Source: a candidate division FCPU426 bacterium (lineage in GTDB: Bacteria; Oederibacteriota; JAAXVQ01; JAUVAV01). Taken from it: DNA of 64,000 nt. The stretch spans positions 1,308,878 to 1,372,877 of the forward strand of contig JBFLYH010000001.1 of assembly GCA_040756875.1 (NCBI GenBank). The letters run 5' to 3'. The translations under genes and the position numbers were made by a program. How positions within the stretch are numbered: position 1 is the stretch's first letter; the number at the start of each line of letters is the position of its first letter. Under the pieces are notes generated by a model. That model was not told where the DNA came from, searched no databases, and worked only from the letters and a program-made list of their open reading frames with translations. Of the stretch, positions 1-64,000 are shown in pieces.

Positions 1-90
1 CACGTCCTCCCACACTGCCCGGCCGGTCACCGGCAAACTCAACAGCAGCGCGCAACCCATCAATACCTTCAGCCGAATGGACCCCTCCAT
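1..90 (-). CDS. 5' fragment of a probable secreted protein (runs off the window)
   Basis: ATG at 90 with GGTGAG upstream; translates MEGSIRLKVLMGCALLLSLPVTGRAVWEDV, which looks like a signal peptide. Confidence 0.55.
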   Translation of the reverse strand, partial: MEGSIRLKVLMGCALLLSLPVTGRAVWEDV

Positions 91-161
91 GCCGCTCACC
101 TGCTTTCCACGCTGGTATTATACCGCGGGTTTCAATAAAACCGTTGCAGAACCCGTCCAAT

Positions 162-297
162 TAGCAGGGTGCTGAAAAACCCATATATCATCCCCTAGCA
201 CCCTGCTACCCCATGAAAAATCTCTGATTTTTCATGGGGTATTCCATGCAACGCAATCGAAAAAGACCGCTCTGCGGGCTTTTTCATCAGCCTGTTA
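162..297. mobile_element. MITE-like element with imperfect terminal inverted repeats and nested palindromes
   Basis: TAGCAGGGTGCTGAAAAAC matches the reverse complement of the right end (TAACAGGCTGATGAAAAAG) at 15/19; internal perfect 16-bp IR at 207-241. Confidence 0.5.
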
Positions 298-325
298 GAC
301 TCATCCGCAAACTCCCAGGCTCCCG

Positions 326-1282
326 CTACTTGATGACCGCCACCTTGAACCGCTCTTCCCCGCCCGGCCCGGATAAAATCAGCACATAGATCCCGCTGGC
401 AACCTTTTGGCCTGACGAGGTGGTTCCGTCCCACTCCACGGCCTGCGGGCCGACAGCCAGGTCCTGGTCCAGCAGTGTGGATACGGGCCGGCCCTCGCGG
501 GAAAAAACCGCCACCCGGCAGCGGCCGGGCTGGTCGAGCGTGAATTCCAGACGCGCGCGTTCGAAACGGTTCAGATGCAGGGTGTTGTTCAGCAGGCGCG
601 CCTGGCTTACGGCCAGCGCGGTTTTGGCCGCGCCCTGGCGCTCCGGCTCGCCGGCCGCCGGCCTCAGGGGTTGCGGGGCGCGGGCCGTTTTCGGCTGGCC
701 GTGCAGCCTGGGGCCGCGTATCCGCGGGATTTCCGCAGCTGGCCGGGCTGCCTGTCCGGCGGTAGGAACCGGAATGGCGGCAGCCGCAACTTGCGGCGTT
801 TCCAGCCGGGCCGTGCGCGCCGGCGTGTAAACCGGGGTCAGCCGGGCCGTCTTTTCTTCGGCCGTCATTGCCGGCATCGGCGCCTGGGACTGGGCCGGCT
901 GCGGGGCCTGGACCAGGGTGACAACCGGCGGTTCGGGCGGATGCTGCAACACGCGATAGGTGGACAGGACCAGCGCAGCCGCGGCCGCGGCCACGCCCAG
1001 GGCGCCGAGCGTGGCCGGCACCCAGTGCCAGCGGTACGGCCTGGGCGCGGGCAAACCGCCGAGGCGCAGCCGCAACCGGTGGTTGAAATCCGCGGGCGCG
1101 CGCAGGGAGTAATCGCGGGCCAGGGCGCGCGACATCGCCTGCTCCCAACGGTCTTCGGCCGCGCACAGCGGGCAGTCGGCCAGATGGCGGCGCAGGCGCT
1201 CCTCCCGCCGGGGCGGAAGCGTTCCCGCCCGCCAGGCCGACAATTCCCTGCTCCAGGCCGGATCGTGCCGGGGTGGGGTCAT
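326..1282 (-). CDS. zf-HC2 anti-sigma factor with TM helix and C-terminal FlgD-Ig/T9SS-like domain
   Basis: HLADCPLC (HxxxCxxC), hydrophobic helix, Pro/Ala linker, WDG..SG..VASGIY..RFKVAVIK end; directly after an ECF sigma gene. Confidence 0.85.
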   Translation of the reverse strand: MTPPRHDPAWSRELSAWRAGTLPPRREERLRRHLADCPLCAAEDRWEQAMSRALARDYSLRAPADFNHRLRLRLGGLPAPRPYRWHWVPATLGALGVAAAAAALVLSTYRVLQHPPEPPVVTLVQAPQPAQSQAPMPAMTAEEKTARLTPVYTPARTARLETPQVAAAAIPVPTAGQAARPAAEIPRIRGPRLHGQPKTARAPQPLRPAAGEPERQGAAKTALAVSQARLLNNTLHLNRFERARLEFTLDQPGRCRVAVFSREGRPVSTLLDQDLAVGPQAVEWDGTTSSGQKVASGIYVLILSGPGGEERFKVAVIK

Positions 1283-1286
1283 GGGG

Positions 1287-1892
1287 TCACGGCTCCCGCC
1301 TCCAGGATTTCAGCAATCTGCGCAGGTCCTCGCGCGCGCGATACAGGCGCGACTTCACCGTGCCCTCGGGCAGGCTGAGAATCCGCGCCACCTCGGCGAC
1401 TTCCAACCCTTCCAGTTCCTTCAGGATCAGAACCTGGCGAAAACGGGGATCGAGCTGGTGGATGGCCTTGAGGATCATTTCCTTGGTTTCCTCCGATTGG
1501 GCCAGTTCCTCGGGGGTGGAGGGCCAGTGGACACCCATGGGTTCGCCGGCCTCCAGCGCGGCCGTGAACAGCGTCCGCCGGCGCGAAGACTTCTTGGACT
1601 GGGTGTAAACCAAATTGACCGCAATGCGGTACAGCCAGGTGTAAAAATTGGATTCCTGGCGGAATTTGCCCAAACTGCGGTAGGCTTTCACGAACGTTTC
1701 CTGCGCCAGATCCTCGGCCTCCTGGGCGTTCAAGACCATGTGATAGACCAGGGCGTACAAGCGGTCCCGATAACGGGTCACCAGGGCGTCATAGGCGTCG
1801 GCGTCGCCCCGCAGGGTGCGCGCGATCAGCTGGCGGTCAGGTTCCCGACTATCGTTTAGACTGGAAGGCTCAGGACGAGGTTCCCGGCTCAT
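1287..1892 (-). CDS. ECF RNA polymerase sigma-70 factor (RpoE-like)
   Basis: AEDLAQETF, FYTWLYRIAVN and GTVKSRLYRAR motifs. Confidence 0.95.
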   Translation of the reverse strand: MSREPRPEPSSLNDSREPDRQLIARTLRGDADAYDALVTRYRDRLYALVYHMVLNAQEAEDLAQETFVKAYRSLGKFRQESNFYTWLYRIAVNLVYTQSKKSSRRRTLFTAALEAGEPMGVHWPSTPEELAQSEETKEMILKAIHQLDPRFRQVLILKELEGLEVAEVARILSLPEGTVKSRLYRAREDLRRLLKSWRREP

Positions 1893-4800
1893 GGAAGTTT
1901 TTTACGGATGGTTTCCCAACGCTGGTGGAACAAGGTATTGTCCGGTTCCAGGGCCAAAGCCTCGCGGTAATGCCATTCGGCTTCGGACCAGCGCGCTTGG
2001 CGCTCCAGCAGCTGGGCCAGGTTGTAATGCACCACGGCCCAGTTGAGCGAAAGCAGTTCCCATTCGTACTTGCCCTGGGCGGACGGCGCCAAGGCCTGGA
2101 GTTCGAGGGCAATGCGCAGGCTGCGTTCGGCCTCGGGATAAGCCCGGCGCATTTCCTCGGCCAGGCCCAGGTTGCTCCAGGCCCCCGCATACCGGGGTTC
2201 CAGGTCCACGGCAATCCGCCAGGCACGTTCGGCCCCGTCCATGCGCCCCGCGTCCCGCAGCTGGTTGCCCAGTTCGAAATACAACGGGGCCTGGTGAGGG
2301 GCGCGCTCCACAGCCTGCCGGAAGGCGTTCTCGGCTTGGTCGTACAAGCGCTCGCGTTCTTCGCCGGCCAGGCGGCTGGCGCGAAGCCCCAACAGCACGC
2401 CGAGGTGGCGGTGGATGAACGCATCGCTTCCGTTGAGGGAGAGCGCCCGCCTGAAGGCCCAATCCGCCAGCTGGTACCAATTGTCCGCGTCCATCAGGGC
2501 GTACAGGTCGGTGCGCACCAGGCCCAGGCGGTCGTAGCCCCGGCTGGAGAGCGGATGCACGAGCAGCGCCCGCTCGTAGGCGCGGCTGGCGGCTTTCAAG
2601 TCTTGCTTATAGTGCAGCGCCTCACCCAACCGCTCCAAATACTCGCCCACCAGCGGGCGGGTCGCGGTCAGGGCCACGGCGGCCAGCAGCACGGCCAGCA
2701 GCACGGTGAGCGGCTGGCGGCCGTAAACCCGCCACAACTCGGGCCAGGACACTGGTTTGGACTTGGCGAACGGCGCGGCAGACGGCGGCGCGGTGGCCAC
2801 GCCGGCCAGCAGCATGTACCACAATAAAAGGCCCGGCACGTGCCAGTTGAAATCCAACAAAGCCTGCGCCATGGCCCCGGCCAGCCCGGCCCAGGCCGCG
2901 ATCCGGGCCGCAGCCTCCCAGGACGGCGGCTTGGCCGCCTCAAGCGGACCGGCGCGCCAATAGCGCCGGAAATGCCAGTACAACATCAACAGCCCGGTGC
3001 CCAGCAACAGCAGTCCGGGCAGGCCCGTCGCCGCGGCCATTTGCAGCGCTTCGTTGTGGGCGAACTCGGCCTGCTTGCCGTAGCGGGCCAGGCCGCGGAG
3101 GTTGGGAAAGCTGTAACGCTCGAAAGCGTCCGCGAAATTTCCCGGCCCCACGCCCAGGATCGGATGGTCCCGGATCATTTTAAGGGAAGCCAGCGCCAAT
3201 TGTGACCGCTCGTACGCCTGGCCGGAATAACCCTGCCAATCCCGCAGGCGGTTTCCGGCGGACATCGGCAGCAGCACCGCCAGAATGGCCAGCAAGGCTG
3301 CCGCGCCCAGGGCCGCTGAAAAATACCGCGAATGGCCCTGGCGCAGGCGCGCAAGCAGCAATCCGGTTCCGACCGCAAAATTCAGCAGGCCGGCCATGGA
3401 GCCTGTGGCCAGGAGGGCCAGAAAAACCAGGACGCCGCCGGCGCCGGCGGCCAGGCGCCAGTTCCGGCGCCAGGGAGCCCAGATGGCCAGGGCCGACAGG
3501 CTCAGCCCGCCCAGTGACAGGTACGCGGCCAGGATGTTCGGATTCGGCCAGCCGGCCGTGGCCCGCGCGCCGGCCGGAGCGGTCAGGCTCTCCCCCAGCG
3601 CCATCAGGGCCAGGGCCAGGGCGCCGGCGCCGGCCAGCGGCGCCAGCCAGGCGCCCAAATTCGCCGCGGTCGAAGCCAAGGCGAACACCACGAGCGCCAG
3701 CAGCCCCAGGCTCAGGCCGGTAATGGCGCCGGCCGGATGCGGAGAAGCCAGGGCCGACAAGGTGCTCCAGACAAACAGCATGCCCAGGGGCCAGCGCCAG
3801 GGCAAGCGGCGCAAGCCTTGTTCCCAATTCTGCCATTGCGTCAGCCGGGCCAGAAAAAACCACAGCAGCGCCGCGGCCGCCAGCCAATAGACTGTTCCCA
3901 TGACCACCAGGCTGCGTCCGGCCCGCCACAGCACCACGGTTCCCACCATGAAAAGGGTCCAGCGCAGCCAGGGTTCCCAGGGCGCAGCCGCGGGTTCGGG
4001 TTTGGATTTCTTCGAACCGGTCAGGCCGGCCAGGGTGCCTGCGAACAGCCAGAACGTGAGGCTGGTTTTTAAAAAATCCAGGTCCACGTCCACCAGCGCG
4101 TGCAGCAGGCCCGCCGCCAGGCCGGCTGCAAGCCCCAAAGCCAGGATGCGCTGGGGATGGTTTTTAATTTTGGAAAAGCCCTTCTTTGCATGCAGGCCCA
4201 CGGCGGCCGCCAGCCAGACAAACGCCCCCACGCCCAGCAGGCCGGTTTCAGCGAAGCGCTGCAGTAAAAAGTTGTGCGCATACCTTACAAAGGAACCGGA
4301 AAGGTGCTGATACTCGGGAAACAGGCTGCCGAAAACCCCGGGCCCCACGCCGGTCGCCGCATGCTCCCATCCCATGCGCAGCGTGCTGAGCCAGTTGAAC
4401 CCCCGGCTGACGAGATTCGCGGACAGCATTTGCGGATCGCGGGCCAGGATCAGGACCAGGGCCACGCCCAGGGCCAGGGTCGAACCCGCGGCCCAGACCA
4501 TCCAGGTCCGGACCCACGGCAGCCGGTCTTCGGACCCATGCTGCCACCAGAAAAAGAACAACGCCAGTCCGACGACGGCGGACATCCAGCCGCCCACTGA
4601 TCCCGTGGCGTACAGGCCCAGCATGACCAGCACCAGCCCCCCGGCCACCAGGACGGCGGCCCAGCGCCGGCGCGCGGTCAGCAACAGGGCGAAACCCAGC
4701 GGCAGAAACTGGCTGAGAAAACCCGCCAGCAGGTTGGGATAGACCAGGAGCGAGAAGGCGCGCCGCGAGGACAGGCGGCGGGCAATCTCCTCGTTTAAAG

Positions 4801-5290
4801 GGCCTTCGGGCGGGTTGACGCCGAAAACCTGCTGGTACGTCTGGGCCAGGCCGGTCACGTGCTGGTACAACCCGTACAGCGCCAGCACGGCCGCCACGCC
4901 GAACAGGGCCAGCAAGGCCGGGCGCGCCGTATGGACGGTGCGCGCCGTAAGCGTAGCGCCGAGAAACAGCAGGAGCAAGGCCAGCTCCCGCGCAAACGGG
5001 TTGATGCTCGCCGCCGGGTCCTGGGACCACAGTACGGACAGCGCCCAAGCGGCCGCGTACGCCAGAACCGCAGGGCCGAAGGCGACGGGCCCCTGGGTTT
5101 CCGTGTGGAAGGCCAGTAACAGCCACAGAAACGCGGCCAGCAGCAGCGAACCGAGCAGGAAAAGCGAGACGGTCTGCGGAAGGAAGGTTTGCGGAATCAG
5201 CAGTAAGGCGCCCACCAAGCCCGCAACGGCCCAAAAGCCGTTGCGGCTGACCCACCGGGGATACCAGTGGCCGAGCAGGAATGCGGTCAT
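1889..5290 (-). CDS. Membrane protein with two O-antigen ligase (Wzy_C)-like modules and C-terminal TPRs
   Basis: Duplicated motif sets PN(L/I)LA, GVGPG.F and AHN..LQ; many TM helices; TPR tail. Confidence 0.85.
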   Translation of the reverse strand: MTAFLLGHWYPRWVSRNGFWAVAGLVGALLLIPQTFLPQTVSLFLLGSLLLAAFLWLLLAFHTETQGPVAFGPAVLAYAAAWALSVLWSQDPAASINPFARELALLLLFLGATLTARTVHTARPALLALFGVAAVLALYGLYQHVTGLAQTYQQVFGVNPPEGPLNEEIARRLSSRRAFSLLVYPNLLAGFLSQFLPLGFALLLTARRRWAAVLVAGGLVLVMLGLYATGSVGGWMSAVVGLALFFFWWQHGSEDRLPWVRTWMVWAAGSTLALGVALVLILARDPQMLSANLVSRGFNWLSTLRMGWEHAATGVGPGVFGSLFPEYQHLSGSFVRYAHNFLLQRFAETGLLGVGAFVWLAAAVGLHAKKGFSKIKNHPQRILALGLAAGLAAGLLHALVDVDLDFLKTSLTFWLFAGTLAGLTGSKKSKPEPAAAPWEPWLRWTLFMVGTVVLWRAGRSLVVMGTVYWLAAAALLWFFLARLTQWQNWEQGLRRLPWRWPLGMLFVWSTLSALASPHPAGAITGLSLGLLALVVFALASTAANLGAWLAPLAGAGALALALMALGESLTAPAGARATAGWPNPNILAAYLSLGGLSLSALAIWAPWRRNWRLAAGAGGVLVFLALLATGSMAGLLNFAVGTGLLLARLRQGHSRYFSAALGAAALLAILAVLLPMSAGNRLRDWQGYSGQAYERSQLALASLKMIRDHPILGVGPGNFADAFERYSFPNLRGLARYGKQAEFAHNEALQMAAATGLPGLLLLGTGLLMLYWHFRRYWRAGPLEAAKPPSWEAAARIAAWAGLAGAMAQALLDFNWHVPGLLLWYMLLAGVATAPPSAAPFAKSKPVSWPELWRVYGRQPLTVLLAVLLAAVALTATRPLVGEYLERLGEALHYKQDLKAASRAYERALLVHPLSSRGYDRLGLVRTDLYALMDADNWYQLADWAFRRALSLNGSDAFIHRHLGVLLGLRASRLAGEERERLYDQAENAFRQAVERAPHQAPLYFELGNQLRDAGRMDGAERAWRIAVDLEPRYAGAWSNLGLAEEMRRAYPEAERSLRIALELQALAPSAQGKYEWELLSLNWAVVHYNLAQLLERQARWSEAEWHYREALALEPDNTLFHQRWETIRKKLP

Positions 5291-5733
5291 TCTTTGGAAG
5301 CGGCCAGCAAGGAATGGGCGGCTTGCAACGCCAGCAGGTATGACTCGGCGCCGAATCCCATGATGCGGCCCGTGGCCACGCCGGCCACATAGGACCGGTG
5401 GCGGAAATCTTCGCGTGCGTATACGTTGGACAGGTGCACTTCGATGGTGGGTATGTTCACGGCCTTAAGGGCGTCCAGAATCGCCACCGAGGTGTGCGTG
5501 TAAGCCGCCGGATTGATGATGATGACTTGGGCCCACAAGCGCGCGTTTTGGATGGTCTCGACCATCTCGCCCTCATGGTTGGTCTGGACGATGCGCACTT
5601 CCAGGCCCAACTTGTTGGCCAGGTCCTGGACCGACTGGTTGACTTCCTCCAGTTTGACCGAGCCGTAGACTTCGGGCTCGCGAATTCCGATCAGATTCAA
5701 ATTCGGACCATGTATGACTAAAACCCGGTTCAC
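5287..5733 (-). CDS. aroQ: Type II 3-dehydroquinate dehydratase
   Basis: HGPNLN, INPAAYTHTS and EVHLSN motifs; GTG start at 5733 after GGAGG. Confidence 0.97.
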   Translation of the reverse strand: MNRVLVIHGPNLNLIGIREPEVYGSVKLEEVNQSVQDLANKLGLEVRIVQTNHEGEMVETIQNARLWAQVIIINPAAYTHTSVAILDALKAVNIPTIEVHLSNVYAREDFRHRSYVAGVATGRIMGFGAESYLLALQAAHSLLAASKE

Positions 5734-5761
5734 CCTGTTCCTCCCGCAACCCGACATCCTA

Positions 5762-5897
5762 GGCGGCGGACGTTCCAGCTTATCGTCTCACCAGCCTAAC
5801 CTCATTCAAAAGGTTCCTCTTCGGATTCGGGTTGCTTTCCGAATCTGAAGAAATGATATCGAAGGCCTTGAGGCGGTGAGCTGGAACGTCCGCCACC
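5762..5897 (+). ncRNA. Rod-shaped structured RNA candidate (6S-like or palindromic element)
   Basis: About 29-bp closing stem, central bubble and 13-bp terminal stem; four mismatches resolve as G-U pairs on the + strand. Confidence 0.4.
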
Positions 5898-5909
5898 CTC
5901 TTCCCTCTT

Positions 5910-6989
5910 CTACCAGAGATAATCCATGGGGTCCTTGACGCGGCCGCGCTCCAAGATTGAAAAATGCAGATGCGGGCCGGTCACCCGGCCGGTCGATCCG
6001 GAACGCCCGATCAATTGGCCGCGGCGGACGGATTGCCCGGTCCGGACAAGGATCTGGTCCAAGTGCCCGTACACGGTTTGATACCCGTTGTGGTGGTCGA
6101 TTTTAATGAACTTGCCCACGGCCCCGCCCCAGCCCGCCGCGATGACCGTGCCCTCGGCCGCCGATCCGACCCAGGTGCGGTGCGGGCAGGCGATGTCTAC
6201 GCCGTTATGGAACTTGGAAAAACCCAGCACCGGATGCAGGCGCATGCCCACGAAGGAGGTGTACCGTCCGGCCAGCGGCGAACGGAAGAGTGCGCGCTTG
6301 CTGTACTGCTCGTGCATGCCTTCGGAAAGATAGCGGGGCTTGGCGCCCGGGATGAAAAGCCACATACCCGGCAGTACGTCCCAATCGCTGTGGATGAGGT
6401 TGGCGCCGAGAATGGCGGCCGGCTCCACGCCGTAATCCAGGGCCACGGTGTCGATGGTTTCCCCGGGTTTGATCTGGTGCAAAGAACCGCCCTGCGAGGG
6501 AAGCAGGATTTTCTGCCCCTGAAAGCAGATCACCTGGCGCAGGTGCGGATTGCAGCCCACGATGGTGTCGATGGTGTAGCCGCGTTCCTTGGCGATCTGC
6601 CAGTAGTTTTCGCCGTTGGCGATGGTATGCAGGGAAAACTGGACGGCCTCGGGGTTCACGAAGCGGGTGTAGCTCAGAATCAGATCATCGAGCCCATCGG
6701 CTTCCCGGCTTCCGGCCTGCAGGCCGGTTTCCAGGGCATCCAAAAAAGCGGTCAGGTCCGGATACAGGTCGAACCCCTCCCCTGAGTAGGCTTCCAAGCG
6801 TTCGAGGGCGAAGGCTGATGGCAGGGACTGCTGGTTGGACGTTTCCGGGTACAAAGGGGCCACCGTGGGTTTGACGATCGTCGCAGCCACGGCCAGAGCG
6901 CCCACAGAACCTGCCAGACCGATAACCAGCAGGAAACGCAACGGGCGAAAAACCGGAAAAAGCCTGGATATCAAGGAGATTTGCAGCAT
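5910..6989 (-). CDS. LysM-domain M23 family metallopeptidase
   Basis: Two LysM-like repeats, HNGVD and HLH motifs; start uncertain (ORF extends to 7055). Confidence 0.93.
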   Translation of the reverse strand: MLQISLISRLFPVFRPLRFLLVIGLAGSVGALAVAATIVKPTVAPLYPETSNQQSLPSAFALERLEAYSGEGFDLYPDLTAFLDALETGLQAGSREADGLDDLILSYTRFVNPEAVQFSLHTIANGENYWQIAKERGYTIDTIVGCNPHLRQVICFQGQKILLPSQGGSLHQIKPGETIDTVALDYGVEPAAILGANLIHSDWDVLPGMWLFIPGAKPRYLSEGMHEQYSKRALFRSPLAGRYTSFVGMRLHPVLGFSKFHNGVDIACPHRTWVGSAAEGTVIAAGWGGAVGKFIKIDHHNGYQTVYGHLDQILVRTGQSVRRGQLIGRSGSTGRVTGPHLHFSILERGRVKDPMDYLW

Positions 6990-7114
6990 GTGAGGGAATC
7001 TTATCACGGTTTGCCACCTGGGTCCATAAAAAAACCCCGGCCTCAATTTAGTCATCCCCTTCGCCGGCGGACTCTGTAGGCGGAACTCATCCGGAATGCC
7101 TACACCCTTCGGGC

Positions 7115-9043
7115 TCAGCGCATGATCGCCAGCTTGCCGCGCCGTTCCTCAGTTTCGGATTTAATGATGTAAATATACACGCCCGAGGCGACCCGCTTGC
7201 CCTGGCTGTTGGTCAGGTCCCATTCCACCCGGTTGCCGGGTGAATCTTTGTAGAATTCGCGCACCAGGCTCCCGCCCAGGTCGTAAAGCCGGATGACGCA
7301 GCGCCGCGTCAGGTTGAAGAAAACGATCTGGCCGCGCACATTCCTGTCCGTACGGAAGGGATTGGGATACACGATCATGTTCGACAGGTCCGCCGCCTCG
7401 ACGTTGGGGGTCGAAGTCAGCGTGAAAGTCGGGGTCAGCGTGATGGTCGGCGTCAAGGTCCGCGTGGGCGAAAGCGTGCTGGTTGGGCTCTGGGTAAACG
7501 TCGCGGAAATGGTCGGCGTGCGGGTAAACGTCGGCGTCACCGTAAAGGTGGAGGTTTGGGTCGCCGTGGGGGTAAAGGTGTCCGTCGGAGTGGTGGTGAA
7601 GGTCTGCGTGAAGGTCCGGGTCGGGGTTTCCGTGGGCGTGGCCGTAACCGTGTCTGTGGGTGTATGGGTGGCGGACTGAGTGAACGTCGCGGTGGAGGTC
7701 TGCGTCGGCGTGACCGTGGGCGTGGCTGTGCGGGTATAGGTCACGGTATCGGTGGCGGATTCGGTGGCCGTGGGCGTCACGGTGGGAGTGGGCGTGGAAG
7801 TCCGCGTAGGAGTGGCGGTAGAAGTCTCTGTAACCGTGTAGGTCTGGGTAGGCGTGGGCGTGATCGTCAGGGTGGGCGATTCGGTGAACGTCGGGGTGCG
7901 GGTAAAGGTCGGTGTATAGGTGGAGGTGGCCAAAGGCGTGTACGTGGGGGTGCTGGTCAGCCAGACATATTCGTAAATATTGTTGTCGGCCGAGGCGACG
8001 TACAGGCAGTTGTAGTTCGCGCCTTCGCGCCCGATGCCGGCCGCCATACCGTATAAGGCGCCACCGGAATCCGCCACCAGGGTCGAGGACCACGAAGCGC
8101 CGTTCCACCGGTATTCGTACGTCGCGCCGTCGTTGAAGCCGGCATACAGGCGCGTGACCCCGTCGTTGCGGACGTCGCCGATGGTCAAGCCGCGGCAGGT
8201 GTTGTTGTTGCCTCCCGGGCCGCCGATCGAGGACCCTGACCAGCTGCTGCCGCCCCAGACGAATTCCCACACCACGCCGTCATTGTGCCCGGCGTACACG
8301 TAATTGTTGCTGTCGCCATTGCGCCCTTTGCCGACCTGCACCACGTTGAAATTGTCTCCGCCGTTGCCCATGTCGGTTTGGCTGTAGGCGCTGCCGGTCC
8401 AGGTGTGCTCGTAGACGTGGTTGTTCAAGCTCGCGATGTACAGCCGAGGCACCAGGTCGTTCCGTCCATAGCCCAAGGCCACGGACACCGCGTCATCGCC
8501 CACATCCGTTCCGGCGTTATTGCTCAAATACATCGAAAAAAAACCGTTCCACTCAAATTCCTTGACGAAATTATCCGCGCTGCCCGTATAAATAAAATTC
8601 GAGGGATTTAAATTCCTGCCTTTGCCAACCACGCAGCTTAGCAGATTTTGCGACAGGCCCGAAGTTTGATACATTTCCCAGGAAGTGCCGTTGTAAAAAT
8701 AATCCATCAAACGGTTATTGTAGCCGCTGGCGTAAATGCGCGCTTCCCCGTTATTCCGGCCCTCACCCACCGCCACGCCGGACAGAATGTCCCCGGTGGC
8801 CGTGCCCACCGTCCCGCCGTTCCACCCGAAGCCATCCCACTGGTATTCATGCAAATACTGGTCGTCGCCGACCGCATAGAGATAAACGCCCGCAGAACCA
8901 TCCCGCCCCGCGGTCACGGTTACATCGCGGAAAGTGTTCGTTCCGCTGATGGTGTTCAACTCCCAAACAGCCAGAACCGTCGACGGCAATCCTGTTAAAC
9001 CAAGAGCTGGGATCAGGATCATGGTCATTGCGAACTTGTGCAT
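7115..9043 (-). CDS. Secreted beta-propeller-like protein with Thr/Pro stalk and T9SS-type CTD
   Basis: Signal peptide; repeats of G.GRN....lY.g..D..v.Ey.W.G.sW; TPT stalk; YPNP...VASGVY...GKLAIMR. Confidence 0.85.
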
Positions 9044-9115
9044 GCAGCGCACTCCTCTTGACGGATGTCCTTATTTTTGCACACCCGTCTTAAAAAGCAA
9101 AGCCGGTTTTTATCT

Positions 9116-11092
9116 TCAGCGGAGAATGTAGATTTTTCCGGTTTTTTCCTCCCGCAGGGTCTTCAGCACGTAAATGTACAGGCCCGAGGCCACGGCCCGC
9201 CCCTGCCGGTTGTCCAGATTCCAGACCAGACGGTTTCCGGGATCATCCTTCTGGAACTCCCTCACCAACCGCCCGTCCAGGGTGTAAATCCTCACCACCA
9301 CCCGGCTGGGCAGTTGCATGAAGACGACCCTGGCCGACGGATAAAAATCGCTGCGGTAGGGATTCGGATAAACGATCACATGCGCCAAATCGCTTGCCGC
9401 CACGTTAGGCGTCTCCGTGAACGTCGGCGTGATCATGGGCGAGTCGGTGGGCGTGGGAGTCACTGTGCGCGTCGGCGAGATGGTGGACGTGACGGTGATG
9501 GTCGGTGTCGCCGTATACGTGGGTGTGCACGTGAATGTCGGCGTGGCGGTACGGGTGCGCGTAATCGTCCGCGTCGGGGTGATCGTGAAAGTTACGGTAA
9601 TGGTATCCGTGGGCGTGGCGGTATAGGGCGGCGTGTGCGTGCGTGTGGGCGTGATGGTGAAGGTTTGGGTGATGGTGGGCGTGGCGGTGAAGGTCGGCGA
9701 AGCGGTGAAAGTCGGGGTAATGGTGAACGTGGGAGAGGATGTGGGCGTATCGGTGAACGTCGGCGTGGAAGTGGCCGTGCTGCTGATGGTGGCCGTGGGC
9801 GTGGCAGTGGACGTGGCCGTAAAAGTGGCGGATTCCGTGGCCGTAGAACTGTGCGTAGACGTGGGCGTGACGGTCCGCGTGGGCGTGACGGTCGCGGAAT
9901 CCGTAGCGGTCGGCGAGGCTGTGCGGGTCGGGCTGGGGCTGGGCGTCAGGGTGGGGGTCGGGGTGGCGCGGGCTGTTTCGGCGGAAATCGCGGAAAACGC
10001 GCCGGGATCGCGCTGGTTGTAATAGGACGTGGAAATCCAGGTGTCGGAAACCGCCGCGGCGTAAACCCGGACCTCGTCCACCAGACCGTCCAGGTACCGG
10101 CTGGTGTCGGCGTTGCGGGCGATATTGAAATTGGTGGAGGTATTATTGATGCGCGAGGCGCTGCCAGTGGCCGTCTGTTTGACGCCGTTGACGAAAAGTG
10201 CAACTTCGTGCCCGCCGGCCAAATTATACCTCCCCACCAGGTGATACCAGGTATTGGTTGTGGCGGCGCTATTGCTGGTGGCTTCCCGCCACCAGGTTCC
10301 GTCATAGATCACGAAGATCATGTTATTGCTCGTAACGCCGCTTTTTTGCAAGGCGTATTGCGTATCGCCTTTGGTGACAATTTCATGAAAGGTATTCACG
10401 CCCAGTGTGTCGAACCGCACCCAGGCCTCGATGCTGAGCGGCACGTCGCCATTGCGGTCCAGTGCCGAAGGTTCGCCGTGATCGATGTATCCTGTCGAGC
10501 CGTTCGGATGCTGGCAGCGCCAGATCGGGCCGTATTCCGCGCCGGGCAAATTGCCGTAAAAAGTCCCATCCGCGTTGTTGGCCGTGCTGTCGTTCGCGCT
10601 GCCGGAAGACTCTCCCAAATGCCACACCCCGGCGAAAATGGACGCGTTCCAGGTCCCGGTCTGATTGGGTTCGTTGGCAGCCGCGTAGCCGTAATACATG
10701 TAAATCGTCGTCGCAATCGAACCCGAAAGGTTGGGGATCCTCACCCAGGCTTCCAGGCTGTTGCCGGCGGCGTCGTAAGCGGCGATTTCGCGGTCCAATT
10801 TAGTGGTTTCCGAACCGTCCGTAAAAATGATATCCATGTTGCTTACGGTGTTTTTTTGCACATGGGAGAAAAAAGTGGAATCCAGATCGGCCTCGGTGAT
10901 TAAAACCGGAAAATTGGCTTGGTCGCCGGTGACTTGCGCCGGATCAATGGTAATTTGGCGTTTGTACTGGTAGTTGGCGTCGAACCAGGCTGCCCAGCCC
11001 GTTTCAACGCCGCCTGCCAGAAGCAACACTGCCAAAAAAAACCTGGTCGGCTTCATCTTTTTCCGATTTCTCCCCTTGGTTTGAATTTTCAA
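9116..11092 (-). CDS. Secreted DUF2341/LamG-like protein with Thr/Pro stalk and T9SS-type CTD
   Basis: YKRQITID..NFPVLI, AWVRIP, WYHLVG and DGLVDEVR motifs; same tail as its neighbours; start could be 11056. Confidence 0.85.
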   Translation of the reverse strand: MKIQTKGRNRKKMKPTRFFLAVLLLAGGVETGWAAWFDANYQYKRQITIDPAQVTGDQANFPVLITEADLDSTFFSHVQKNTVSNMDIIFTDGSETTKLDREIAAYDAAGNSLEAWVRIPNLSGSIATTIYMYYGYAAANEPNQTGTWNASIFAGVWHLGESSGSANDSTANNADGTFYGNLPGAEYGPIWRCQHPNGSTGYIDHGEPSALDRNGDVPLSIEAWVRFDTLGVNTFHEIVTKGDTQYALQKSGVTSNNMIFVIYDGTWWREATSNSAATTNTWYHLVGRYNLAGGHEVALFVNGVKQTATGSASRINNTSTNFNIARNADTSRYLDGLVDEVRVYAAAVSDTWISTSYYNQRDPGAFSAISAETARATPTPTLTPSPSPTRTASPTATDSATVTPTRTVTPTSTHSSTATESATFTATSTATPTATISSTATSTPTFTDTPTSSPTFTITPTFTASPTFTATPTITQTFTITPTRTHTPPYTATPTDTITVTFTITPTRTITRTRTATPTFTCTPTYTATPTITVTSTISPTRTVTPTPTDSPMITPTFTETPNVAASDLAHVIVYPNPYRSDFYPSARVVFMQLPSRVVVRIYTLDGRLVREFQKDDPGNRLVWNLDNRQGRAVASGLYIYVLKTLREEKTGKIYILR

Positions 11093-13152
11093 CGCAAAAG
11101 GTATATTTTACCGGTCTTTTTCTCCCGGATGGTCTTGACCACGTAAATATACGCCCCGGAAGCCACGGGCCGCCCGTGCCGGTTTTCCAGGTCCCAAACC
11201 ACCCGGTTCCCGGAATCGTCCTTCTGGAACTCCCTGACCAGCCGGCCATCCAGGGAGTATATCCGTAAGACTGCCCGTCCGGGCAATTGGATGAACACGA
11301 TGCGGCTGACCGGATTCAAATCCCCCCGGAAGGGATTCGGATAGACGATCACATGGGACAGATCGTCGGCCGGCACTTCGGGTGTCATGCTAGGCGTCAC
11401 GGAGACCCATGGCGTCTTGGTGGGCGTAGGTGAGTCCGTGCGCGTGGGCGAGATAGTCGGCGTCGGGCTGATAGTCGGGCTCGCGGTATGCGTGGGCGTG
11501 ATGGTGGCGGTCCGTGAAATCGTGAACGTGGGTGTTACGGTCCGCGTGGGCGTGATCGTGAAAGTGAGCGTAATCGTATCCGTGGGTGTGGCCGTGTAGG
11601 GCGGGGTGTGCGTACGCGTGGGCGTGATGGTCGGCGTCTCAGTGATCGTGGCCGAAATGGTGGCCGTGGGCGAAATGGTGGCGGTAGGTGAAATGGTGGG
11701 AGTCGGCGAAATCGTATACGTCGGGCTGCACGTGGGCGTGCCCGTAGGCGTGCCCGTCGGGGTGGGCGTATGGGCAAGCGACGTGATGATAAAATAATCT
11801 CCCTGGTTCAAATTCACGGTGGCGGTCCACACCCCGCCGGCTTCGGTCATGGAAAACGGCGCCGCGCCGCTGGTGAAATCGCCGTCCGCATCCGTATAGA
11901 GAACCAGATTGCTGCCCGCAAAAGGCGGCAAGTCCGCGGCATTGACAGACACTTTAACCAGGCCGACGTCCCCGGCTTCCCGCACGCGCCACTGCCGGAC
12001 CAGGCGCCGGGTTCCGGTCGGCGCCGCAGTCCCGCTCCAGGCAGCGATGCTGCCGCCGTCGTCGCCGAAGCAAAGAAACTCGCGGTCGCTGATATCCACC
12101 CACGCAGGCGAGCCATTGCTCCCCTCGTTGTCAGCCTCCAGCGTCAGGAGCGAGGAGGCTTCGATGGATTTGGATTTGACCTGCGCCAATCCGGAGGTGT
12201 CGTCGCGCCCAATGCCGGTTATGTCATTCACGTAAGTACTGAAACCCAGATTCGTCATGGTGCAAAATACGCTGCCGCCGCTATCCGTGTAATCCCCCGA
12301 TGCCAGGGTTATTCCGTATTTCAGGGCCAGATACGACTCCACCTGCCGCCGCTCCGAGGCACTCAAGGCCCGGTCGTAAATCACGATTTCCGACACCCGG
12401 CCGTTGAACATCTCGGTCAAATTGGGGCGGGCGCCGATGCGCTGATTGCCCGACCCGTGATTCCGGCTGGTGCTCGAATGCGTGCCCCGGGTCTGGCCAT
12501 TGCAAAATATTTCCCGTCCGCTGCCGCTGTCATTGTACCAATACGTGCCCACCACCGGAATTCCAGCCGCCAGCAGATAGTCGACCGAGTGCAGGTCATT
12601 GGCGGTCCCGTACCAGGCGTCCACCTGGTCGTAATTGTCGCCGCCGCCGAACCACAGTCGCTGGTTGTTCGATTCATTGCCGCCTGAAACCACGGGCTGC
12701 CAATTGCCGTTGTTCACGTAAAACGCGAGAAACCCGGTATAGCTCCCTCCGCCGCTGGTCAGGGCGCTGTTCGGCAGATTAATGTAGTCGTTGCCGTCTA
12801 AATCCACGGCCGGGTTGAAATTCATGCTCTGGGTTTGCCGGTTGGGGTCCGAAGACACGGAAGTGGAATTGTAACCGTTGCCCGATTGGTCGGCCCAGGC
12901 GGTGACATTGTTGCTGCCGTCCACCAGGACCCCGGCATCGGCCTTATACCAGACATGCAGATTGGAGCTGACGCCGCCCGGCGAGGCGGCGATAACGGTG
13001 CCGGCAGTCAAGAGCCACATGGCGGCGCCCAGACAGACACGTCGCCAGCAGAATAAGCCCCTGCCTGGCGGCAGTAGGATCGCGTCGAGAATCCCGGGCC
13101 GGGTGGTCTGTGCCGAAAACTTTTCAGCGCGTTCCTTCGTCAGCTTTTTCAA
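11089..13152 (-). CDS. Secreted LamG/ConA-like protein with Thr/Pro stalk and T9SS-type CTD
   Basis: PGGV...WYKAD, EIVIYDRALS..ER..VESYLALKYGITL and GIGRDD motifs; TTG start after GAGGA. Confidence 0.85.
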   Translation of the reverse strand: MKKLTKERAEKFSAQTTRPGILDAILLPPGRGLFCWRRVCLGAAMWLLTAGTVIAASPGGVSSNLHVWYKADAGVLVDGSNNVTAWADQSGNGYNSTSVSSDPNRQTQSMNFNPAVDLDGNDYINLPNSALTSGGGSYTGFLAFYVNNGNWQPVVSGGNESNNQRLWFGGGDNYDQVDAWYGTANDLHSVDYLLAAGIPVVGTYWYNDSGSGREIFCNGQTRGTHSSTSRNHGSGNQRIGARPNLTEMFNGRVSEIVIYDRALSASERRQVESYLALKYGITLASGDYTDSGGSVFCTMTNLGFSTYVNDITGIGRDDTSGLAQVKSKSIEASSLLTLEADNEGSNGSPAWVDISDREFLCFGDDGGSIAAWSGTAAPTGTRRLVRQWRVREAGDVGLVKVSVNAADLPPFAGSNLVLYTDADGDFTSGAAPFSMTEAGGVWTATVNLNQGDYFIITSLAHTPTPTGTPTGTPTCSPTYTISPTPTISPTATISPTATISATITETPTITPTRTHTPPYTATPTDTITLTFTITPTRTVTPTFTISRTATITPTHTASPTISPTPTISPTRTDSPTPTKTPWVSVTPSMTPEVPADDLSHVIVYPNPFRGDLNPVSRIVFIQLPGRAVLRIYSLDGRLVREFQKDDSGNRVVWDLENRHGRPVASGAYIYVVKTIREKKTGKIYLLR

Positions 13153-13233
13153 GTGATATTCCTCGTCTCGAAGGCTGTAATTGCACCCCCGCCCCTGCCG
13201 GTCACCCCGACCCGCCCGGCCGCTTGCTCCGAA

Positions 13234-14778
13234 TCAACGCATGATGAAGATCGTTCCGGTCTTTTTCTCCCTCGGCGTCTTCAGCACGTAAACATAGGCG
13301 CCGGAGGCCACCAGCCGTCCCTGGCGATTCGTCAAATCCCACTCCGCCCGGTTCCCCCCATCATCCTTGCGGATTTCCTCCACCAGCTTGCCGTCCAGGG
13401 TATAGATCCTGATAAACACCTGCCTTGGCAGCTGGATGAACACAATCCGGCCGTTGCGGTTCAGGTCGGCGCGATAGGGATTGGGATAAACGATCACGTG
13501 CGCCAAGTCGCCCGCCGCCAGATTCGGCGTGTCCGTGGGCGTGGCGGTAACCACCGGCGAATGGGTCGGCGTGGGCGTGACCGTCAGGGTGGGCGTAATC
13601 GTGGAAGTGCGGGTGATGGTCGGCGTGACCGTGTAAGTCGGCGTGGCGGTAAAGGTCGGCGTGCGCGTAAACGTCCGCGTAATCGTCCGCGTCGGGGTGA
13701 TCGTGAAAGTAATCGTGATCGTATCCGTCGGAGTGGCCGTATAAGGCGGCGTGTGCGTGCGCGTGGGCGTGATCGTGAAAGTCTGGGTGATGGTGGGCGT
13801 GGCCGTGAAGGTCGGCGTGGCCGTGAAGGTCGGCGTCACAGTGTACGTCGGCGTGGCCGTAGGCGTGTCGGTGAACGTGGCCGTGGGCGTGGCCGTGCGC
13901 GTCACCGTGGCTGTGGGCGTGGCTGTGCGTGTGGCTGTAAATGTGGCGGACTCCGTGGCCGTGAACGTGGCTGTGGGCGTGGGTGTGACGGTCCGTGTGG
14001 TGGTGGCGGTTGCTGAATCTGTAGCGGTCGGAGATTCAGTGAAAGTCGGGGTAACGGTTCGGGTGAAGGTAGGCGTGCCCGTGGAGGTGAAAGTCGGGCT
14101 CAGCGTAGCCGTCGGCGACGTGGTGGCTGTAAAAGTCCTGGACGACGTGGGGGTGAAAGTGGGTGTATTGGCAGGGGTATTCGTCACCGTAAACGTTAGT
14201 GTAGCGGTGAACGTGCGCGTAATTGTGGGGGTATAGGTCGGGGTGGGCACTACTTCCGAAGCGTAGATGCAGAGCCTGCGGCCCCAATAAAAATCAACTG
14301 TACCGAAAGGATTGGTAAACGCACCGTAACTCATGTCATGACCGGCGCTTTTCATGTTGTCAAAATCAGCAAAGTAGGCTAAATCCACGGTATTATTGCT
14401 GTCATCCGTTTGCATGGAAAGCCAATATGTCGTCCCATTCGTAACCGTGGTTGACGGAATGACAAACTCGTTCCAACCGGTGGACAAACCCTGCGAAGTG
14501 CTTTCAGCCAACAGAGCTCCCGGCGTATTGAGAAGCCCGCCGGCATATAAAGCAACGCGGCCGTTATCCCCAAACCCGACGCCACCAAGATACATATAAA
14601 TGCGGTTTACAGTGCCAGTCCCGCCATCATTGACAAACTGGGTCGCGCGCTGTCGCCCATCCAAATTGTTTATATAGGAAGCACCACTGGTGCTAGTTTC
14701 ACCGAATGTAACTGCCCACAGGGTTTGCGGCAGAATTTGGCAGCTAATTATTGAAATTAAAATGAATAAACGTTTCAT
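13234..14778 (-). CDS. Secreted protein (unknown head) with long Thr/Pro stalk and T9SS-type CTD
   Basis: Signal peptide MKRLFILISIIS; stalk of about 240 aa; YPNP...VASGAY...GTIFIMR. Confidence 0.85.
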   Translation of the reverse strand: MKRLFILISIISCQILPQTLWAVTFGETSTSGASYINNLDGRQRATQFVNDGGTGTVNRIYMYLGGVGFGDNGRVALYAGGLLNTPGALLAESTSQGLSTGWNEFVIPSTTVTNGTTYWLSMQTDDSNNTVDLAYFADFDNMKSAGHDMSYGAFTNPFGTVDFYWGRRLCIYASEVVPTPTYTPTITRTFTATLTFTVTNTPANTPTFTPTSSRTFTATTSPTATLSPTFTSTGTPTFTRTVTPTFTESPTATDSATATTTRTVTPTPTATFTATESATFTATRTATPTATVTRTATPTATFTDTPTATPTYTVTPTFTATPTFTATPTITQTFTITPTRTHTPPYTATPTDTITITFTITPTRTITRTFTRTPTFTATPTYTVTPTITRTSTITPTLTVTPTPTHSPVVTATPTDTPNLAAGDLAHVIVYPNPYRADLNRNGRIVFIQLPRQVFIRIYTLDGKLVEEIRKDDGGNRAEWDLTNRQGRLVASGAYVYVLKTPREKKTGTIFIMR

Positions 14779-14936
14779 TTCAGCCCGCCTAATATGCAAA
14801 ATTACTTCATATTTAGTATACCAAAATATTTTCAATGGCACCAATAATTCTATTTTACGCGCCCTCAATAAAATCATTATTTTAAAAGGTTTTCCAGGCG
14901 GATCACAAGGATGGTTCTTCGCAATATTTAGTGTAG

Positions 14937-15713
14937 CTATAAAGTGAATTTTTCACCCAGGTAGATTTCTCTAGCTTTTTTACTGGTAGCGAGCTGCTTC
15001 GCTGACCCGGATAGGAGAATTTTTCCTTCGTATAAAATGTACGCGCGGTCCGTAATGGAAAGCGTTTCCCGGACATTGTGGTCTGTGATGATGATGCCGA
15101 TGCCCTTGCGCTTCAACTGGCGGATGATGTTCTGGATATCCAAAACCGCGATGGGATCCACTCCTACGAACGGCTCGTCGAGCAGGATGAACGACGGTTC
15201 CAAAACCAGGGCCCGGGTGATTTCCAGGCGGCGGCGTTCCCCACCAGACAGGGTGTACGCCTTCTGCTGCCTCAGGTGGGAGATATTCAGCTCAGCCAAT
15301 AGCTTGTTGAGGCGCCGAGCCTGCTCTTCCTTCCCCAGTTTCAGCGTTTCCAAAATGGCCAGCAGGTTTTCCTCCACCGTCAGCTTCCGGAAAACCGATG
15401 ATTCCTGCGACAGATAGGAAATGCCGAGCCTGGCCCGGCGATACATTGGCAACTGAGTGATTTCTTCGCCCTCCCGGCCGGGATAACGCAGCATGATCCG
15501 CCCGCTCTCCGGCCTGATCATGCCGACCACCATGTAAAATGTCGTGGTCTTGCCCGCGCCGTTCGGGCCCAGCAGTCCCACGATCTCACCGCGCTTGACT
15601 TCCAGGCTGACTTGGTTGACCACGCGCTTTCGCCGGTATACCTTCACCAAGTCTTCGGTGGTCAAAGCCGAAGGACCGGGCCACTTGGGCTGTTGGGGAG
15701 AGCGGGAAGTCAT
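14937..15713 (-). CDS. lptB: LPS export ABC transporter ATPase
   Basis: [28 protein letters not shown] and YLGEKF motifs. Confidence 0.96.
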
Positions 15714-16510
15714 GGCACCTGTTCCTGTTTTGCTGGTTTTGAGTCGGCCTGCCGTTCTTCGGGCAGCACCACGGCCCGGGCCGAGCCCTCGACCTCATAT
15801 ACCCGGTCTTTGATGCGGAGCGTTATCTGTTCGCCGGTGATCCTGTCCCACCCGCGGATGATCTCCGGCCGTTCGCCTGGTTTTTCAACCGGCGGGAGGA
15901 GCAGCAGGGTTTCCGCTTCCTGGCTGAACCGCAGGTCGCCGGCCGTGGCGGTAATGTTCTTGTAATGGACCACGACCTGCTCGCGCGCCCTAGCGGTTTC
16001 AGCTTCGGTGTTCCAATCCAGCCGGTCGCAGCGGATGCGAAGGGGCTGCCCCTGGTCGTCGTGGGTCAGAACCCGTACATTCTTACGCACTTCCACGTCC
16101 GCGAGGTTGCGCCGGTAATCCATTTCCTTGGCGGTCAGGGTGATGCCGCGGTAATGGTCGATCAGGCGCACGCCGCCCCGGGCATAGGCCAGCCCGTCGC
16201 GCGACTGGACTTCCAGGTAGGGCGCCAACAACCAGGCAGATTCCTGATTGACCCTGACATGGCCGGTAAACACGGTCACCTGCCCCTGGTCCTGATACTG
16301 CATGCGGTCAGCCGTAATCTGCACCGGCTGGCTCTTGTCCGGCGCCGCCATCCTCTTCCCGTCCGAAGACACCGTGGACGTGGAAACCGGGGTGGGGCTC
16401 AATTTCAGCGTCACCTTTTCACCGGGCTGCAGGTCGATGCGAATGGGCACAGCGCATCCGGCCAGCAGGGCCATGGCCGCCAGTGCCGCCCCGGCAAGGA
16501 AGCTTCTCAC
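15710..16510 (-). CDS. lptA: LptA/OstA-family protein (lipobox LAGC)
   Basis: ITADRM, FTGHVRV and ITGEQI beta-jellyroll motifs; lies between lptC and lptB; GTG start overlaps the lptC stop. Confidence 0.8.
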
Positions 16511-17082
16511 GGTTTGCCATCCTGCATGTCGAGATCCTGCAACGAGGGCACGGTGATTTTGACCTCCGCCAATACGTTGATATGTTTTAGTTCGCTGTCC
16601 GCTTCCATGCCCACTCCGGTCAGCACGCTGTTGCGCCGCACGACTCGCACCGGCAGGTCGGTGTACAATCGTTGCTGGCTGTGGCTCCAATTCAGGCGTT
16701 CGGTGGTCAGCCGGACGCCTTCGGCGGACACCATCTCCACCTGTTCTTCTGCGCGCATGTCGTTGTTTTCAGTGTCGATGACCCCCCGCCGGGCGGTAAG
16801 AGTCGAAACCACGCGCCCCTTCTGCCAATAGGTGACTTTGATGTCCTGGGCTTTGGCCAGATGGATCTTCTCGTAAATCTGGGCGGACCGGGCCGCGAAT
16901 TCCCATTCCACAGCCGCATCGCGGGTGGAGGTCATGCGGAAGCCTTCGAACAACATGGTCGGCTCTTCCGCCCCGCCGGAAATCGGGGCCAGCCGCACGG
17001 TGGGCGGCTCTTCCGTACAGCCGGCCAGCAGCGCCAGCAGCATGGCCAACGCCAATCCCCGCGGACGTCCGTGCTTCAGCAT
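16507..17082 (-). CDS. lptC: LPS export protein LptC
   Basis: LTTERLNW, LYTDLPV and GVGMEAD motifs; synteny. Confidence 0.85.
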   Translation of the reverse strand: MLKHGRPRGLALAMLLALLAGCTEEPPTVRLAPISGGAEEPTMLFEGFRMTSTRDAAVEWEFAARSAQIYEKIHLAKAQDIKVTYWQKGRVVSTLTARRGVIDTENNDMRAEEQVEMVSAEGVRLTTERLNWSHSQQRLYTDLPVRVVRRNSVLTGVGMEADSELKHINVLAEVKITVPSLQDLDMQDGKP

Positions 17083-17987
17083 GCCGTACCTCCCGAAGCG
17101 GGCGCCGGGCTTTTCCAGCGTTGATGGAACCACACCCATTGTTCGGGCGAACGCCGGATGCTGCGTTCCAGAAACGCGTTTCCCAGGCGGGCGCCTTCCG
17201 CCAAATCCAGGTCTTCGTCCGCGGAATGCGGCAGTTGCAATTCGGGTTCGATGACAATGCGGTGGCGTCCGTTGGGTTGGCGGGAAATGGTAATCGGGAC
17301 CACGGCCGCCCCCAGTTTGCGCGCCAGCCGGAAAATGCCCACGGGCGTTTTGGCCGGGCGCCCGAAAAAATCCGCCCATTGTGAATCCACGTCCGTGTCC
17401 TGATCGTTGAGCACACCCAGAAGCATACCCGCGTGCAGGCAGCGCAGAATTTCGCGGGTGGCGCCCTGGCGCTTGATCACGCGGATTCCGCCGCGTTCCC
17501 GGAAACCGTTGAGCAGGGCGTCCAGCCGGGGATCATACAGCGTTTGCGCCACCACGGCCGTGTCCCAGCCTTGCTGCTGGGTCCACACCGGCAGGATTTC
17601 CCAATTTCCCAAATGGCCGGTCAGGCATAAAACCCCCCGGCGCCGACGCCAGGCCGCTTCCATATGCTCCCGGCCCTCCACCGTCTCCACCAGCCCAGCA
17701 ATCCGCGCCGGCGGATACGCCATCATTTTAAACAACTCCAGGGCGTTCCGCCCCAGGGCCACGAACACCCTTCGGGCCAGGGCCTGCCGTTCCTGCGGGG
17801 ACTGTCCCGGATAGGCCAGGGCCAGATGGGTCCGGGCCCGCTCGCGCTCCTTTCGAACCGCCGCATGAAAAGCCGAACCGAGCGCTGCGCCCAGGGCCAA
17901 GGCCGCCCGCCAGGGCAAAATTCCCACCATGAGCAGCACCCCGCGCAGGGCCCAGTAGATGACGGTGTTCTTCAGCTTTTGCGCCAT
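17076..17987 (-). CDS. Lipid A late acyltransferase (LpxL/HtrB family)
   Basis: HLGNWE, DQD, FFGRPA and PEQWVWFHQRWK motifs. Confidence 0.92.
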   Translation of the reverse strand: MAQKLKNTVIYWALRGVLLMVGILPWRAALALGAALGSAFHAAVRKERERARTHLALAYPGQSPQERQALARRVFVALGRNALELFKMMAYPPARIAGLVETVEGREHMEAAWRRRRGVLCLTGHLGNWEILPVWTQQQGWDTAVVAQTLYDPRLDALLNGFRERGGIRVIKRQGATREILRCLHAGMLLGVLNDQDTDVDSQWADFFGRPAKTPVGIFRLARKLGAAVVPITISRQPNGRHRIVIEPELQLPHSADEDLDLAEGARLGNAFLERSIRRSPEQWVWFHQRWKSPAPASGGTAC

Positions 17988-18664
17988 GGAGCCCCCCGGT
18001 CGAAGGAACCGGGGTACCTATTTCTGCCCTGCGTTTTTTTTTTCAGGGTAGACGGCGACATCCCCGCAGCAGGAGATTCGCATTCCTCCTGCGAAGGGGA
18101 TGGAGAGGATTTCCGCGGCGAAGGGTGGGAGCCGGCTAAGCGGTTGACAACCATGGCCCAGCGGCTTTGGGCTTTAAGGAGGCGTTCCACGACTTCGCGC
18201 ACAGCCCCGTGCCCGCCGGCGGCCGCAGTCACGAAATCCGCGGCCCGTTTCACTTCCGGCGCGGCGTCAGCCACGGCCACGGCCACGCCCGCCAGACGCA
18301 TAGCAGCCAGATCGACCAAGTCGTCCCCCACGTACGCGGTGGCCGCGGGCGGAACGGAAACACGGCGGCAGATTTCCAGCAGGGCGCCGCCCTTGTCCAG
18401 CCGCCCCTGCATGACCACGGTCACCCCGCACTCACGGGCGCGGAGGGTCACCACCGGACTCCTGCGGGCCGTCAGAAAAGCGGTGGCCAGTCCGGCCTGG
18501 CGCGCCAGGGACAATCCCAGGCCGTCGCGGACCGAGAACACCTTGGCGTCCCGCCCCGCCCGGTCGAGCCACAGCCCGCCGTCGGTCAGAACGCCGTCCA
18601 CGTCGCATACCAGCAGCCTGACGGTGTGCAATCGCGCGGCCAGCGGCATCCGGCCCGCCATCAC
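17972..18664 (-). CDS. kdsC: Kdo-8-phosphate phosphatase (HAD family) with C-terminal extension
   Basis: DVDGVLTDG, GDDLVD and GGHGAVRE motifs. Confidence 0.92.
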   Translation of the reverse strand: MMAGRMPLAARLHTVRLLVCDVDGVLTDGGLWLDRAGRDAKVFSVRDGLGLSLARQAGLATAFLTARRSPVVTLRARECGVTVVMQGRLDKGGALLEICRRVSVPPAATAYVGDDLVDLAAMRLAGVAVAVADAAPEVKRAADFVTAAAGGHGAVREVVERLLKAQSRWAMVVNRLAGSHPSPRKSSPSPSQEECESPAAGMSPSTLKKKTQGRNRYPGSFDRGAPWRKS

Positions 18665-19644
18665 ACCACCCCGGCGTCGAACAGATCCAGGAAATGAACC
18701 ACGCCGATCAACTGCCGTTTCCGGTTGACCACCAGCAGGACGAAAATGCGCTTGTCCTGCATGACCCGGACCGCCTTGATGGCCAGTTCGTCCTCGTACA
18801 AAACGACCGGCTGTTTGGTCATTACCTGGCCGATCTTGAACTTGCCGAACTGGCGCTCGCGCCCGACCAGGCGCCGCAAATCGCCGTCCGTGAAAATGCC
18901 CAGCAGGCGCCCCTGGGTGTCCACCACGCCCACACAGCCGAACCGCTTGCGCGTCATTTCATAAATAGCGCTTTCCAAACCGGCTGTGGAGACGATTTTC
19001 GGCAGAGCGTCGCCGGTGTGCATGATGTCGCGTATCCGGATCAGGCCCTTGCCCAATTCCCCGCCGGGATGCAGTTGGGAAAAATCCTCGGGTTTGAAAC
19101 CGCGGACGTTCATGAGTGACACGGCCAGCGCGTCGCCCAGGGCCAGGACGGCCGTAGTGCTGGCCGTCGGCGCCAGCCCGAGCGGACAGGCCTCCTCGGC
19201 CACGCGGACATCCAGCACGACGTCGGCATTGGCGGCCAGCGTGCTGGGTTGCTTGCCGGTCATGGCGATCAAGGGCACCCCCAGGCGTTTGACGTGCGGA
19301 AGCAGGCGCACCAGTTCCTCGGTTTCGCCGGAATTGGAGATGGCGATGGCCACATCCGGCGGCGTCAGCATGCCCAGATCTCCGTGAAGCGCTTCGGAGG
19401 CGTGCACGAAAATGGAGGGGGTTCCGGTCGAGGAGAACGTGGCGGCAATTTTTTGGCCGATGACGCCCGATTTGCCCAAACCGGTCACCACCACCCGGCC
19501 GCGGCAGTTGAAGATCAGCTTGACCGCTTTTTCGAATTCAGGGCCCAGGCGCGGGATCAGGTCGGCCACGGCCTGCGATTCAATCCGCAGGACCCGGCGG
19601 GCGTCCTGAATGACGGCGGAAGGAGCTGGCTTGGATTTGGGCAT
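18661..19644 (-). CDS. kdsD: Arabinose-5-phosphate isomerase (SIS + CBS)
   Basis: GKSG, HGDLG, APTASTT and HPGG motifs plus a CBS pair. Confidence 0.95.
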   Translation of the reverse strand: MPKSKPAPSAVIQDARRVLRIESQAVADLIPRLGPEFEKAVKLIFNCRGRVVVTGLGKSGVIGQKIAATFSSTGTPSIFVHASEALHGDLGMLTPPDVAIAISNSGETEELVRLLPHVKRLGVPLIAMTGKQPSTLAANADVVLDVRVAEEACPLGLAPTASTTAVLALGDALAVSLMNVRGFKPEDFSQLHPGGELGKGLIRIRDIMHTGDALPKIVSTAGLESAIYEMTRKRFGCVGVVDTQGRLLGIFTDGDLRRLVGRERQFGKFKIGQVMTKQPVVLYEDELAIKAVRVMQDKRIFVLLVVNRKRQLIGVVHFLDLFDAGVV

Positions 19645-20378
19645 TACTCGACGTAGAGAATGCGGGCGCAATTGTCACACGTAAGCAGCCCGCGGTATTT
19701 TCTCAGCTCGATGCTGGCTTGCGGACGGATGGAAAGACGGCAGCCTGTGCAGATGTCGTTTTCGATCTTGGACAGCGCCTTGCCGGCCTTGGCTTTAAGA
19801 AGGCGCTGGTACTGTTCCAGGTATTCCGGTTTGACCTTGAGCGCCGCAGCCGACCATTGGCGCTGGAATTCTGCAATGGCGGTCTCAAGGGCTTTGATCT
19901 CCTGCTGATGCCCTTTCTGGGTTTCAAGGGACTGCCGTTCCGTTTCCTTCACCGCGGCCTCGTCGGCTGCGATTTTTGCCTTCAGCTCATCCTCGGCCAG
20001 CATGATTTCCAAAATTCGCTCTTCCAGCAGGCTGTTCTCCTGTTTGTGCTGGCGAATTTCATTCTGCAGGGTGGAATAGGCTTCATTGGTTTTCACTTCG
20101 AACAGCTGATTGCCTAGTTTTTGGATCAGGACTTGTTTCTCTTTGGCGTCCACTTCGGCTTGGCGGCGCTCTTTCAACAGCCTTTCGGAGTCGTCTTTCC
20201 GTTCCTGAAGGGTAAGGCGGTGCTGGTCGGCATTTTTCTTTTCCGCGGCGATTTGCTCTTGAATGCGGGCGATTTCGGCGCGCCGCTGGTTCATCTCGTC
20301 ATCCAGGCCCTGGAGCGCCCATAAGGCTTCCAGCTGGGCCTTCACCAGCTGCGCTTTATCGGAAAGTGTGTCTTCCAT
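19644..20378 (-). CDS. Coiled-coil protein with C4 zinc ribbon (CT398/HP0958-like)
   Basis: Long coiled coil; CTGC...CDNCARILY. Confidence 0.9.
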   Translation of the reverse strand: MEDTLSDKAQLVKAQLEALWALQGLDDEMNQRRAEIARIQEQIAAEKKNADQHRLTLQERKDDSERLLKERRQAEVDAKEKQVLIQKLGNQLFEVKTNEAYSTLQNEIRQHKQENSLLEERILEIMLAEDELKAKIAADEAAVKETERQSLETQKGHQQEIKALETAIAEFQRQWSAAALKVKPEYLEQYQRLLKAKAGKALSKIENDICTGCRLSIRPQASIELRKYRGLLTCDNCARILYVE

Positions 20379-20492
20379 CCCATCGCCTCCTGCCTGCGGA
20401 GCCCGCCTCCGCCTGGAATTGGGTTGGCCGAAGGCGGTTTTTTCAAAACGGAAAAGCGGCTTGACCCCATAGGGCTCCACCGCCAGGTTGAC

Positions 20493-20569
20493 TGGTGGGC
20501 GGAAAAGGATTCGAACCTTCGACTTCCACCATGTGAAGATGGCACTCTAACCAGCTGAGTTATCCGCCC
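20493..20569 (-). tRNA. tRNA-Val (CAC)
   Basis: Cloverleaf GGGCGGATAACTCAGCTGGTTAGAG...TTCACAT...GGTTCGAATCC...CCA. Confidence 0.96.
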
Positions 20570-20632
20570 ATTAGCTGATAGAACGCTGAATCTTACACAA
20601 TCTAAAAAGGACCGTCAAGGGTAAAAACGCCC

Positions 20633-21190
20633 CTATTCCGCAGGGTTTTTCAGGGCTGCTACTTCCACCTCGTTCAGCGGACGGACGCCGCCCGGCGGCA
20701 GATCCCCCAGGTGAATGGGCCCGAAAACCAGGCGGTGCAGGTCCGTGACCCGGCGGTGGAAATGCATGGCCAGGCGCCGGACTTCGCGGTGTTTGCCCTC
20801 GGTCAGCGTGAAACGGTAGCGGCAGTCGGCAATGGCTTCCGCGCGTACTGACCGGCAGCGGGTCCGGCCTTCCAAAAGCAGGCCTGCTTCCAGTTGGGCA
20901 AAGGCCTCCGGCGGCAACGGCCGGTTGGTGGTCACCAAATAAATGCGGGGGATGGAAAAACGAGGCAGGAGCAGGCGTTGCACCTGGGGAAAATCGTCGC
21001 TAAACAGGAGCAAACCGGTGGTGTCGCGGTCCAAACGCCCCACAGTCTCCACGGTCGGCAGGCCCGGTGGAAGCAAGTCATACACCGTGGAACGCCCCCA
21101 GGGATCTCGGCGGGAAGCCACCACCCCCCTGGGTTTGTGCATAAGGAGCCACGTCCGACCCGCGGCCTCGGCTGGGGATTGATCCGGCAT
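20633..21190 (-). CDS. RsuA/RluE-family pseudouridine synthase (no S4 domain)
   Basis: HKPRG, VGRLDRDTTGLLL and EGKHREVRR motifs. Confidence 0.92.
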   Translation of the reverse strand: MPDQSPAEAAGRTWLLMHKPRGVVASRRDPWGRSTVYDLLPPGLPTVETVGRLDRDTTGLLLFSDDFPQVQRLLLPRFSIPRIYLVTTNRPLPPEAFAQLEAGLLLEGRTRCRSVRAEAIADCRYRFTLTEGKHREVRRLAMHFHRRVTDLHRLVFGPIHLGDLPPGGVRPLNEVEVAALKNPAE

Positions 21191-21198
21191 GGAACCCC

Positions 21199-21441
21199 TT
21201 ACATGGAAATCGACTTCACCTCGACACCAACCACTGCCTGCAAATCCGACACCAAGGAATTGACGACGCTCTGCTCGGGTTTGACTTGCAAAATAACCAA
21301 CCCATCATCTGCACAAGCGGCATCGCTGACTTCATGCAGGCCCAACCGCAGCATGATATCGCACCCGTGCTTGGTAAGCACTTCCTGAACTTTGACCGCA
21401 TGGGCCTGGCGGGCCTTGATCCGGAGCAAAACGAGCTGCAT
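21199..21441 (-). CDS. Small ACT-like protein resembling the iron-only hydrogenase system regulator (TM1266-like)
   Basis: AVKVQEVLTKHGC.I..RLGLHE...GLVILQ; GAGGAGG RBS. Confidence 0.7.
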   Translation of the reverse strand: MQLVLLRIKARQAHAVKVQEVLTKHGCDIMLRLGLHEVSDAACADDGLVILQVKPEQSVVNSLVSDLQAVVGVEVKSISM

Positions 21442-21522
21442 AATCAGCCTCCTCATTTGAAAATGAGCGAGTTGAGCAAGCGGACCGCAATTAAGCTTTC
21501 TTCTTAAATTCCATTTGCTCAA

Positions 21523-21687
21523 CCTGCTCCACTGCTCAACTGCTCTGTACCTTTTCGCCTCTGGCGATATATCTCGATCAGTAGATCAGTTGAACAGTAG
21601 ACCGCAGTTGAGCCCGTTTGATCTTTTCCAATCTACTGTTCGCCTGCTCCACTGCTCAACTGCTCTGTACCTTTTCGCCTCTGGCGA
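21523..21687. repeat. 45-bp exact direct repeat (21523-21567 and 21643-21687)
   Basis: CCTGCTCCACTGCTCAACTGCTCTGTACCTTTTCGCCTCTGGCGA occurs twice, 120 bp apart. Confidence 0.9.
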
Positions 21688-21695
21688 AAAGGTAC
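21667..21695 (-). terminator. Hairpin immediately 3' of tRNA-Ile2
   Basis: GTACCTTTTCGCC-TCT-GGCGAAAAGGTAC, perfect 13-bp stem. Confidence 0.55.
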
Positions 21696-21771
<76 letters not shown>

Positions 21772-21879
21772 GTCATTTTGCCCTGCAAAATGACAGAACA
21801 GGTGAGCAGTCGATCAGGTGAACAGGAGAAAAAGCGAACCTGTGGTCTCCTGCACAACTGTTCCCCTGTTCATTATTGT

Positions 21880-23661
21880 CTAATCCAAATATCCGCGCAG
21901 CTTCCGGCTCCGCGAGGGATGGCGCAGCTTGCGCAAAGCTTTGGCTTCGATCTGCCGCACACGTTCGCGCGTGACATTGAAGATATTTCCCACTTCCTCC
22001 AGGGTGTGGGGGTAGCCGTCGCCGATGCCGAAGCGCAGGCGCAGCACTTCGGCTTCACGCTCCTTGAGCGTGTGCAACACCTTGCTGATCTGTTCCTGCA
22101 GCAGGAGGAAAGCCGCGGCATTGGCGGGCGAAATGACTTCCTTGTCCTCGAGGAAGTCTCCGAGGTGGGAATCCTTTTCCTCGCCGATCGGCGTTTCCAG
22201 CGAAATGGGTTGCTGCGCGATTTTCAGGATGCCGCGCACCTTCTCCACCGGCATGCTCATTTTTTTGGCGATTTCCTCGGGCAAAGGCTCGCGGCCGTGG
22301 ATTTGGACCAGATCGCGCGACACTTTTATCAGTTTATTGATGGTCTCGATCATGTGCACCGGAATACGGATCGTCCGCGCCTGGTCGGCAATGGCCCGGG
22401 TGATGGCCTGCCGGATCCACCAGGTGGCGTAGGTGGAAAACTTGTATCCTCGGCGGTATTCAAACCGTTCCACAGCGCGCATCAGGCCGATGTTCCCCTC
22501 CTGGATCAAATCCAGAAACTGCAGGCCGCGGTTGGTGTACTTCTTGGCGATGGAGACCACGAGGCGGAGGTTGGCCTCCACCAGCTCCATGCGCGCCTTA
22601 TAGGCGGCCGCTTCGCCTTCCTCGATTTCCTTGGCCAGCGCCACCAGGGCATCAGGCTCCATCTCCGCTTCCTGGGCGGCATGTTCGATCCGCCTCAGCT
22701 CGTCCTGGTAATTTTTCACCATCAACTGCAGTTCTTCGGCTTTGGCCTTGGCTTCGCGCTCCAATTTCTTGATTTCGCGGGGCGAGCCTTTAAGGGTTTT
22801 GCTGACCGAGCGCAGTTGATCGGGACGGATAGCGTAGCGTTTGAGCCAGCTCTCCAGCTTGCGCCGCGAGGATTTAACCTGGCCTGCGGCCACCTTGATG
22901 TATTCGATCAAGCGGGCCATTTCGACCTGGTTGAGGTTGATGCTCTTGAGGCTGCGGAAACGCTTCGCCGCGGCTTGTTGGTACTGGCGGTCCAGGAGAC
23001 GCCGCTGCCTTTCGCCGAGTTTGGATGACTGCAGCCGCTGGGTCAGGCGCTTGGCGGTCTGGGCGTGCTCCAGGGAGGCTTTCATTTCCCGCTTCACGGC
23101 CGTGGCCATGGCGCGCTCAACCGTCGGCGCGATTTCGCCCTCCAGATTGTGTTTGACGATTGAGGAAGCCAGGATTTTCCCGCGCACTAGCTTTTCAAAG
23201 AGCACGCGGATTTCCCTGAGGGACAACGGGGCCTCCAGCACGGCCTTCTCCACCCTCAGCTCCTGCTCCTCGATCCGCTTGGCCAGGCGAACTTCCTGTT
23301 CGCGCGTGAGCAGCGGGACGCGGCCCATCTCATGAAGGTACATGCGGACCGGGTCGTCGGAGCGGCTTTCCTCGACCGGCGCTTCCTGCGCAGACTCGAA
23401 TTCCACCTCTTCGAGTTCGCTGACCAGGGAAATCCGGTCGTCGGTGGCAGGCTCCTTGTCCGCATCCACAATCTCGATGTCGTTTTCTCCCAGCATGATC
23501 AAAATATCATCGATCTGCTCGGAGGAAACCACTTCGGACGGCAACAGGTTGTTGACGTCGTTGTAGGTCAGGTATCCTTTTTTGCGCCCTTTTTCAAGGA
23601 GTTTCTCGACCTCACCTGGCTTCAAAGTCTTGTGTTCGGCGTCTTTCGCCATCTGGGCCAC
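21880..23661 (-). CDS. rpoD: Primary sigma factor
   Basis: [30 protein letters not shown] and TRERVRQIE motifs. Confidence 0.98.
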
Positions 23662-23775
23662 CCACTTTATACCCTCGGATCACAACAGCGCCGGGGCAAG
23701 ATATCCGCGATAGCGGTGTGAATTTCAAGAACAGTACATTTTATACGAACAACGAGTCCAGTCAAGCGCATTATC

Positions 23776-25575
23776 CTACGCCCAGGATTCGCCTTTCCAA
23801 ACCGGTCCAAAGCGTTTCAACTGCCCGGCCAGCTCCCTTTTTTCCTCCTGCAACTGCTTGAGCGTCTCCCAATCGCCGGTGGCCTCCACTTCTTGAATGC
23901 GGATCTGGATGCCGGTCAGCCGGTCCTGCAGGCGGAAAAGCTCCAGGCGTTTCACGCAGTCCTCCAGCACCCGCTCCGGATCCTGGGTCCCGCGGTCCAC
24001 GGCCAGCAACCGCTCCCCCAACTCGGCCAGGTCCGTGGTCAACGCGGCCCGGGCCTCGGGCCACCAGCGGTCCTCCTGGTCAGGGTCAAAAGGCTCCGCC
24101 AGGATTTTTTCCAGCAAATTCCGGTATTCCGAAACCTGGAACCATTCCGGACGCAGTTTGTCGCGCCACCCTGCGATCGTCCAGGGATAACGCAGCAGGG
24201 TGGCCACGATCAATTCCTCTTCCAGGGCGGCGCGCGCGCGCACCGGTTCGGGCGCCGGCTGCTCCTTGGGAAGGGGTGCGGGAGTCTGAAGCCGGCTGAT
24301 CTCGGTCAGCACCTGCCGGTCCAAAAGCTGCAGACGCTGGGCGAGAAGATGGGCGTACTCCCCCTCCTCGATGCCGCCGGCCGGAAACAGGCGGATCAAC
24401 GGGCCGATCAGCCGGACGACTTTGAGTTTTCCGTCCAAGGACCGGGTGTCCACGGCCGCGAGGTTTTTTTCCAGAACGTACTCGACCACGCTGACCGCCC
24501 GATCCACGCGTTCCTTCAAGGCCGACGCCCCGAAACGCCGCCAGTATTCATCCGGATCTTTGGCCTCGGGTAGAACCACGGCTTTGACCGACACGCCAGC
24601 CTGGACCAGGAGTTCGAAAGCACGGCGCGTGGCTGCGATGCCCGCCTCGTCGGCGTCGTACATCAAGACCGCCTGATTGGCGTACCTTTTGATCAACTGA
24701 GCCTGCTTAGGCGTCAGGGCCGTGCCCAGCGACGCGACGGTTTCGGCCAGCCCGGCTGCGTGGCAGGCGATGGCATCCACATAACCCTCGACCACGATCA
24801 GGCGCCCCGCGCTGCGGGCGGCCTCGCGCGCCACGTTCAGGGCATACAAGAGGTCGCCTTTGCGGAACAACGGCGTCTCGGGTGAATTGAGGTACTTGGG
24901 TCCCTGGTCGCCCAGCAGGCGGCCGCCGAAAGCCACGGGCCTTCCCTGCAGGTCGAAAATGGGAAACATCCACCGCTGGCGGAAACGGTCATAAGGGCTT
25001 CCCTGGTCTCCGGCTTCGACCAGGAGGCCGGCCTGTAACAAGAGTTCCTGGGAGTAATGGTCCCGCTGGGCGGCGCGAAGCAGATTGTCCCTGCCCGGCG
25101 GCGCGAAGCCCAGGCCAAACTGGCTCCAAAGCTCCTCCGGAATCTGCCGTTGCTGCAGATACGCCCTGGCGCCTTTCCCCGCTTCCGGCGCTCGCAGTGC
25201 CTGGGTGAACCTTTCGGCAGCCCAGGCCATCACCGCGTAAAGCTGCCGTTTGAGCTGCTCGCGCTCCGGTTGCTGTGAGCCTCCGGTGCGCGTCAGGGTG
25301 ATATTGGCGCGTTCAGCCAGCGTTTTGAGGGTTTCTGGAAAGGTCCAACCTTCACGGCGCATTAAAAACTCGAATACATCCCCTCCGGCACCGCAGCCGA
25401 AGCACTTGAACGTTTGACGCTCCGGATTGACGAAAAAGCTGGGTGTTTTTTCCCCATGAAAAGGACAAAGGCCTTTCAAGTTTCTTCCGGCCGCTTTCAA
25501 GGCAACGTATTGGGAAACCACGGCCACGATATCCGTGGCATCCCGTACGCGTTCTTTGTCGTCAGGCAGGTTCAC
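23776..25575 (-). CDS. dnaG: DNA primase
   Basis: CPFH zinc finger, KYLNSPET, EGYVD and DPD (TOPRIM) motifs. Confidence 0.98.
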   Translation of the reverse strand: MNLPDDKERVRDATDIVAVVSQYVALKAAGRNLKGLCPFHGEKTPSFFVNPERQTFKCFGCGAGGDVFEFLMRREGWTFPETLKTLAERANITLTRTGGSQQPEREQLKRQLYAVMAWAAERFTQALRAPEAGKGARAYLQQRQIPEELWSQFGLGFAPPGRDNLLRAAQRDHYSQELLLQAGLLVEAGDQGSPYDRFRQRWMFPIFDLQGRPVAFGGRLLGDQGPKYLNSPETPLFRKGDLLYALNVAREAARSAGRLIVVEGYVDAIACHAAGLAETVASLGTALTPKQAQLIKRYANQAVLMYDADEAGIAATRRAFELLVQAGVSVKAVVLPEAKDPDEYWRRFGASALKERVDRAVSVVEYVLEKNLAAVDTRSLDGKLKVVRLIGPLIRLFPAGGIEEGEYAHLLAQRLQLLDRQVLTEISRLQTPAPLPKEQPAPEPVRARAALEEELIVATLLRYPWTIAGWRDKLRPEWFQVSEYRNLLEKILAEPFDPDQEDRWWPEARAALTTDLAELGERLLAVDRGTQDPERVLEDCVKRLELFRLQDRLTGIQIRIQEVEATGDWETLKQLQEEKRELAGQLKRFGPVWKGESWA

Positions 25576-25599
25576 GCCGATCCCTCAAAGAGTGGGCTT

Positions 25600-25701
25600 A
25601 ATCCCTCCGCAAGAATCCCCGGTCTTGGGACCGGGGAGAGGATTTGCATTATTTGTCGCGGAGGGAGGGAGTCCCGGCCAGTAGCCGGAAAAGGCCTCCA
25701 C
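25600..25701 (+). mobile_element. Small IS200/IS605-like palindromic element, copy A
   Basis: Shares 23-nt and 18-nt identical blocks with the reverse complement of 33725-33846. Confidence 0.65.
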
Positions 25702-25706
25702 AATCA

Positions 25707-25738
25707 ACAACAGCCCGGACAGGGTTCCGGGCTGTTGT
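25707..25738 (-). terminator. Probable terminator/attenuator after rpsU
   Basis: 13-bp perfect stem ACAACAGCCCGGA/TCCGGGCTGTTGT. Confidence 0.6.
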
Positions 25739-25796
25739 GGTGAGAGGATGGTCCGCGCATCCCAATCGCGCGGGAATGATAGACAGGATTTATAAA

Positions 25797-25982
25797 TTAC
25801 ATGGACCGTTTTCTGGCCTTCTTTCGGGCTGCCAGAATCTTCATTTTGCGCTTCACGCTCGGTTTTTCATAGTGTTCACGGCGGCGCATTTCCGAGAGTA
25901 CGCCGGACTGCTGGACTTCCTTCTTAAACCGGCGGAGGGCAGCCTCGAAATTTTCACTGTCTTTAACGCGAATTTCGATCAT
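25797..25982 (-). CDS. rpsU: 30S ribosomal protein S21
   Basis: ALRRFKK...[12 protein letters not shown]. Confidence 0.97.
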
Positions 25983-26104
25983 GAGTCTTCATCCCTCCCT
26001 TCTCTTGGAAAATGGCGCTTTGCGGTTTCTAGGTTGCGCGAATCAATCCTAATAAGATTCGAAGCACATAATAATATATCAACCCCTGCGGGTTTGTCAA
26101 ACAA

Positions 26105-26452
26105 TTATCCAGGCGGCCAGCTGAATTTTCTGCCCCCCAGCAAATGCAAGTGCAAGTGATAGACCTCCTGGCCCGCATCCCCGCGGCAATTGACTACCAG
26201 GCGGTATCCTGAATCCAAGCCCTGATCCGAAGCAATGCGGTTGGCGGCCAGGATCAACCGCCCCAGCAACGGGTTTTGGCTTGGGGTCACATCCGCCACA
26301 GTGGATATGTGCTCCTTGGGAATAACCAGAACATGCACCGGAGCCTGGGGCTTGATGTCCGCGAAAGCCAGAACCGCCTCGTCTTCGTACAGCTTTTTAG
26401 CCGGAATTTCACCCTTCACGATGCGGCAAAAAAGGCATTGAGGGTCGTGCAT
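26105..26452 (-). CDS. Histidine triad nucleotide-binding protein (Hint)
   Basis: CLFCRI, HLHLH and WPPG motifs. Confidence 0.95.
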   Translation of the reverse strand: MHDPQCLFCRIVKGEIPAKKLYEDEAVLAFADIKPQAPVHVLVIPKEHISTVADVTPSQNPLLGRLILAANRIASDQGLDSGYRLVVNCRGDAGQEVYHLHLHLLGGRKFSWPPG

Positions 26453-26513
26453 GTGGCCTCCACCAGGCTGCCTAATTACAACTTCTCTTATAATCGCCTG
26501 GCAAGAATGATAA

Positions 26514-28865
26514 TTAAAAATTCAAATTGTACTGCAGGTTGGCCACCAGTTCCTGATAACTGTTGGCATCCTGCAACTTGTCCCCGTAACCGATGCTCGA
26601 AAGCGTCAATCCCAGCGAATGGCCGGAACGGATGTAATACGTCCCGTACAGCGCCACCGTGGAAAGCAGGTCATCGACCAGCGTCAGGTCATCCTTGCCG
26701 GCCAGATTCTCCCAACTCAGCCCCAGATCCAGCGTATTAGGAACCGCCTTCCAGTTCCCCCTCAGACTGTACAGGGAATAATCCAGGATTTGTTTGGTAG
26801 CGCCTGCCGCCTGAATGGCGGTCAACCCCGCCGTGTATCCCGACAGGTCCGTGTAGGTCCGGTTCAGTCCGTAGCCCGCACTTAAGGACCAGGGGCCGAA
26901 GGCATAAATCGCCGACAATTGCAGCGAGCCGGTGGTCAAATCTCCGCTAAGTTTCGTTTGGGCCAAGTCTTGGAAGACGCTGAGCGAATAAGTGAGATTG
27001 GCAAGCAGCTGATTGGGACCGGACGGGATTTGCGACCCAAGCCCGAGGGTGAACACCGACGTGCGGTTGTCGATGATCGGGACCGGTTGTGAGTTGTCCT
27101 GCTGAGTGTTGACTGAATAGCCCAAAGAGAGGGTGGAAAGATAGGGCGGCAGGCGGTAATACGCCATGCCGGAAACGAACACCGTATTGGTCGTGCCTGC
27201 GGTTATTGTGGTGTTGGCCGCTTCCAGGTAATAGGTATCGGTTTTCTGGTTGTCCACGTTGTCCTGCCATACATTGAGTTCGCCGAGAATGATCAATTGA
27301 TCGTCGAAAAGGTAGAGACGCGCATTGCTGTCCACGCCCTGCTGGTCGCTGATCAGCCAGGGATTTCCGAGGGAAACAAACTTGGAGCCGGTGCGCTTGT
27401 ATTCCACCTCGACGGCACTGCGATTGTTCCATTCCCACCGCATCCCCCCCCGGTAGGCATCCCCCAAGGAGACGGTGAAAAAATTCATATTTTGATCGTA
27501 ATACCCCATGCCATATTCCCCGTAAAACAAGCTGGACAGGCTGGGCAGATAATTGATTTTGATATGGCCTTCGGCCGACCCGACGATGTTGTTTTCCGGC
27601 AGGGTGGAAACAGGCGTCTTGAGGGATTGCGCATTGTCCAAAACTGCGTCGGCGTTGAGGGAAAAACCGATTCCGGACCACACATCGGAAAGCCAGCGAA
27701 ACCCCGTGGCCAGGCGCTCAAAAGTACCGGCCGTGTCCGGCTCCCTGCCCTCGATGGGCACGCGGTTCCAACCGCCTGCCAGATGCAGTTCCGAGTGCGC
27801 CTGGCTGGCATCCCCCATGATCCAACGCAGGTACCCGCCGCGCACAAAGCAATTGTTCAGGGTGAAATCCGTGAAAATCGGATAAGTATCTCCCAGGGAT
27901 ACGGACAGGGCCGGGTTGACGACATCCAACCTGAAACGATTGACCGGCTGGCGGCCGGGCGCCTCTTCGGAGGTCAGATAACCGGTGCCCAAAAATTGCC
28001 AGGCTTCGGACCCGCCTGAAAAATTCAAATTCACACGGTGCAGCCAGCCTTCAGGCTGGACCAAATACAGGGTGTCCTGGGGTTTTTTCCCCAGCGAGGT
28101 ATCCTGCAACTCAACCCGCAAATTGCCGCGGAAAGCGGCAAGCTTGGCCGCCGCTTCTTTTTCAGCCTTCCAGGCTGCCGCTGCCTCGGGCGTGGAAATG
28201 GTGAAGGACCACGTCTTGGATTTGGTCTCCTGCCCTTCTGTGTTTCGAACGACGACCTGCAGGCCGTGCAGGCCGGGCGTCAGGCCGGCAGGAGGCACAA
28301 ACGTCAGCAGAGAGGGATTTTTCTCCACAGAGGCGGTCACATCCGCCTCGTCGAAGATGACTTTGAGGGATTTCAGGTCGGTCTGGCTCGTCCCGGGATC
28401 GATGCGGACCACGACCATGGCTTCTTCGGCGGTCAGGGTGGCGCCGTCCTCAGGGAGCAGGAGTTCCAGCGTAGGCCCCACCGTCGCCCGTCGCACCAAG
28501 ACCCGGTGGGGGGCGGTGGTGGGATTCAACTGCGGTGAGGTGCCGCGTTCTCCGGCCTGGTTGCGGGCTTCCAGGTAGTATTCCAGGCCTTCTTCCGTAA
28601 CGCTCGAACCCGGAATCTGGGCGCTATAGCTGACGCCTGCGCCTTGCATGATTTCTTCGCGATAGCTCAAGCCGCCGATGGGGCGGTAGTACAGTTTCAC
28701 TTGTACGATCGGTGAGGCGGCGTCCGTGATGGTCGCGGACAGCGGCAGGGGCTTTCCAGCCTCCGCTTCAGTCGGCGGTTGGTGTACCAGCACCGGCACG
28801 GCCAAGGCCGAGGCCGGTAGCAATCCAAGGGTCAAAAGCAGCAGGGTGCAGGCCTGGATTCGCAT
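26514..28865 (-). CDS. Probable outer-membrane beta-barrel with N-terminal Ig-like domains
   Basis: Signal peptide, Ig-like N-terminal part, alternating beta strands, terminal YNLNF. Confidence 0.7.
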   Translation of the reverse strand: MRIQACTLLLLTLGLLPASALAVPVLVHQPPTEAEAGKPLPLSATITDAASPIVQVKLYYRPIGGLSYREEIMQGAGVSYSAQIPGSSVTEEGLEYYLEARNQAGERGTSPQLNPTTAPHRVLVRRATVGPTLELLLPEDGATLTAEEAMVVVRIDPGTSQTDLKSLKVIFDEADVTASVEKNPSLLTFVPPAGLTPGLHGLQVVVRNTEGQETKSKTWSFTISTPEAAAAWKAEKEAAAKLAAFRGNLRVELQDTSLGKKPQDTLYLVQPEGWLHRVNLNFSGGSEAWQFLGTGYLTSEEAPGRQPVNRFRLDVVNPALSVSLGDTYPIFTDFTLNNCFVRGGYLRWIMGDASQAHSELHLAGGWNRVPIEGREPDTAGTFERLATGFRWLSDVWSGIGFSLNADAVLDNAQSLKTPVSTLPENNIVGSAEGHIKINYLPSLSSLFYGEYGMGYYDQNMNFFTVSLGDAYRGGMRWEWNNRSAVEVEYKRTGSKFVSLGNPWLISDQQGVDSNARLYLFDDQLIILGELNVWQDNVDNQKTDTYYLEAANTTITAGTTNTVFVSGMAYYRLPPYLSTLSLGYSVNTQQDNSQPVPIIDNRTSVFTLGLGSQIPSGPNQLLANLTYSLSVFQDLAQTKLSGDLTTGSLQLSAIYAFGPWSLSAGYGLNRTYTDLSGYTAGLTAIQAAGATKQILDYSLYSLRGNWKAVPNTLDLGLSWENLAGKDDLTLVDDLLSTVALYGTYYIRSGHSLGLTLSSIGYGDKLQDANSYQELVANLQYNLNF

Positions 28866-28867
28866 GC

Positions 28868-29593
28868 TTACTGACCCTGCTGGTATTTAAGGTTGAGTTG
28901 ATACTCCTTCCCGTCTTTGTCGCGAACCGTGGTTTTCAAGGTCCGGACCGAGGGATTGTCCACCACTGATTCAAACCACCGGGGCAGGTCCTCCAGGTTG
29001 ATCTTTTCAGGTTCCGAGGGGCCGGAGCCGGGTCCGGCCGTGCTTCGGAAAGACGGCCCCACCAACTGCTGGCCTTGGTCGTTGTAGAACCTGATCAAGC
29101 CATCCCACACCAGCAACTGGACTAAAAGCTTCTCCAAAACTTTCAACTCCAGCTCCGTGCCTTTGATTGCGGCCACGGCCGAGGGCGTTTCGATCTCCAA
29201 CCCGGTGTCCTGTTTCTTGATTTTGGCCCATAAGTGTCCGATCAGCAACTTCAACCGGTTTTGTTTGTCTTTGTTTTTAGGCTTGAGCTCCAGCGTCGTG
29301 TTTTTATTCAGCCTCACCACACTTCCGTCGTTGAGCATGATCTGTACCTGGGCGTCCAGGGTCTTGACCACATCCCGTTCCAGCAACTGCATGCCGCGCT
29401 TCACGGGTTTAATTTCCTTGCCATCGCGTTCAATGCTGGTCATGGGGCCGAAGGAAACGTAGATCACCGCTCCTACGGCATTTTGGTCATCAGGCGACGG
29501 TACTGCATCCGTCTGACGCGGAAGTAAAATAGCGGCCACCATCGCCGTCATTATAATTCCTGCGCTAAAGAACCGAGTCCAAGTAGTATGCAT
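28868..29593 (-). CDS. FecR-domain protein
   Basis: DGSVVRL..NT and IETPSAVAAIKGT motifs; N-terminal hydrophobic segment. Confidence 0.85.
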   Translation of the reverse strand: MHTTWTRFFSAGIIMTAMVAAILLPRQTDAVPSPDDQNAVGAVIYVSFGPMTSIERDGKEIKPVKRGMQLLERDVVKTLDAQVQIMLNDGSVVRLNKNTTLELKPKNKDKQNRLKLLIGHLWAKIKKQDTGLEIETPSAVAAIKGTELELKVLEKLLVQLLVWDGLIRFYNDQGQQLVGPSFRSTAGPGSGPSEPEKINLEDLPRWFESVVDNPSVRTLKTTVRDKDGKEYQLNLKYQQGQ

Positions 29594-29612
29594 GAGCGTG
29601 TCCCCCTCTGGC

Positions 29613-30632
29613 TTATTCGAGCTCAAAGCTCGTGATCTTGGCCGAGCCGTCGCGCAACTGGCGCAGAAGTTCGGCCAAATCCGGGTGGGTGGTCTCCACG
29701 CCGACGGGTTGATAGAGTTTCAAGTCTGCAAACAAGCCCGCATCCGGAACGCTTTGCCGCAGCGTGCGGTCGACTTCCGGAGGGGTCACTGCCGTGCTGA
29801 TCCGCGTGGCACTGTTGATCCTGAACCAGGCCGGAATGGACTTGCCGTCCATTCCGCCCACCGGGCTGCCGAATTCATCGTAAGCAATTACCTGCCAGTA
29901 GTATTTTTCCCCGTTTTCCAGAGTACGGGCCGAAGGAGGATAAAGGATCTGGGTCCCGGCTAAACGGCCGCTGCGCCAGTAAATATTGACTTGGGGATCC
30001 TGGTTGGGACTTACCAGCACTTCGTAGGTTTTGGCATTGCGGCTGCCCGGGCTCCAGACCAGGTTGGGCAGGAGGGTCGAGATGTCCAAATCTTTGGGAT
30101 AAATCAGGAGCGGAGGCAGGTTCTGGGCGGCCGGCGAGGCGAAGAGTGCGAGACGGATACGATAAGAGGGGCCGGCCGGATTTTCTGGCGTCAGCACAAG
30201 GTAAAAATCGCCTTTCAGGATGGGCGAGTCGCCCCGGAGCACGGCGTCCAGATTCTGGGCGGAAACGTAATCATCATTGAAATTGACCCGGTTGCCGATC
30301 GTGCCGATCTGGTCCGCGGTAAACACATTATGTCCCACTCGCAACGGGGTGGTAGTCTGGAAAACGGTGTCCGCCACGCGGGTTTTGCCGTCCCAAATTT
30401 CCAAACGGAAACGGAAGGCGCTTGCCACCTGGTCTGAAGAGACATCCATCAGAAAAACGCGCGGAGAGACCATGGGCACGTTGGTCCTGTTTTCCTGGTA
30501 GGCTTTGTAGATCTCCAGCATCACGTGCGGACTCACTGCCACGTTGACGATCCGGACATCCGCCTTGGCCGGTACAGCGGCCAGACTGAACAGGCATACA
30601 ACGATCCATCCAATACGACCTATGCTTTTCAT
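29613..30632 (-). CDS. Secreted hypothetical protein with Fn3/Ig-like domain
   Basis: Signal peptide; P.L.W...YEV...L..G.KYYWQV.A. Confidence 0.7.
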   Translation of the reverse strand: MKSIGRIGWIVVCLFSLAAVPAKADVRIVNVAVSPHVMLEIYKAYQENRTNVPMVSPRVFLMDVSSDQVASAFRFRLEIWDGKTRVADTVFQTTTPLRVGHNVFTADQIGTIGNRVNFNDDYVSAQNLDAVLRGDSPILKGDFYLVLTPENPAGPSYRIRLALFASPAAQNLPPLLIYPKDLDISTLLPNLVWSPGSRNAKTYEVLVSPNQDPQVNIYWRSGRLAGTQILYPPSARTLENGEKYYWQVIAYDEFGSPVGGMDGKSIPAWFRINSATRISTAVTPPEVDRTLRQSVPDAGLFADLKLYQPVGVETTHPDLAELLRQLRDGSAKITSFELE

Positions 30633-30783
30633 CTGTTCACCCTCCTTTGGCGTGCTTTGCCGGGCTGTGCGGTTGGAAAAGCGGGATCAAGGCAAAGTGG
30701 ATTCGGGGACGCTTCCCGACCATTTCAGTCTAGTATATGGCTCTGTCTTTGTCAACCGCGGACCAGCATTTTTTCATTTGTTT

Positions 30784-32730
30784 TCAAGCTTTTTTAAGCC
30801 CCTGCACCGCAAAAACCGATATGGATTTGGCCTTGCCTTTTACGGTTATATCCGAAAATGACTGAACCTCTACCAATTCTTTTACGGCCTCATAGGTCGA
30901 CTCAGAAATCAGCAAAAACGCGCTTAAGTCCTTGGTTTTGCTCTCCAGGCGCGAAGCCAGGTTGACCGTATCGCCGATCACGGTATAGCCCATGGCTTGA
31001 TGGGAGCCCATGTTGCCCACAATGGCTTCCCCCGTGTTGATTCCCACGCCGATATTTATAGTCTTGCGGCCCTGCTCCTGCCAACGCTTGTTCAATTTCT
31101 CCAAAGCTTCCCGCATATCCCAGGCCGCGCGCACCGCCCTCGCCGCATCGTCCAGGTGGGCCACCGGTGCGCCGAAAATCGCCATGACCGCATCACCTAT
31201 GAATTTGTCCACCGTGCCATCGTGTTTGAAAATAATGTCAGTCCAGGTTTGGAAATATTCGTTCAGTTTTTCCACCACAGCCTCGGGAGTCAGCTCTTCG
31301 GACAGGGTGGTAAAGCCGCGGATGTCGGAGAATAAGACCGTCACAACTTGCTTGTTGCCGCCCAGCTTGAGTTCAGCATTAGGGTCCTTAACCAGTTCTT
31401 CCACCACCTTAGGCGATACGTAGCGGGAGAACATGCCCTTGATGAAACGGTTATGCCGCTCCTCGGTCACCAGCAGATACACTACCACCATGACAAAGGT
31501 AAGGGTCGTGGCCAGCAGTGGGTTCACCACCGGCACGATCCAACGATAACTGATGAACAGCCAGATGGCGACCAGCAGATATATAGCGACCAGGACAACC
31601 AGGGCGACGAACCCACGAATGGGCTTGAGCTTGATGGTCAATTGGCCGATGAGCAGCGGAAGCAACAGGAAGAGGGCAAATTTAATCCACCCGGGTACAG
31701 GAAATAAAAAACGTTTCTTCAATATCGTATCAAGAATATTGGCGTGGATCTCAACTCCTGTGGTGCGCCCTAGCGAGGAAGTAAACGGGGTTTGGTGATA
31801 GTCCTGGCCTTCTGGAAAAGCCGGGCCGATGAGCACGATTTTGTCTTTAAACACGCCAGCATCAAGGAGGCCGGGAAAAAGGTCTGCTATTTCTCCTTCC
31901 TCTGTATGGTATACATGGACATCTGGCCGCGGGCCGTAGACAGCATAGAATGAAATGATTTTAAAATTGCCGGGGCCACCCCGATAATTGATCAACATGT
32001 CGCCCCGATGATCCACTGGAATCCGTAGGGGGCCATAAGTGATCCTTTTTGGCGTACGCAATGCTCCTAGAGCGTCAATCTTCAAAAACCGCGTAAGGAT
32101 CTTCAGGTCAAATGCAGTATAGAGCTTTTTTTGAAAAGTTTTCAGAAGGGAGGCATGCCGCAGCACGCCGTCCTCTTTATCCGCCCAGATGTTCACATAA
32201 CCCACATGGGCTCGGGTTTGGTCAATATCTGGCAAGGCTTCAGTATACGTCACCTTCACTGCGTCGATATCCATCTTGTCAGTATGCTTCGTGAGGGCAG
32301 CGGAAAAAGCACTGCCGAGTACAATCCATGAACGCGAACGGATTATAGCGTCCCCCAATATTTTATCCTGTTCCTTACGCTCGGATTCGCTGAGTTCGGA
32401 GAATACCAAGTCCAAGGCCACGACCCGGGCGCCTGCTTGGGACAGCCGGTCGATCACTTTGGCATACATTGTGCGCGGCCATGGCCATCGCATTTGCAAA
32501 CGTTCCATGCTTAGGTCGTCAATGGCCAGAATGACGACTTCATCGTCCGCTGCCGGCCCGATCTCGCCACGTATTTGGAAACGCATGTCCAGCATCCGAT
32601 TTTCCACGGACTTAGCAAAGTCAAAATAGTCAAATGTAGCCATTATCAGCCCACCCAGGACAGCCAGATAAACCGCAATCCGGGTTTTGCTCAGCTTTTG
32701 GAATTGGAAATGACGTCTGATACTTACCAT
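30784..32730 (-). CDS. CHASE2-domain class III adenylate/guanylate cyclase
   Basis: WPWPR, GVEIHA, FSDIRGFT, DKFIGDAVM and GDTVNLASRLE motifs. Confidence 0.95.
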   Translation of the reverse strand: MVSIRRHFQFQKLSKTRIAVYLAVLGGLIMATFDYFDFAKSVENRMLDMRFQIRGEIGPAADDEVVILAIDDLSMERLQMRWPWPRTMYAKVIDRLSQAGARVVALDLVFSELSESERKEQDKILGDAIIRSRSWIVLGSAFSAALTKHTDKMDIDAVKVTYTEALPDIDQTRAHVGYVNIWADKEDGVLRHASLLKTFQKKLYTAFDLKILTRFLKIDALGALRTPKRITYGPLRIPVDHRGDMLINYRGGPGNFKIISFYAVYGPRPDVHVYHTEEGEIADLFPGLLDAGVFKDKIVLIGPAFPEGQDYHQTPFTSSLGRTTGVEIHANILDTILKKRFLFPVPGWIKFALFLLLPLLIGQLTIKLKPIRGFVALVVLVAIYLLVAIWLFISYRWIVPVVNPLLATTLTFVMVVVYLLVTEERHNRFIKGMFSRYVSPKVVEELVKDPNAELKLGGNKQVVTVLFSDIRGFTTLSEELTPEAVVEKLNEYFQTWTDIIFKHDGTVDKFIGDAVMAIFGAPVAHLDDAARAVRAAWDMREALEKLNKRWQEQGRKTINIGVGINTGEAIVGNMGSHQAMGYTVIGDTVNLASRLESKTKDLSAFLLISESTYEAVKELVEVQSFSDITVKGKAKSISVFAVQGLKKA

Positions 32731-32785
32731 GACCCCTCCATGACTTCCCGAAGGAAATCCCCTCCCCTCAAGGGAAGGGATTTCA

Positions 32786-34183
32786 TCAGGGGATCAAATG
32801 CAAGATCCCGTTAGCGATCGAATGGACTGTGCCAGCCATGAGTTGCCCAGCTTTTCCAGCCACATTCATGCTTCCGCGGTCAAAAGTCTCCGTGGTTCCC
32901 TGCCAGACGCCTGCGCGCAGTTCGGTTTCCAGCAGCAAGGTCGCGGGCTTCCCCTGCATGCGGCGATGATGGGCAAGGGTCAATTCGCGGCTGAGCGAAC
33001 GCAGAACGCGCGCCCTGGCCGTAATCTCACGGGACTGAAGCCGGCCTGCCATGTCCGCGGCCGGAGTGCCGGGCCTCATTGAAAAGGGGAAAACGTGCAA
33101 ACGGCTGAAACCTTGTTCGCGCAAAAAGCCGCAAGTCCGTTCAAAAGCCCTGGCGGTTTCTCCGGGAAACCCCGCGATCACGTCCGCGGTCAGAATTAAA
33201 TCCGGCCTCGTGGCCCGCAAAGAGTCAAGCTGTTGGCCAAGGCTTTCGCCGGTATAAGCCCGGCCCATGGCCTGCAAAACGCCATTATCCGCGCTTTGCA
33301 GGGCCAGGTGCAGGTGCGGACAAAGCCGGCTGCCGAGTTCGCCCCAAGTCCGGATCAGCCGGGAAGACAAGTATTGAGGTTCCAGGGAGGACAGCCGCAG
33401 GCGAAAAGCGCCGGGTAAAACCGCCAGCTCAGGCAAGAGCTTCTCCAAGCCCGGCTGCCAGGAGCCGACATTCACGCCGGTCAGCACCAACTCCTGAAAT
33501 CCTTGGGCCAGGCAGGCTTGCGCCTCGGCCTTTATATCGTCCATGGGCCTGGACACAGGCTTGCCACGCGCCAAATGCACGCGGCAGTAGGTGCAGGCGC
33601 CTGCGCATCCATCCTGGATTTTCAGCCAAGCCCTGGAGCGGTTTTGGGAGCGACGCCAGCTAATAGGGCCGGGGAAAAACCCTGGTTCGCGGACATCTGT
33701 GGTCGCGGAAGACCCGCCTTGCCAGTGGAGTGACCCCCCGGACTGAAGTCCGGGGCTCCCTCCCTCCACAATACAATCCTGCAAATCCTCTCCCCGGCCA
33801 GCGGTCCCTTCGGGAGCTGAAGCCCGGGGATTCTTGCGGAGGGATTGCGCGGCAAGCTCAGCCAGCCTGTAACGGTCCGCCTGTCCCAGCACCGCAGCCA
33901 CTCCGGGCAGGCTGGACAGGGTCTTGGCTTCCAGTTCAGCCAAACAGCCGCTTGCAATTATTTTCGCCCCAGGATGCACAGAATGCGTTTTTTGAATCAG
34001 CCGGCGCGAATCACGATCTGCGCGTTGGGTGACTGTGCAGGTGTGGATCAAAACCAGGTCCGGCGCATCACCTTCCGCAACCGGGATCCAACCCCGTTCA
34101 GCCAGCTGCCTGCCGAAGATATCCGCCTCCGCCTGATTGACTTTGCAGCCTACGACCTGGATGTGAAATGTTGGTTTTCGCAT
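32786..34183 (-). CDS. mtaB: MiaB-like tRNA methylthiotransferase (MtaB type)
   Basis: GCKVNQ, TCTVT and KIQDGCAGACTYC radical-SAM motifs; contains an in-frame palindromic insert. Confidence 0.85.
   Translation of the reverse strand: MRKPTFHIQVVGCKVNQAEADIFGRQLAERGWIPVAEGDAPDLVLIHTCTVTQRADRDSRRLIQKTHSVHPGAKIIASGCLAELEAKTLSSLPGVAAVLGQADRYRLAELAAQSLRKNPRASAPEGTAGRGEDLQDCIVEGGSPGLQSGGSLHWQGGSSATTDVREPGFFPGPISWRRSQNRSRAWLKIQDGCAGACTYCRVHLARGKPVSRPMDDIKAEAQACLAQGFQELVLTGVNVGSWQPGLEKLLPELAVLPGAFRLRLSSLEPQYLSSRLIRTWGELGSRLCPHLHLALQSADNGVLQAMGRAYTGESLGQQLDSLRATRPDLILTADVIAGFPGETARAFERTCGFLREQGFSRLHVFPFSMRPGTPAADMAGRLQSREITARARVLRSLSRELTLAHHRRMQGKPATLLLETELRAGVWQGTTETFDRGSMNVAGKAGQLMAGTVHSIANGILHLIP
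33725..33846 (-). mobile_element. Small IS200/IS605-like palindromic element, copy B (inside mtaB)
   Basis: CCCCGGACT-GA-AGTCCGGGG hairpin; homologous to 25600-25701. Confidence 0.65.
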
Positions 34184-34580
34184 ATTCACTTTTTCGGCTC
34201 CGTTCGGGGCGGCCGGATGAAATATGTCCATATTATGCACTTTTTCAAGCCTTTTTCAAATGATTTACCCTGCAGCTGCAGGTTTCCCGGATATCATCCC
34301 TCCCCAGACCTCCGGAACCTTGGAGCCGGAGCTTATTTCCACTTTCTTTACCCCCACAGCCAGCTGCGGGGTAGTGGATGAAGGGGGATAAAACCGCGGC
34401 GCGTTCATTCTACCTATATTATTTTTACAACTCCGCTCAAGTTATATCAAAGACCGTCGATATTCACCGTATGAGGGCATGCCGGCGCGGCAACCTCATC
34501 ATTTTTCGGGGTATTATTGCTGCATGGAGTGCGTCGGGTTTTCACCGGGCGACCGGAATAATCTAATAGGAGGTATGATG

Positions 34581-35156
34581 ATGAATTGGAAAGGATGGAC
34601 GGCATTGAGTGTAGGCTGTTTGGTGGTAGGGCTGATGGCGGGCATATCCTCAGTTTCCTGGGCCGAAGGCGACGATTTGGCTAAAGAAAGCGAAGCCAAA
34701 GCCGAGAGCACGGCCGGGACCAAACCAACCATTGATATGATCATTAAAAACGTGGATAAAGCCTGTGAGTTGCTCGAAAAAGAAGGCACGGAGGCTTTTC
34801 CAAAATTCCAGGGCAAGGACAGCGACTTCATTTTCGCCGGCACTTACATTTGGATTCATGACTTGGATGGCATCATGCTCATGCACCCGATTAAAGCGGC
34901 CATGAACGGCAAACCGATCCTGAATTTCAAAGACGCCAATGGCAAGCGTTTCTTTTCCGAAATGAACGAATTGGTTAAGGAAAAAGGCGCCGGTTGGGTG
35001 GACTATATGTGGCCGAAACCGGGCGAAAAAAATCCCTCGCTTAAAATTTCTTACGTCAAATTGTGCAAAAGCAAAGATGGAAAAGACTTGGTGGCAGGGT
35101 GCGGCGTTTATAATTTAAGCGAAAGCGATATCGCTTCAATTAAATCGAAGAACTAA
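34581..35156 (+). CDS. Stand-alone periplasmic single Cache domain protein
   Basis: Signal peptide; YIWIHD..G..LMHP, D.NGK and GWVDY.WPKPG..K.SY motifs; AGGAGG RBS. Confidence 0.88.
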   Translation: MNWKGWTALSVGCLVVGLMAGISSVSWAEGDDLAKESEAKAESTAGTKPTIDMIIKNVDKACELLEKEGTEAFPKFQGKDSDFIFAGTYIWIHDLDGIMLMHPIKAAMNGKPILNFKDANGKRFFSEMNELVKEKGAGWVDYMWPKPGEKNPSLKISYVKLCKSKDGKDLVAGCGVYNLSESDIASIKSKN

Positions 35157-35213
35157 GTCGTTTATCAGCGCCTGTAAACGGTCAGGCCTAACGCCAGAAA
35201 GGCAGGTTCGCAA

Positions 35214-37130
35214 ATGACTTTGATCCAGCGGATTCTCCAAGCGAATTTAAAACAAAAACTGGCGGGTTTTTCAGGCCTGACCGTTTTTCTTTTATTATCC
35301 ACCATCGTCATTTCTTTCGTTTTTTATAATCAAATCCAAGGGGCCCATCAGATAAAAAGCGACATCAACTTCTTTGCCAGCCGGTTGCTTGAAGCACGCT
35401 TGTCCGAAAAGCTTTTCCTGACGTCGTTCGCCGCGGAATACAAGCGCGATTTCGACTCCCAATCCGGCGAAGTCCACTCGATTTTGAAACAACTTCAAAA
35501 TCGCCGGTTGACCACGGACCAATCCAAAAGCCTGACCGCGGCTGGCGAGCTTTTCAACCAGTATCAGACTGCTTTCAACGAACGTGTGGCGCTCAATTCC
35601 GAGCAGGACCAGGTGCGGGCGGGCATTAAAAAACCCCAGGAATTGATCAACAAAATGGTCATCGACCTTACGGCCAAGCAAGCCCTGCTGCAAATGGATG
35701 GCCTGGACCTTTCCAAGGAAGAGTATGAATTTTCAGGAGTTTTACGCGACTGCGACAGTGTGCTGTTTCAAATCCAATTGCTCCAGCAGCAATACCTGGA
35801 CACAGGGGATAAAAAGACCCTCAAACTGCTCGAACAGCAATGTAAAAACAATCTTCCGTCCTATCGCGACACCCTGAGTGCCTTGGCATTGGGATTCCGC
35901 AGCAAAGATTTGGCTGCCAATGCCACCACTGTGAGCGGTTCTTTAAGAACCCTGGTGGACCTGCTGAAAAAGTCATTGACCTTCAGCGTGCGTGAATACC
36001 AACTGACGCAAAGCCTTGATCAACTGGGCGGTGGCATCCTCAGCGAGGTGAATGCCTTGCTCGCAGCCACCGACCGTTACATCTCCACCAAACAAGGTAC
36101 CGCCCTGCTTCTTATTGTCATCACATTTATTGCCGGACTGGGGTTGTTCGGGTTGGCAGCGTTCTACGTCATCCGCTCCATAACTTTGCCGATCTATCAG
36201 ATCGTCACCGGGCTGATATCCGGTTCTCAGCAGGTGTCCACGGCGGCCAAGCAGGTTTCGACTGGCAGCCAATCTCTGGCCCAAGGAACCTCTGCCCAGG
36301 CCGCTTCCCTGCAAGAGACCAGTTCGTCGTTGGTGGAGATATCCGATATGACCAGGAAAAACGCGGAAAATGCCAAACAAACCGCTGCCCTGATGCAGGA
36401 AGCTGATCAAGTCACCCAAGAAGCCAATCAAGCCATGGCCCAACTGACCCAATCCATGAAGGAAATCACCAAAGCCAGCGAGGAAACCTCCGACATCATC
36501 AAAACCATCGACTCGATTTCCTTCCAAACTAATTTATTGGCTCTCAATGCCGCGGTGGAAGCCGCGCGCGCCGGCGAAGCCGGCGCCGGCTTCGCGGTTG
36601 TGGCCAACGAGGTTAAAAATCTGGCCATGCGCACGGCCGAGGCGACGCGCAATACAGCCACGCTCCTCGAAAATACCACGCAAAAGATCAAATATGGAGC
36701 TGATTTGGTTCACAACGCGGATTCCGCCTTCAATCACGTGGTTGAAAATTCAATCACAGTCCGGAAACTCGTGGGGGAAATCACCCAGGCTTCCGAGGAG
36801 CAATCCCAACGGATAGAACAAATAAACATCGCCGTCGGAAAAATGAACGAGGTAGTCCAGCATAATTCCGCCAACGCCGAGGAATCAGCCTCCGCGTCCG
36901 AGGAAATGCACGCGCAGTCCGAACAAATGCGCGAACATATCGACCAATTGGTGGTCATTGTCGGGCAGAATACAAATCAGACGCCGGCCCGCAAAACCAC
37001 CAGCGAAAGCCTTTCCGCCGCCTTCCGGTCCACTGTCGCCGCTGTGTCGGGGGCAAAACGGAAAACAGCTGCAGGTACGCCTGTTTCAAGATCAGAATCG
37101 GCGTTTACGACCGGCACCCGTGTCAGGTAA
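35214..37130 (+). CDS. Methyl-accepting chemotaxis protein
   Basis: Two TM helices; [27 protein letters not shown]. Confidence 0.95.
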
Positions 37131-37298
37131 CATCGGTGCAGCTTCGGCTGTGAAAGATAGCCGCCAAACATATGCGTGGCAGAAATGTCTTCCGGCATAA
37201 GCACAGGGGGGTGATCACCGATACGGCTAAGCACAGAATTAATCGTCCAACCGGCGGTTGCCGGAATAAAACTCTGCCAAATACATAAAGGGGGTTCC

Positions 37299-38480
37299 AT
37301 GAAAAATATCAGTTTAATTTTTATCGCTGCAATGATCGGTTTGGCGGGCGTCAATGTGGCCATGGCCGCCGATGCGCCTGAAAAAAAGAGCGTGCTTTCC
37401 AACATCGACATACAGGTGTACGGTTATATCAAACTGGATGCTATCTTCGACACCTCGCGCGTCTACCCCGGCAATTATGCTATTTACGTCAAACAGGAAG
37501 GGCCGTATAACGACGACAACCAGCTCAATATCACCGCCAACCAAACCCGTCTGGGATTGAACCTGTCCGGCCCGGAAGCGGCGGGCGCCAAAACCGCCGG
37601 AAAAGTGGAAATGGATTTCTACGGGCCCGGAGGCACGGAAAACAAAGGACTACTCATGATGCGCCAGGCCTATCTGGAGCTGACTTGGACGGATTTAAAC
37701 CTCGGTCTTCTGGCCGGGCAGGCTTGGGACGTTTTCGCACCCATGCTTCCGGACGCAGTAAATTATTCGGTGTGGGAAGGCACCGGCGAAGTGGGCTACC
37801 GTCACCCCCAACTGCGCCTGACCGGCAATTTTAAAGTAGGAGAAAAATCGAGCTTGAACGCCAAAGTAGCGCTGTCCCGCAACATGGGACACACTGTGAC
37901 GGTGACCAGCACGGATTCAGGCACTGATTCCGGTATGCCGCATGTACAGGGCAGCCTGACCTTCACCAGCCCGTTGTGGACTTCCGCACCGGCGATCCTG
38001 TGCTTGTCCGGCGTTTGGGGCCGGGAGGAATACGACGTCAACACCCAGAATATTGACTTCAAAACGTACCCGGTCTGGGGCGGCGCGATCGACGTACAGC
38101 TGCCACTAGTGGACGGAGCGACCTTGAAAGGCAGCGCCTGGAAAGGAGCCAATTTAGAAACGTATATCGGCGGCCTCACCCAGGGCATCAGCACCACTCG
38201 CGGAGAGTCCGTGCATACCAAGGGCGGCTGGGTGTGCCTGGGTCTTGGCCCTATGGCTTCGACCAAGTTCAACCTCGGTGGCACCATCGAAATGGCCCAG
38301 TGGGATCAGATTCCCAATGGCTGGAGATCGCAGAACAACGCGGTATGGGGCAATGCCATCCATAATCTGACTTCCAATATCCAGGTGGCCTTGGAAATCG
38401 CCCAAATCCGCACGCAGTATAAGAATTCCAAAGAAGGCGACGCCGCGCGCACGCAGCTGGCGTTCATTTACAACTTCTAA
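37299..38480 (+). CDS. DcaP-like outer-membrane porin
   Basis: YGYIKLD, QTRLG, EMDF, LAGQAW and terminal YNF. Confidence 0.8.
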   Translation: MKNISLIFIAAMIGLAGVNVAMAADAPEKKSVLSNIDIQVYGYIKLDAIFDTSRVYPGNYAIYVKQEGPYNDDNQLNITANQTRLGLNLSGPEAAGAKTAGKVEMDFYGPGGTENKGLLMMRQAYLELTWTDLNLGLLAGQAWDVFAPMLPDAVNYSVWEGTGEVGYRHPQLRLTGNFKVGEKSSLNAKVALSRNMGHTVTVTSTDSGTDSGMPHVQGSLTFTSPLWTSAPAILCLSGVWGREEYDVNTQNIDFKTYPVWGGAIDVQLPLVDGATLKGSAWKGANLETYIGGLTQGISTTRGESVHTKGGWVCLGLGPMASTKFNLGGTIEMAQWDQIPNGWRSQNNAVWGNAIHNLTSNIQVALEIAQIRTQYKNSKEGDAARTQLAFIYNF

Positions 38481-38496
38481 CTCTTTTTATTTCAAT

Positions 38497-38533
38497 AAAA
38501 AGCCCTTCCGGCCCCCGGTCGGAAGGGCTTTTT
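38497..38533. terminator. Bidirectional rho-independent terminator
   Basis: AAAAAGCCCTTCCG...CGGAAGGGCTTTTT between convergent genes. Confidence 0.85.
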
Positions 38534-38552
38534 ACTATATGTGAAGAGAGGG

Positions 38553-41500
38553 TTATTTTATTAATGCAATCTTTTTAAGTACCTTTTCTTCTGCACCATT
38601 GGCAGCACGAGCTTTAACCAGCAGAAAATATACCCCATTTGCCAGATTGCTCATGTTTACGCTCTCGATCTGCATCCCAGTTGAATAATTGCGGTTGAAA
38701 GACATAACCTCTTTATTGGTAATTGTATACATCTTTACCGATACCTCAGCCGGTTGCAGGGTCATGATATGTATTTTGGCAATATGGCCCCGAATGGGAT
38801 TGGGAGCGGCATAGACATAATTTTTGGAAATAATTTGACCGTCAAAGTCCGGAACCGGAGTCTTGGTCGGCGTAGGGGTAGGCTGGGAGTGGCTGGCTTT
38901 AATCTGATAGACATGGCTGTCTCCGGCCAAGGCGTACAATTCCAATTGATAGTCATTGTCGCCATCACCCGAAACCAGCGCATAAAGTTCCGCAGGCGCA
39001 CTGCCCAGATCCTGGTTTGACCATTGGCTGTTTGCATACTTACATTGGCAAACATGGCCGTTGATTGCGGCGATGTAAACTTCTTGAGTCCCGTCATTGT
39101 CAGCATCACCAACCAGCAAATCCCGGCTGGTCTGATCAGCCACCTGGGTGATATTCCAGAAAAAGGTTGATGTCCATTTGCATTGGTAGATTTTGCCATC
39201 CAAGTTAGTGCAATATACTTCATTGCTGCCATCCTGATTGCCGTCGCCAATAGCCACGGACAGCATATCATCCCCGCCAGTAGCTACTATGGTTTTGGCC
39301 CAAGTCGAGCCATTGAATTTTAATTGGTATAGGTTTTTATCCTCGCAAGCCACATACACTTCGTTCTCTCCATCCTGATTGCCATCACCCACGGCAAGAT
39401 CCATCATCTTTCCTGTCGCGTTTCCGATAATATTGCTGGACCAACCGGTGCCATTATACTGGCTTTCAATCACATCCCCGTTTTCGGTGGCAATATAGAG
39501 TTCTAAAATATCATCATTATTCCCATCGCCATACGCAAGAGCGTTAACCGCATACCCTAAATCGCCGCTGTCTTCCCGATTAACCCAATTCGTCCCGCTA
39601 AACCCATACACATGATGGTCCAAAGTCGATCCGTAAACCTCATTTTGTCCGTCATTGTCTTTATCAAAGACAATCACATCGGTATAGTACTCGCCGATAG
39701 GGCCGGTTGGCAATTGGGTAATTCCCCAGTCAGACGCTCCGGTACATTTATACTGCAAAAGATTCTGCAATAACCCAGCCGAATACAATTCCCTCTGCCG
39801 GTCATTATTCCCGTCGCCCAGCGTCAACCCACGCCGAATCGAAGTTTGCGCAGTTATACCGGCTTGCCCCAAGTCAGCCACAGTCCAGTTAATCGGCGGA
39901 ACAATTTCCGAAATAATCGTCAACGCATTCTGCAACTCGGATTGTGAACCGGGTATCTGCGCTTGCACATTATAATTACCAGCCGGGAGGCCTGTTAGGT
40001 CGAAACTGCAGGTTGCCAATTCCTGGCTGACAATATTAATGCTGGTCGCAGCCCGATCAGTCACACCGGATTTAACCAGTTTAATGGTAAGGGGATTTTG
40101 TAATGCCTTGCCGCGTAGTGTGAAAGTCCCTGCCCGATTGGAATAATAGTATTCCGGCGCCAAGGAGTGTACTAGGACTTGGGTAGCCGGAGTGGCGGTT
40201 GGGGTTGGAGTCTGGGTGGGCGTGACAGTCGGTGTTGGCACTTGAACCAATTGGTTCAATGAAAACCCAGATGAATTTCCGCTGCTATCCGTGGCAATGG
40301 CGCATACATATTCTCCGCCTGATAGGCCGGTTGGCACCAGGCTCCAGTTGCCCGAGACCGCAGTAGTAGTGCCGACGCTCCTTAAGCTCCCTCCATATTG
40401 ACCTGCACCTCGATCGGAAATAAACACTTCAATGAAATCATTTGATCCACTAGTAGTTCCTTGTATTAAGGCCACGTCTGCCGGTGATAAAATAGCAGGG
40501 GAAGCCTTATTCTGATTAGCGCCATCACCAGCTAAAGATATACCTGCCGTGCTAAAATTGCATATAGTGTTACCAACGAATTCATTGTAATCGCTATTTA
40601 CGCCAGAAATGGAAATACCCGTCCCAGTACCTCGAATTAAATTGCCGCTATTTGAAATACTCCGCCGGCCAATAAAACCCGTCTGTGAGTTGCTGTCAAT
40701 TACAATACCTGATGTAAGATTTTGCGAAGGGTAATTATAGTTCGGGAGCAACCCGAGTAAATTGTTATAAATAGTTGTGTTCATGGAACCGGCAACTCGG
40801 ATTGCCGTACCAGTTCCACAAATCACATTCCTTTTCTCAATAGACGTCCCACCTATTTCGGTATTATTTGTATTCTGCACAAAAATGGCGTAAGTAGTAT
40901 TTGATACTTGACCTGTACCGCTCGCATTCGTACCAATATAATTACCCCATATTTGTGTATTGTGTGCGTTTTGACTTAAATAAATGCCATAAGGATTTCC
41001 CGAAATAACATTTCTTAATTCAGATGAAGGTCCACCGATTAAAGTATTTACACTCCGATCATCATTGATGCCATAAGATGTATTTGGCACCGCGGCATTG
41101 CCTGCAGCATTTAATCCAATATAATTACCTGCAATTGTATTTCCACCACCATAATATAATCCAATACCACTTTGATTTCCCGAAATAATATTGCCATACA
41201 AACTGCCACCGCTTATTTCAAATCCGCCAATTAAATTGTCATATCCATTATTTATATAAATCCCCCTCTGATTACCTGCGGATGCCGAGCCATCAACTGT
41301 TAATCCAATATAATTCCCACAAATGGTATTATTAGAACTTTGATAAACTTCAATTCCTGCATAACTATTATTACTAATTATATTTTTGTTATATTGTCCG
41401 GCGCTTCTGACTCCACCAACGACGCAAGCAATAGTATCGTGTATATAGAGTCCTCGCATCCCCCCAAAAGTTCCGTTTGATTCCGAAAGACCTATTAAAT

Positions 41501-42368
41501 TATTTTTTATAGTACTTCTCCCAAAACCACTGATTTCGACGCCATAATTTAAGTAGCCAGCTATTATGTTGCCATAACCATCTTGTGAAAGACCAATACA
41601 ATGACCTTTGGAACTCTCATATATACGAATTCCTATCGATATATTCAGTCTCGTTGATTGATCCGCGGATAGTCCTATGATATTTCCACATACACTATTC
41701 CCATAGCTTGACCCTCGGACATCTACAGCCGGAAATCCTCTGATGACATTGCCTTCACCATTATTTTTATTCCCTCCAACCATATTTTGAAAAGTATTCC
41801 CTTCAATATTTATACCAACACCTGTGCCAAGCCCTGTCGCACCATCGCTAAGGAGACCAATATAATTACCCCGTATAGTATTTCTATGTGCATTGCCCGT
41901 TATATCAAGTCCTGTTCCCATCATGTTTCTTTCGGAAGCAATGTTTCCACCGATATCATTATAGGAGCCTGAAATAGATATCCCATTTTCCATAAAGGTA
42001 GAGCCAATGATCCGATTGCAATTGGACTGTACCTCTACGCCGCTATAATTAAAAATTACGCCACTAATGGTACTTCCATCACTATCAGGAATTAAAATAA
42101 ATCGTCCGCCGCCAATAACCTGTGTTTTGGCACCTGAAATAAATACCCGATCTGAAATATTCAAGTCGCTAAACACAACCAATGAATTCCCGACGCTAAA
42201 ATTAATAACATCAGGACCTGGGACACCATTAGCTTGGCTTACTGCCCAACGTAAGGTGCCCGGTATAAGTAAATTATCCTCAAGACTAGTAACAGTAAAA
42301 ACATCAGAATGAGCCGAAATAGCAAGAAAAAGTAGTAACGATGTCAGTGGAACGAAAACACATTTCAT
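38553..42368 (-). CDS. Large secreted protein: beta-helix repeats, Ig-like domain, FG-GAP-like propeller and T9SS-type CTD
   Basis: GTLRWAV..AN, GNYIG/N.ISGN repeats, GDGN.DG..EVY repeats, APNP...LANGVY...KIALIK. Confidence 0.85.
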   Translation of the reverse strand: MKCVFVPLTSLLLFLAISAHSDVFTVTSLEDNLLIPGTLRWAVSQANGVPGPDVINFSVGNSLVVFSDLNISDRVFISGAKTQVIGGGRFILIPDSDGSTISGVIFNYSGVEVQSNCNRIIGSTFMENGISISGSYNDIGGNIASERNMMGTGLDITGNAHRNTIRGNYIGLLSDGATGLGTGVGINIEGNTFQNMVGGNKNNGEGNVIRGFPAVDVRGSSYGNSVCGNIIGLSADQSTRLNISIGIRIYESSKGHCIGLSQDGYGNIIAGYLNYGVEISGFGRSTIKNNLIGLSESNGTFGGMRGLYIHDTIACVVGGVRSAGQYNKNIISNNSYAGIEVYQSSNNTICGNYIGLTVDGSASAGNQRGIYINNGYDNLIGGFEISGGSLYGNIISGNQSGIGLYYGGGNTIAGNYIGLNAAGNAAVPNTSYGINDDRSVNTLIGGPSSELRNVISGNPYGIYLSQNAHNTQIWGNYIGTNASGTGQVSNTTYAIFVQNTNNTEIGGTSIEKRNVICGTGTAIRVAGSMNTTIYNNLLGLLPNYNYPSQNLTSGIVIDSNSQTGFIGRRSISNSGNLIRGTGTGISISGVNSDYNEFVGNTICNFSTAGISLAGDGANQNKASPAILSPADVALIQGTTSGSNDFIEVFISDRGAGQYGGSLRSVGTTTAVSGNWSLVPTGLSGGEYVCAIATDSSGNSSGFSLNQLVQVPTPTVTPTQTPTPTATPATQVLVHSLAPEYYYSNRAGTFTLRGKALQNPLTIKLVKSGVTDRAATSINIVSQELATCSFDLTGLPAGNYNVQAQIPGSQSELQNALTIISEIVPPINWTVADLGQAGITAQTSIRRGLTLGDGNNDRQRELYSAGLLQNLLQYKCTGASDWGITQLPTGPIGEYYTDVIVFDKDNDGQNEVYGSTLDHHVYGFSGTNWVNREDSGDLGYAVNALAYGDGNNDDILELYIATENGDVIESQYNGTGWSSNIIGNATGKMMDLAVGDGNQDGENEVYVACEDKNLYQLKFNGSTWAKTIVATGGDDMLSVAIGDGNQDGSNEVYCTNLDGKIYQCKWTSTFFWNITQVADQTSRDLLVGDADNDGTQEVYIAAINGHVCQCKYANSQWSNQDLGSAPAELYALVSGDGDNDYQLELYALAGDSHVYQIKASHSQPTPTPTKTPVPDFDGQIISKNYVYAAPNPIRGHIAKIHIMTLQPAEVSVKMYTITNKEVMSFNRNYSTGMQIESVNMSNLANGVYFLLVKARAANGAEEKVLKKIALIK

Positions 42369-42458
42369 ATTTATTTCCCCTTTTTCATTGTATCAATTGT
42401 TGTATATATATAATTGTTTAGACTGGATTAAGCCACTTTCAATGCGTTTATTCATAAA

Positions 42459-42487
42459 AAAAGGGCGGCTCGGATGAGCCGCCCTTG
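42459..42487 (-). terminator. Rho-independent terminator
   Basis: AAGGGCGGCTC/GAGCCGCCCTT stem followed by a U-tract on the minus strand. Confidence 0.8.
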
Positions 42488-42507
42488 ATAATCATTAAAA
42501 AATAGTA

Positions 42508-43938
42508 CTAATACCCTAAAATTGAAGTAGAACTACTTTGGAAGTTATCGTCGTCCATCAATAATACACCATCGCCAGCAGGTGGTGTTTGGTCAAGGGA
42601 AATGCCGTCCGACGAACGCACTTCCTTGCGCACGGTCAGGTAAACGTCCATGTTCCCCGATCCCCAAGGTGTTATTTTCAACGGCACATAAACATAGACA
42701 ATAGGATTGGGGGCTGTGGAATTATCCAGCGAAATAGAGGCCGGTACAATCGGTATACCATGTGAGGCGTTCCATAATAAAAAGTAATTGTTATTCACAT
42801 AAGCAGGATCCAAAATACCGATGCCGGTCGGAACATTGATGGTAACGGTATAACGGCGAAGCGTGGAATTGTAAATTGCCGAAACCACATAAACCCGGGG
42901 TATATTTTGCGCTTCACCGGTTTGGGTCATGAATACCGCTGGTTCAGTGTCATCACTGGCTTCGGCATCGCCGTCATCATCACCATCAAAATAAAAATGA
43001 TTGGAAAGCCTCGTAGCTGCGCCGCCTGTTGACCTGATGCCGTTTAACCCGCCTTTTAGCTTAAACAGGTATTTGGAACTGGGCTGGAGATTATTGAACA
43101 CCAATTGCAGGGTATCATCCGGATAGGCGGTTGAAAAAACCGATATACTCAGCGGAGTGATTGGGTTGTTGTTGGCATCCGTAAAAACCACGTTTGAGTG
43201 AAGGGTGTTCGATCCCGTGGAAAAAGTGTTCGGGTCCATGGCAAAATCCGCCGGCACACCGCCGGTGGTGGAGAATTGGACGGTTATCGTTATATGACTG
43301 TATGTGGCGCTGATATAGCCTACATTATCCCCAAAATTGAAACTGGTGCCCGGCGGATTGGCGTTAGAGGCCCAAACGGCCGATAAGACGTTGACCGCCT
43401 TGTTTTTGCTGGTATAAGTAAAAGCCGGGGTTCCCAAAGAAAGCGAAATATTGTAATTGTCGAATTCCTCGGACTCGGGTATGTTGTTCCCGTTTCCATC
43501 CAACTGGGCGCCAGCCACGCTGTGCACGCTGGTTCGTATTTCCACCCGATAAGCAGTGTTATCCGCCCATACCCCGCCCGTGGTAGGCGTAAAAACCACG
43601 GTCTGGGCTGAAGCGACGTAGCTTAACGTATAATTATTATAAAGAGCTTCCGTGAGGCCGTCTGCCGATAAAGTATAGACCCGAATATTATTGGTATTCA
43701 CCGTGGCCAAGTCCAAGGGAAGGTTGAACCTTACCCGGGCAGTTTCAGACACCGAGGAAGGAATTACACTGCCCGAAAGCGTCGTCGTCAGTAAAATGGA
43801 TCCATTTGTATCGCCGGCTGTATTTCGTTTGATTTCCGGGCTCAAAGGCCCAGACACTTGGGCGCAGGAGCTGAGGTACACGGCCGCGCCGGCCGCCAAA
43901 CCGACTAGGGCCAAAACCCCCGAGATTCTTTTCAGCAT
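42508..43938 (-). CDS. Lipoprotein with Ig-like (SbsA/Big_5-like) domains, paralog 2
   Basis: Lipobox YLSSC; QLDGNGN and FDGDDDG acidic loops; paralog of 45839-47290. Confidence 0.8.
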   Translation of the reverse strand: MLKRISGVLALVGLAAGAAVYLSSCAQVSGPLSPEIKRNTAGDTNGSILLTTTLSGSVIPSSVSETARVRFNLPLDLATVNTNNIRVYTLSADGLTEALYNNYTLSYVASAQTVVFTPTTGGVWADNTAYRVEIRTSVHSVAGAQLDGNGNNIPESEEFDNYNISLSLGTPAFTYTSKNKAVNVLSAVWASNANPPGTSFNFGDNVGYISATYSHITITVQFSTTGGVPADFAMDPNTFSTGSNTLHSNVVFTDANNNPITPLSISVFSTAYPDDTLQLVFNNLQPSSKYLFKLKGGLNGIRSTGGAATRLSNHFYFDGDDDGDAEASDDTEPAVFMTQTGEAQNIPRVYVVSAIYNSTLRRYTVTINVPTGIGILDPAYVNNNYFLLWNASHGIPIVPASISLDNSTAPNPIVYVYVPLKITPWGSGNMDVYLTVRKEVRSSDGISLDQTPPAGDGVLLMDDDNFQSSSTSILGY

Positions 43939-43959
43939 GAGATCACGCTCCTCAGCATG

Positions 43960-45732
43960 TTAATAATACAAAGTAAAACTGGCGCAATACCGCCAGGGCT
44001 CGTCCGCAACGCTAAATCCGGTCAGGTCGATCTGCACCTGTTCCCACGGTTTCCAGGTCAGACCATAGGAAAAATCGGTGGAGAAATTGGTCTCCGCGGA
44101 TGAACGCTGTTCAGCATGCCAATCTCCGGTCAATGTGCTGAAGGTACTGCTGGTAAGATTGAAATCCTGCCGGCCGTCATCGTACGTGGTAACATAGGAT
44201 GGCACCGGGCCTTCCAAAACTTCACCGGTTTCAGTATCGGAGTATTGGTGGATATTGTATTGGGCCCCCACTTGCACTGAAAAATTCTTGAGAACGTCGA
44301 TTACGATCGCAAAGGGAAACTGCAGATAATAATCAACGCTCTTGGTTGTAGTCCGGCGTTTTTGATAGGCATTGTAAACCGTGGTGTAGTTCTGGGTGAT
44401 ATCGCCTTCATCGTGCCTTTGTATCTGCCGGGCCGTTATGGTTTCAGTGCGTTTGGAATCGCTGCCGCTGGCAATGCCATTGACGCCCGCGCCAATACGC
44501 CAGCCGGTGAATGGAAGCTGCGCGCGCAGCCTGGCTTCCGCCCAATTGAAGCCACCCTGCCCTTCATTTTTATGATCCTCAACGTACGAATAAGAATCAT
44601 TAGTAAATACCGGGATTCCGCTGTTGGTATTTAAATACTGGGAATTCTGGTTTGCCTCAGCATGATAGTCGGCGTTTTGCAGGGAGTAAGCGCTGCTTTC
44701 CACATTGATCCAGCCGGTCCAATTCACGCCCAAATAGGCGTAGTCAGCGCGCACCGTGGCATCGACGCCGAACCCGGACCTGGGAAGCGGGTAAGCACCG
44801 TAACCTTCTTCAAACCCGCTTTCCTCGTACTGGGACGAGTATGTGGAAATAATATTAGGATCGCTAGGCGAGTAATCCGCTGCATCTTCAAACTGGCTTT
44901 CAAGCTTGTTGCTGGTGTTTTCCAAATAGGGCCTGACATTGACCAACAAACCCAGACCGGGCATGAAGCCAAACGCATCCTGGGAACGGGCGGCTAAAAT
45001 CAAGCTCCAATCCGAATAGCCCCAATTCCAGGAGCCCGAGGATGAAAAATCATAATTCTGCGTTGGCCTGGGATTATTGGGGTCTGAAATGTCCACTTCC
45101 CTGTAGGTAGCCAGTTGGTCGAAGGCAAAATCCCCCATCCAGAACCAAGGATAAGGATTGTGCGTGGGATTGTTGTCGCTCCAGCTTCCCCTTACGCCGA
45201 TGCCCGCATCCAGACCGCCCAATCCCAGGCCATAAGCTGCATATATTTCACCTTCACTATAATTATCCTGGGCTTCGCTGCGGCTATATAATTCCTGGCG
45301 GGTTTCGATGATATTGTCGCCATTCACGTCAAAATAGAGCCTTTGTTCGCTTTCGCCAAAGCCGTAATGGGAAGTAGAATCATAATAACTATAATTCTCC
45401 ACAGGCGTAGAGTAGCCGTGCCAGTCCACCATAACACCCAGCCTGCCTGGGCCGATCAGGTCCGTGGTGCCACCGGCTTGCCACAGTTGATCGTTCGGAT
45501 TATAGTCGAAAATATAATCATTGCGGCTTCGCAGGTTGGAAAGCTGGCTCCAAATTGCGTTTTTACTGAAACTGGACAAATAAGCCGGGCTGTCCGTGAA
45601 TAAATCGTACATGTCCTCGAACATACCGGCCGTAGCCGCATATTGAAAAGACTGGTCCTGGAAAGCGGCGGCGCCGGAAACCAGCAAACCGCACGCCAGC
45701 CATGCCAGGAAAATCGCTCGCAGGGTTTTCAC
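43960..45732 (-). CDS. Probable outer-membrane beta-barrel protein, paralog 2
   Basis: Signal peptide, Tyr-rich amphipathic strands, terminal FTLYY; paralog of 47311-49095. Confidence 0.75.
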   Translation of the reverse strand: MKTLRAIFLAWLACGLLVSGAAAFQDQSFQYAATAGMFEDMYDLFTDSPAYLSSFSKNAIWSQLSNLRSRNDYIFDYNPNDQLWQAGGTTDLIGPGRLGVMVDWHGYSTPVENYSYYDSTSHYGFGESEQRLYFDVNGDNIIETRQELYSRSEAQDNYSEGEIYAAYGLGLGGLDAGIGVRGSWSDNNPTHNPYPWFWMGDFAFDQLATYREVDISDPNNPRPTQNYDFSSSGSWNWGYSDWSLILAARSQDAFGFMPGLGLLVNVRPYLENTSNKLESQFEDAADYSPSDPNIISTYSSQYEESGFEEGYGAYPLPRSGFGVDATVRADYAYLGVNWTGWINVESSAYSLQNADYHAEANQNSQYLNTNSGIPVFTNDSYSYVEDHKNEGQGGFNWAEARLRAQLPFTGWRIGAGVNGIASGSDSKRTETITARQIQRHDEGDITQNYTTVYNAYQKRRTTTKSVDYYLQFPFAIVIDVLKNFSVQVGAQYNIHQYSDTETGEVLEGPVPSYVTTYDDGRQDFNLTSSTFSTLTGDWHAEQRSSAETNFSTDFSYGLTWKPWEQVQIDLTGFSVADEPWRYCASFTLYY

Positions 45733-45792
45733 GTGCCCTCCCTCCTTCACGCCTGAATGCGGCGCGGGGTGTGTGGCAATGAATTCAGGGCA

Positions 45793-45831
45793 TGGTCCCA
45801 GCCTGCCGGCAAAGCCGGCAGGCTGGGACCA
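45793..45831. terminator. Perfect 18-bp hairpin between the two cassettes
   Basis: TGGTCCCAGCCTGCCGGC-AAA-GCCGGCAGGCTGGGACCA; no U-tract. Confidence 0.5.
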
Positions 45832-45838
45832 CTAATGC

Positions 45839-47290
45839 TTACTGATGGTTCTCGATCGTCACTGTCGTGGAATAAACGTCCGCAGGAGAGCCGATGACAC
45901 CGTCGGCATTGGTATCCATGCCGACTCCCTCTGCAGACTGCACGCCTTTAATAACTACGCGGACAGTGTGGTCATGATTGTTGCTGGAATCCTGCGAGAA
46001 TTTCTCCGGCACCCACACATACACTTCCGGCACTGGCGGAAGGGTGTTATTCAGCTCTATAGAAACCGGCACGATCGGTTTGTCGGGTTCGTCGCCCGCA
46101 ACATCCGTATCGTTCTCATCAATTAGAATGATCGTATTGTTATTCACTGTGCTTGGATTCAAGGTTCCGGTGCCAACGCCCGGGGGAACCTGGAATTGAA
46201 TGTACACTCTGCGCAGGGTCGAATTATAAAAAACACCGTTGACTGCCAAACTGGGCATGGCCGAATTGTCCACATTAGCAGTCATGATTGTAGCGGTTTT
46301 CCAATCATCCGACGCCTCGGCGCCATTGGCAAAATTTCCATCAAATAGCAATCCTTTGGTAACTGCCGCATTGGCAGCAGACGAAGTGCGGATGCCGTTA
46401 TATCCACCCTTTAAAGTGATGTAATACTTACTGGCTGGTTGCAGGGCCAGTTCAATGGTCAAGGTCTGGTTTTGTGCTCCGCTCAGGGTCACATTTGCAG
46501 GAGTCAAGCGGGTCCCATTCGCGTCTGTAATGTTAATGTTGGGATTAAGGGTTGTCGCATCTTGGAAGACAGATGACTGATCAATTGCAAAGTTGGGATC
46601 TACATACCCGATGTAAGTGAAATCAAATCCAACAGTTATAGTAACATAATTATACACTGCCGCGAGCCCCCCCACATATCCACCGGGAGTTAAATAAGCC
46701 GTGACTGCTCCTGCTGTAACAGTAAGGCTAGAATAGGTTCGTATATATCCTCGAGGATCCACGTAATTTGTCGGTGGGGTTCCGAGAGTAAATAAAAGAT
46801 GAGTATTGTCAAAAGTTGGATCTTCCGGAATCCCATTACCATTGCCATCCAGCTGATTGCCAGTCACACTCTGGCAGGCTGTGGTAATTACTATATGATA
46901 ACGCGAGTCATTGGTCCAAACGCCACCATTGGGAGTGATAGTAGCTTGCTGTGCTGCCGCGTTATATGTCACAGTATAGTTTAGAAGGTTTTCTGATAAT
47001 CCGTCAGCACTTTGCTGATAAACCAAGATAGTGCTGGCGCTGATGGTCGACGGATTCATTGGTTTCGTGAAAGAAATTTGAGCTGTCTGTGAAACCGAAA
47101 TCGGGAGTACTGGCATAGGAGGAGTAGTAACAATTTGTGGCATAGTTTTTTCCGTCGTTGTGCTATTGCTGTTAAGCACCTTCAAATCCGGATTAAGAGG
47201 CCCGGCTTGCTGGGCGCAAGAGCTGAGATACAGGGCCGCACCGGCAGCCAACCCGACTACGGCCAATCCGCTTAGTAGTTTCTTCATCAT
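45839..47290 (-). CDS. Lipoprotein with Ig-like (SbsA/Big_5-like) domains, paralog 1
   Basis: Lipobox YLSSC; F.KPMNPSTI, QLDGNGNG and DTNADG motifs. Confidence 0.8.
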   Translation of the reverse strand: MMKKLLSGLAVVGLAAGAALYLSSCAQQAGPLNPDLKVLNSNSTTTEKTMPQIVTTPPMPVLPISVSQTAQISFTKPMNPSTISASTILVYQQSADGLSENLLNYTVTYNAAAQQATITPNGGVWTNDSRYHIVITTACQSVTGNQLDGNGNGIPEDPTFDNTHLLFTLGTPPTNYVDPRGYIRTYSSLTVTAGAVTAYLTPGGYVGGLAAVYNYVTITVGFDFTYIGYVDPNFAIDQSSVFQDATTLNPNINITDANGTRLTPANVTLSGAQNQTLTIELALQPASKYYITLKGGYNGIRTSSAANAAVTKGLLFDGNFANGAEASDDWKTATIMTANVDNSAMPSLAVNGVFYNSTLRRVYIQFQVPPGVGTGTLNPSTVNNNTIILIDENDTDVAGDEPDKPIVPVSIELNNTLPPVPEVYVWVPEKFSQDSSNNHDHTVRVVIKGVQSAEGVGMDTNADGVIGSPADVYSTTVTIENHQ

Positions 47291-47310
47291 CGGTTCGCGC
47301 TCCTTTCCGA

Positions 47311-49095
47311 TTAGTAGTACAGGTTGATGGAGAACCGGTACAGATACAGGTAGGTGAGGTAAGTCAAATAGGTGAAGTCAACTCGCACCTGTTCGTACGG
47401 CCACCAGGTTACGCCATAGCTGAACTGGTTGTCATGCGTAACGTCATAACGCGACGTCTGGCTCATCTCTGTAAAAGAGGTGTTGCCAGGACCCGTGGTT
47501 GTGACGACGTTCGCATCCGTGGTGCGGACTGTGGTCGCCAGCCGGCGGTCTTTGGTGGTGCTGTTGGTGGTGATGGATTTCATGGTGATCTGGTGGTTGA
47601 CGCCCACCTGCACGTGGAAATTCTTGAGGAACTTGAAGTTGAACGCCACGGGCAGGTCAATGGTGTTGATGACCACGTCGGAAACGCTGTCAATCTTGTA
47701 GCCCGAGGAAGTCGCTTCCGTAAAATCCGTGGTGGGATCGGCAACCGTTTCGTATTCCACGTGGCGGCGGTTGGCCGTTACGTCCACGACTCTCGTGGTT
47801 TCGAGTTTGGATTGTTCGGAACAGAAAGAAGCGCCCAGCCCGAAGTCAAAACCATCGGTCGGGAAAACGATGCGCGCGCGGGCCAGGATCGTGGTCCCGC
47901 TGTCACTGCCTTCCCAGGTGCTGGCGGTCTTGGAATTGACCGCATCCGTAACCAGGATGTTCTCCGTGCCGTTGAATTGCGTGGTGCGCGCTAGCATGTC
48001 CGTGGTCGAATCGTTCTTGGAGTCGCCGGTGGCGATCGGAATGCCGACCGTGCCGAATCCGAGCCAGCCGGTGAAGTTGATGCCCGGCTGAATGACCCAG
48101 TCCAGGCGGGCGTCAGCGCCTACGCCAATGCCCGTGCCCGGGAAGTAGTTGTACCCTTCTTCGATACCCACCTTTTTATAGGTGCGGGAAAAATCCGAAT
48201 ACAGGTTGGGGTCATTCGGGGAGTTGTCATAGCTTTCCTCGTATTTCCAGTCCAGCTTGTTCGACTTGGAAGCCATGATCCCCTTCAAATTGGCCGTCAG
48301 GTCCATATTGGGCATGAACCCGGGCATGCGCCCGCCGAGGATCAGGGCCCAGCTGCTGGAGCCGTAATCAAGGGTACCGGTGCCTTCGGCATCGCTGCGG
48401 TATTGCAAAATCGGGTTGTTTGGATTGGTGACATCATATTGTTTGTCGGTGGCAATCCAGTCGAAGGACCCGTCGTAGTTGCCGTGGATGGTCGCGTGGG
48501 TGCCGCTGCTGATGTAATCATCCCAGCTCGGCACATTGGAGTTCCACATGCCACGGATGGCTGCGCCCACTTCCATACCCATGAACCCGCCCAGGCCGTA
48601 CGCCGCATAGATATCGCTTTGGGAATTGTTGTTGGTTTCCTCGCTGCGACCGTAGGTTTCCCGGCGAAGGTCAACGACACTGTCGCTGTCCGTATCGCGG
48701 TATTCTATATTTTCATATTCAGCCAGCCCGTTGTACGTGGTGGTCACGTTCCAGGTCCGGGTGGTTTGCGGCGCAACTGACGCCCACCAGTCGAACATGA
48801 GGCCTGCCCGGCCCATGCCCATCATGTCATTTGTGCCGCCGATCAAATACCAGTCATTGCTGGCATTGTTGACAATGCGGTCAACGCGGTCATGCAGGTT
48901 GGAGAGCTGCCCCCAAAAGGCATTTTTCTGGAAAGTAGGAAGATAAGCCGGGCTGTATTTGAACAGATCGTACATTTCCTCGAAGATACCGACTGAGGCT
49001 GCATTCAGGAAGGATTGGTCAACTGAGGCAAGTGCTGAGGAACTGATAAAACCGGTTAGGAGTACTGCAGCGGATAGAGCTAAAAGCTTTTTCAC
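47311..49095 (-). CDS. Probable outer-membrane beta-barrel protein, paralog 1
   Basis: GTG start after AGGAGG; signal peptide; terminal FSINLYY. Confidence 0.75.
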   Translation of the reverse strand: MKKLLALSAAVLLTGFISSSALASVDQSFLNAASVGIFEEMYDLFKYSPAYLPTFQKNAFWGQLSNLHDRVDRIVNNASNDWYLIGGTNDMMGMGRAGLMFDWWASVAPQTTRTWNVTTTYNGLAEYENIEYRDTDSDSVVDLRRETYGRSEETNNNSQSDIYAAYGLGGFMGMEVGAAIRGMWNSNVPSWDDYISSGTHATIHGNYDGSFDWIATDKQYDVTNPNNPILQYRSDAEGTGTLDYGSSSWALILGGRMPGFMPNMDLTANLKGIMASKSNKLDWKYEESYDNSPNDPNLYSDFSRTYKKVGIEEGYNYFPGTGIGVGADARLDWVIQPGINFTGWLGFGTVGIPIATGDSKNDSTTDMLARTTQFNGTENILVTDAVNSKTASTWEGSDSGTTILARARIVFPTDGFDFGLGASFCSEQSKLETTRVVDVTANRRHVEYETVADPTTDFTEATSSGYKIDSVSDVVINTIDLPVAFNFKFLKNFHVQVGVNHQITMKSITTNSTTKDRRLATTVRTTDANVVTTTGPGNTSFTEMSQTSRYDVTHDNQFSYGVTWWPYEQVRVDFTYLTYLTYLYLYRFSINLYY

Positions 49096-49333
49096 GTAGT
49101 GTCCTCCTTTCAAGGCTCTATTATGATTTAAGTTGCTATTAAAAACCTTTTGGGAAGCCCCCTCCTCTCATCTTTTTCGATAGGTTGAATGGCTGTTGAA
49201 ACGCAGAGATTCCTTTTTAAGCTAATACCCGAATAATTGCAACCTTTTTTTTACAATTTTTAAAACCTCGTTCTTCGCTTTTGAAATCGTACGGTTGTAT
49301 AATAAATGCCAAGTCCGCGAAAGGCGCGAGCGC

Positions 49334-49951
49334 ATGCCCCTACTGGCATTTATTCTCGATTTAGGCCGTCAGGCAAGCCGCACCCTGGACGCCTGGTTCA
49401 AGCCGCGCAGCTTGTTTCAGGAACTGGCTGCAACCCAGGACATGCGGCCTGCCTGGATGACCCTGGCTATTACCTCATTATTATTCTCACTATCTACGCT
49501 TTTAGCCCGCCTGCACCATGTCCCCGTAACCGCCGAACCTCCGTTTCCCTGTTCTGATTATCGATTATGGCAGGCTTCGGCCATGCCAATAATCCTAGCT
49601 GCGGGCTGGGGGGGTTGTGCTGTCACGGCTTGGGTTTTAAGCCGCCTCCTGCGAAGCGAAACCGGCCTGGTGCCATTGCTGGCCGTGAGCGCACCTGCGC
49701 TCTTTACGCCCCAATGGCTGACCTGGCCCCTGGAACTGGCGTGGTCCCTGGGTTTGTTTCCCTTGGACGCGCCCGGTTTTCAGGGCCTGTGGATCAGGAA
49801 CTTGGCCCCGGCTTTTACCATGTTATATATGCTGGGTTTGCTGTGGGTCGCCTGGTGGCAGGCCTGCCGGCTGCTGCTGCGCGAAGCCTTTGCCCTGGCA
49901 GTCCTCTCCCTGCTCCCTGCCCTGGGGTTGTGGTCATTATTATTAAGGTAA
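49334..49951 (+). CDS. Membrane protein (Yip1-like, about 5 TM)
   Basis: P..LF..L N-terminal pattern followed by hydrophobic helices. Confidence 0.6.
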   Translation: MPLLAFILDLGRQASRTLDAWFKPRSLFQELAATQDMRPAWMTLAITSLLFSLSTLLARLHHVPVTAEPPFPCSDYRLWQASAMPIILAAGWGGCAVTAWVLSRLLRSETGLVPLLAVSAPALFTPQWLTWPLELAWSLGLFPLDAPGFQGLWIRNLAPAFTMLYMLGLLWVAWWQACRLLLREAFALAVLSLLPALGLWSLLLR

Positions 49952-50049
49952 CGCGGTTGACATCCCAACCAAATCAGGAGTCAGGAAGAGGGTGGTAAAA
50001 GCCCGGAACGAAGAAACAATGGCAGGCTGACCTTATACTTAGCTTAACT

Positions 50050-50973
50050 TTAAAACTTCACGCTCAAGCTGATGAGGTTTTCGGTTTCGAAGTCCTCATC
50101 TTCCCAAAATTGCGGTTGCAGGGCGTAATCCAGGGACAGATCCGCCTTGCCGGCCTTGAAACGGAACCCAACGCCAAAGGACATGCCCTGCACGCTGCGG
50201 TCCTGCGAATGGGAATAGCCCAGGCGCAAGGCCAGCACCCGGCGGAACCAGTATTCCGAACCCAAATGCAGGGTCCAATTTTCATCCGGCGCGAGATAAG
50301 AAACGTCCGCCGCTGTCCGGAGTTCATGCGGGAGCTGATTGATCAACGCATAACAGACCCCGAACTGGGCGGTCAGGGGCAACGGATCTTCTTCCGACCG
50401 GAATACCACCGGCGTGCCCAAATTGCGGATCACGCCGCCCAGAGTGAGGCCCTCCTGCAAGGCATACTGCGCACCCAGATCAAACGCCAGGGCCGACGTG
50501 TCCACCGGCCCCAGGGTCAGCGCCGCGATTTTGGCATTCAGCCCCACGCTGAGCGCGGAGGAAAAGGCGCGCGCAAACGTCAGCCCGTAGACCATGTCCT
50601 TGACCGGGACCGACGGTTCTCCAGGCACGTTGTTGTCGATGGACGGCTGGCCGCGGTAGAGCGCCTGGATGCCCATGACTCCCAATCCGGACAGGGGCAT
50701 GGCCGCTGTCAGCATTTCCGTGGACAATCCTTCCAGCCCGCCCACGTGCATGAACAGAATCTCGATTTTTTCCAAATCATAGAGTCCAGCCGGATTGACC
50801 TCAATGCTGCATAACTCCCCGCTGCTGGCCGCGAAGGCGTTGCCCATGCCGGCCGGGCGGGCGCTGCTGCGTTGCTGCAACACCTGGGCGCCGCTCAAAC
50901 CCGGCCCGGCTGCGGCAATCGAGGCCGACCCCAACAAGACGGTGGCGGTTAGAATCAATGCGGTTTTCTTCAT
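50050..50973 (-). CDS. PorV/PorQ-family (FadL-like) outer-membrane barrel
   Basis: SARPAGMGNAF, NPAGL, AFDLG, NLG, DPLPL, LALRLGY and terminal SVKF. Confidence 0.85.
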   Translation of the reverse strand: MKKTALILTATVLLGSASIAAAGPGLSGAQVLQQRSSARPAGMGNAFAASSGELCSIEVNPAGLYDLEKIEILFMHVGGLEGLSTEMLTAAMPLSGLGVMGIQALYRGQPSIDNNVPGEPSVPVKDMVYGLTFARAFSSALSVGLNAKIAALTLGPVDTSALAFDLGAQYALQEGLTLGGVIRNLGTPVVFRSEEDPLPLTAQFGVCYALINQLPHELRTAADVSYLAPDENWTLHLGSEYWFRRVLALRLGYSHSQDRSVQGMSFGVGFRFKAGKADLSLDYALQPQFWEDEDFETENLISLSVKF

Positions 50974-51013
50974 GAAGCAGAGTCCTCCCATGGCAATGGC
51001 TGAGTGATTATAG

Positions 51014-52138
<1,125 letters not shown>

Positions 52139-52153
52139 AGCAACGATCGTTTT

Positions 52154-52207
52154 CCCGGCCAGACCTGCCTTCCGTCCGTAGGAGCACGGGCGGAAGGCAG
52201 GGCCGGG
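52154..52207. terminator. Long GC-rich hairpin after fba
   Basis: CTGCCTTCCGTCCGT/ACGGGCGGAAGGCAG inside a CCCGGCC/GGCCGGG stem. Confidence 0.5.
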
Positions 52208-52303
52208 CTGAAGGCTACATACTCCCCCGCAGACAACCGAAAATATGTATGGAATGTCCGGGCAGTCCCTGATACCCCGAAGGCTCCACAAGCGAGGCCA
52301 TCC

Positions 52304-54484
52304 ATGGCGAATATTATGAAAAAATTCAACCTGCTTAAACAACAGATGCAAGCGGAGCGGGAACAACATTTCCATCCGACCAAGACCGTGATCCACGTCG
52401 GCTCCGCCACCTGTGAAAACGCAGCCGGCGCGGAGGAAGTGCGGGCGGAATTCGAAAAGCTGCTCAAAGCCTCGGGCCGCGACGACATTGTGATCCGCCA
52501 GACCGGGTGCACGGGCCGCTGCTCGCGCGAGCCGATCGTGGGCGTGTTCAAGCCCGGCCAGTTCCCCTTCAAATACGAGCAGGTCACCGTGTCCAAAGTC
52601 CAGGAGATCTTCCAGCAGCACGTGCTGGACGGCAAGCCGGTGGTGCACCTGATCCTGGACAAAAAGACCTCCAACATCTACTCCCGGGTGGTGACTTTTT
52701 CCTCCCTTTCGACCGTGGCCACCGGGCTGCCGAGCAAATGGCAGCCAATTTTCCAGCAGCGCCTGCAGGCCCTGGGCCTGCCCGCGGACTCGATCCGCGC
52801 CTTTACCGGCGGCTGCCTGGGCCTGTATTCGGCCGGCGAAGAAGGCGAACGCGTGGGCATGCTGGTGTTCCCGGAAAAAGTGGTGTACGCCTTTTCCACC
52901 ACCGAGGAACTGGACCAGATCATCCAGTCCCAGTTCGTCAAAAACCAGGTCTACAAACCCCTGCAGGTGCAGATCGACCCCCTGATCAACCGGTTCTTCA
53001 CGCTGTACGGTGACGTGGCCTTTTTCAACAAGCAAACCCGCCTGACCCTGCGCAACAGCGGCATCATTGATCCCGAAAGCCTGGCTGACTACATCGCCAA
53101 CGACGGGTTCGAGGCCCTGGCCATGGTGCTGATCAAGGGCGACCCGAATTTCGTGCTGGAGGAAGTGACGCGCTCCGGCCTGCGGGGGCGCGGAGGCGGC
53201 GGCTATCCCACGGGCCTGAAGTGGCGCGACGCCGTGCGGAGCCAGGACCCGGTCCGCTACGTGGTGTGCAACGCGGACGAAGGCGATCCCGGCGCGTACA
53301 TGGACCGCAGCGCCCTGGAAGGCGACCCGTTCAGCATCATCCACGGCATGGCTTTGGGCGCCTACGCCGTGGGAGCGCACCAGGGATACATTTACGTGCG
53401 CGCGGAGTATCCCCTGGCCATCAAGCGCCTGGAGATCGCCCTGGAGCAGTGCCGCCAGGCGAACCTGTTGGGCAAGAACATTTTGGATTCCGGGTTCGAC
53501 TTCGACCTGGAACTGCGGCTCGGCGCCGGCGCCTTCGTATGCGGCGAGGAAACGGCGCTCATGTACTCCATCGAGGGCAAACGCGGGCAGCCGCGCCTGC
53601 GGCCTCCCTACCCCACCCAATCCGGCCTGTGGGGCCATCCCACAGTCATCAACAACGTCGAGACCTGGGCCAATGTGCCGGTGATCATCCGCCACGGCGC
53701 GGACTGGTTCGCCCGCATGGGCACGCCCAACAGCAAAGGCACCAAAGTGTTCGCCCTGGCCGGCAAGATCAAGAATTCGGGCCTGGTCGAGGTGCCCATG
53801 GGCACCACCCTGGAGGAAATCATCTACGACATCGGCGGCGGCGTGTCCGAAGGCCGGACCCTCAAGGCCGTGCAGACCGGCGGGCCCTCGGGCGGCTGCA
53901 TTCCCGTCTCCATGATCAAAACCCCCGTGGACTACCAATCCCTGCAGCAGGCCGGTTCCATCATGGGGTCAGGCGGTATGATCGTGCTCGACGACCAGGA
54001 CTGCATGGTCGCCACGGCGAAATACTTCCTCGAGTTTACCCAGGACGAATCCTGCGGCAAGTGCGTCCCCTGTCGTGAAGGCACCCTGCGCATGCTCGAG
54101 ATCCTCAAGCGGATCACCGCAGGCCAGGGCGTGATGGAAGACCTGGACAAGCTGGAGCGGCTGGGGCGGCTGATCCAGAAAACCTCGCTCTGCGGCCTGG
54201 GCCAGAACGCGCCCAACCCGGTGTTGAGCGCGCTCAAGCATTTCCGCGAGGAGTTCGAAATTCACATCCGCGAGCGGCGCTGCCCCACGCAGAAATGCTC
54301 CCAGCTGATCCATTACGAGATCCTCGCGGACAAGTGCACGGGCTGCACGCTCTGCGCCCGGCGCTGCCCCGTGACCTGCATCAGCGGCACGGCGCGGCAT
54401 CCGCATGTCATTGACCAGAACCGCTGCATCAAGTGCGGCGAATGCTACAACGTGTGCAAATTCAACGCCGTGGAAAAGAAATAA
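52304..54484 (+). CDS. hydB: NuoF-like diaphorase subunit of [FeFe] hydrogenase with N-terminal thioredoxin-like Fe-S domains
   Basis: GLRGRGGGG, NADEGDPG, GAFVCGEET, SCGKCVPCREG and two CxxCxxCxxxC. Confidence 0.93.
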   Translation: MANIMKKFNLLKQQMQAEREQHFHPTKTVIHVGSATCENAAGAEEVRAEFEKLLKASGRDDIVIRQTGCTGRCSREPIVGVFKPGQFPFKYEQVTVSKVQEIFQQHVLDGKPVVHLILDKKTSNIYSRVVTFSSLSTVATGLPSKWQPIFQQRLQALGLPADSIRAFTGGCLGLYSAGEEGERVGMLVFPEKVVYAFSTTEELDQIIQSQFVKNQVYKPLQVQIDPLINRFFTLYGDVAFFNKQTRLTLRNSGIIDPESLADYIANDGFEALAMVLIKGDPNFVLEEVTRSGLRGRGGGGYPTGLKWRDAVRSQDPVRYVVCNADEGDPGAYMDRSALEGDPFSIIHGMALGAYAVGAHQGYIYVRAEYPLAIKRLEIALEQCRQANLLGKNILDSGFDFDLELRLGAGAFVCGEETALMYSIEGKRGQPRLRPPYPTQSGLWGHPTVINNVETWANVPVIIRHGADWFARMGTPNSKGTKVFALAGKIKNSGLVEVPMGTTLEEIIYDIGGGVSEGRTLKAVQTGGPSGGCIPVSMIKTPVDYQSLQQAGSIMGSGGMIVLDDQDCMVATAKYFLEFTQDESCGKCVPCREGTLRMLEILKRITAGQGVMEDLDKLERLGRLIQKTSLCGLGQNAPNPVLSALKHFREEFEIHIRERRCPTQKCSQLIHYEILADKCTGCTLCARRCPVTCISGTARHPHVIDQNRCIKCGECYNVCKFNAVEKK

Positions 54485-54498
54485 TTTGTGCACATGGG

Positions 54499-54602
54499 GA
54501 TCACGAAGAGCGCGAAGAAACAACAAATCATTAAATTTGTTTAGCAGTAAAATTCAGGAACCTTTTCGCGTGCTTCGGTCTTTCTTCGTGCCCTTCGTGA
54601 TC
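54499..54602. repeat. Intergenic inverted repeat built from CACGAA/TTCGTG units
   Basis: 22-bp arms matching at 20/22 around an AT-rich core. Confidence 0.7.
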
Positions 54603-54626
54603 AATATCTTGTGATAGGATGACGCC

Positions 54627-56381
54627 ATGAAAACCATCAATCTCGAGATCGACGGTCTGCCGGTGCAGGTTCCGGAGAACACCACCATCATGGAGGCCGC
54701 GCAGACGATCGGCATCCATATCCCCCGGTTGTGCTACCATCCGGACCTGTCCATCGAGGGCGCCTGCCGCATCTGCATCGTAGCCGTGGACGGCGCGCGC
54801 ACTTTCCAGACCTCCTGTTCCACCCGGGTGCAGGAGGGCATGAAAATCCAGACCAATTCGCCGGAGATCAGGCAGGCCCGGCGCGACCTGGTCGAACTGA
54901 TCCTGGACAACCACCCGCGCGAATGCCAGACCTGCGAGCGGGACGGCCAGTGCGAGCTGCAAAACCTGGCGTACAACCTCGGAGTCCGCGAACGCCTGTT
55001 CGAAGGCTGGCGCAAGGAATTCCCGATCGAAGACTCCAGCCACTCCGTGGTCAGGGACTCGGAGCGCTGCATCCTGTGCCGGCGCTGCGTGCGCGTCTGT
55101 TCCGAAATTCAGGGCGTGCACAACCTGAGCCAGCTGCACCGCGGCGTGCGGACCGTGGTGACCCCGGCCTTTGAATCGCCCATGTCCGATTCAGTGTGCA
55201 TCAACTGCGGCCAGTGCATCAATGTCTGCCCCACGGCCGCCTTCCTGGAAAAACGCTCCACCGAGGAAGTCTGGGCCGCCCTGGCTGACCCCGGCAAGCA
55301 CGTGGTGGCGCAGATCGCGCCCTCGATCCGCGCGGCCATCGGCGAAGGCTTCGGCCTGGCGCCGGGCACGCCGGCCACGCACCAAACTGTCACCGCCCTG
55401 CGCCGCCTGGGATTCGAGGCGGTGTTCGACACCAATTTCGGGGCGGACCTGACCGTCATCGAGGAAGCGCACGAACTGGTGCAGCGGCTCAAGCAAAACG
55501 ACCGCCTGCCGCTCCTGACCTCGTGTTCCTCCGGGTGGATCAAATTTCTGGAGCATTTTTATCCCGAACTGATCCCGCACGCCTCCTCCTGCCGCTCCCC
55601 CATGACCATGCTTTCCGCGCTGCTGAAAACCTACTACGCGGAAATGAAGGGCCTGGATCCCAAGGACATTTACGTCGTGGCGGTCATGCCCTGCACGGCC
55701 AAGAAATTCGAGATCATCCGGCCCGAACACCGTCACGAAAACGGCCGGCCGTACACCGACGCGGTATTGACCACGCGGGAACTGGTCTGGATGATCAAAG
55801 CCTATGGCATCGACTTCACCAAGCTCCCGGACGGTGATTTCGACTCGCCCCTGGGCTTTTCCTCGGGCGCGGCCGACATTTTCGGCGCCACAGGCGGCGT
55901 CATGGAAGCGGCCTTGCGCACGGCCGTGGAAACCCTGACCGGCAAGCCTCTGGCCAAGCTGGATTTCACCGAGGTGCGCGCGGTCGAGGGGCTGAAGGAA
56001 GCCACTTTGGACGTGGCGGGGATGAGCATCAACGTGGCGGTGGCCAACGGTCTAACCAACGCCAAAACCATCCTGGAAAAGGTCAAGGCCGGCGAGAAAC
56101 CCTACCATTTGATCGAGATCATGGCCTGCCCGGGCGGCTGCATCGGCGGCGGCGGACAGCCATACCCGCCGGACGGCCACTACGTGCTGGACCGCGAAAT
56201 TTACCGCTTGCGGACCCAAGCCCTGTACACCATCGACGCGGAAAAAACCGTGCGCAAATCGCACGACAATCCTTTTATCAAGGAACTGTACGATAAATTC
56301 CTGGGGAGCCCGGGCAGCGAGAAGGCGCACCATCTGCTGCACACCCACTATGCTCCCCGCGAACCCCGAGGCATCAAATGA
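54627..56381 (+). CDS. hydA: Group A [FeFe] hydrogenase catalytic subunit
   Basis: 2Fe-2S, His-ligated and two 4Fe-4S motifs; H-cluster motifs TSCSSGW, MPCTAKKFE and MACPGGCIGGGGQP. Confidence 0.96.
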   Translation: MKTINLEIDGLPVQVPENTTIMEAAQTIGIHIPRLCYHPDLSIEGACRICIVAVDGARTFQTSCSTRVQEGMKIQTNSPEIRQARRDLVELILDNHPRECQTCERDGQCELQNLAYNLGVRERLFEGWRKEFPIEDSSHSVVRDSERCILCRRCVRVCSEIQGVHNLSQLHRGVRTVVTPAFESPMSDSVCINCGQCINVCPTAAFLEKRSTEEVWAALADPGKHVVAQIAPSIRAAIGEGFGLAPGTPATHQTVTALRRLGFEAVFDTNFGADLTVIEEAHELVQRLKQNDRLPLLTSCSSGWIKFLEHFYPELIPHASSCRSPMTMLSALLKTYYAEMKGLDPKDIYVVAVMPCTAKKFEIIRPEHRHENGRPYTDAVLTTRELVWMIKAYGIDFTKLPDGDFDSPLGFSSGAADIFGATGGVMEAALRTAVETLTGKPLAKLDFTEVRAVEGLKEATLDVAGMSINVAVANGLTNAKTILEKVKAGEKPYHLIEIMACPGGCIGGGGQPYPPDGHYVLDREIYRLRTQALYTIDAEKTVRKSHDNPFIKELYDKFLGSPGSEKAHHLLHTHYAPREPRGIK

Positions 56382-56893
56382 GCGTAGAAACCGCTGAAAC
56401 GTTGGATCCCCAAATCATCGCTTATATCGAGGCGTGCAGGAAACTTCCGCATCCCGAAAGCTACCTCATGTCCATTTTGCACCGGGTGCAGGGCCGGTAC
56501 GGTTATTTATCCCAGGCGCATATGGCCGAAGTGGCCCAGCGCCTGCAGGTCCCGACTTCGGCAGTGAGCGGCGTTTCCACGTTCTATCACTTTTTCCGCC
56601 TCCAACCCCAGGGCAAATACGCCATCTCGGTCTGTCTGGGCACGGCGTGCTTCGTGAAAGGCGCGGATAAAATCCTGGAGGCTTTTCAGTCCGAGTTGGG
56701 AATCGAATTGGGCGAGACGACCAAGGATGGGTTATTTTCGCTGGAAAACACGCGCTGCCTGGGCGTCTGCGGCCTGGCGCCCGTGGTGACGATCAATGAC
56801 AAAGTATACAGCCAGGTAACGCCCCAGCAAGTGCCGGAAATGCTGAACCGGCTTCTGGCCGCCGAAGCCAAGGAAACCGCGCCCACGGCCTGA
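56378..56893 (+). CDS. hydC: NuoE-like 2Fe-2S subunit
   Basis: CLGTAC and CLGVCGLAP motifs. Confidence 0.93.
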   Translation: MSVETAETLDPQIIAYIEACRKLPHPESYLMSILHRVQGRYGYLSQAHMAEVAQRLQVPTSAVSGVSTFYHFFRLQPQGKYAISVCLGTACFVKGADKILEAFQSELGIELGETTKDGLFSLENTRCLGVCGLAPVVTINDKVYSQVTPQQVPEMLNRLLAAEAKETAPTA

Positions 56894-56986
56894 AGCAAAG
56901 TCTGCCGGACGCCGTTTTCGCCGGGGGGAGGCTGCCCCCGCCCGCCAATCCCGAAATCCCCGCCCGGTACATGCAGGCCGGCGAAC

Positions 56987-57916
56987 TCAAGGCATGATCT
57001 TGCAGCGAATCTGGTTCTTTCCATTGTGCTTGGCGGAGTACATGAGGAAATCCGCCTCCGCCAGCACTTGGTCCACGCTTTCCGGCGCCTTGGAAAAAGT
57101 CACCACCCCGAAACTGCAGGTGACCTGCCACCCGTTCTGTTGCATCATATGTGCCAGGCTGGCTTGCAACCGCTGGGAAACCGCGTAAGCCAGCGCGGCT
57201 TCGGTTTCCGGCAGCAAAACCACAAACTCGTCCCCGCCCAACCTGGCCAGCATATCGACTGTGCGGATGTTCCGTTTAATGGTTTCGGCGACCAGGCGCA
57301 GCAGTAAATCGCCGGTATTATGCCCGTAAGTGTCGTTGATGTTCTTGAAATTATCCAGGTCCAGATAGACCAGGGAAAACGACCGTTTGAACCGGGATGA
57401 GCGGTTGATTTCGCCGGTCGCCAGTTCGAAAAAAGACCGCCGGTTGGCAACGCCGGTCAGGACGTCGGTCCGGGCCAGATGCCGCTGGGTTTCCAGCGCG
57501 TTCCGCAATTCCGCCAAGGTAAAAGCGATCGCCAAAAATACCATCAGCCGCAAAAATTCGTTGATGTACGGCACCCAGCGGGCGGAAAAGTGCTTGACCA
57601 GCAGCAAATCTGCCGTAAGCCACGAAAGCGCGCTAAGCCCCGCGAAGATGAATCCAGCCCAACGTCCGACCCGCCAGGTGACAACACAGACCGGGACCAG
57701 GTAAAACAGGGACAAGGCGAGTTCCGGGCCTGTCAGCACCCGCATCCATCCCAATAAGACGACGGCCATGAGCGCCAAAACAACGATCAGCGTTTTGGGT
57801 TCTTTGTGGAAATAATCCAGCACGGAACTCGTCCGGATTTCGGAGCTCTGCCGGAGGGGCTCCTTGGGTTTGGACTCCAGCTTGACTGCGCACTGCTTCA
57901 ATAACATGGCGAACAT
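56987..57916 (-). CDS. Membrane-bound diguanylate cyclase
   Basis: About four TM helices; DLDNFK.IND.YGH and RLGGDEF. Confidence 0.93.
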   Translation of the reverse strand: MFAMLLKQCAVKLESKPKEPLRQSSEIRTSSVLDYFHKEPKTLIVVLALMAVVLLGWMRVLTGPELALSLFYLVPVCVVTWRVGRWAGFIFAGLSALSWLTADLLLVKHFSARWVPYINEFLRLMVFLAIAFTLAELRNALETQRHLARTDVLTGVANRRSFFELATGEINRSSRFKRSFSLVYLDLDNFKNINDTYGHNTGDLLLRLVAETIKRNIRTVDMLARLGGDEFVVLLPETEAALAYAVSQRLQASLAHMMQQNGWQVTCSFGVVTFSKAPESVDQVLAEADFLMYSAKHNGKNQIRCKIMP

Positions 57917-58053
57917 TTCTTGCACCCCTCCTTCCCAAGGATTTGGTCCTTGGGAGCTTTCCACATAATGATCGACCGCTTGTCAGCGGCGTTGACAGCT
58001 CTCCGTGCTCTTTCCGCGGTTTTAAAAAGAGCGCCCGTTTTTCGCGGCGGCGA

Positions 58054-58596
58054 TTACAAAACGAGGTCTCGCAGGCGGGGATTGCGTTTGTCCTTGTCCG
58101 ACAGCAAAAACTCCATGCCGATATCAGGCCAGGCAATGCCGATTTCCGGATCGTCCCACAACAATCCGCCCTCGTGTTCGGGCGAATAAATGTCCGTGGT
58201 TTTGTAATGCACTTCCGTGGCGTCCGCCATCGCGCAAAACCCGTGGGCAAAACCCGGCGGAATAAACAACATCGCTTTGTTCTCTTCGCTCAGCACCTCG
58301 CCCACCCAACGGCCGAAGGTGGGCGAACCGCGGCGTATATCCACGGCCACGTCGAAAATGGCTCCGCGCAGGGCCCGCACCAGCTTGCCCTGGCTTCTCG
58401 GCTCTCTTTGAAAATGGAGCCCCCGCAGCACGCCCTTGGCCGAGCGGCTATGGTTATCCTGCACAAAACGCAGGGCCAGGCCGTGTTCCGCAAACCTGGT
58501 TTGGTGGTACGTTTCCATGAAAAAACCCCGGGCATCTGAAAAAACCCGGGGTTCGATCCGGACCACTTCCGACAATGACAGGGGCGTGAATTTCAC
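58054..58596 (-). CDS. rfbC: dTDP-4-dehydrorhamnose 3,5-epimerase
   Basis: D.RGFF.E, LRGLHFQ and PGFAHGF motifs. Confidence 0.96.
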   Translation of the reverse strand: MKFTPLSLSEVVRIEPRVFSDARGFFMETYHQTRFAEHGLALRFVQDNHSRSAKGVLRGLHFQREPRSQGKLVRALRGAIFDVAVDIRRGSPTFGRWVGEVLSEENKAMLFIPPGFAHGFCAMADATEVHYKTTDIYSPEHEGGLLWDDPEIGIAWPDIGMEFLLSDKDKRNPRLRDLVL

Positions 58597-58633
58597 GTTC
58601 CAAAACCTTCCGGGTCAAGGCCGCCGGCGGACT

Positions 58634-58945
58634 TCAAGCCAGCGTGCGCTCCCAATTTTCTTCCAACGGCCGGGTAAACTGCAATCCCAGGTATATTTTT
58701 TCGCCCTTGGTCCGCGACCAGACGATCAAGCCGCGGCCTTCCCACACCTGCCGTTCTTCATCCAGCAGAAACGCCAAATCCACGGGCGTGCCGACCGGCA
58801 GTTCCTGTTCGGTCTCGATCATCGCGCCCCCGGCGGACATATTACGCACCGTGCCGAAGATGTCCTCTTCCCGGTCCGGGCTGAGATTCTGGCGGGCGAT
58901 GAGGTAGCAAGGCACCCGTTCAAATTTCCGCCGCTCGATGTCCAT
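58634..58945 (-). CDS. Stand-alone PilZ domain protein
   Basis: RRKFER (RxxxR) and NMSAGG (D/NxSxxG) motifs. Confidence 0.9.
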   Translation of the reverse strand: MDIERRKFERVPCYLIARQNLSPDREEDIFGTVRNMSAGGAMIETEQELPVGTPVDLAFLLDEERQVWEGRGLIVWSRTKGEKIYLGLQFTRPLEENWERTLA

Positions 58946-59334
58946 ATCCGCCTCGTGGAGCTCCCCGAGCACGCTCGGGGCACCTTTCCTGCCATGCGTT
59001 TTGCAGCCTGGCAGGCGGCGACCAAAGGAAGTCCCCTCGCGGGCGACGTCCCCGGAGCAGGCGTTTAAATATCCCCGGTCGAAAGGCCCGTGGCCTGCGT
59101 AGGGGGGCCGGTCCTGAATCCCTGGGTAGGCATCGGAAGTTTAAGTTTGCGAAGGGGCTAAATTATAACATAAGCTCGCGGGATTTCCACCTGATTATTG
59201 ATTTGACCGCCATCCGCCCTGCCGCTACAATGTCGAAACCGTTGAACCGAAACAGTCCGAATCAACCGCAGAGGGCGCTGGCAACCTCCAATCCCTCCGC
59301 GTGCTGCGCGGCATCTCTTCCAAAAGGAGATTCT

Positions 59335-59937
59335 ATGAATATCGTCTGGCTGGCCCTGATCGCCCTGGCGGTCCTGACCGCGGTCTTCCGCGGCACCATG
59401 CCCGCGGTTTCCTCCGCCGTCTTTTCTTCCGCCAACACCGCCGTGGAACTGTCCCTGGGCCTCGTCGGCGGCATGACTTTGTTTCTGGGGCTCATGCGCG
59501 TGGCCCAGGACGCCGGCCTGGTCCAAGCCCTGGCCAAGGCTTTGCGGCCGCTGTTTCGGTGGCTTTTCCCGGAAGTGCCCCGCGACCACCCGGCCCTGGG
59601 CGCGATCGCCATGAACCTGGGCGCCAACATGCTGGGGTTGGGCGACGCGGCCACGCCCATGGGGCTTAAAGCCATGCAGGAGCTGCAAACGCTGAATCCG
59701 GACCCCGAGCGGGCCACAGACGCGATGTGCCTGTTCATTGCCCTCCATTCCAGCTCGTTGCAGCTGATTCCAGTCATGGTCATCAGCCTCCGGGCGGCAG
59801 CCGGTTCCAAAAATCCGGCCGAAATTATCATCCCCACCATGGTCGGCACGCTCTGCGCCGCGGCGGTGGCGGTGTTCGCCTCCAAAACCCTGGGCCGGCT
59901 GTCCAAGGCCAAACCCGGGAGGCAGACCTCATGTTAA
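59335..59937 (+). CDS. spmA: SpmA-family nucleoside-recognition (gate) membrane protein
   Basis: ANMLGLGDAATPMGLKAMQEL. Confidence 0.9.
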   Translation: MNIVWLALIALAVLTAVFRGTMPAVSSAVFSSANTAVELSLGLVGGMTLFLGLMRVAQDAGLVQALAKALRPLFRWLFPEVPRDHPALGAIAMNLGANMLGLGDAATPMGLKAMQELQTLNPDPERATDAMCLFIALHSSSLQLIPVMVISLRAAAGSKNPAEIIIPTMVGTLCAAAVAVFASKTLGRLSKAKPGRQTSC

Positions 59938-60467
59938 AGGACCTGGCAGGCAGCCTTTCCAACTGGATCGTTCCTTTCCTGGTGCTGGGCATTCCGCTGT
60001 ATGCCTATGCCGCTAAACGCATCAAGGTGTATGAGAGTTTCATCGAAGGCGCCAAGGAAGGTTTCTCCATCGGCGTGCGGATCATCCCCTACCTGGTGGG
60101 CATCCTGGTGGCCATCGGAATGTTCAGGGCCAGCGGCGCCATGGACTGGCTGGTTTCACTGTTAAGGCCTGCCGTGCAACTGGTGGGATTCCCGCCGGAA
60201 GTGCTGCCCACGGCGCTGATGAAACCATTCTCAGGTTCCGGCTCCTTGGGCCTGATGTCGGACTTGTTCAAAGTCCATAGCCCGGATTCTTTTATTGGCC
60301 GCCTGGCGAGCGTCATCCAAGGCAGCACGGAAACCACCTTCTATGTGCTGGCGGTTTACGCCGGGTCCGTGGCAGTCCGGCAGACGCGCCATACTCTGGC
60401 TGCCAGCCTGCTCAGCGATCTGGCGGGACTGATTGGCGCTTTCCTGGCCTGCCTGGTGCTATTCTAG
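59931..60467 (+). CDS. spmB: SpmB-family membrane protein
   Basis: F.EGAKEG, FRASGA and GSTETTFYVLAVY motifs. Confidence 0.9.
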   Translation: MLKDLAGSLSNWIVPFLVLGIPLYAYAAKRIKVYESFIEGAKEGFSIGVRIIPYLVGILVAIGMFRASGAMDWLVSLLRPAVQLVGFPPEVLPTALMKPFSGSGSLGLMSDLFKVHSPDSFIGRLASVIQGSTETTFYVLAVYAGSVAVRQTRHTLAASLLSDLAGLIGAFLACLVLF

Positions 60468-60468
60468 C

Positions 60469-61392
60469 ATGGCTCCCCTCATCCGCCCTCCCAGGCTCCT
60501 GCCCGGAGAACCGACGGCCTTGATTCTGCCGGCGTCCCCTCCCCGCGCGGGCCTGTTGGCAGCAGGCGCGCGCCGTTTGGAGCAAGCCGGTTACCGCGTC
60601 TCCCTGGGGCCGAATGCCCGGAGGCGTTGCGGCTACTTGGCGGGCACGGATGCGGAACGCCGCCGGGATCTGCAGTGGGCTTTCGGCGAACCCGCCATCA
60701 AGGCGGTTTTTTGCGGCCGCGGTGGATACGGCGTCTCCCGCGTGCTGGAAAGCCTCCCGCCCGCGCTGCTGCGCAGGCATCCGAAAATTGTCGTGGGTTT
60801 TTCCGACATCACTTTGCTTCATCTGGCGCTACAGAAGGCAGGCTTGGTCAGTTTTTGGGGGCCCATGCCTGCAGCCTCCACGGGCTTGACGCCATATGCC
60901 CTCCAGTGGTTGCGCAAGGCCCTGGAAGGCGGGAAGCCTTTGGGCCGCATCCAGCTCAAGGGACCGGTCATCCGTCCAGGCCGCGCGGAAGGCCGTTTAA
61001 CCGGTGGAACGCTGACCTTGCTGGCCGCCAGCCTGGGCACGCCTTACGCGGTGGAGACCAGGGACCGGATTGTGTTTTTGGAGGATGTCGGCGAGGAACC
61101 GTACCGCGTGGACCGCATGCTGACCCAGTTGCTGGCCGCCGGGCGCCTGCGGGACGCGGCCGGCATTGTGCTCGGCCGCTTCGTGGACTGCAAACCCAGG
61201 AACCGTTCGTACCGTCCCAGCCAGTCGCTGGCCGAGGTATTCGCGGACCGTTTGGGGCCGCTCAAACTGCCGGTCGTCAGCGGCCTTCCCCTCGGCCATA
61301 TTGCCAATCAAGTCACGTTGCCCTACGGAGTTAAAGCCAGGTTGGACGCCAACCGAGGAATTCTGGATATTGTGGAAACGGCGGTCGTTTGA
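60469..61392 (+). CDS. LD-carboxypeptidase (peptidase S66)
   Basis: RGGYG, GFSDIT, EDVGE and GH motifs. Confidence 0.92.
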   Translation: MAPLIRPPRLLPGEPTALILPASPPRAGLLAAGARRLEQAGYRVSLGPNARRRCGYLAGTDAERRRDLQWAFGEPAIKAVFCGRGGYGVSRVLESLPPALLRRHPKIVVGFSDITLLHLALQKAGLVSFWGPMPAASTGLTPYALQWLRKALEGGKPLGRIQLKGPVIRPGRAEGRLTGGTLTLLAASLGTPYAVETRDRIVFLEDVGEEPYRVDRMLTQLLAAGRLRDAAGIVLGRFVDCKPRNRSYRPSQSLAEVFADRLGPLKLPVVSGLPLGHIANQVTLPYGVKARLDANRGILDIVETAVV

Positions 61393-61411
61393 CCGCCCTT
61401 CACGCTTTTCT

Positions 61412-61615
61412 TCAGTCCTTCGCCCGAGTGTTCCAGCGGAAAGCCGCGTAAAGGGGATCATAACCGGATAGTGCGGTGATAAGCAGATAGATTGCAACCA
61501 GAATAAGCAACCCATTGAGGCCGCTGCGCGGTTCGCGCGTCATGCCGATCAAGCCGCACAAAGTGCAGACGAAAAACCGCGCGCCCTTGTCCAGGACGCC
61601 GAGGTTTTTAGTCAT
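61412..61615 (-). CDS. DUF2892/YgaP-like small membrane protein
   Basis: KNLGVLD..R, two TM helices, PLY....NT. Confidence 0.75.
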   Translation of the reverse strand: MTKNLGVLDKGARFFVCTLCGLIGMTREPRSGLNGLLILVAIYLLITALSGYDPLYAAFRWNTRAKD

Positions 61616-62205
61616 TTAATGACCGCGACCCTGAAGCGTTTGTGGAGTTTGTTGCCGCTCACCACCACGACATACACGCCTGAAGCCACCACCTCGCCGC
61701 GGTCATTGCGGCCGTCCCAGATCGGAACCATGCCGCGCACCAGCGTCTGTTCTTTGGCCAGTTCGCGCACCAGCGTGCCGCTCTGGCTGTAGACGCGCAC
61801 AGTCACCTCGCCGTGCAGCGTGGTGAGGTTTTGAACTTCCAGCGTCTGCCCTTCCATGGGATTGAAGGAATTATGGTTCACTGAAACCCTCAGGTTGAAG
61901 GCCTCGGTGGCGGTCGGCGTTACGGTCGAGGTCGGCGAGATGGTGAACGTCGGCGTGATGGTCGGCGAATGGGTGACGGTCAGCGTAATGGTGGGGGTGG
62001 GTGTGATCGTAAAGGTCGATGTGAACGTCGGCGTGATGGTATAGGTGGGGGTGATGGTAAAAGTGGAAGTAATAGTATAGGTCTCGGTGATCGTGGGCGT
62101 GGCCGTAAACGTTGGCGTGTCCGTCGGAGTGTCGGTCGGTGTGGCTGCCAGCGCCACAGCAGGCACAGCCCACGCCATTGTCAGGATCATGAACCAACGC
62201 AACAT
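61612..62205 (-). CDS. Secreted protein consisting only of a Thr/Pro stalk and FlgD-Ig/T9SS-type CTD
   Basis: Signal peptide, TPT repeats, WDGRN..G..VASGVY...RFRVAVIK. Confidence 0.85.
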   Translation of the reverse strand: MLRWFMILTMAWAVPAVALAATPTDTPTDTPTFTATPTITETYTITSTFTITPTYTITPTFTSTFTITPTPTITLTVTHSPTITPTFTISPTSTVTPTATEAFNLRVSVNHNSFNPMEGQTLEVQNLTTLHGEVTVRVYSQSGTLVRELAKEQTLVRGMVPIWDGRNDRGEVVASGVYVVVVSGNKLHKRFRVAVIK

Positions 62206-62347
62206 GCCATCACCTCAGAACGAGAATGCAGCCAGTATAGCGGGTCACGCTGTTAAAATCAATGCCGAAGTCTGCCGCCCTTCCCGCCCCGCGCATTCCA
62301 GCCGGCAGCTTCGGAGCGGAAATGTTCAGCGGGCGGCAAGGGCGGCT

Positions 62348-63337
62348 TTACGGATTGGGCGCAAGCGTGAAAGCGTAGGTTTCGACCTCTTCCAGGCCCC
62401 AGGCTTCCCCGGCCTTGGCCAGGGAGTAATGCTTTTCGATCCGCATGGTTCCACTCTGAGGCCTGCCCGGTTTTTCCAGGAAGCGGACCTTCCCGGTAAT
62501 CAGGAATCTCCCGCCTTTAAACTGCACGTCTTGCAGGGTTTTCAATCCCACCATGCTCCCCAGCGCGTTCAGGTCATCGCCGCTGAACTCCAGACGGTTC
62601 TCCAATTTCAGTTCCGCGGCTCCGCGGCGCGAGGCAAGGAGCGTGAAGCGGGTCGCCACGGGTTGTTCCCATTCCGAGGCGGCCGGTTTTTCCGCTCCGG
62701 AGACCGCCCAACTCTCGCCTGAAGCAACCGGATGCCCGGGCAGAACGGCGACCAATACCGGCGGAATCTTCAGGCTGCGGATGATGCGTTCCCCCAGCAC
62801 GCGGTTGGTCAGCAGCAACTTCACCAGTTCCTGGTTGAACGCTCCGTCCTGCCCGGCGTCCGACGCTTCCCGGCCCAGGGACGTGATGGCCATGTGCGCC
62901 AGCGGCTTGCGGATCAACTGCTCATAGCGGTCCCATCCCTCGGGCCCCAGGTAGGCCTCCAGGGACTGGGTCTCGCCGTACCAGAACAACTCACCGGCTT
63001 CCCGCCCCAATTCCGCCCGGAATTTCCCCTGCGGGTCGTGGCTGCGCAACCGCAGAAGCGTGAATTCGAGCTGGAATTGTCCGGGTTGCGGGCCGGGCAC
63101 GGCGGCGAGCATGAAAGAGGCGCGGATATCCAGGCGCGATGTCTCGCGGGAGAATACCCGGTCGTGATGGGTTTTTTCAAGCTTCCTTTCCAGAGTGCAT
63201 TCGGCCTCGACGCGGTAACGGCCGCCGTCGGCAAACCGATAGGCCAGTGTGTTGGGCTGGGGCGAAGAGGCAGGACCGCAGGCCGTCGCCAATAGCATCC
63301 AGGCCAACACCGATGCCGTCCCAGAGATTGCGCGCAT
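62348..63337 (-). CDS. Hypothetical lipoprotein
   Basis: Lipobox-like LATAC; beta-rich body; GAAGGTGA RBS. Confidence 0.65.
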   Translation of the reverse strand: MRAISGTASVLAWMLLATACGPASSPQPNTLAYRFADGGRYRVEAECTLERKLEKTHHDRVFSRETSRLDIRASFMLAAVPGPQPGQFQLEFTLLRLRSHDPQGKFRAELGREAGELFWYGETQSLEAYLGPEGWDRYEQLIRKPLAHMAITSLGREASDAGQDGAFNQELVKLLLTNRVLGERIIRSLKIPPVLVAVLPGHPVASGESWAVSGAEKPAASEWEQPVATRFTLLASRRGAAELKLENRLEFSGDDLNALGSMVGLKTLQDVQFKGGRFLITGKVRFLEKPGRPQSGTMRIEKHYSLAKAGEAWGLEEVETYAFTLAPNP

Positions 63338-63427
63338 GGACTTTCACCTTCGGAAACCGGGTTGAAAATATTTTCCGGTATAACACATTGATTCGAACGG
63401 GTCAAGCGATGGAGTTAAAGAGGCGGG

Positions 63428-63796
63428 TCAGGCACCCAGGATTGCGCGGATTTCGCGTTCAAATTCCTGGGGTTCAAACGGTTTGGTGAGGTAGGCGTCG
63501 GCGCCGGCTTCCCAGCCTTTTTGCACTTCCCGGGGATCGGCCATGACTGTCAGCATGACCACGGGGATATCGCGGGTGGCCGGGCTTTGCTTCAAACGGC
63601 CGCAGACTTCGAAGCCGTCCAAGCCCGGCATCATGACATCCAGGAGGATCAGGTCGGGCCGGATGCGCGCGAGCACGTCGAACAGTTCCTGCCCGCTTTT
63701 CGCCGGAATAACGGTGTAGCGTTGGGCGCTCAGAATAATGTCGATCAGACCACGAATGTCCTTCTCGTCGTCCACAACCACAATCGTTTTATTCAT
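63428..63796 (-). CDS. Single-domain response regulator
   Basis: VVDD, DVMMP..DG and KPF motifs. Confidence 0.93.
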   Translation of the reverse strand: MNKTIVVVDDEKDIRGLIDIILSAQRYTVIPAKSGQELFDVLARIRPDLILLDVMMPGLDGFEVCGRLKQSPATRDIPVVMLTVMADPREVQKGWEAGADAYLTKPFEPQEFEREIRAILGA

Positions 63797-63907
63797 ATAG
63801 ACCTCTCCCGGCCAGGCTCCGCCGCCTCTGACTTTATCTTCGGTACTTACCGAAATGGGCTTAAGGCGTCAAACCCGAAAATACACCTAGCCGGAAAAGG
63901 CCATTTT

Positions 63908-64000
63908 CTATTGTTTTTCGAAACTATCCTTGCCGGCGCCGCAATCCGGGCAGACCCAATCCGCAGGCAGGGCTTCAAAAGGCGTGCCTGGCGCAACCCC
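63908..64000 (-). CDS. Rubredoxin, 3' part (truncated by the window)
   Basis: [30 protein letters not shown]. Confidence 0.92.

Follow-up and report, generated by a model that had tools for sequence, protein, structure and literature searches.

That the state of secretion can control an anti-sigma factor is known from FlgM, the soluble anti-sigma factor of sigma28, which is itself exported. RsiW, encoded directly after the ECF sigma factor SigW (structure 5wuq), has an N-terminal anti-sigma domain with the motif H-x3-C-x2-C followed by one membrane helix, and is subject to regulated proteolysis. In FecI-FecR-FecA and SusC-linked signalling, an outer-membrane barrel and the anti-sigma factor whose periplasmic end touches it share one locus, which is under the control of the sigma factor. 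The Dma anti-sigma factors span both the inner and the outer membrane and, according to the available part of the source, are restricted to Bacteroidota (PMC10927553).

Type IX secretion supplies the other systems for comparison. In Flavobacterium johnsoniae, as described in the accessible portion of PMC10994853, the type-A tag is a terminal beta-sandwich of about 90 aa with a G-x-Y strand and a near-invariant lysine near the C-terminus; in the solved system it lies in the SprA pore on the loops of PorV, with the remaining substrate at the periplasmic rim. In Porphyromonas gingivalis, PorA, which bears a tag and interacts with PorV, feeds the PorXY-SigP pathway, SigP being an ECF sigma factor of secretion genes; PorA is a secreted surface protein acting via a two-component system, and SigP has no tag-bearing anti-sigma factor in the text available (PMC7712824). 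Neither PorA/PorXY-SigP nor Dma places a tag on the anti-sigma factor itself, and in the literature on anti-sigma factors and type IX secretion no paper was found that describes the logic of a tag-bearing anti-sigma factor.

The locus considered here lies at one end of a 64,000-nucleotide stretch of DNA (the window) from a candidate division FCPU426 bacterium. In it, the gene for an ECF sigma factor is followed after 4 nt by a co-oriented gene for an anti-sigma factor with a tag-type C-terminal domain. The relevant features, in window coordinates unless a contig position is given, are these:

1889..5290, minus strand: context gene for a membrane protein of 1133 aa carrying two stretches of Wzy_C (O-antigen ligase-like) and, at its C-terminus, TPRs (Pfam)
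1287..1892, minus strand: ECF sigma factor, 201 aa (Pfam, NCBIfam)
326..1282, minus strand: anti-sigma factor, 318 aa, complete gene with its stop codon at 326-328 (ORF, Pfam, AF2 model)
1043..1282, minus strand: cytoplasmic anti-sigma domain, residues 1-80, with H33-x3-C37-x2-C40 (zf-HC2)
947..1021, minus strand: single membrane helix, residues 88-112 (AF2 model and a hydrophobic run in the sequence)
611..946, minus strand: disordered Ala/Pro-rich linker, residues 113-224, about 115 aa (AF2 model)
329..610, minus strand: tag-type beta-sandwich, residues 225-318, ending in ASGIYVLILSGPGGEERFKVAVIK (FlgD_ig, phmmer, AF2)
298..323, minus strand: candidate ECF-type promoter of the cargo gene, GGAGCC-N18-GTCTAA (alignment with locus L032)
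1..99, minus strand: first codons of a tagged cargo gene of 612 aa; whole gene G000:C1:1307138-1308976 (TIGR04183)
G000:C1:1305077-1307077, outside the window: PorV-like, FlgD_ig and OmpA fusion gene of 666 aa, following the cargo gene (PorV_fam)

The sigma factor is recognized by Pfam (Sigma70_r2 at 8e-19, r4_2 at 6e-16, Sigma70_ECF at 8e-8) and by the NCBIfam model sigma70-ECF (106.6 bits, cut-off 42.9). The start codon of its gene shares bases with the stop codon of the Wzy_C/TPR gene upstream (ATGA), to which it is translationally coupled; the same Wzy_C/TPR neighbour recurs within the bacterium's own family and order, and an upstream TPR coding sequence is present in loci L001 and L032-L035. 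In the anti-sigma factor the motif H33-x3-C37-x2-C40 is seen directly in the sequence, zf-HC2 (PF13490) covers residues 12-40 with 26.4 bits (curated Pfam cut-off 22.2), and H33, C37 and C40 are invariant across 55 anti-sigma sequences. Full-length relatives comprise six close and more than 50 distant proteins, and the family profile matches RsiW (5wuq_C) at 1.4e-10 as well as RslA, RsrA and ChrR. The AF2 model runs from a helical N-terminal domain through the membrane helix and a disordered stretch to a beta-sandwich. The linker, modelled at pLDDT 46-64 and free of secondary structure, is 22% Ala and 18% Pro, and it has a mean pairwise identity of only 0.13 among the 55 sequences, yet a length of 109-154 aa throughout, 116 in the window's protein. 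The gene at 326..1282 is thereby shown to encode a zinc-motif, RsiW-like, single-pass anti-sigma factor, the predicted partner of the adjoining sigma factor, and ORFs, Pfam and AF2 all agree with the architecture given in the original prediction, which was drawn from this DNA before the present analysis. In contrast to RsiW, it carries outside the cytoplasm a secretion-tag domain at the end of a long disordered linker. Pfam finds no FecR domain in the anti-sigma factor (E<=1) and neither a FecR domain nor a TonB-dependent transducer among the module neighbours; the AF2 model has no outer-membrane-spanning part, the C-terminal part being an 8-strand soluble sandwich of about 90 aa.

That sandwich, at residues 225-317, is modelled at pLDDT 96-98. 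The original prediction took such domains for T9SS sorting signals and proposed sorting-tag profiles as a check, and here the outcome is divided: FlgD_ig is borderline over residues 242-300 (25.7 bits against a cut-off of 27, and 28.7 bits in a six-frame search), while TIGR04183 and PF18962 give no match in the window's anti-sigma factor at E<=1, let alone at their curated cut-offs, a difference from the F. johnsoniae tags. The resemblance to the tails of the genome's own proteins is well beyond chance. In phmmer searches against all genome ORFs, residues 226-318 match the extreme C-termini of large ORFs (best 3.8e-15), and an iterated profile collects 101 ORFs with a copy ending at most 5 residues from the C-terminus, among them the anti-sigma factor (53.6 bits). 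The other 100 are predicted secreted proteins, and many of the 101 also pass TIGR04183. The anti-sigma tag aligns end to end with the cargo tags, and a lysine occupies position -6 (K313 in the window protein) in most anti-sigma tags (66 of 75) as well as most cargo tags (69 of 100). Always at the exact C-terminus, with the terminal K-x-x-V-I-K of the tag family kept, the anti-sigma tag groups with terminal tags rather than with internal copies of the same domain, and it is the best conserved part of the anti-sigma factor (0.33, versus 0.23 for the N-terminal domain), with a fixed length of 86-88 aa, 87 in the window's protein. In the own-genome tag tree the anti-sigma factor falls in a clade of 13 tags (FastTree support 0.86; UFboot 81 in IQ-TREE on a 49-sequence subset of the 101); ten of the 12 other members are cargoes with a PorV-like gene adjoining, and one of those ten is the anti-sigma factor's own neighbour. 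Searches and tag trees together confirm, at the level of sequence, that the anti-sigma tag belongs to the same family as the cargo tags of the genome, as had been predicted. The tail originally named as its closest counterpart, at 61612-62205 on the minus strand, is indeed the best match within the window (3.1e-9); four tails from other parts of the genome match better still.

A structure search places the PorU tag 6za2_A on top (Z 11.0, rmsd 2.6 over 92 aa) with about 50 unrelated Ig-like chains within 1.7 Z, and PorZ (5m11) at Z 9.8, level with many unrelated Ig-like chains. Two other accounts of the domain were considered and rejected. A recent copy of the neighbouring cargo's tag is contradicted by the tree, in which three clades, almost free of other tags, hold 67 of the 75 anti-sigma tags; and a FlgD hook-cap function by the match being confined to the Ig-like part (254-307), whole-protein scores being 14-21 bits against cut-offs of 230-383. 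Nor is the protein a type IX cargo, since its N-terminus is a cytoplasmic anti-sigma domain and then a membrane helix (Pfam, AF2) rather than a signal peptide and an exported passenger. Carried by such an inner-membrane protein, the tag cannot be released as cargo.

The two genes that follow encode a tagged cargo and a candidate carrier. The 612-aa cargo protein has a signal peptide, a Thr/Pro linker and a TIGR04183 match of 23.9 bits (cut-off 23). In the fusion protein behind it, PorV_fam (PorV/PorQ, NF033709) covers barrel residues 31-306 with 131.8 bits (cut-off 90), and a FlgD_ig domain also occurs internally, in the periplasmic part. Gene order was compared in 21 loci from 18 genomes and nine families of the phylum, counting genes in a same-strand run with gaps below 700 nt. 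An ECF sigma gene lies directly upstream of the anti-sigma gene in 21/21, a PorV-like gene is in the run in 20/21 and a tagged cargo gene in 18/21, counts that overstate independence in that the loci are mutually related. At one locus of the phylum, L033, the pair has no barrel or cargo gene nearby. The 17 module barrels form one clade, separate in the tree from 29 of 30 other own-genome paralogues, and the pair is present beside one of the 31 cargo-linked PorV-like genes of the genome. Several relatives hold two or three paralogous modules. The module cargoes are diverse and include glycan-binding and GH8 proteins; the barrels carry an OmpA peptidoglycan-binding domain in the bacterium's own family and lack the OmpA part in distant relatives. 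From gene order and barrel phylogeny, sigma factor and anti-sigma factor are shown to head a conserved module that also contains a dedicated PorV-like barrel and a tagged cargo. The predicted tie to a PorV-like gene is therefore upheld, but the partner is the barrel next door, outside the window, and not the gene at 50050-51096 first proposed.

The rest of a type IX-like machine is partly recognizable. The genome encodes a SprA-family translocon (224 bits, cut-off 200) and a PorU-like protein, at G000:C2:430911-434477, with a tag of its own; GldK has no match in it, nor do GldM and GldL, for which control genomes are equally silent. Like F. johnsoniae, it has a SprA-family protein and a PorV-family barrel gene beside a tag. 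Unlike it, the genome has about 41 PorV-like genes, 31 of them adjoining a cargo gene, and this one-barrel-per-cargo-gene organisation is unlike the single-PorV model worked out in Bacteroidota. Multiple PorV-like genes occur in 99/99 genomes of the phylum, so their co-occurrence with a tagged anti-sigma factor is uninformative.

Contact between the tag and a PorV-like barrel, which the original prediction proposed to check by co-folding, is supported by a co-fold with the module barrel. Barrel residues 29-312 and tag residues 226-318 give 0.89, against 0.00 for the best of three controls, which were unrelated proteins only and leave the result silent on specificity for the module barrel versus the 40 others. 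Of 157 solved complexes 116 reach the mark applied, as do 2 of 215 mismatched pairs, rough counts given that own alignments were used. At least 95% of the contacts are common to the runs, with partner pLDDT of at least 89, and the modelled interface includes the ASGIY strand and K313, so that Lys313 and the last strands lie on the barrel. The pass may reflect only a likeness to solved PorV-tag complexes. The loops of PorV that bind tags are on the outer side, and a tethered tag would therefore need to enter the translocon.

A shared ECF promoter, also named as a check in the original prediction, is apparent in the relatives. Ten of 25 module cargo genes have the motif GGAAC-N16-18-GTC at a distance of 30-120 nt upstream, versus 0.93% of random windows, and in four loci it also precedes the sigma gene by 44-51 nt, with the extended form AATAAxTGGAAC...TGTCA in common. 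Loci L037 and L051 are examples with clear motifs. The window's own locus has degenerate copies only. Its candidate at 298..323, immediately behind the anti-sigma stop codon, differs from GGAAC at one position and is weak alone; in the same-genus locus L032 the aligned sequence at this place is GGAACC-N18-GTCAAT. Three promoter patterns scanned over the own genome (8, 358 and 26 matches) show no enrichment before tag or barrel genes, and that scan gave no sign of a regulon that takes in the translocon or further cargo genes. Of the sequencing data listed as containing the locus, one set is DNA, possibly from the source sample, and none is RNA.

In a search for related loci nearly all matches are tag-only cargo from many phyla, beside one same-genus full-length locus and two distant anti-sigma loci. 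Both sigma/anti-sigma-tag pairs examined outside the phylum, L078 in a Zixibacteria MAG and L101 in an FCB-group MAG, have neither a barrel nor a cargo gene within 3 kb, and their tags pass Por_Secre_tail (PF18962; 37.9 and 35.6 bits, cut-off 27). The Zixibacteria-type family has about 96 full-length relatives, of which 89 of 96 carry the anti-sigma zinc motif; where they have public names, these are 'T9SS type A sorting domain-containing protein' and similar. Not all tag-bearing proteins in FCB-group genomes, then, are cargo.

We give a probability of roughly 0.5 to a trans-envelope switch specific to one cassette. The tethered tag would dock on the module's PorV-like carrier as a cargo tag docks on PorV, possibly inside the SprA-like translocon, which the linker appears long enough to reach. 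By this contact the anti-sigma factor would be informed, across the envelope, whether the carrier is free or occupied by cargo; the sigma factor would most simply be released by cleavage of the engaged anti-sigma factor and then intramembrane proteolysis, as for RsiW. Once freed, it would activate its own operon as well as the cargo gene through the common ECF promoter, and cargo supply would be matched to one delivery route. The switch might be on with an empty carrier or on with a blocked one. Such a logic would resemble that of FecI-FecR-FecA and SusC-linked signalling, with the difference that the barrel belongs to the PorV/FadL type and that contact would be made by a secretion tag. As in Dma, the anti-sigma factor of an ECF sigma factor would reach the outer membrane, but in this module it terminates in a soluble tag and a gene of its own encodes the barrel. 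The idea that secretion state controls an anti-sigma factor is shared with FlgM, although the present protein is membrane-anchored. In a more specific form, which we think unlikely, the tag would act as a decoy substrate: it would enter the SprA-like translocon, settle on the module carrier and be cut there by the PorU-like sortase.

The original prediction went further, making the tag a decoy for the general translocon that could signal how heavily loaded or how far assembled the whole machine is, much as FlgM signals a completed hook. A machine-wide checkpoint would accommodate an anti-sigma tag that is an ordinary member of the genome's tag family, and also the Zixibacteria and FCB-group pairs that stand apart from barrel and cargo genes. 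Within the phylum, however, nearly every locus ties the pair to one barrel lineage, with one cargo-linked barrel of 31 so equipped in this genome; paralogous modules would be needless for a single global sensor; and the promoter motif of the relatives precedes the module's own cargo gene, whereas the own-genome scan gave no wider regulon. The link is to one cassette, and a sensor of the whole machine now seems quite improbable.

The tag might instead be a generic periplasmic sensor, an Ig-like domain from an abundant pool that binds a glycan, peptidoglycan or a periplasmic protein, while the sigma factor merely regulates adjoining surface-protein genes. Its closest solved structures by sequence are FlgD Ig-like domains (1.9e-10), the fold is common to many adhesin and enzyme domains, and the internal FlgD_ig copy in the fusion protein and the variety of the cargoes point the same way. 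Such a sensor would not be expected to stay C-terminal with its K-x-x-V-I-K, to cluster with tags instead of internal copies, or to be co-inherited with a barrel lineage, and the co-fold model puts its conserved strand and lysine on the barrel; we hold this reading doubtful. Fixed linker length with free sequence, the OmpA peptidoglycan-binding domain on the own-family barrel and the precedent of Dma factors spanning both membranes (PMC10927553, available part) would all suit a structural tether, a two-gene counterpart of Dma in which the barrel keeps the anti-sigma factor constantly attached to the outer membrane and the anti-sigma factor senses envelope spacing or outer-membrane damage rather than cargo. 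It leaves unexplained a tagged cargo gene with a sigma-type promoter in the module, and the barrels of distant relatives lack the OmpA part; a tether of this kind is very unlikely.

As for novelty, the original statement that no such regulator has been described holds for a tag on an anti-sigma factor, with PorA/PorXY-SigP and Dma as partial precedents. If the decoy-substrate form of the cassette-specific switch were true, the secretion machine would be the first protease of an anti-sigma cascade, transcription of the cargo would be gated directly by the free capacity of a private export route, and type IX-like secretion would have a FlgM-like checkpoint, maybe widespread across FCB-group phyla. 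The matching of type IX-like secretion to cargo supply is understood mainly for the PorXY-SigP pathway, and this family would connect a sigma factor physically with a carrier barrel and a secretion tag, in a way open to direct test. The architecture of the locus suggests that expression of a cargo gene is wired to the delivery route of that same cargo.

At the start of the window, an ECF sigma factor gene is followed by the gene of an anti-sigma factor that ends in a type IX-style beta-sandwich domain of the FlgD_ig / Por_Secre_tail class. Such a C-terminal domain is called a tag here, and a predicted secreted protein that carries one is called a cargo. The genes and sites concerned are as follows (window positions unless stated otherwise).

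1889-5290, minus strand: 1133-aa Wzy_C/TPR membrane protein with two Wzy_C stretches
1287-1892, minus strand: ECF sigma factor, an ordinary member of its class
326-1282, minus strand: anti-sigma factor
298-323, minus strand: weak candidate promoter GGAGCC-N18-GTCTAA, directly after the anti-sigma stop codon
1-99, minus strand: first codons of the next gene, a 612-aa cargo lying mostly outside the window (signal peptide, Thr/Pro linker, TIGR04183 tag at 23.9 bits vs 23)
G000:C1:1305077-1307077 (same contig, outside the window; 9078-11078 of L001, the own locus), minus strand: 666-aa PorV-like barrel fusion (barrel 131.8 bits vs 90)
After the barrel fusion, outside the window: 597-aa protein of no known family, then sugar-nucleotide and glycosyltransferase genes
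50050-51096, minus strand: PorV-like gene inside the window

The anti-sigma protein has a zf-HC2 match above the curated cut-off (motif H33-x3-C37-x2-C40), a predicted helical N-domain, one membrane helix (residues 88-112), a disordered Ala/Pro-rich stretch (113-224) and a predicted eight-strand beta-sandwich (225-317; pLDDT 96-98). The profile of its family matches both the solved RsiW anti-sigma domain (1.4e-10) and, by sequence, the FlgD Ig-like domain (1.9e-10).

The original prediction held that this tail groups with the cargo tags, and comparison within the genome bears this out. Residues 226-318 match the extreme C-terminal residues of large ORFs (phmmer, best 3.8e-15), and an iterated profile finds the domain in 103 proteins, lying no more than 5 residues from the C-terminus in 101 of them, including the anti-sigma factor. 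The other two are a 7689-aa giant, the sole case with internal copies, and a weak match 15 residues from the C-terminus. The anti-sigma tail aligns with cargo tags end to end, sharing the V-A-S-G-I-Y strand and the terminal K-x-x-V-I-K, and a lysine at -6 is found in 66/75 anti-sigma and 69/100 cargo tags; a near-C-terminal lysine is described as near-invariant and functionally important in type-A tags (PMC10994853). Membership in the genome's own tag family is thus clear by sequence, but it is borderline with curated models: FlgD_ig reaches 25.7 bits where the cut-off is 27 (a six-frame search gave 28.7), and the curated-model search gave neither TIGR04183 nor PF18962 in the window's anti-sigma factor, only a PorZ-tail fragment. 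TIGR04183 has 72 matches in the genome, many among the tag-bearing ORFs. The best structural match of the predicted model is the PorU tag (6za2_A; Z 11.0, rmsd 2.6 over 92 residues, 21% identity), followed by the PorZ tag at Z 9.8; because about 50 other Ig-like chains score Z 9.3-10.5, the fold alone decides nothing on tag identity.

Among the tags of its own genome, that of the anti-sigma factor falls in a clade with 12 others, 10 of them from barrel-linked cargoes (support 0.86 with FastTree; UFboot 81 on a subset of tags). In a tree of 209 tags, 67 of 75 anti-sigma tags form three nearly pure clades, which indicates that the anti-sigma tag is old and dedicated rather than newly copied from the cargo next door.

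Other tags occur within the window. The closest to that of the anti-sigma factor, as had been predicted, belongs to a 197-aa protein at 61612-62205 (minus strand) that has little beyond a signal region and the tag (FlgD_ig 31.5 bits) and no PorV-like gene beside it. Four tandem tag-bearing genes at 7115-14877 (minus strand; 645, 658, 687 and 547 aa, two with Laminin_G_3) have tags that form their own sub-clade. A low-GC stretch at 38553-49113 (minus strand; 0.44 at 40-44 kb vs about 0.6 elsewhere) may be acquired DNA. Besides a 1271-aa FG-GAP/NosD protein, in which Por_Secre_tail scores 30.2 bits, it has four ORFs, and Big_5 domains occur in two of these.

Searched against 1.84 billion representatives, the anti-sigma family profile gave 34,827 matches at E<=0.001, a number explained by the occurrence of the tag everywhere. 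The best 150 of these, together with earlier matches, include 70 proteins of 270-370 aa, and 57 of the 70 carry an N-terminal H-x3-C-x2-C. The other 13 (P0052, P0072, P0079, P0084, P0086, P0099, P0113, P0122, P0124, P0128, P0135, P0137 and P0140) lack this motif and align with the profile from around position 60 through the tag, or in some cases just over the tag end; their N-domains may be of a different type, or their starts mis-called. At least 31 of 99 genomes of the phylum contain a near-full-profile match (38 such rows among the matches listed), and some contain two or three.

Purpose-built profiles, applied to about 19 kb around each of 20 matches (chosen for long contigs and for spread over families) and to the own locus, establish a conserved module of sigma factor, anti-sigma factor, barrel and cargo. 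The sigma gene lies directly upstream of the anti-sigma gene in 21/21 loci, and the same-strand run includes a PorV-like gene in 20/21 and a tagged cargo gene in 18/21; in L033, the locus without a PorV-like gene in the run, the next gene is on the opposite strand. In the own family and order the genes run sigma, anti-sigma, cargo and barrel-OmpA fusion; distant families have a 300-aa barrel after the anti-sigma gene and then a giant cargo of 1200-1800 aa, and in three loci the barrel directly precedes the sigma gene. The cargoes are mutually unrelated (NHL/Kelch propellers, GH8 with CBM11, leucine-rich repeats, DUF11, a PQQ-type propeller), and the 17 barrels from modules make up a single clade that excludes 29/30 other barrels of the own genome. 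In the 666-aa fusion the PorV-like barrel spans residues 31-306, FlgD_ig lies internally at 362-414, and the OmpA domain at 548-645 is of the peptidoglycan-binding kind. Internal matches to FlgD_ig recur in several more of the genome's long PorV-like ORFs.

At the own locus, the stop codon of the Wzy_C/TPR gene overlaps the sigma start, coupling the module translationally to that gene. Epimerase, GT9, GT2 and methyltransferase genes lie downstream (L001 3163-6846), surroundings that may hint at cargo being attached to glycan or LPS. The 226-nt gap between anti-sigma and cargo genes (about 100-325, minus strand) contains a hairpin that, with its T run, resembles a terminator, and also two inverted repeats, one of them perfect over 15 bp (ACCCCATGAAAAATC / GATTTTTCATGGGGT); at the same-genus locus the gap is just 70 nt, without hairpin or inverted repeats.

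A search for a shared ECF promoter had also been suggested, and a motif of this kind is recognizable in distant relatives. The motif AATAAxTGGAAC-N16-18-(T)GTCA lies 44-51 nt before the sigma gene in four distant loci (L037, L038, L046, L051) and 54-75 nt before the cargo gene in L037, L038, L039, L040, L042, L044 (twice), L046 and L051. The core GGAAC-N16-18-GTC occurs 30-120 nt upstream of 10/25 module cargo genes vs 350/37,521 random windows, with 38 sense vs 12 antisense matches in 377,736 nt. This placement fits a sigma factor that drives its own operon and cargo gene. At the own locus the evidence is weak: the candidate there aligns with GGAACC-N18-GTCAAT of the same-genus locus, and a motif scan across the own genome gave no regulon. 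A further motif, GGAACC-N14-15-C[CA]AGTC with varying spacer, lies at sigma codons 3-11 (1859-1884, minus strand) in 5/5 own-family/order loci (L001, L032-L035); it may serve as a sigma-type promoter within the gene, or may just reflect conservation of an R-E-P...S-S peptide.

The genome (3.2 Mb; completeness 100% by the tool's figure) encodes a 2111-aa SprA-family protein (224 bits vs a cut-off of 200) and, under the cut-off at 84 bits, a PorU-like protein that has a tag of its own. GldK has no match in it, nor do GldL and GldM, for both of which control genomes were silent too. The system could be motor-less and type IX-like, or its motor proteins too divergent to detect. PorV-like genes are numerous, as in all 99 genomes of the phylum, each of which has several. 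With 41 of the 44 PorV_fam matches used (three fragment rows were left out), a tag-bearing gene is found no more than 600 nt from 31/41, usually with the PorV-like gene directly downstream of it, and 35/101 tag genes have a PorV-like neighbour within that distance. The organisation is one barrel per cargo.

When the neighbouring barrel (residues 29-312, 21-row alignment) was co-folded with the tag (226-318, 55-row alignment), the score was 0.89, against 0.00 for the best of 3 controls; the mark is reached by 116/157 solved complexes and 2/215 mismatched pairs, counts that are only rough here because our own alignments were used. At least 95% of contacts are shared between runs, with partner pLDDT of at least 89. 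The predicted interface includes barrel residues 83-87 and 113-131 and, on the tag, K313, its last strand and the A-S-G-I-Y strand. Because PorV-tag complexes have already been solved, the pass may reflect only likeness to them, and is silent on specificity.

Classical FecR-FecA signalling is among the nearest systems. The nearest in the literature found are PorA feeding PorXY-SigP (PMC7712824) and the Dma anti-sigma factors spanning both membranes (PMC10927553). These come close enough to temper the original prediction that no described regulator has this logic; literature searches found no paper describing an anti-sigma factor that bears a type IX tag.

The original prediction was that the tag, as a cargo mimic, could report the load or assembly state of the T9SS-like machine. 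Such a machine-wide checkpoint keeps some weight from a Zixibacteria and an FCB-group MAG, in which an anti-sigma factor of greater length (480-512 aa), its tag passing PF18962, sits beside a sigma gene with only housekeeping genes around; about 96 full-length relatives of this type exist, 89 with the zinc motif, and public names, where given, call them tag-bearing or FlgD-domain proteins. In the present phylum the link appears to be to one cassette. We prefer a cassette-specific switch, because such a regulator accompanies only 1 of the 31 cargo-barrel pairs of the own genome, a single genome can contain several paralogous modules, and anti-sigma factor and barrel lineage are inherited together. 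We infer that in such a switch the tethered tag would dock on the module's own PorV-like carrier, and that the state of this carrier would control release of the sigma factor.
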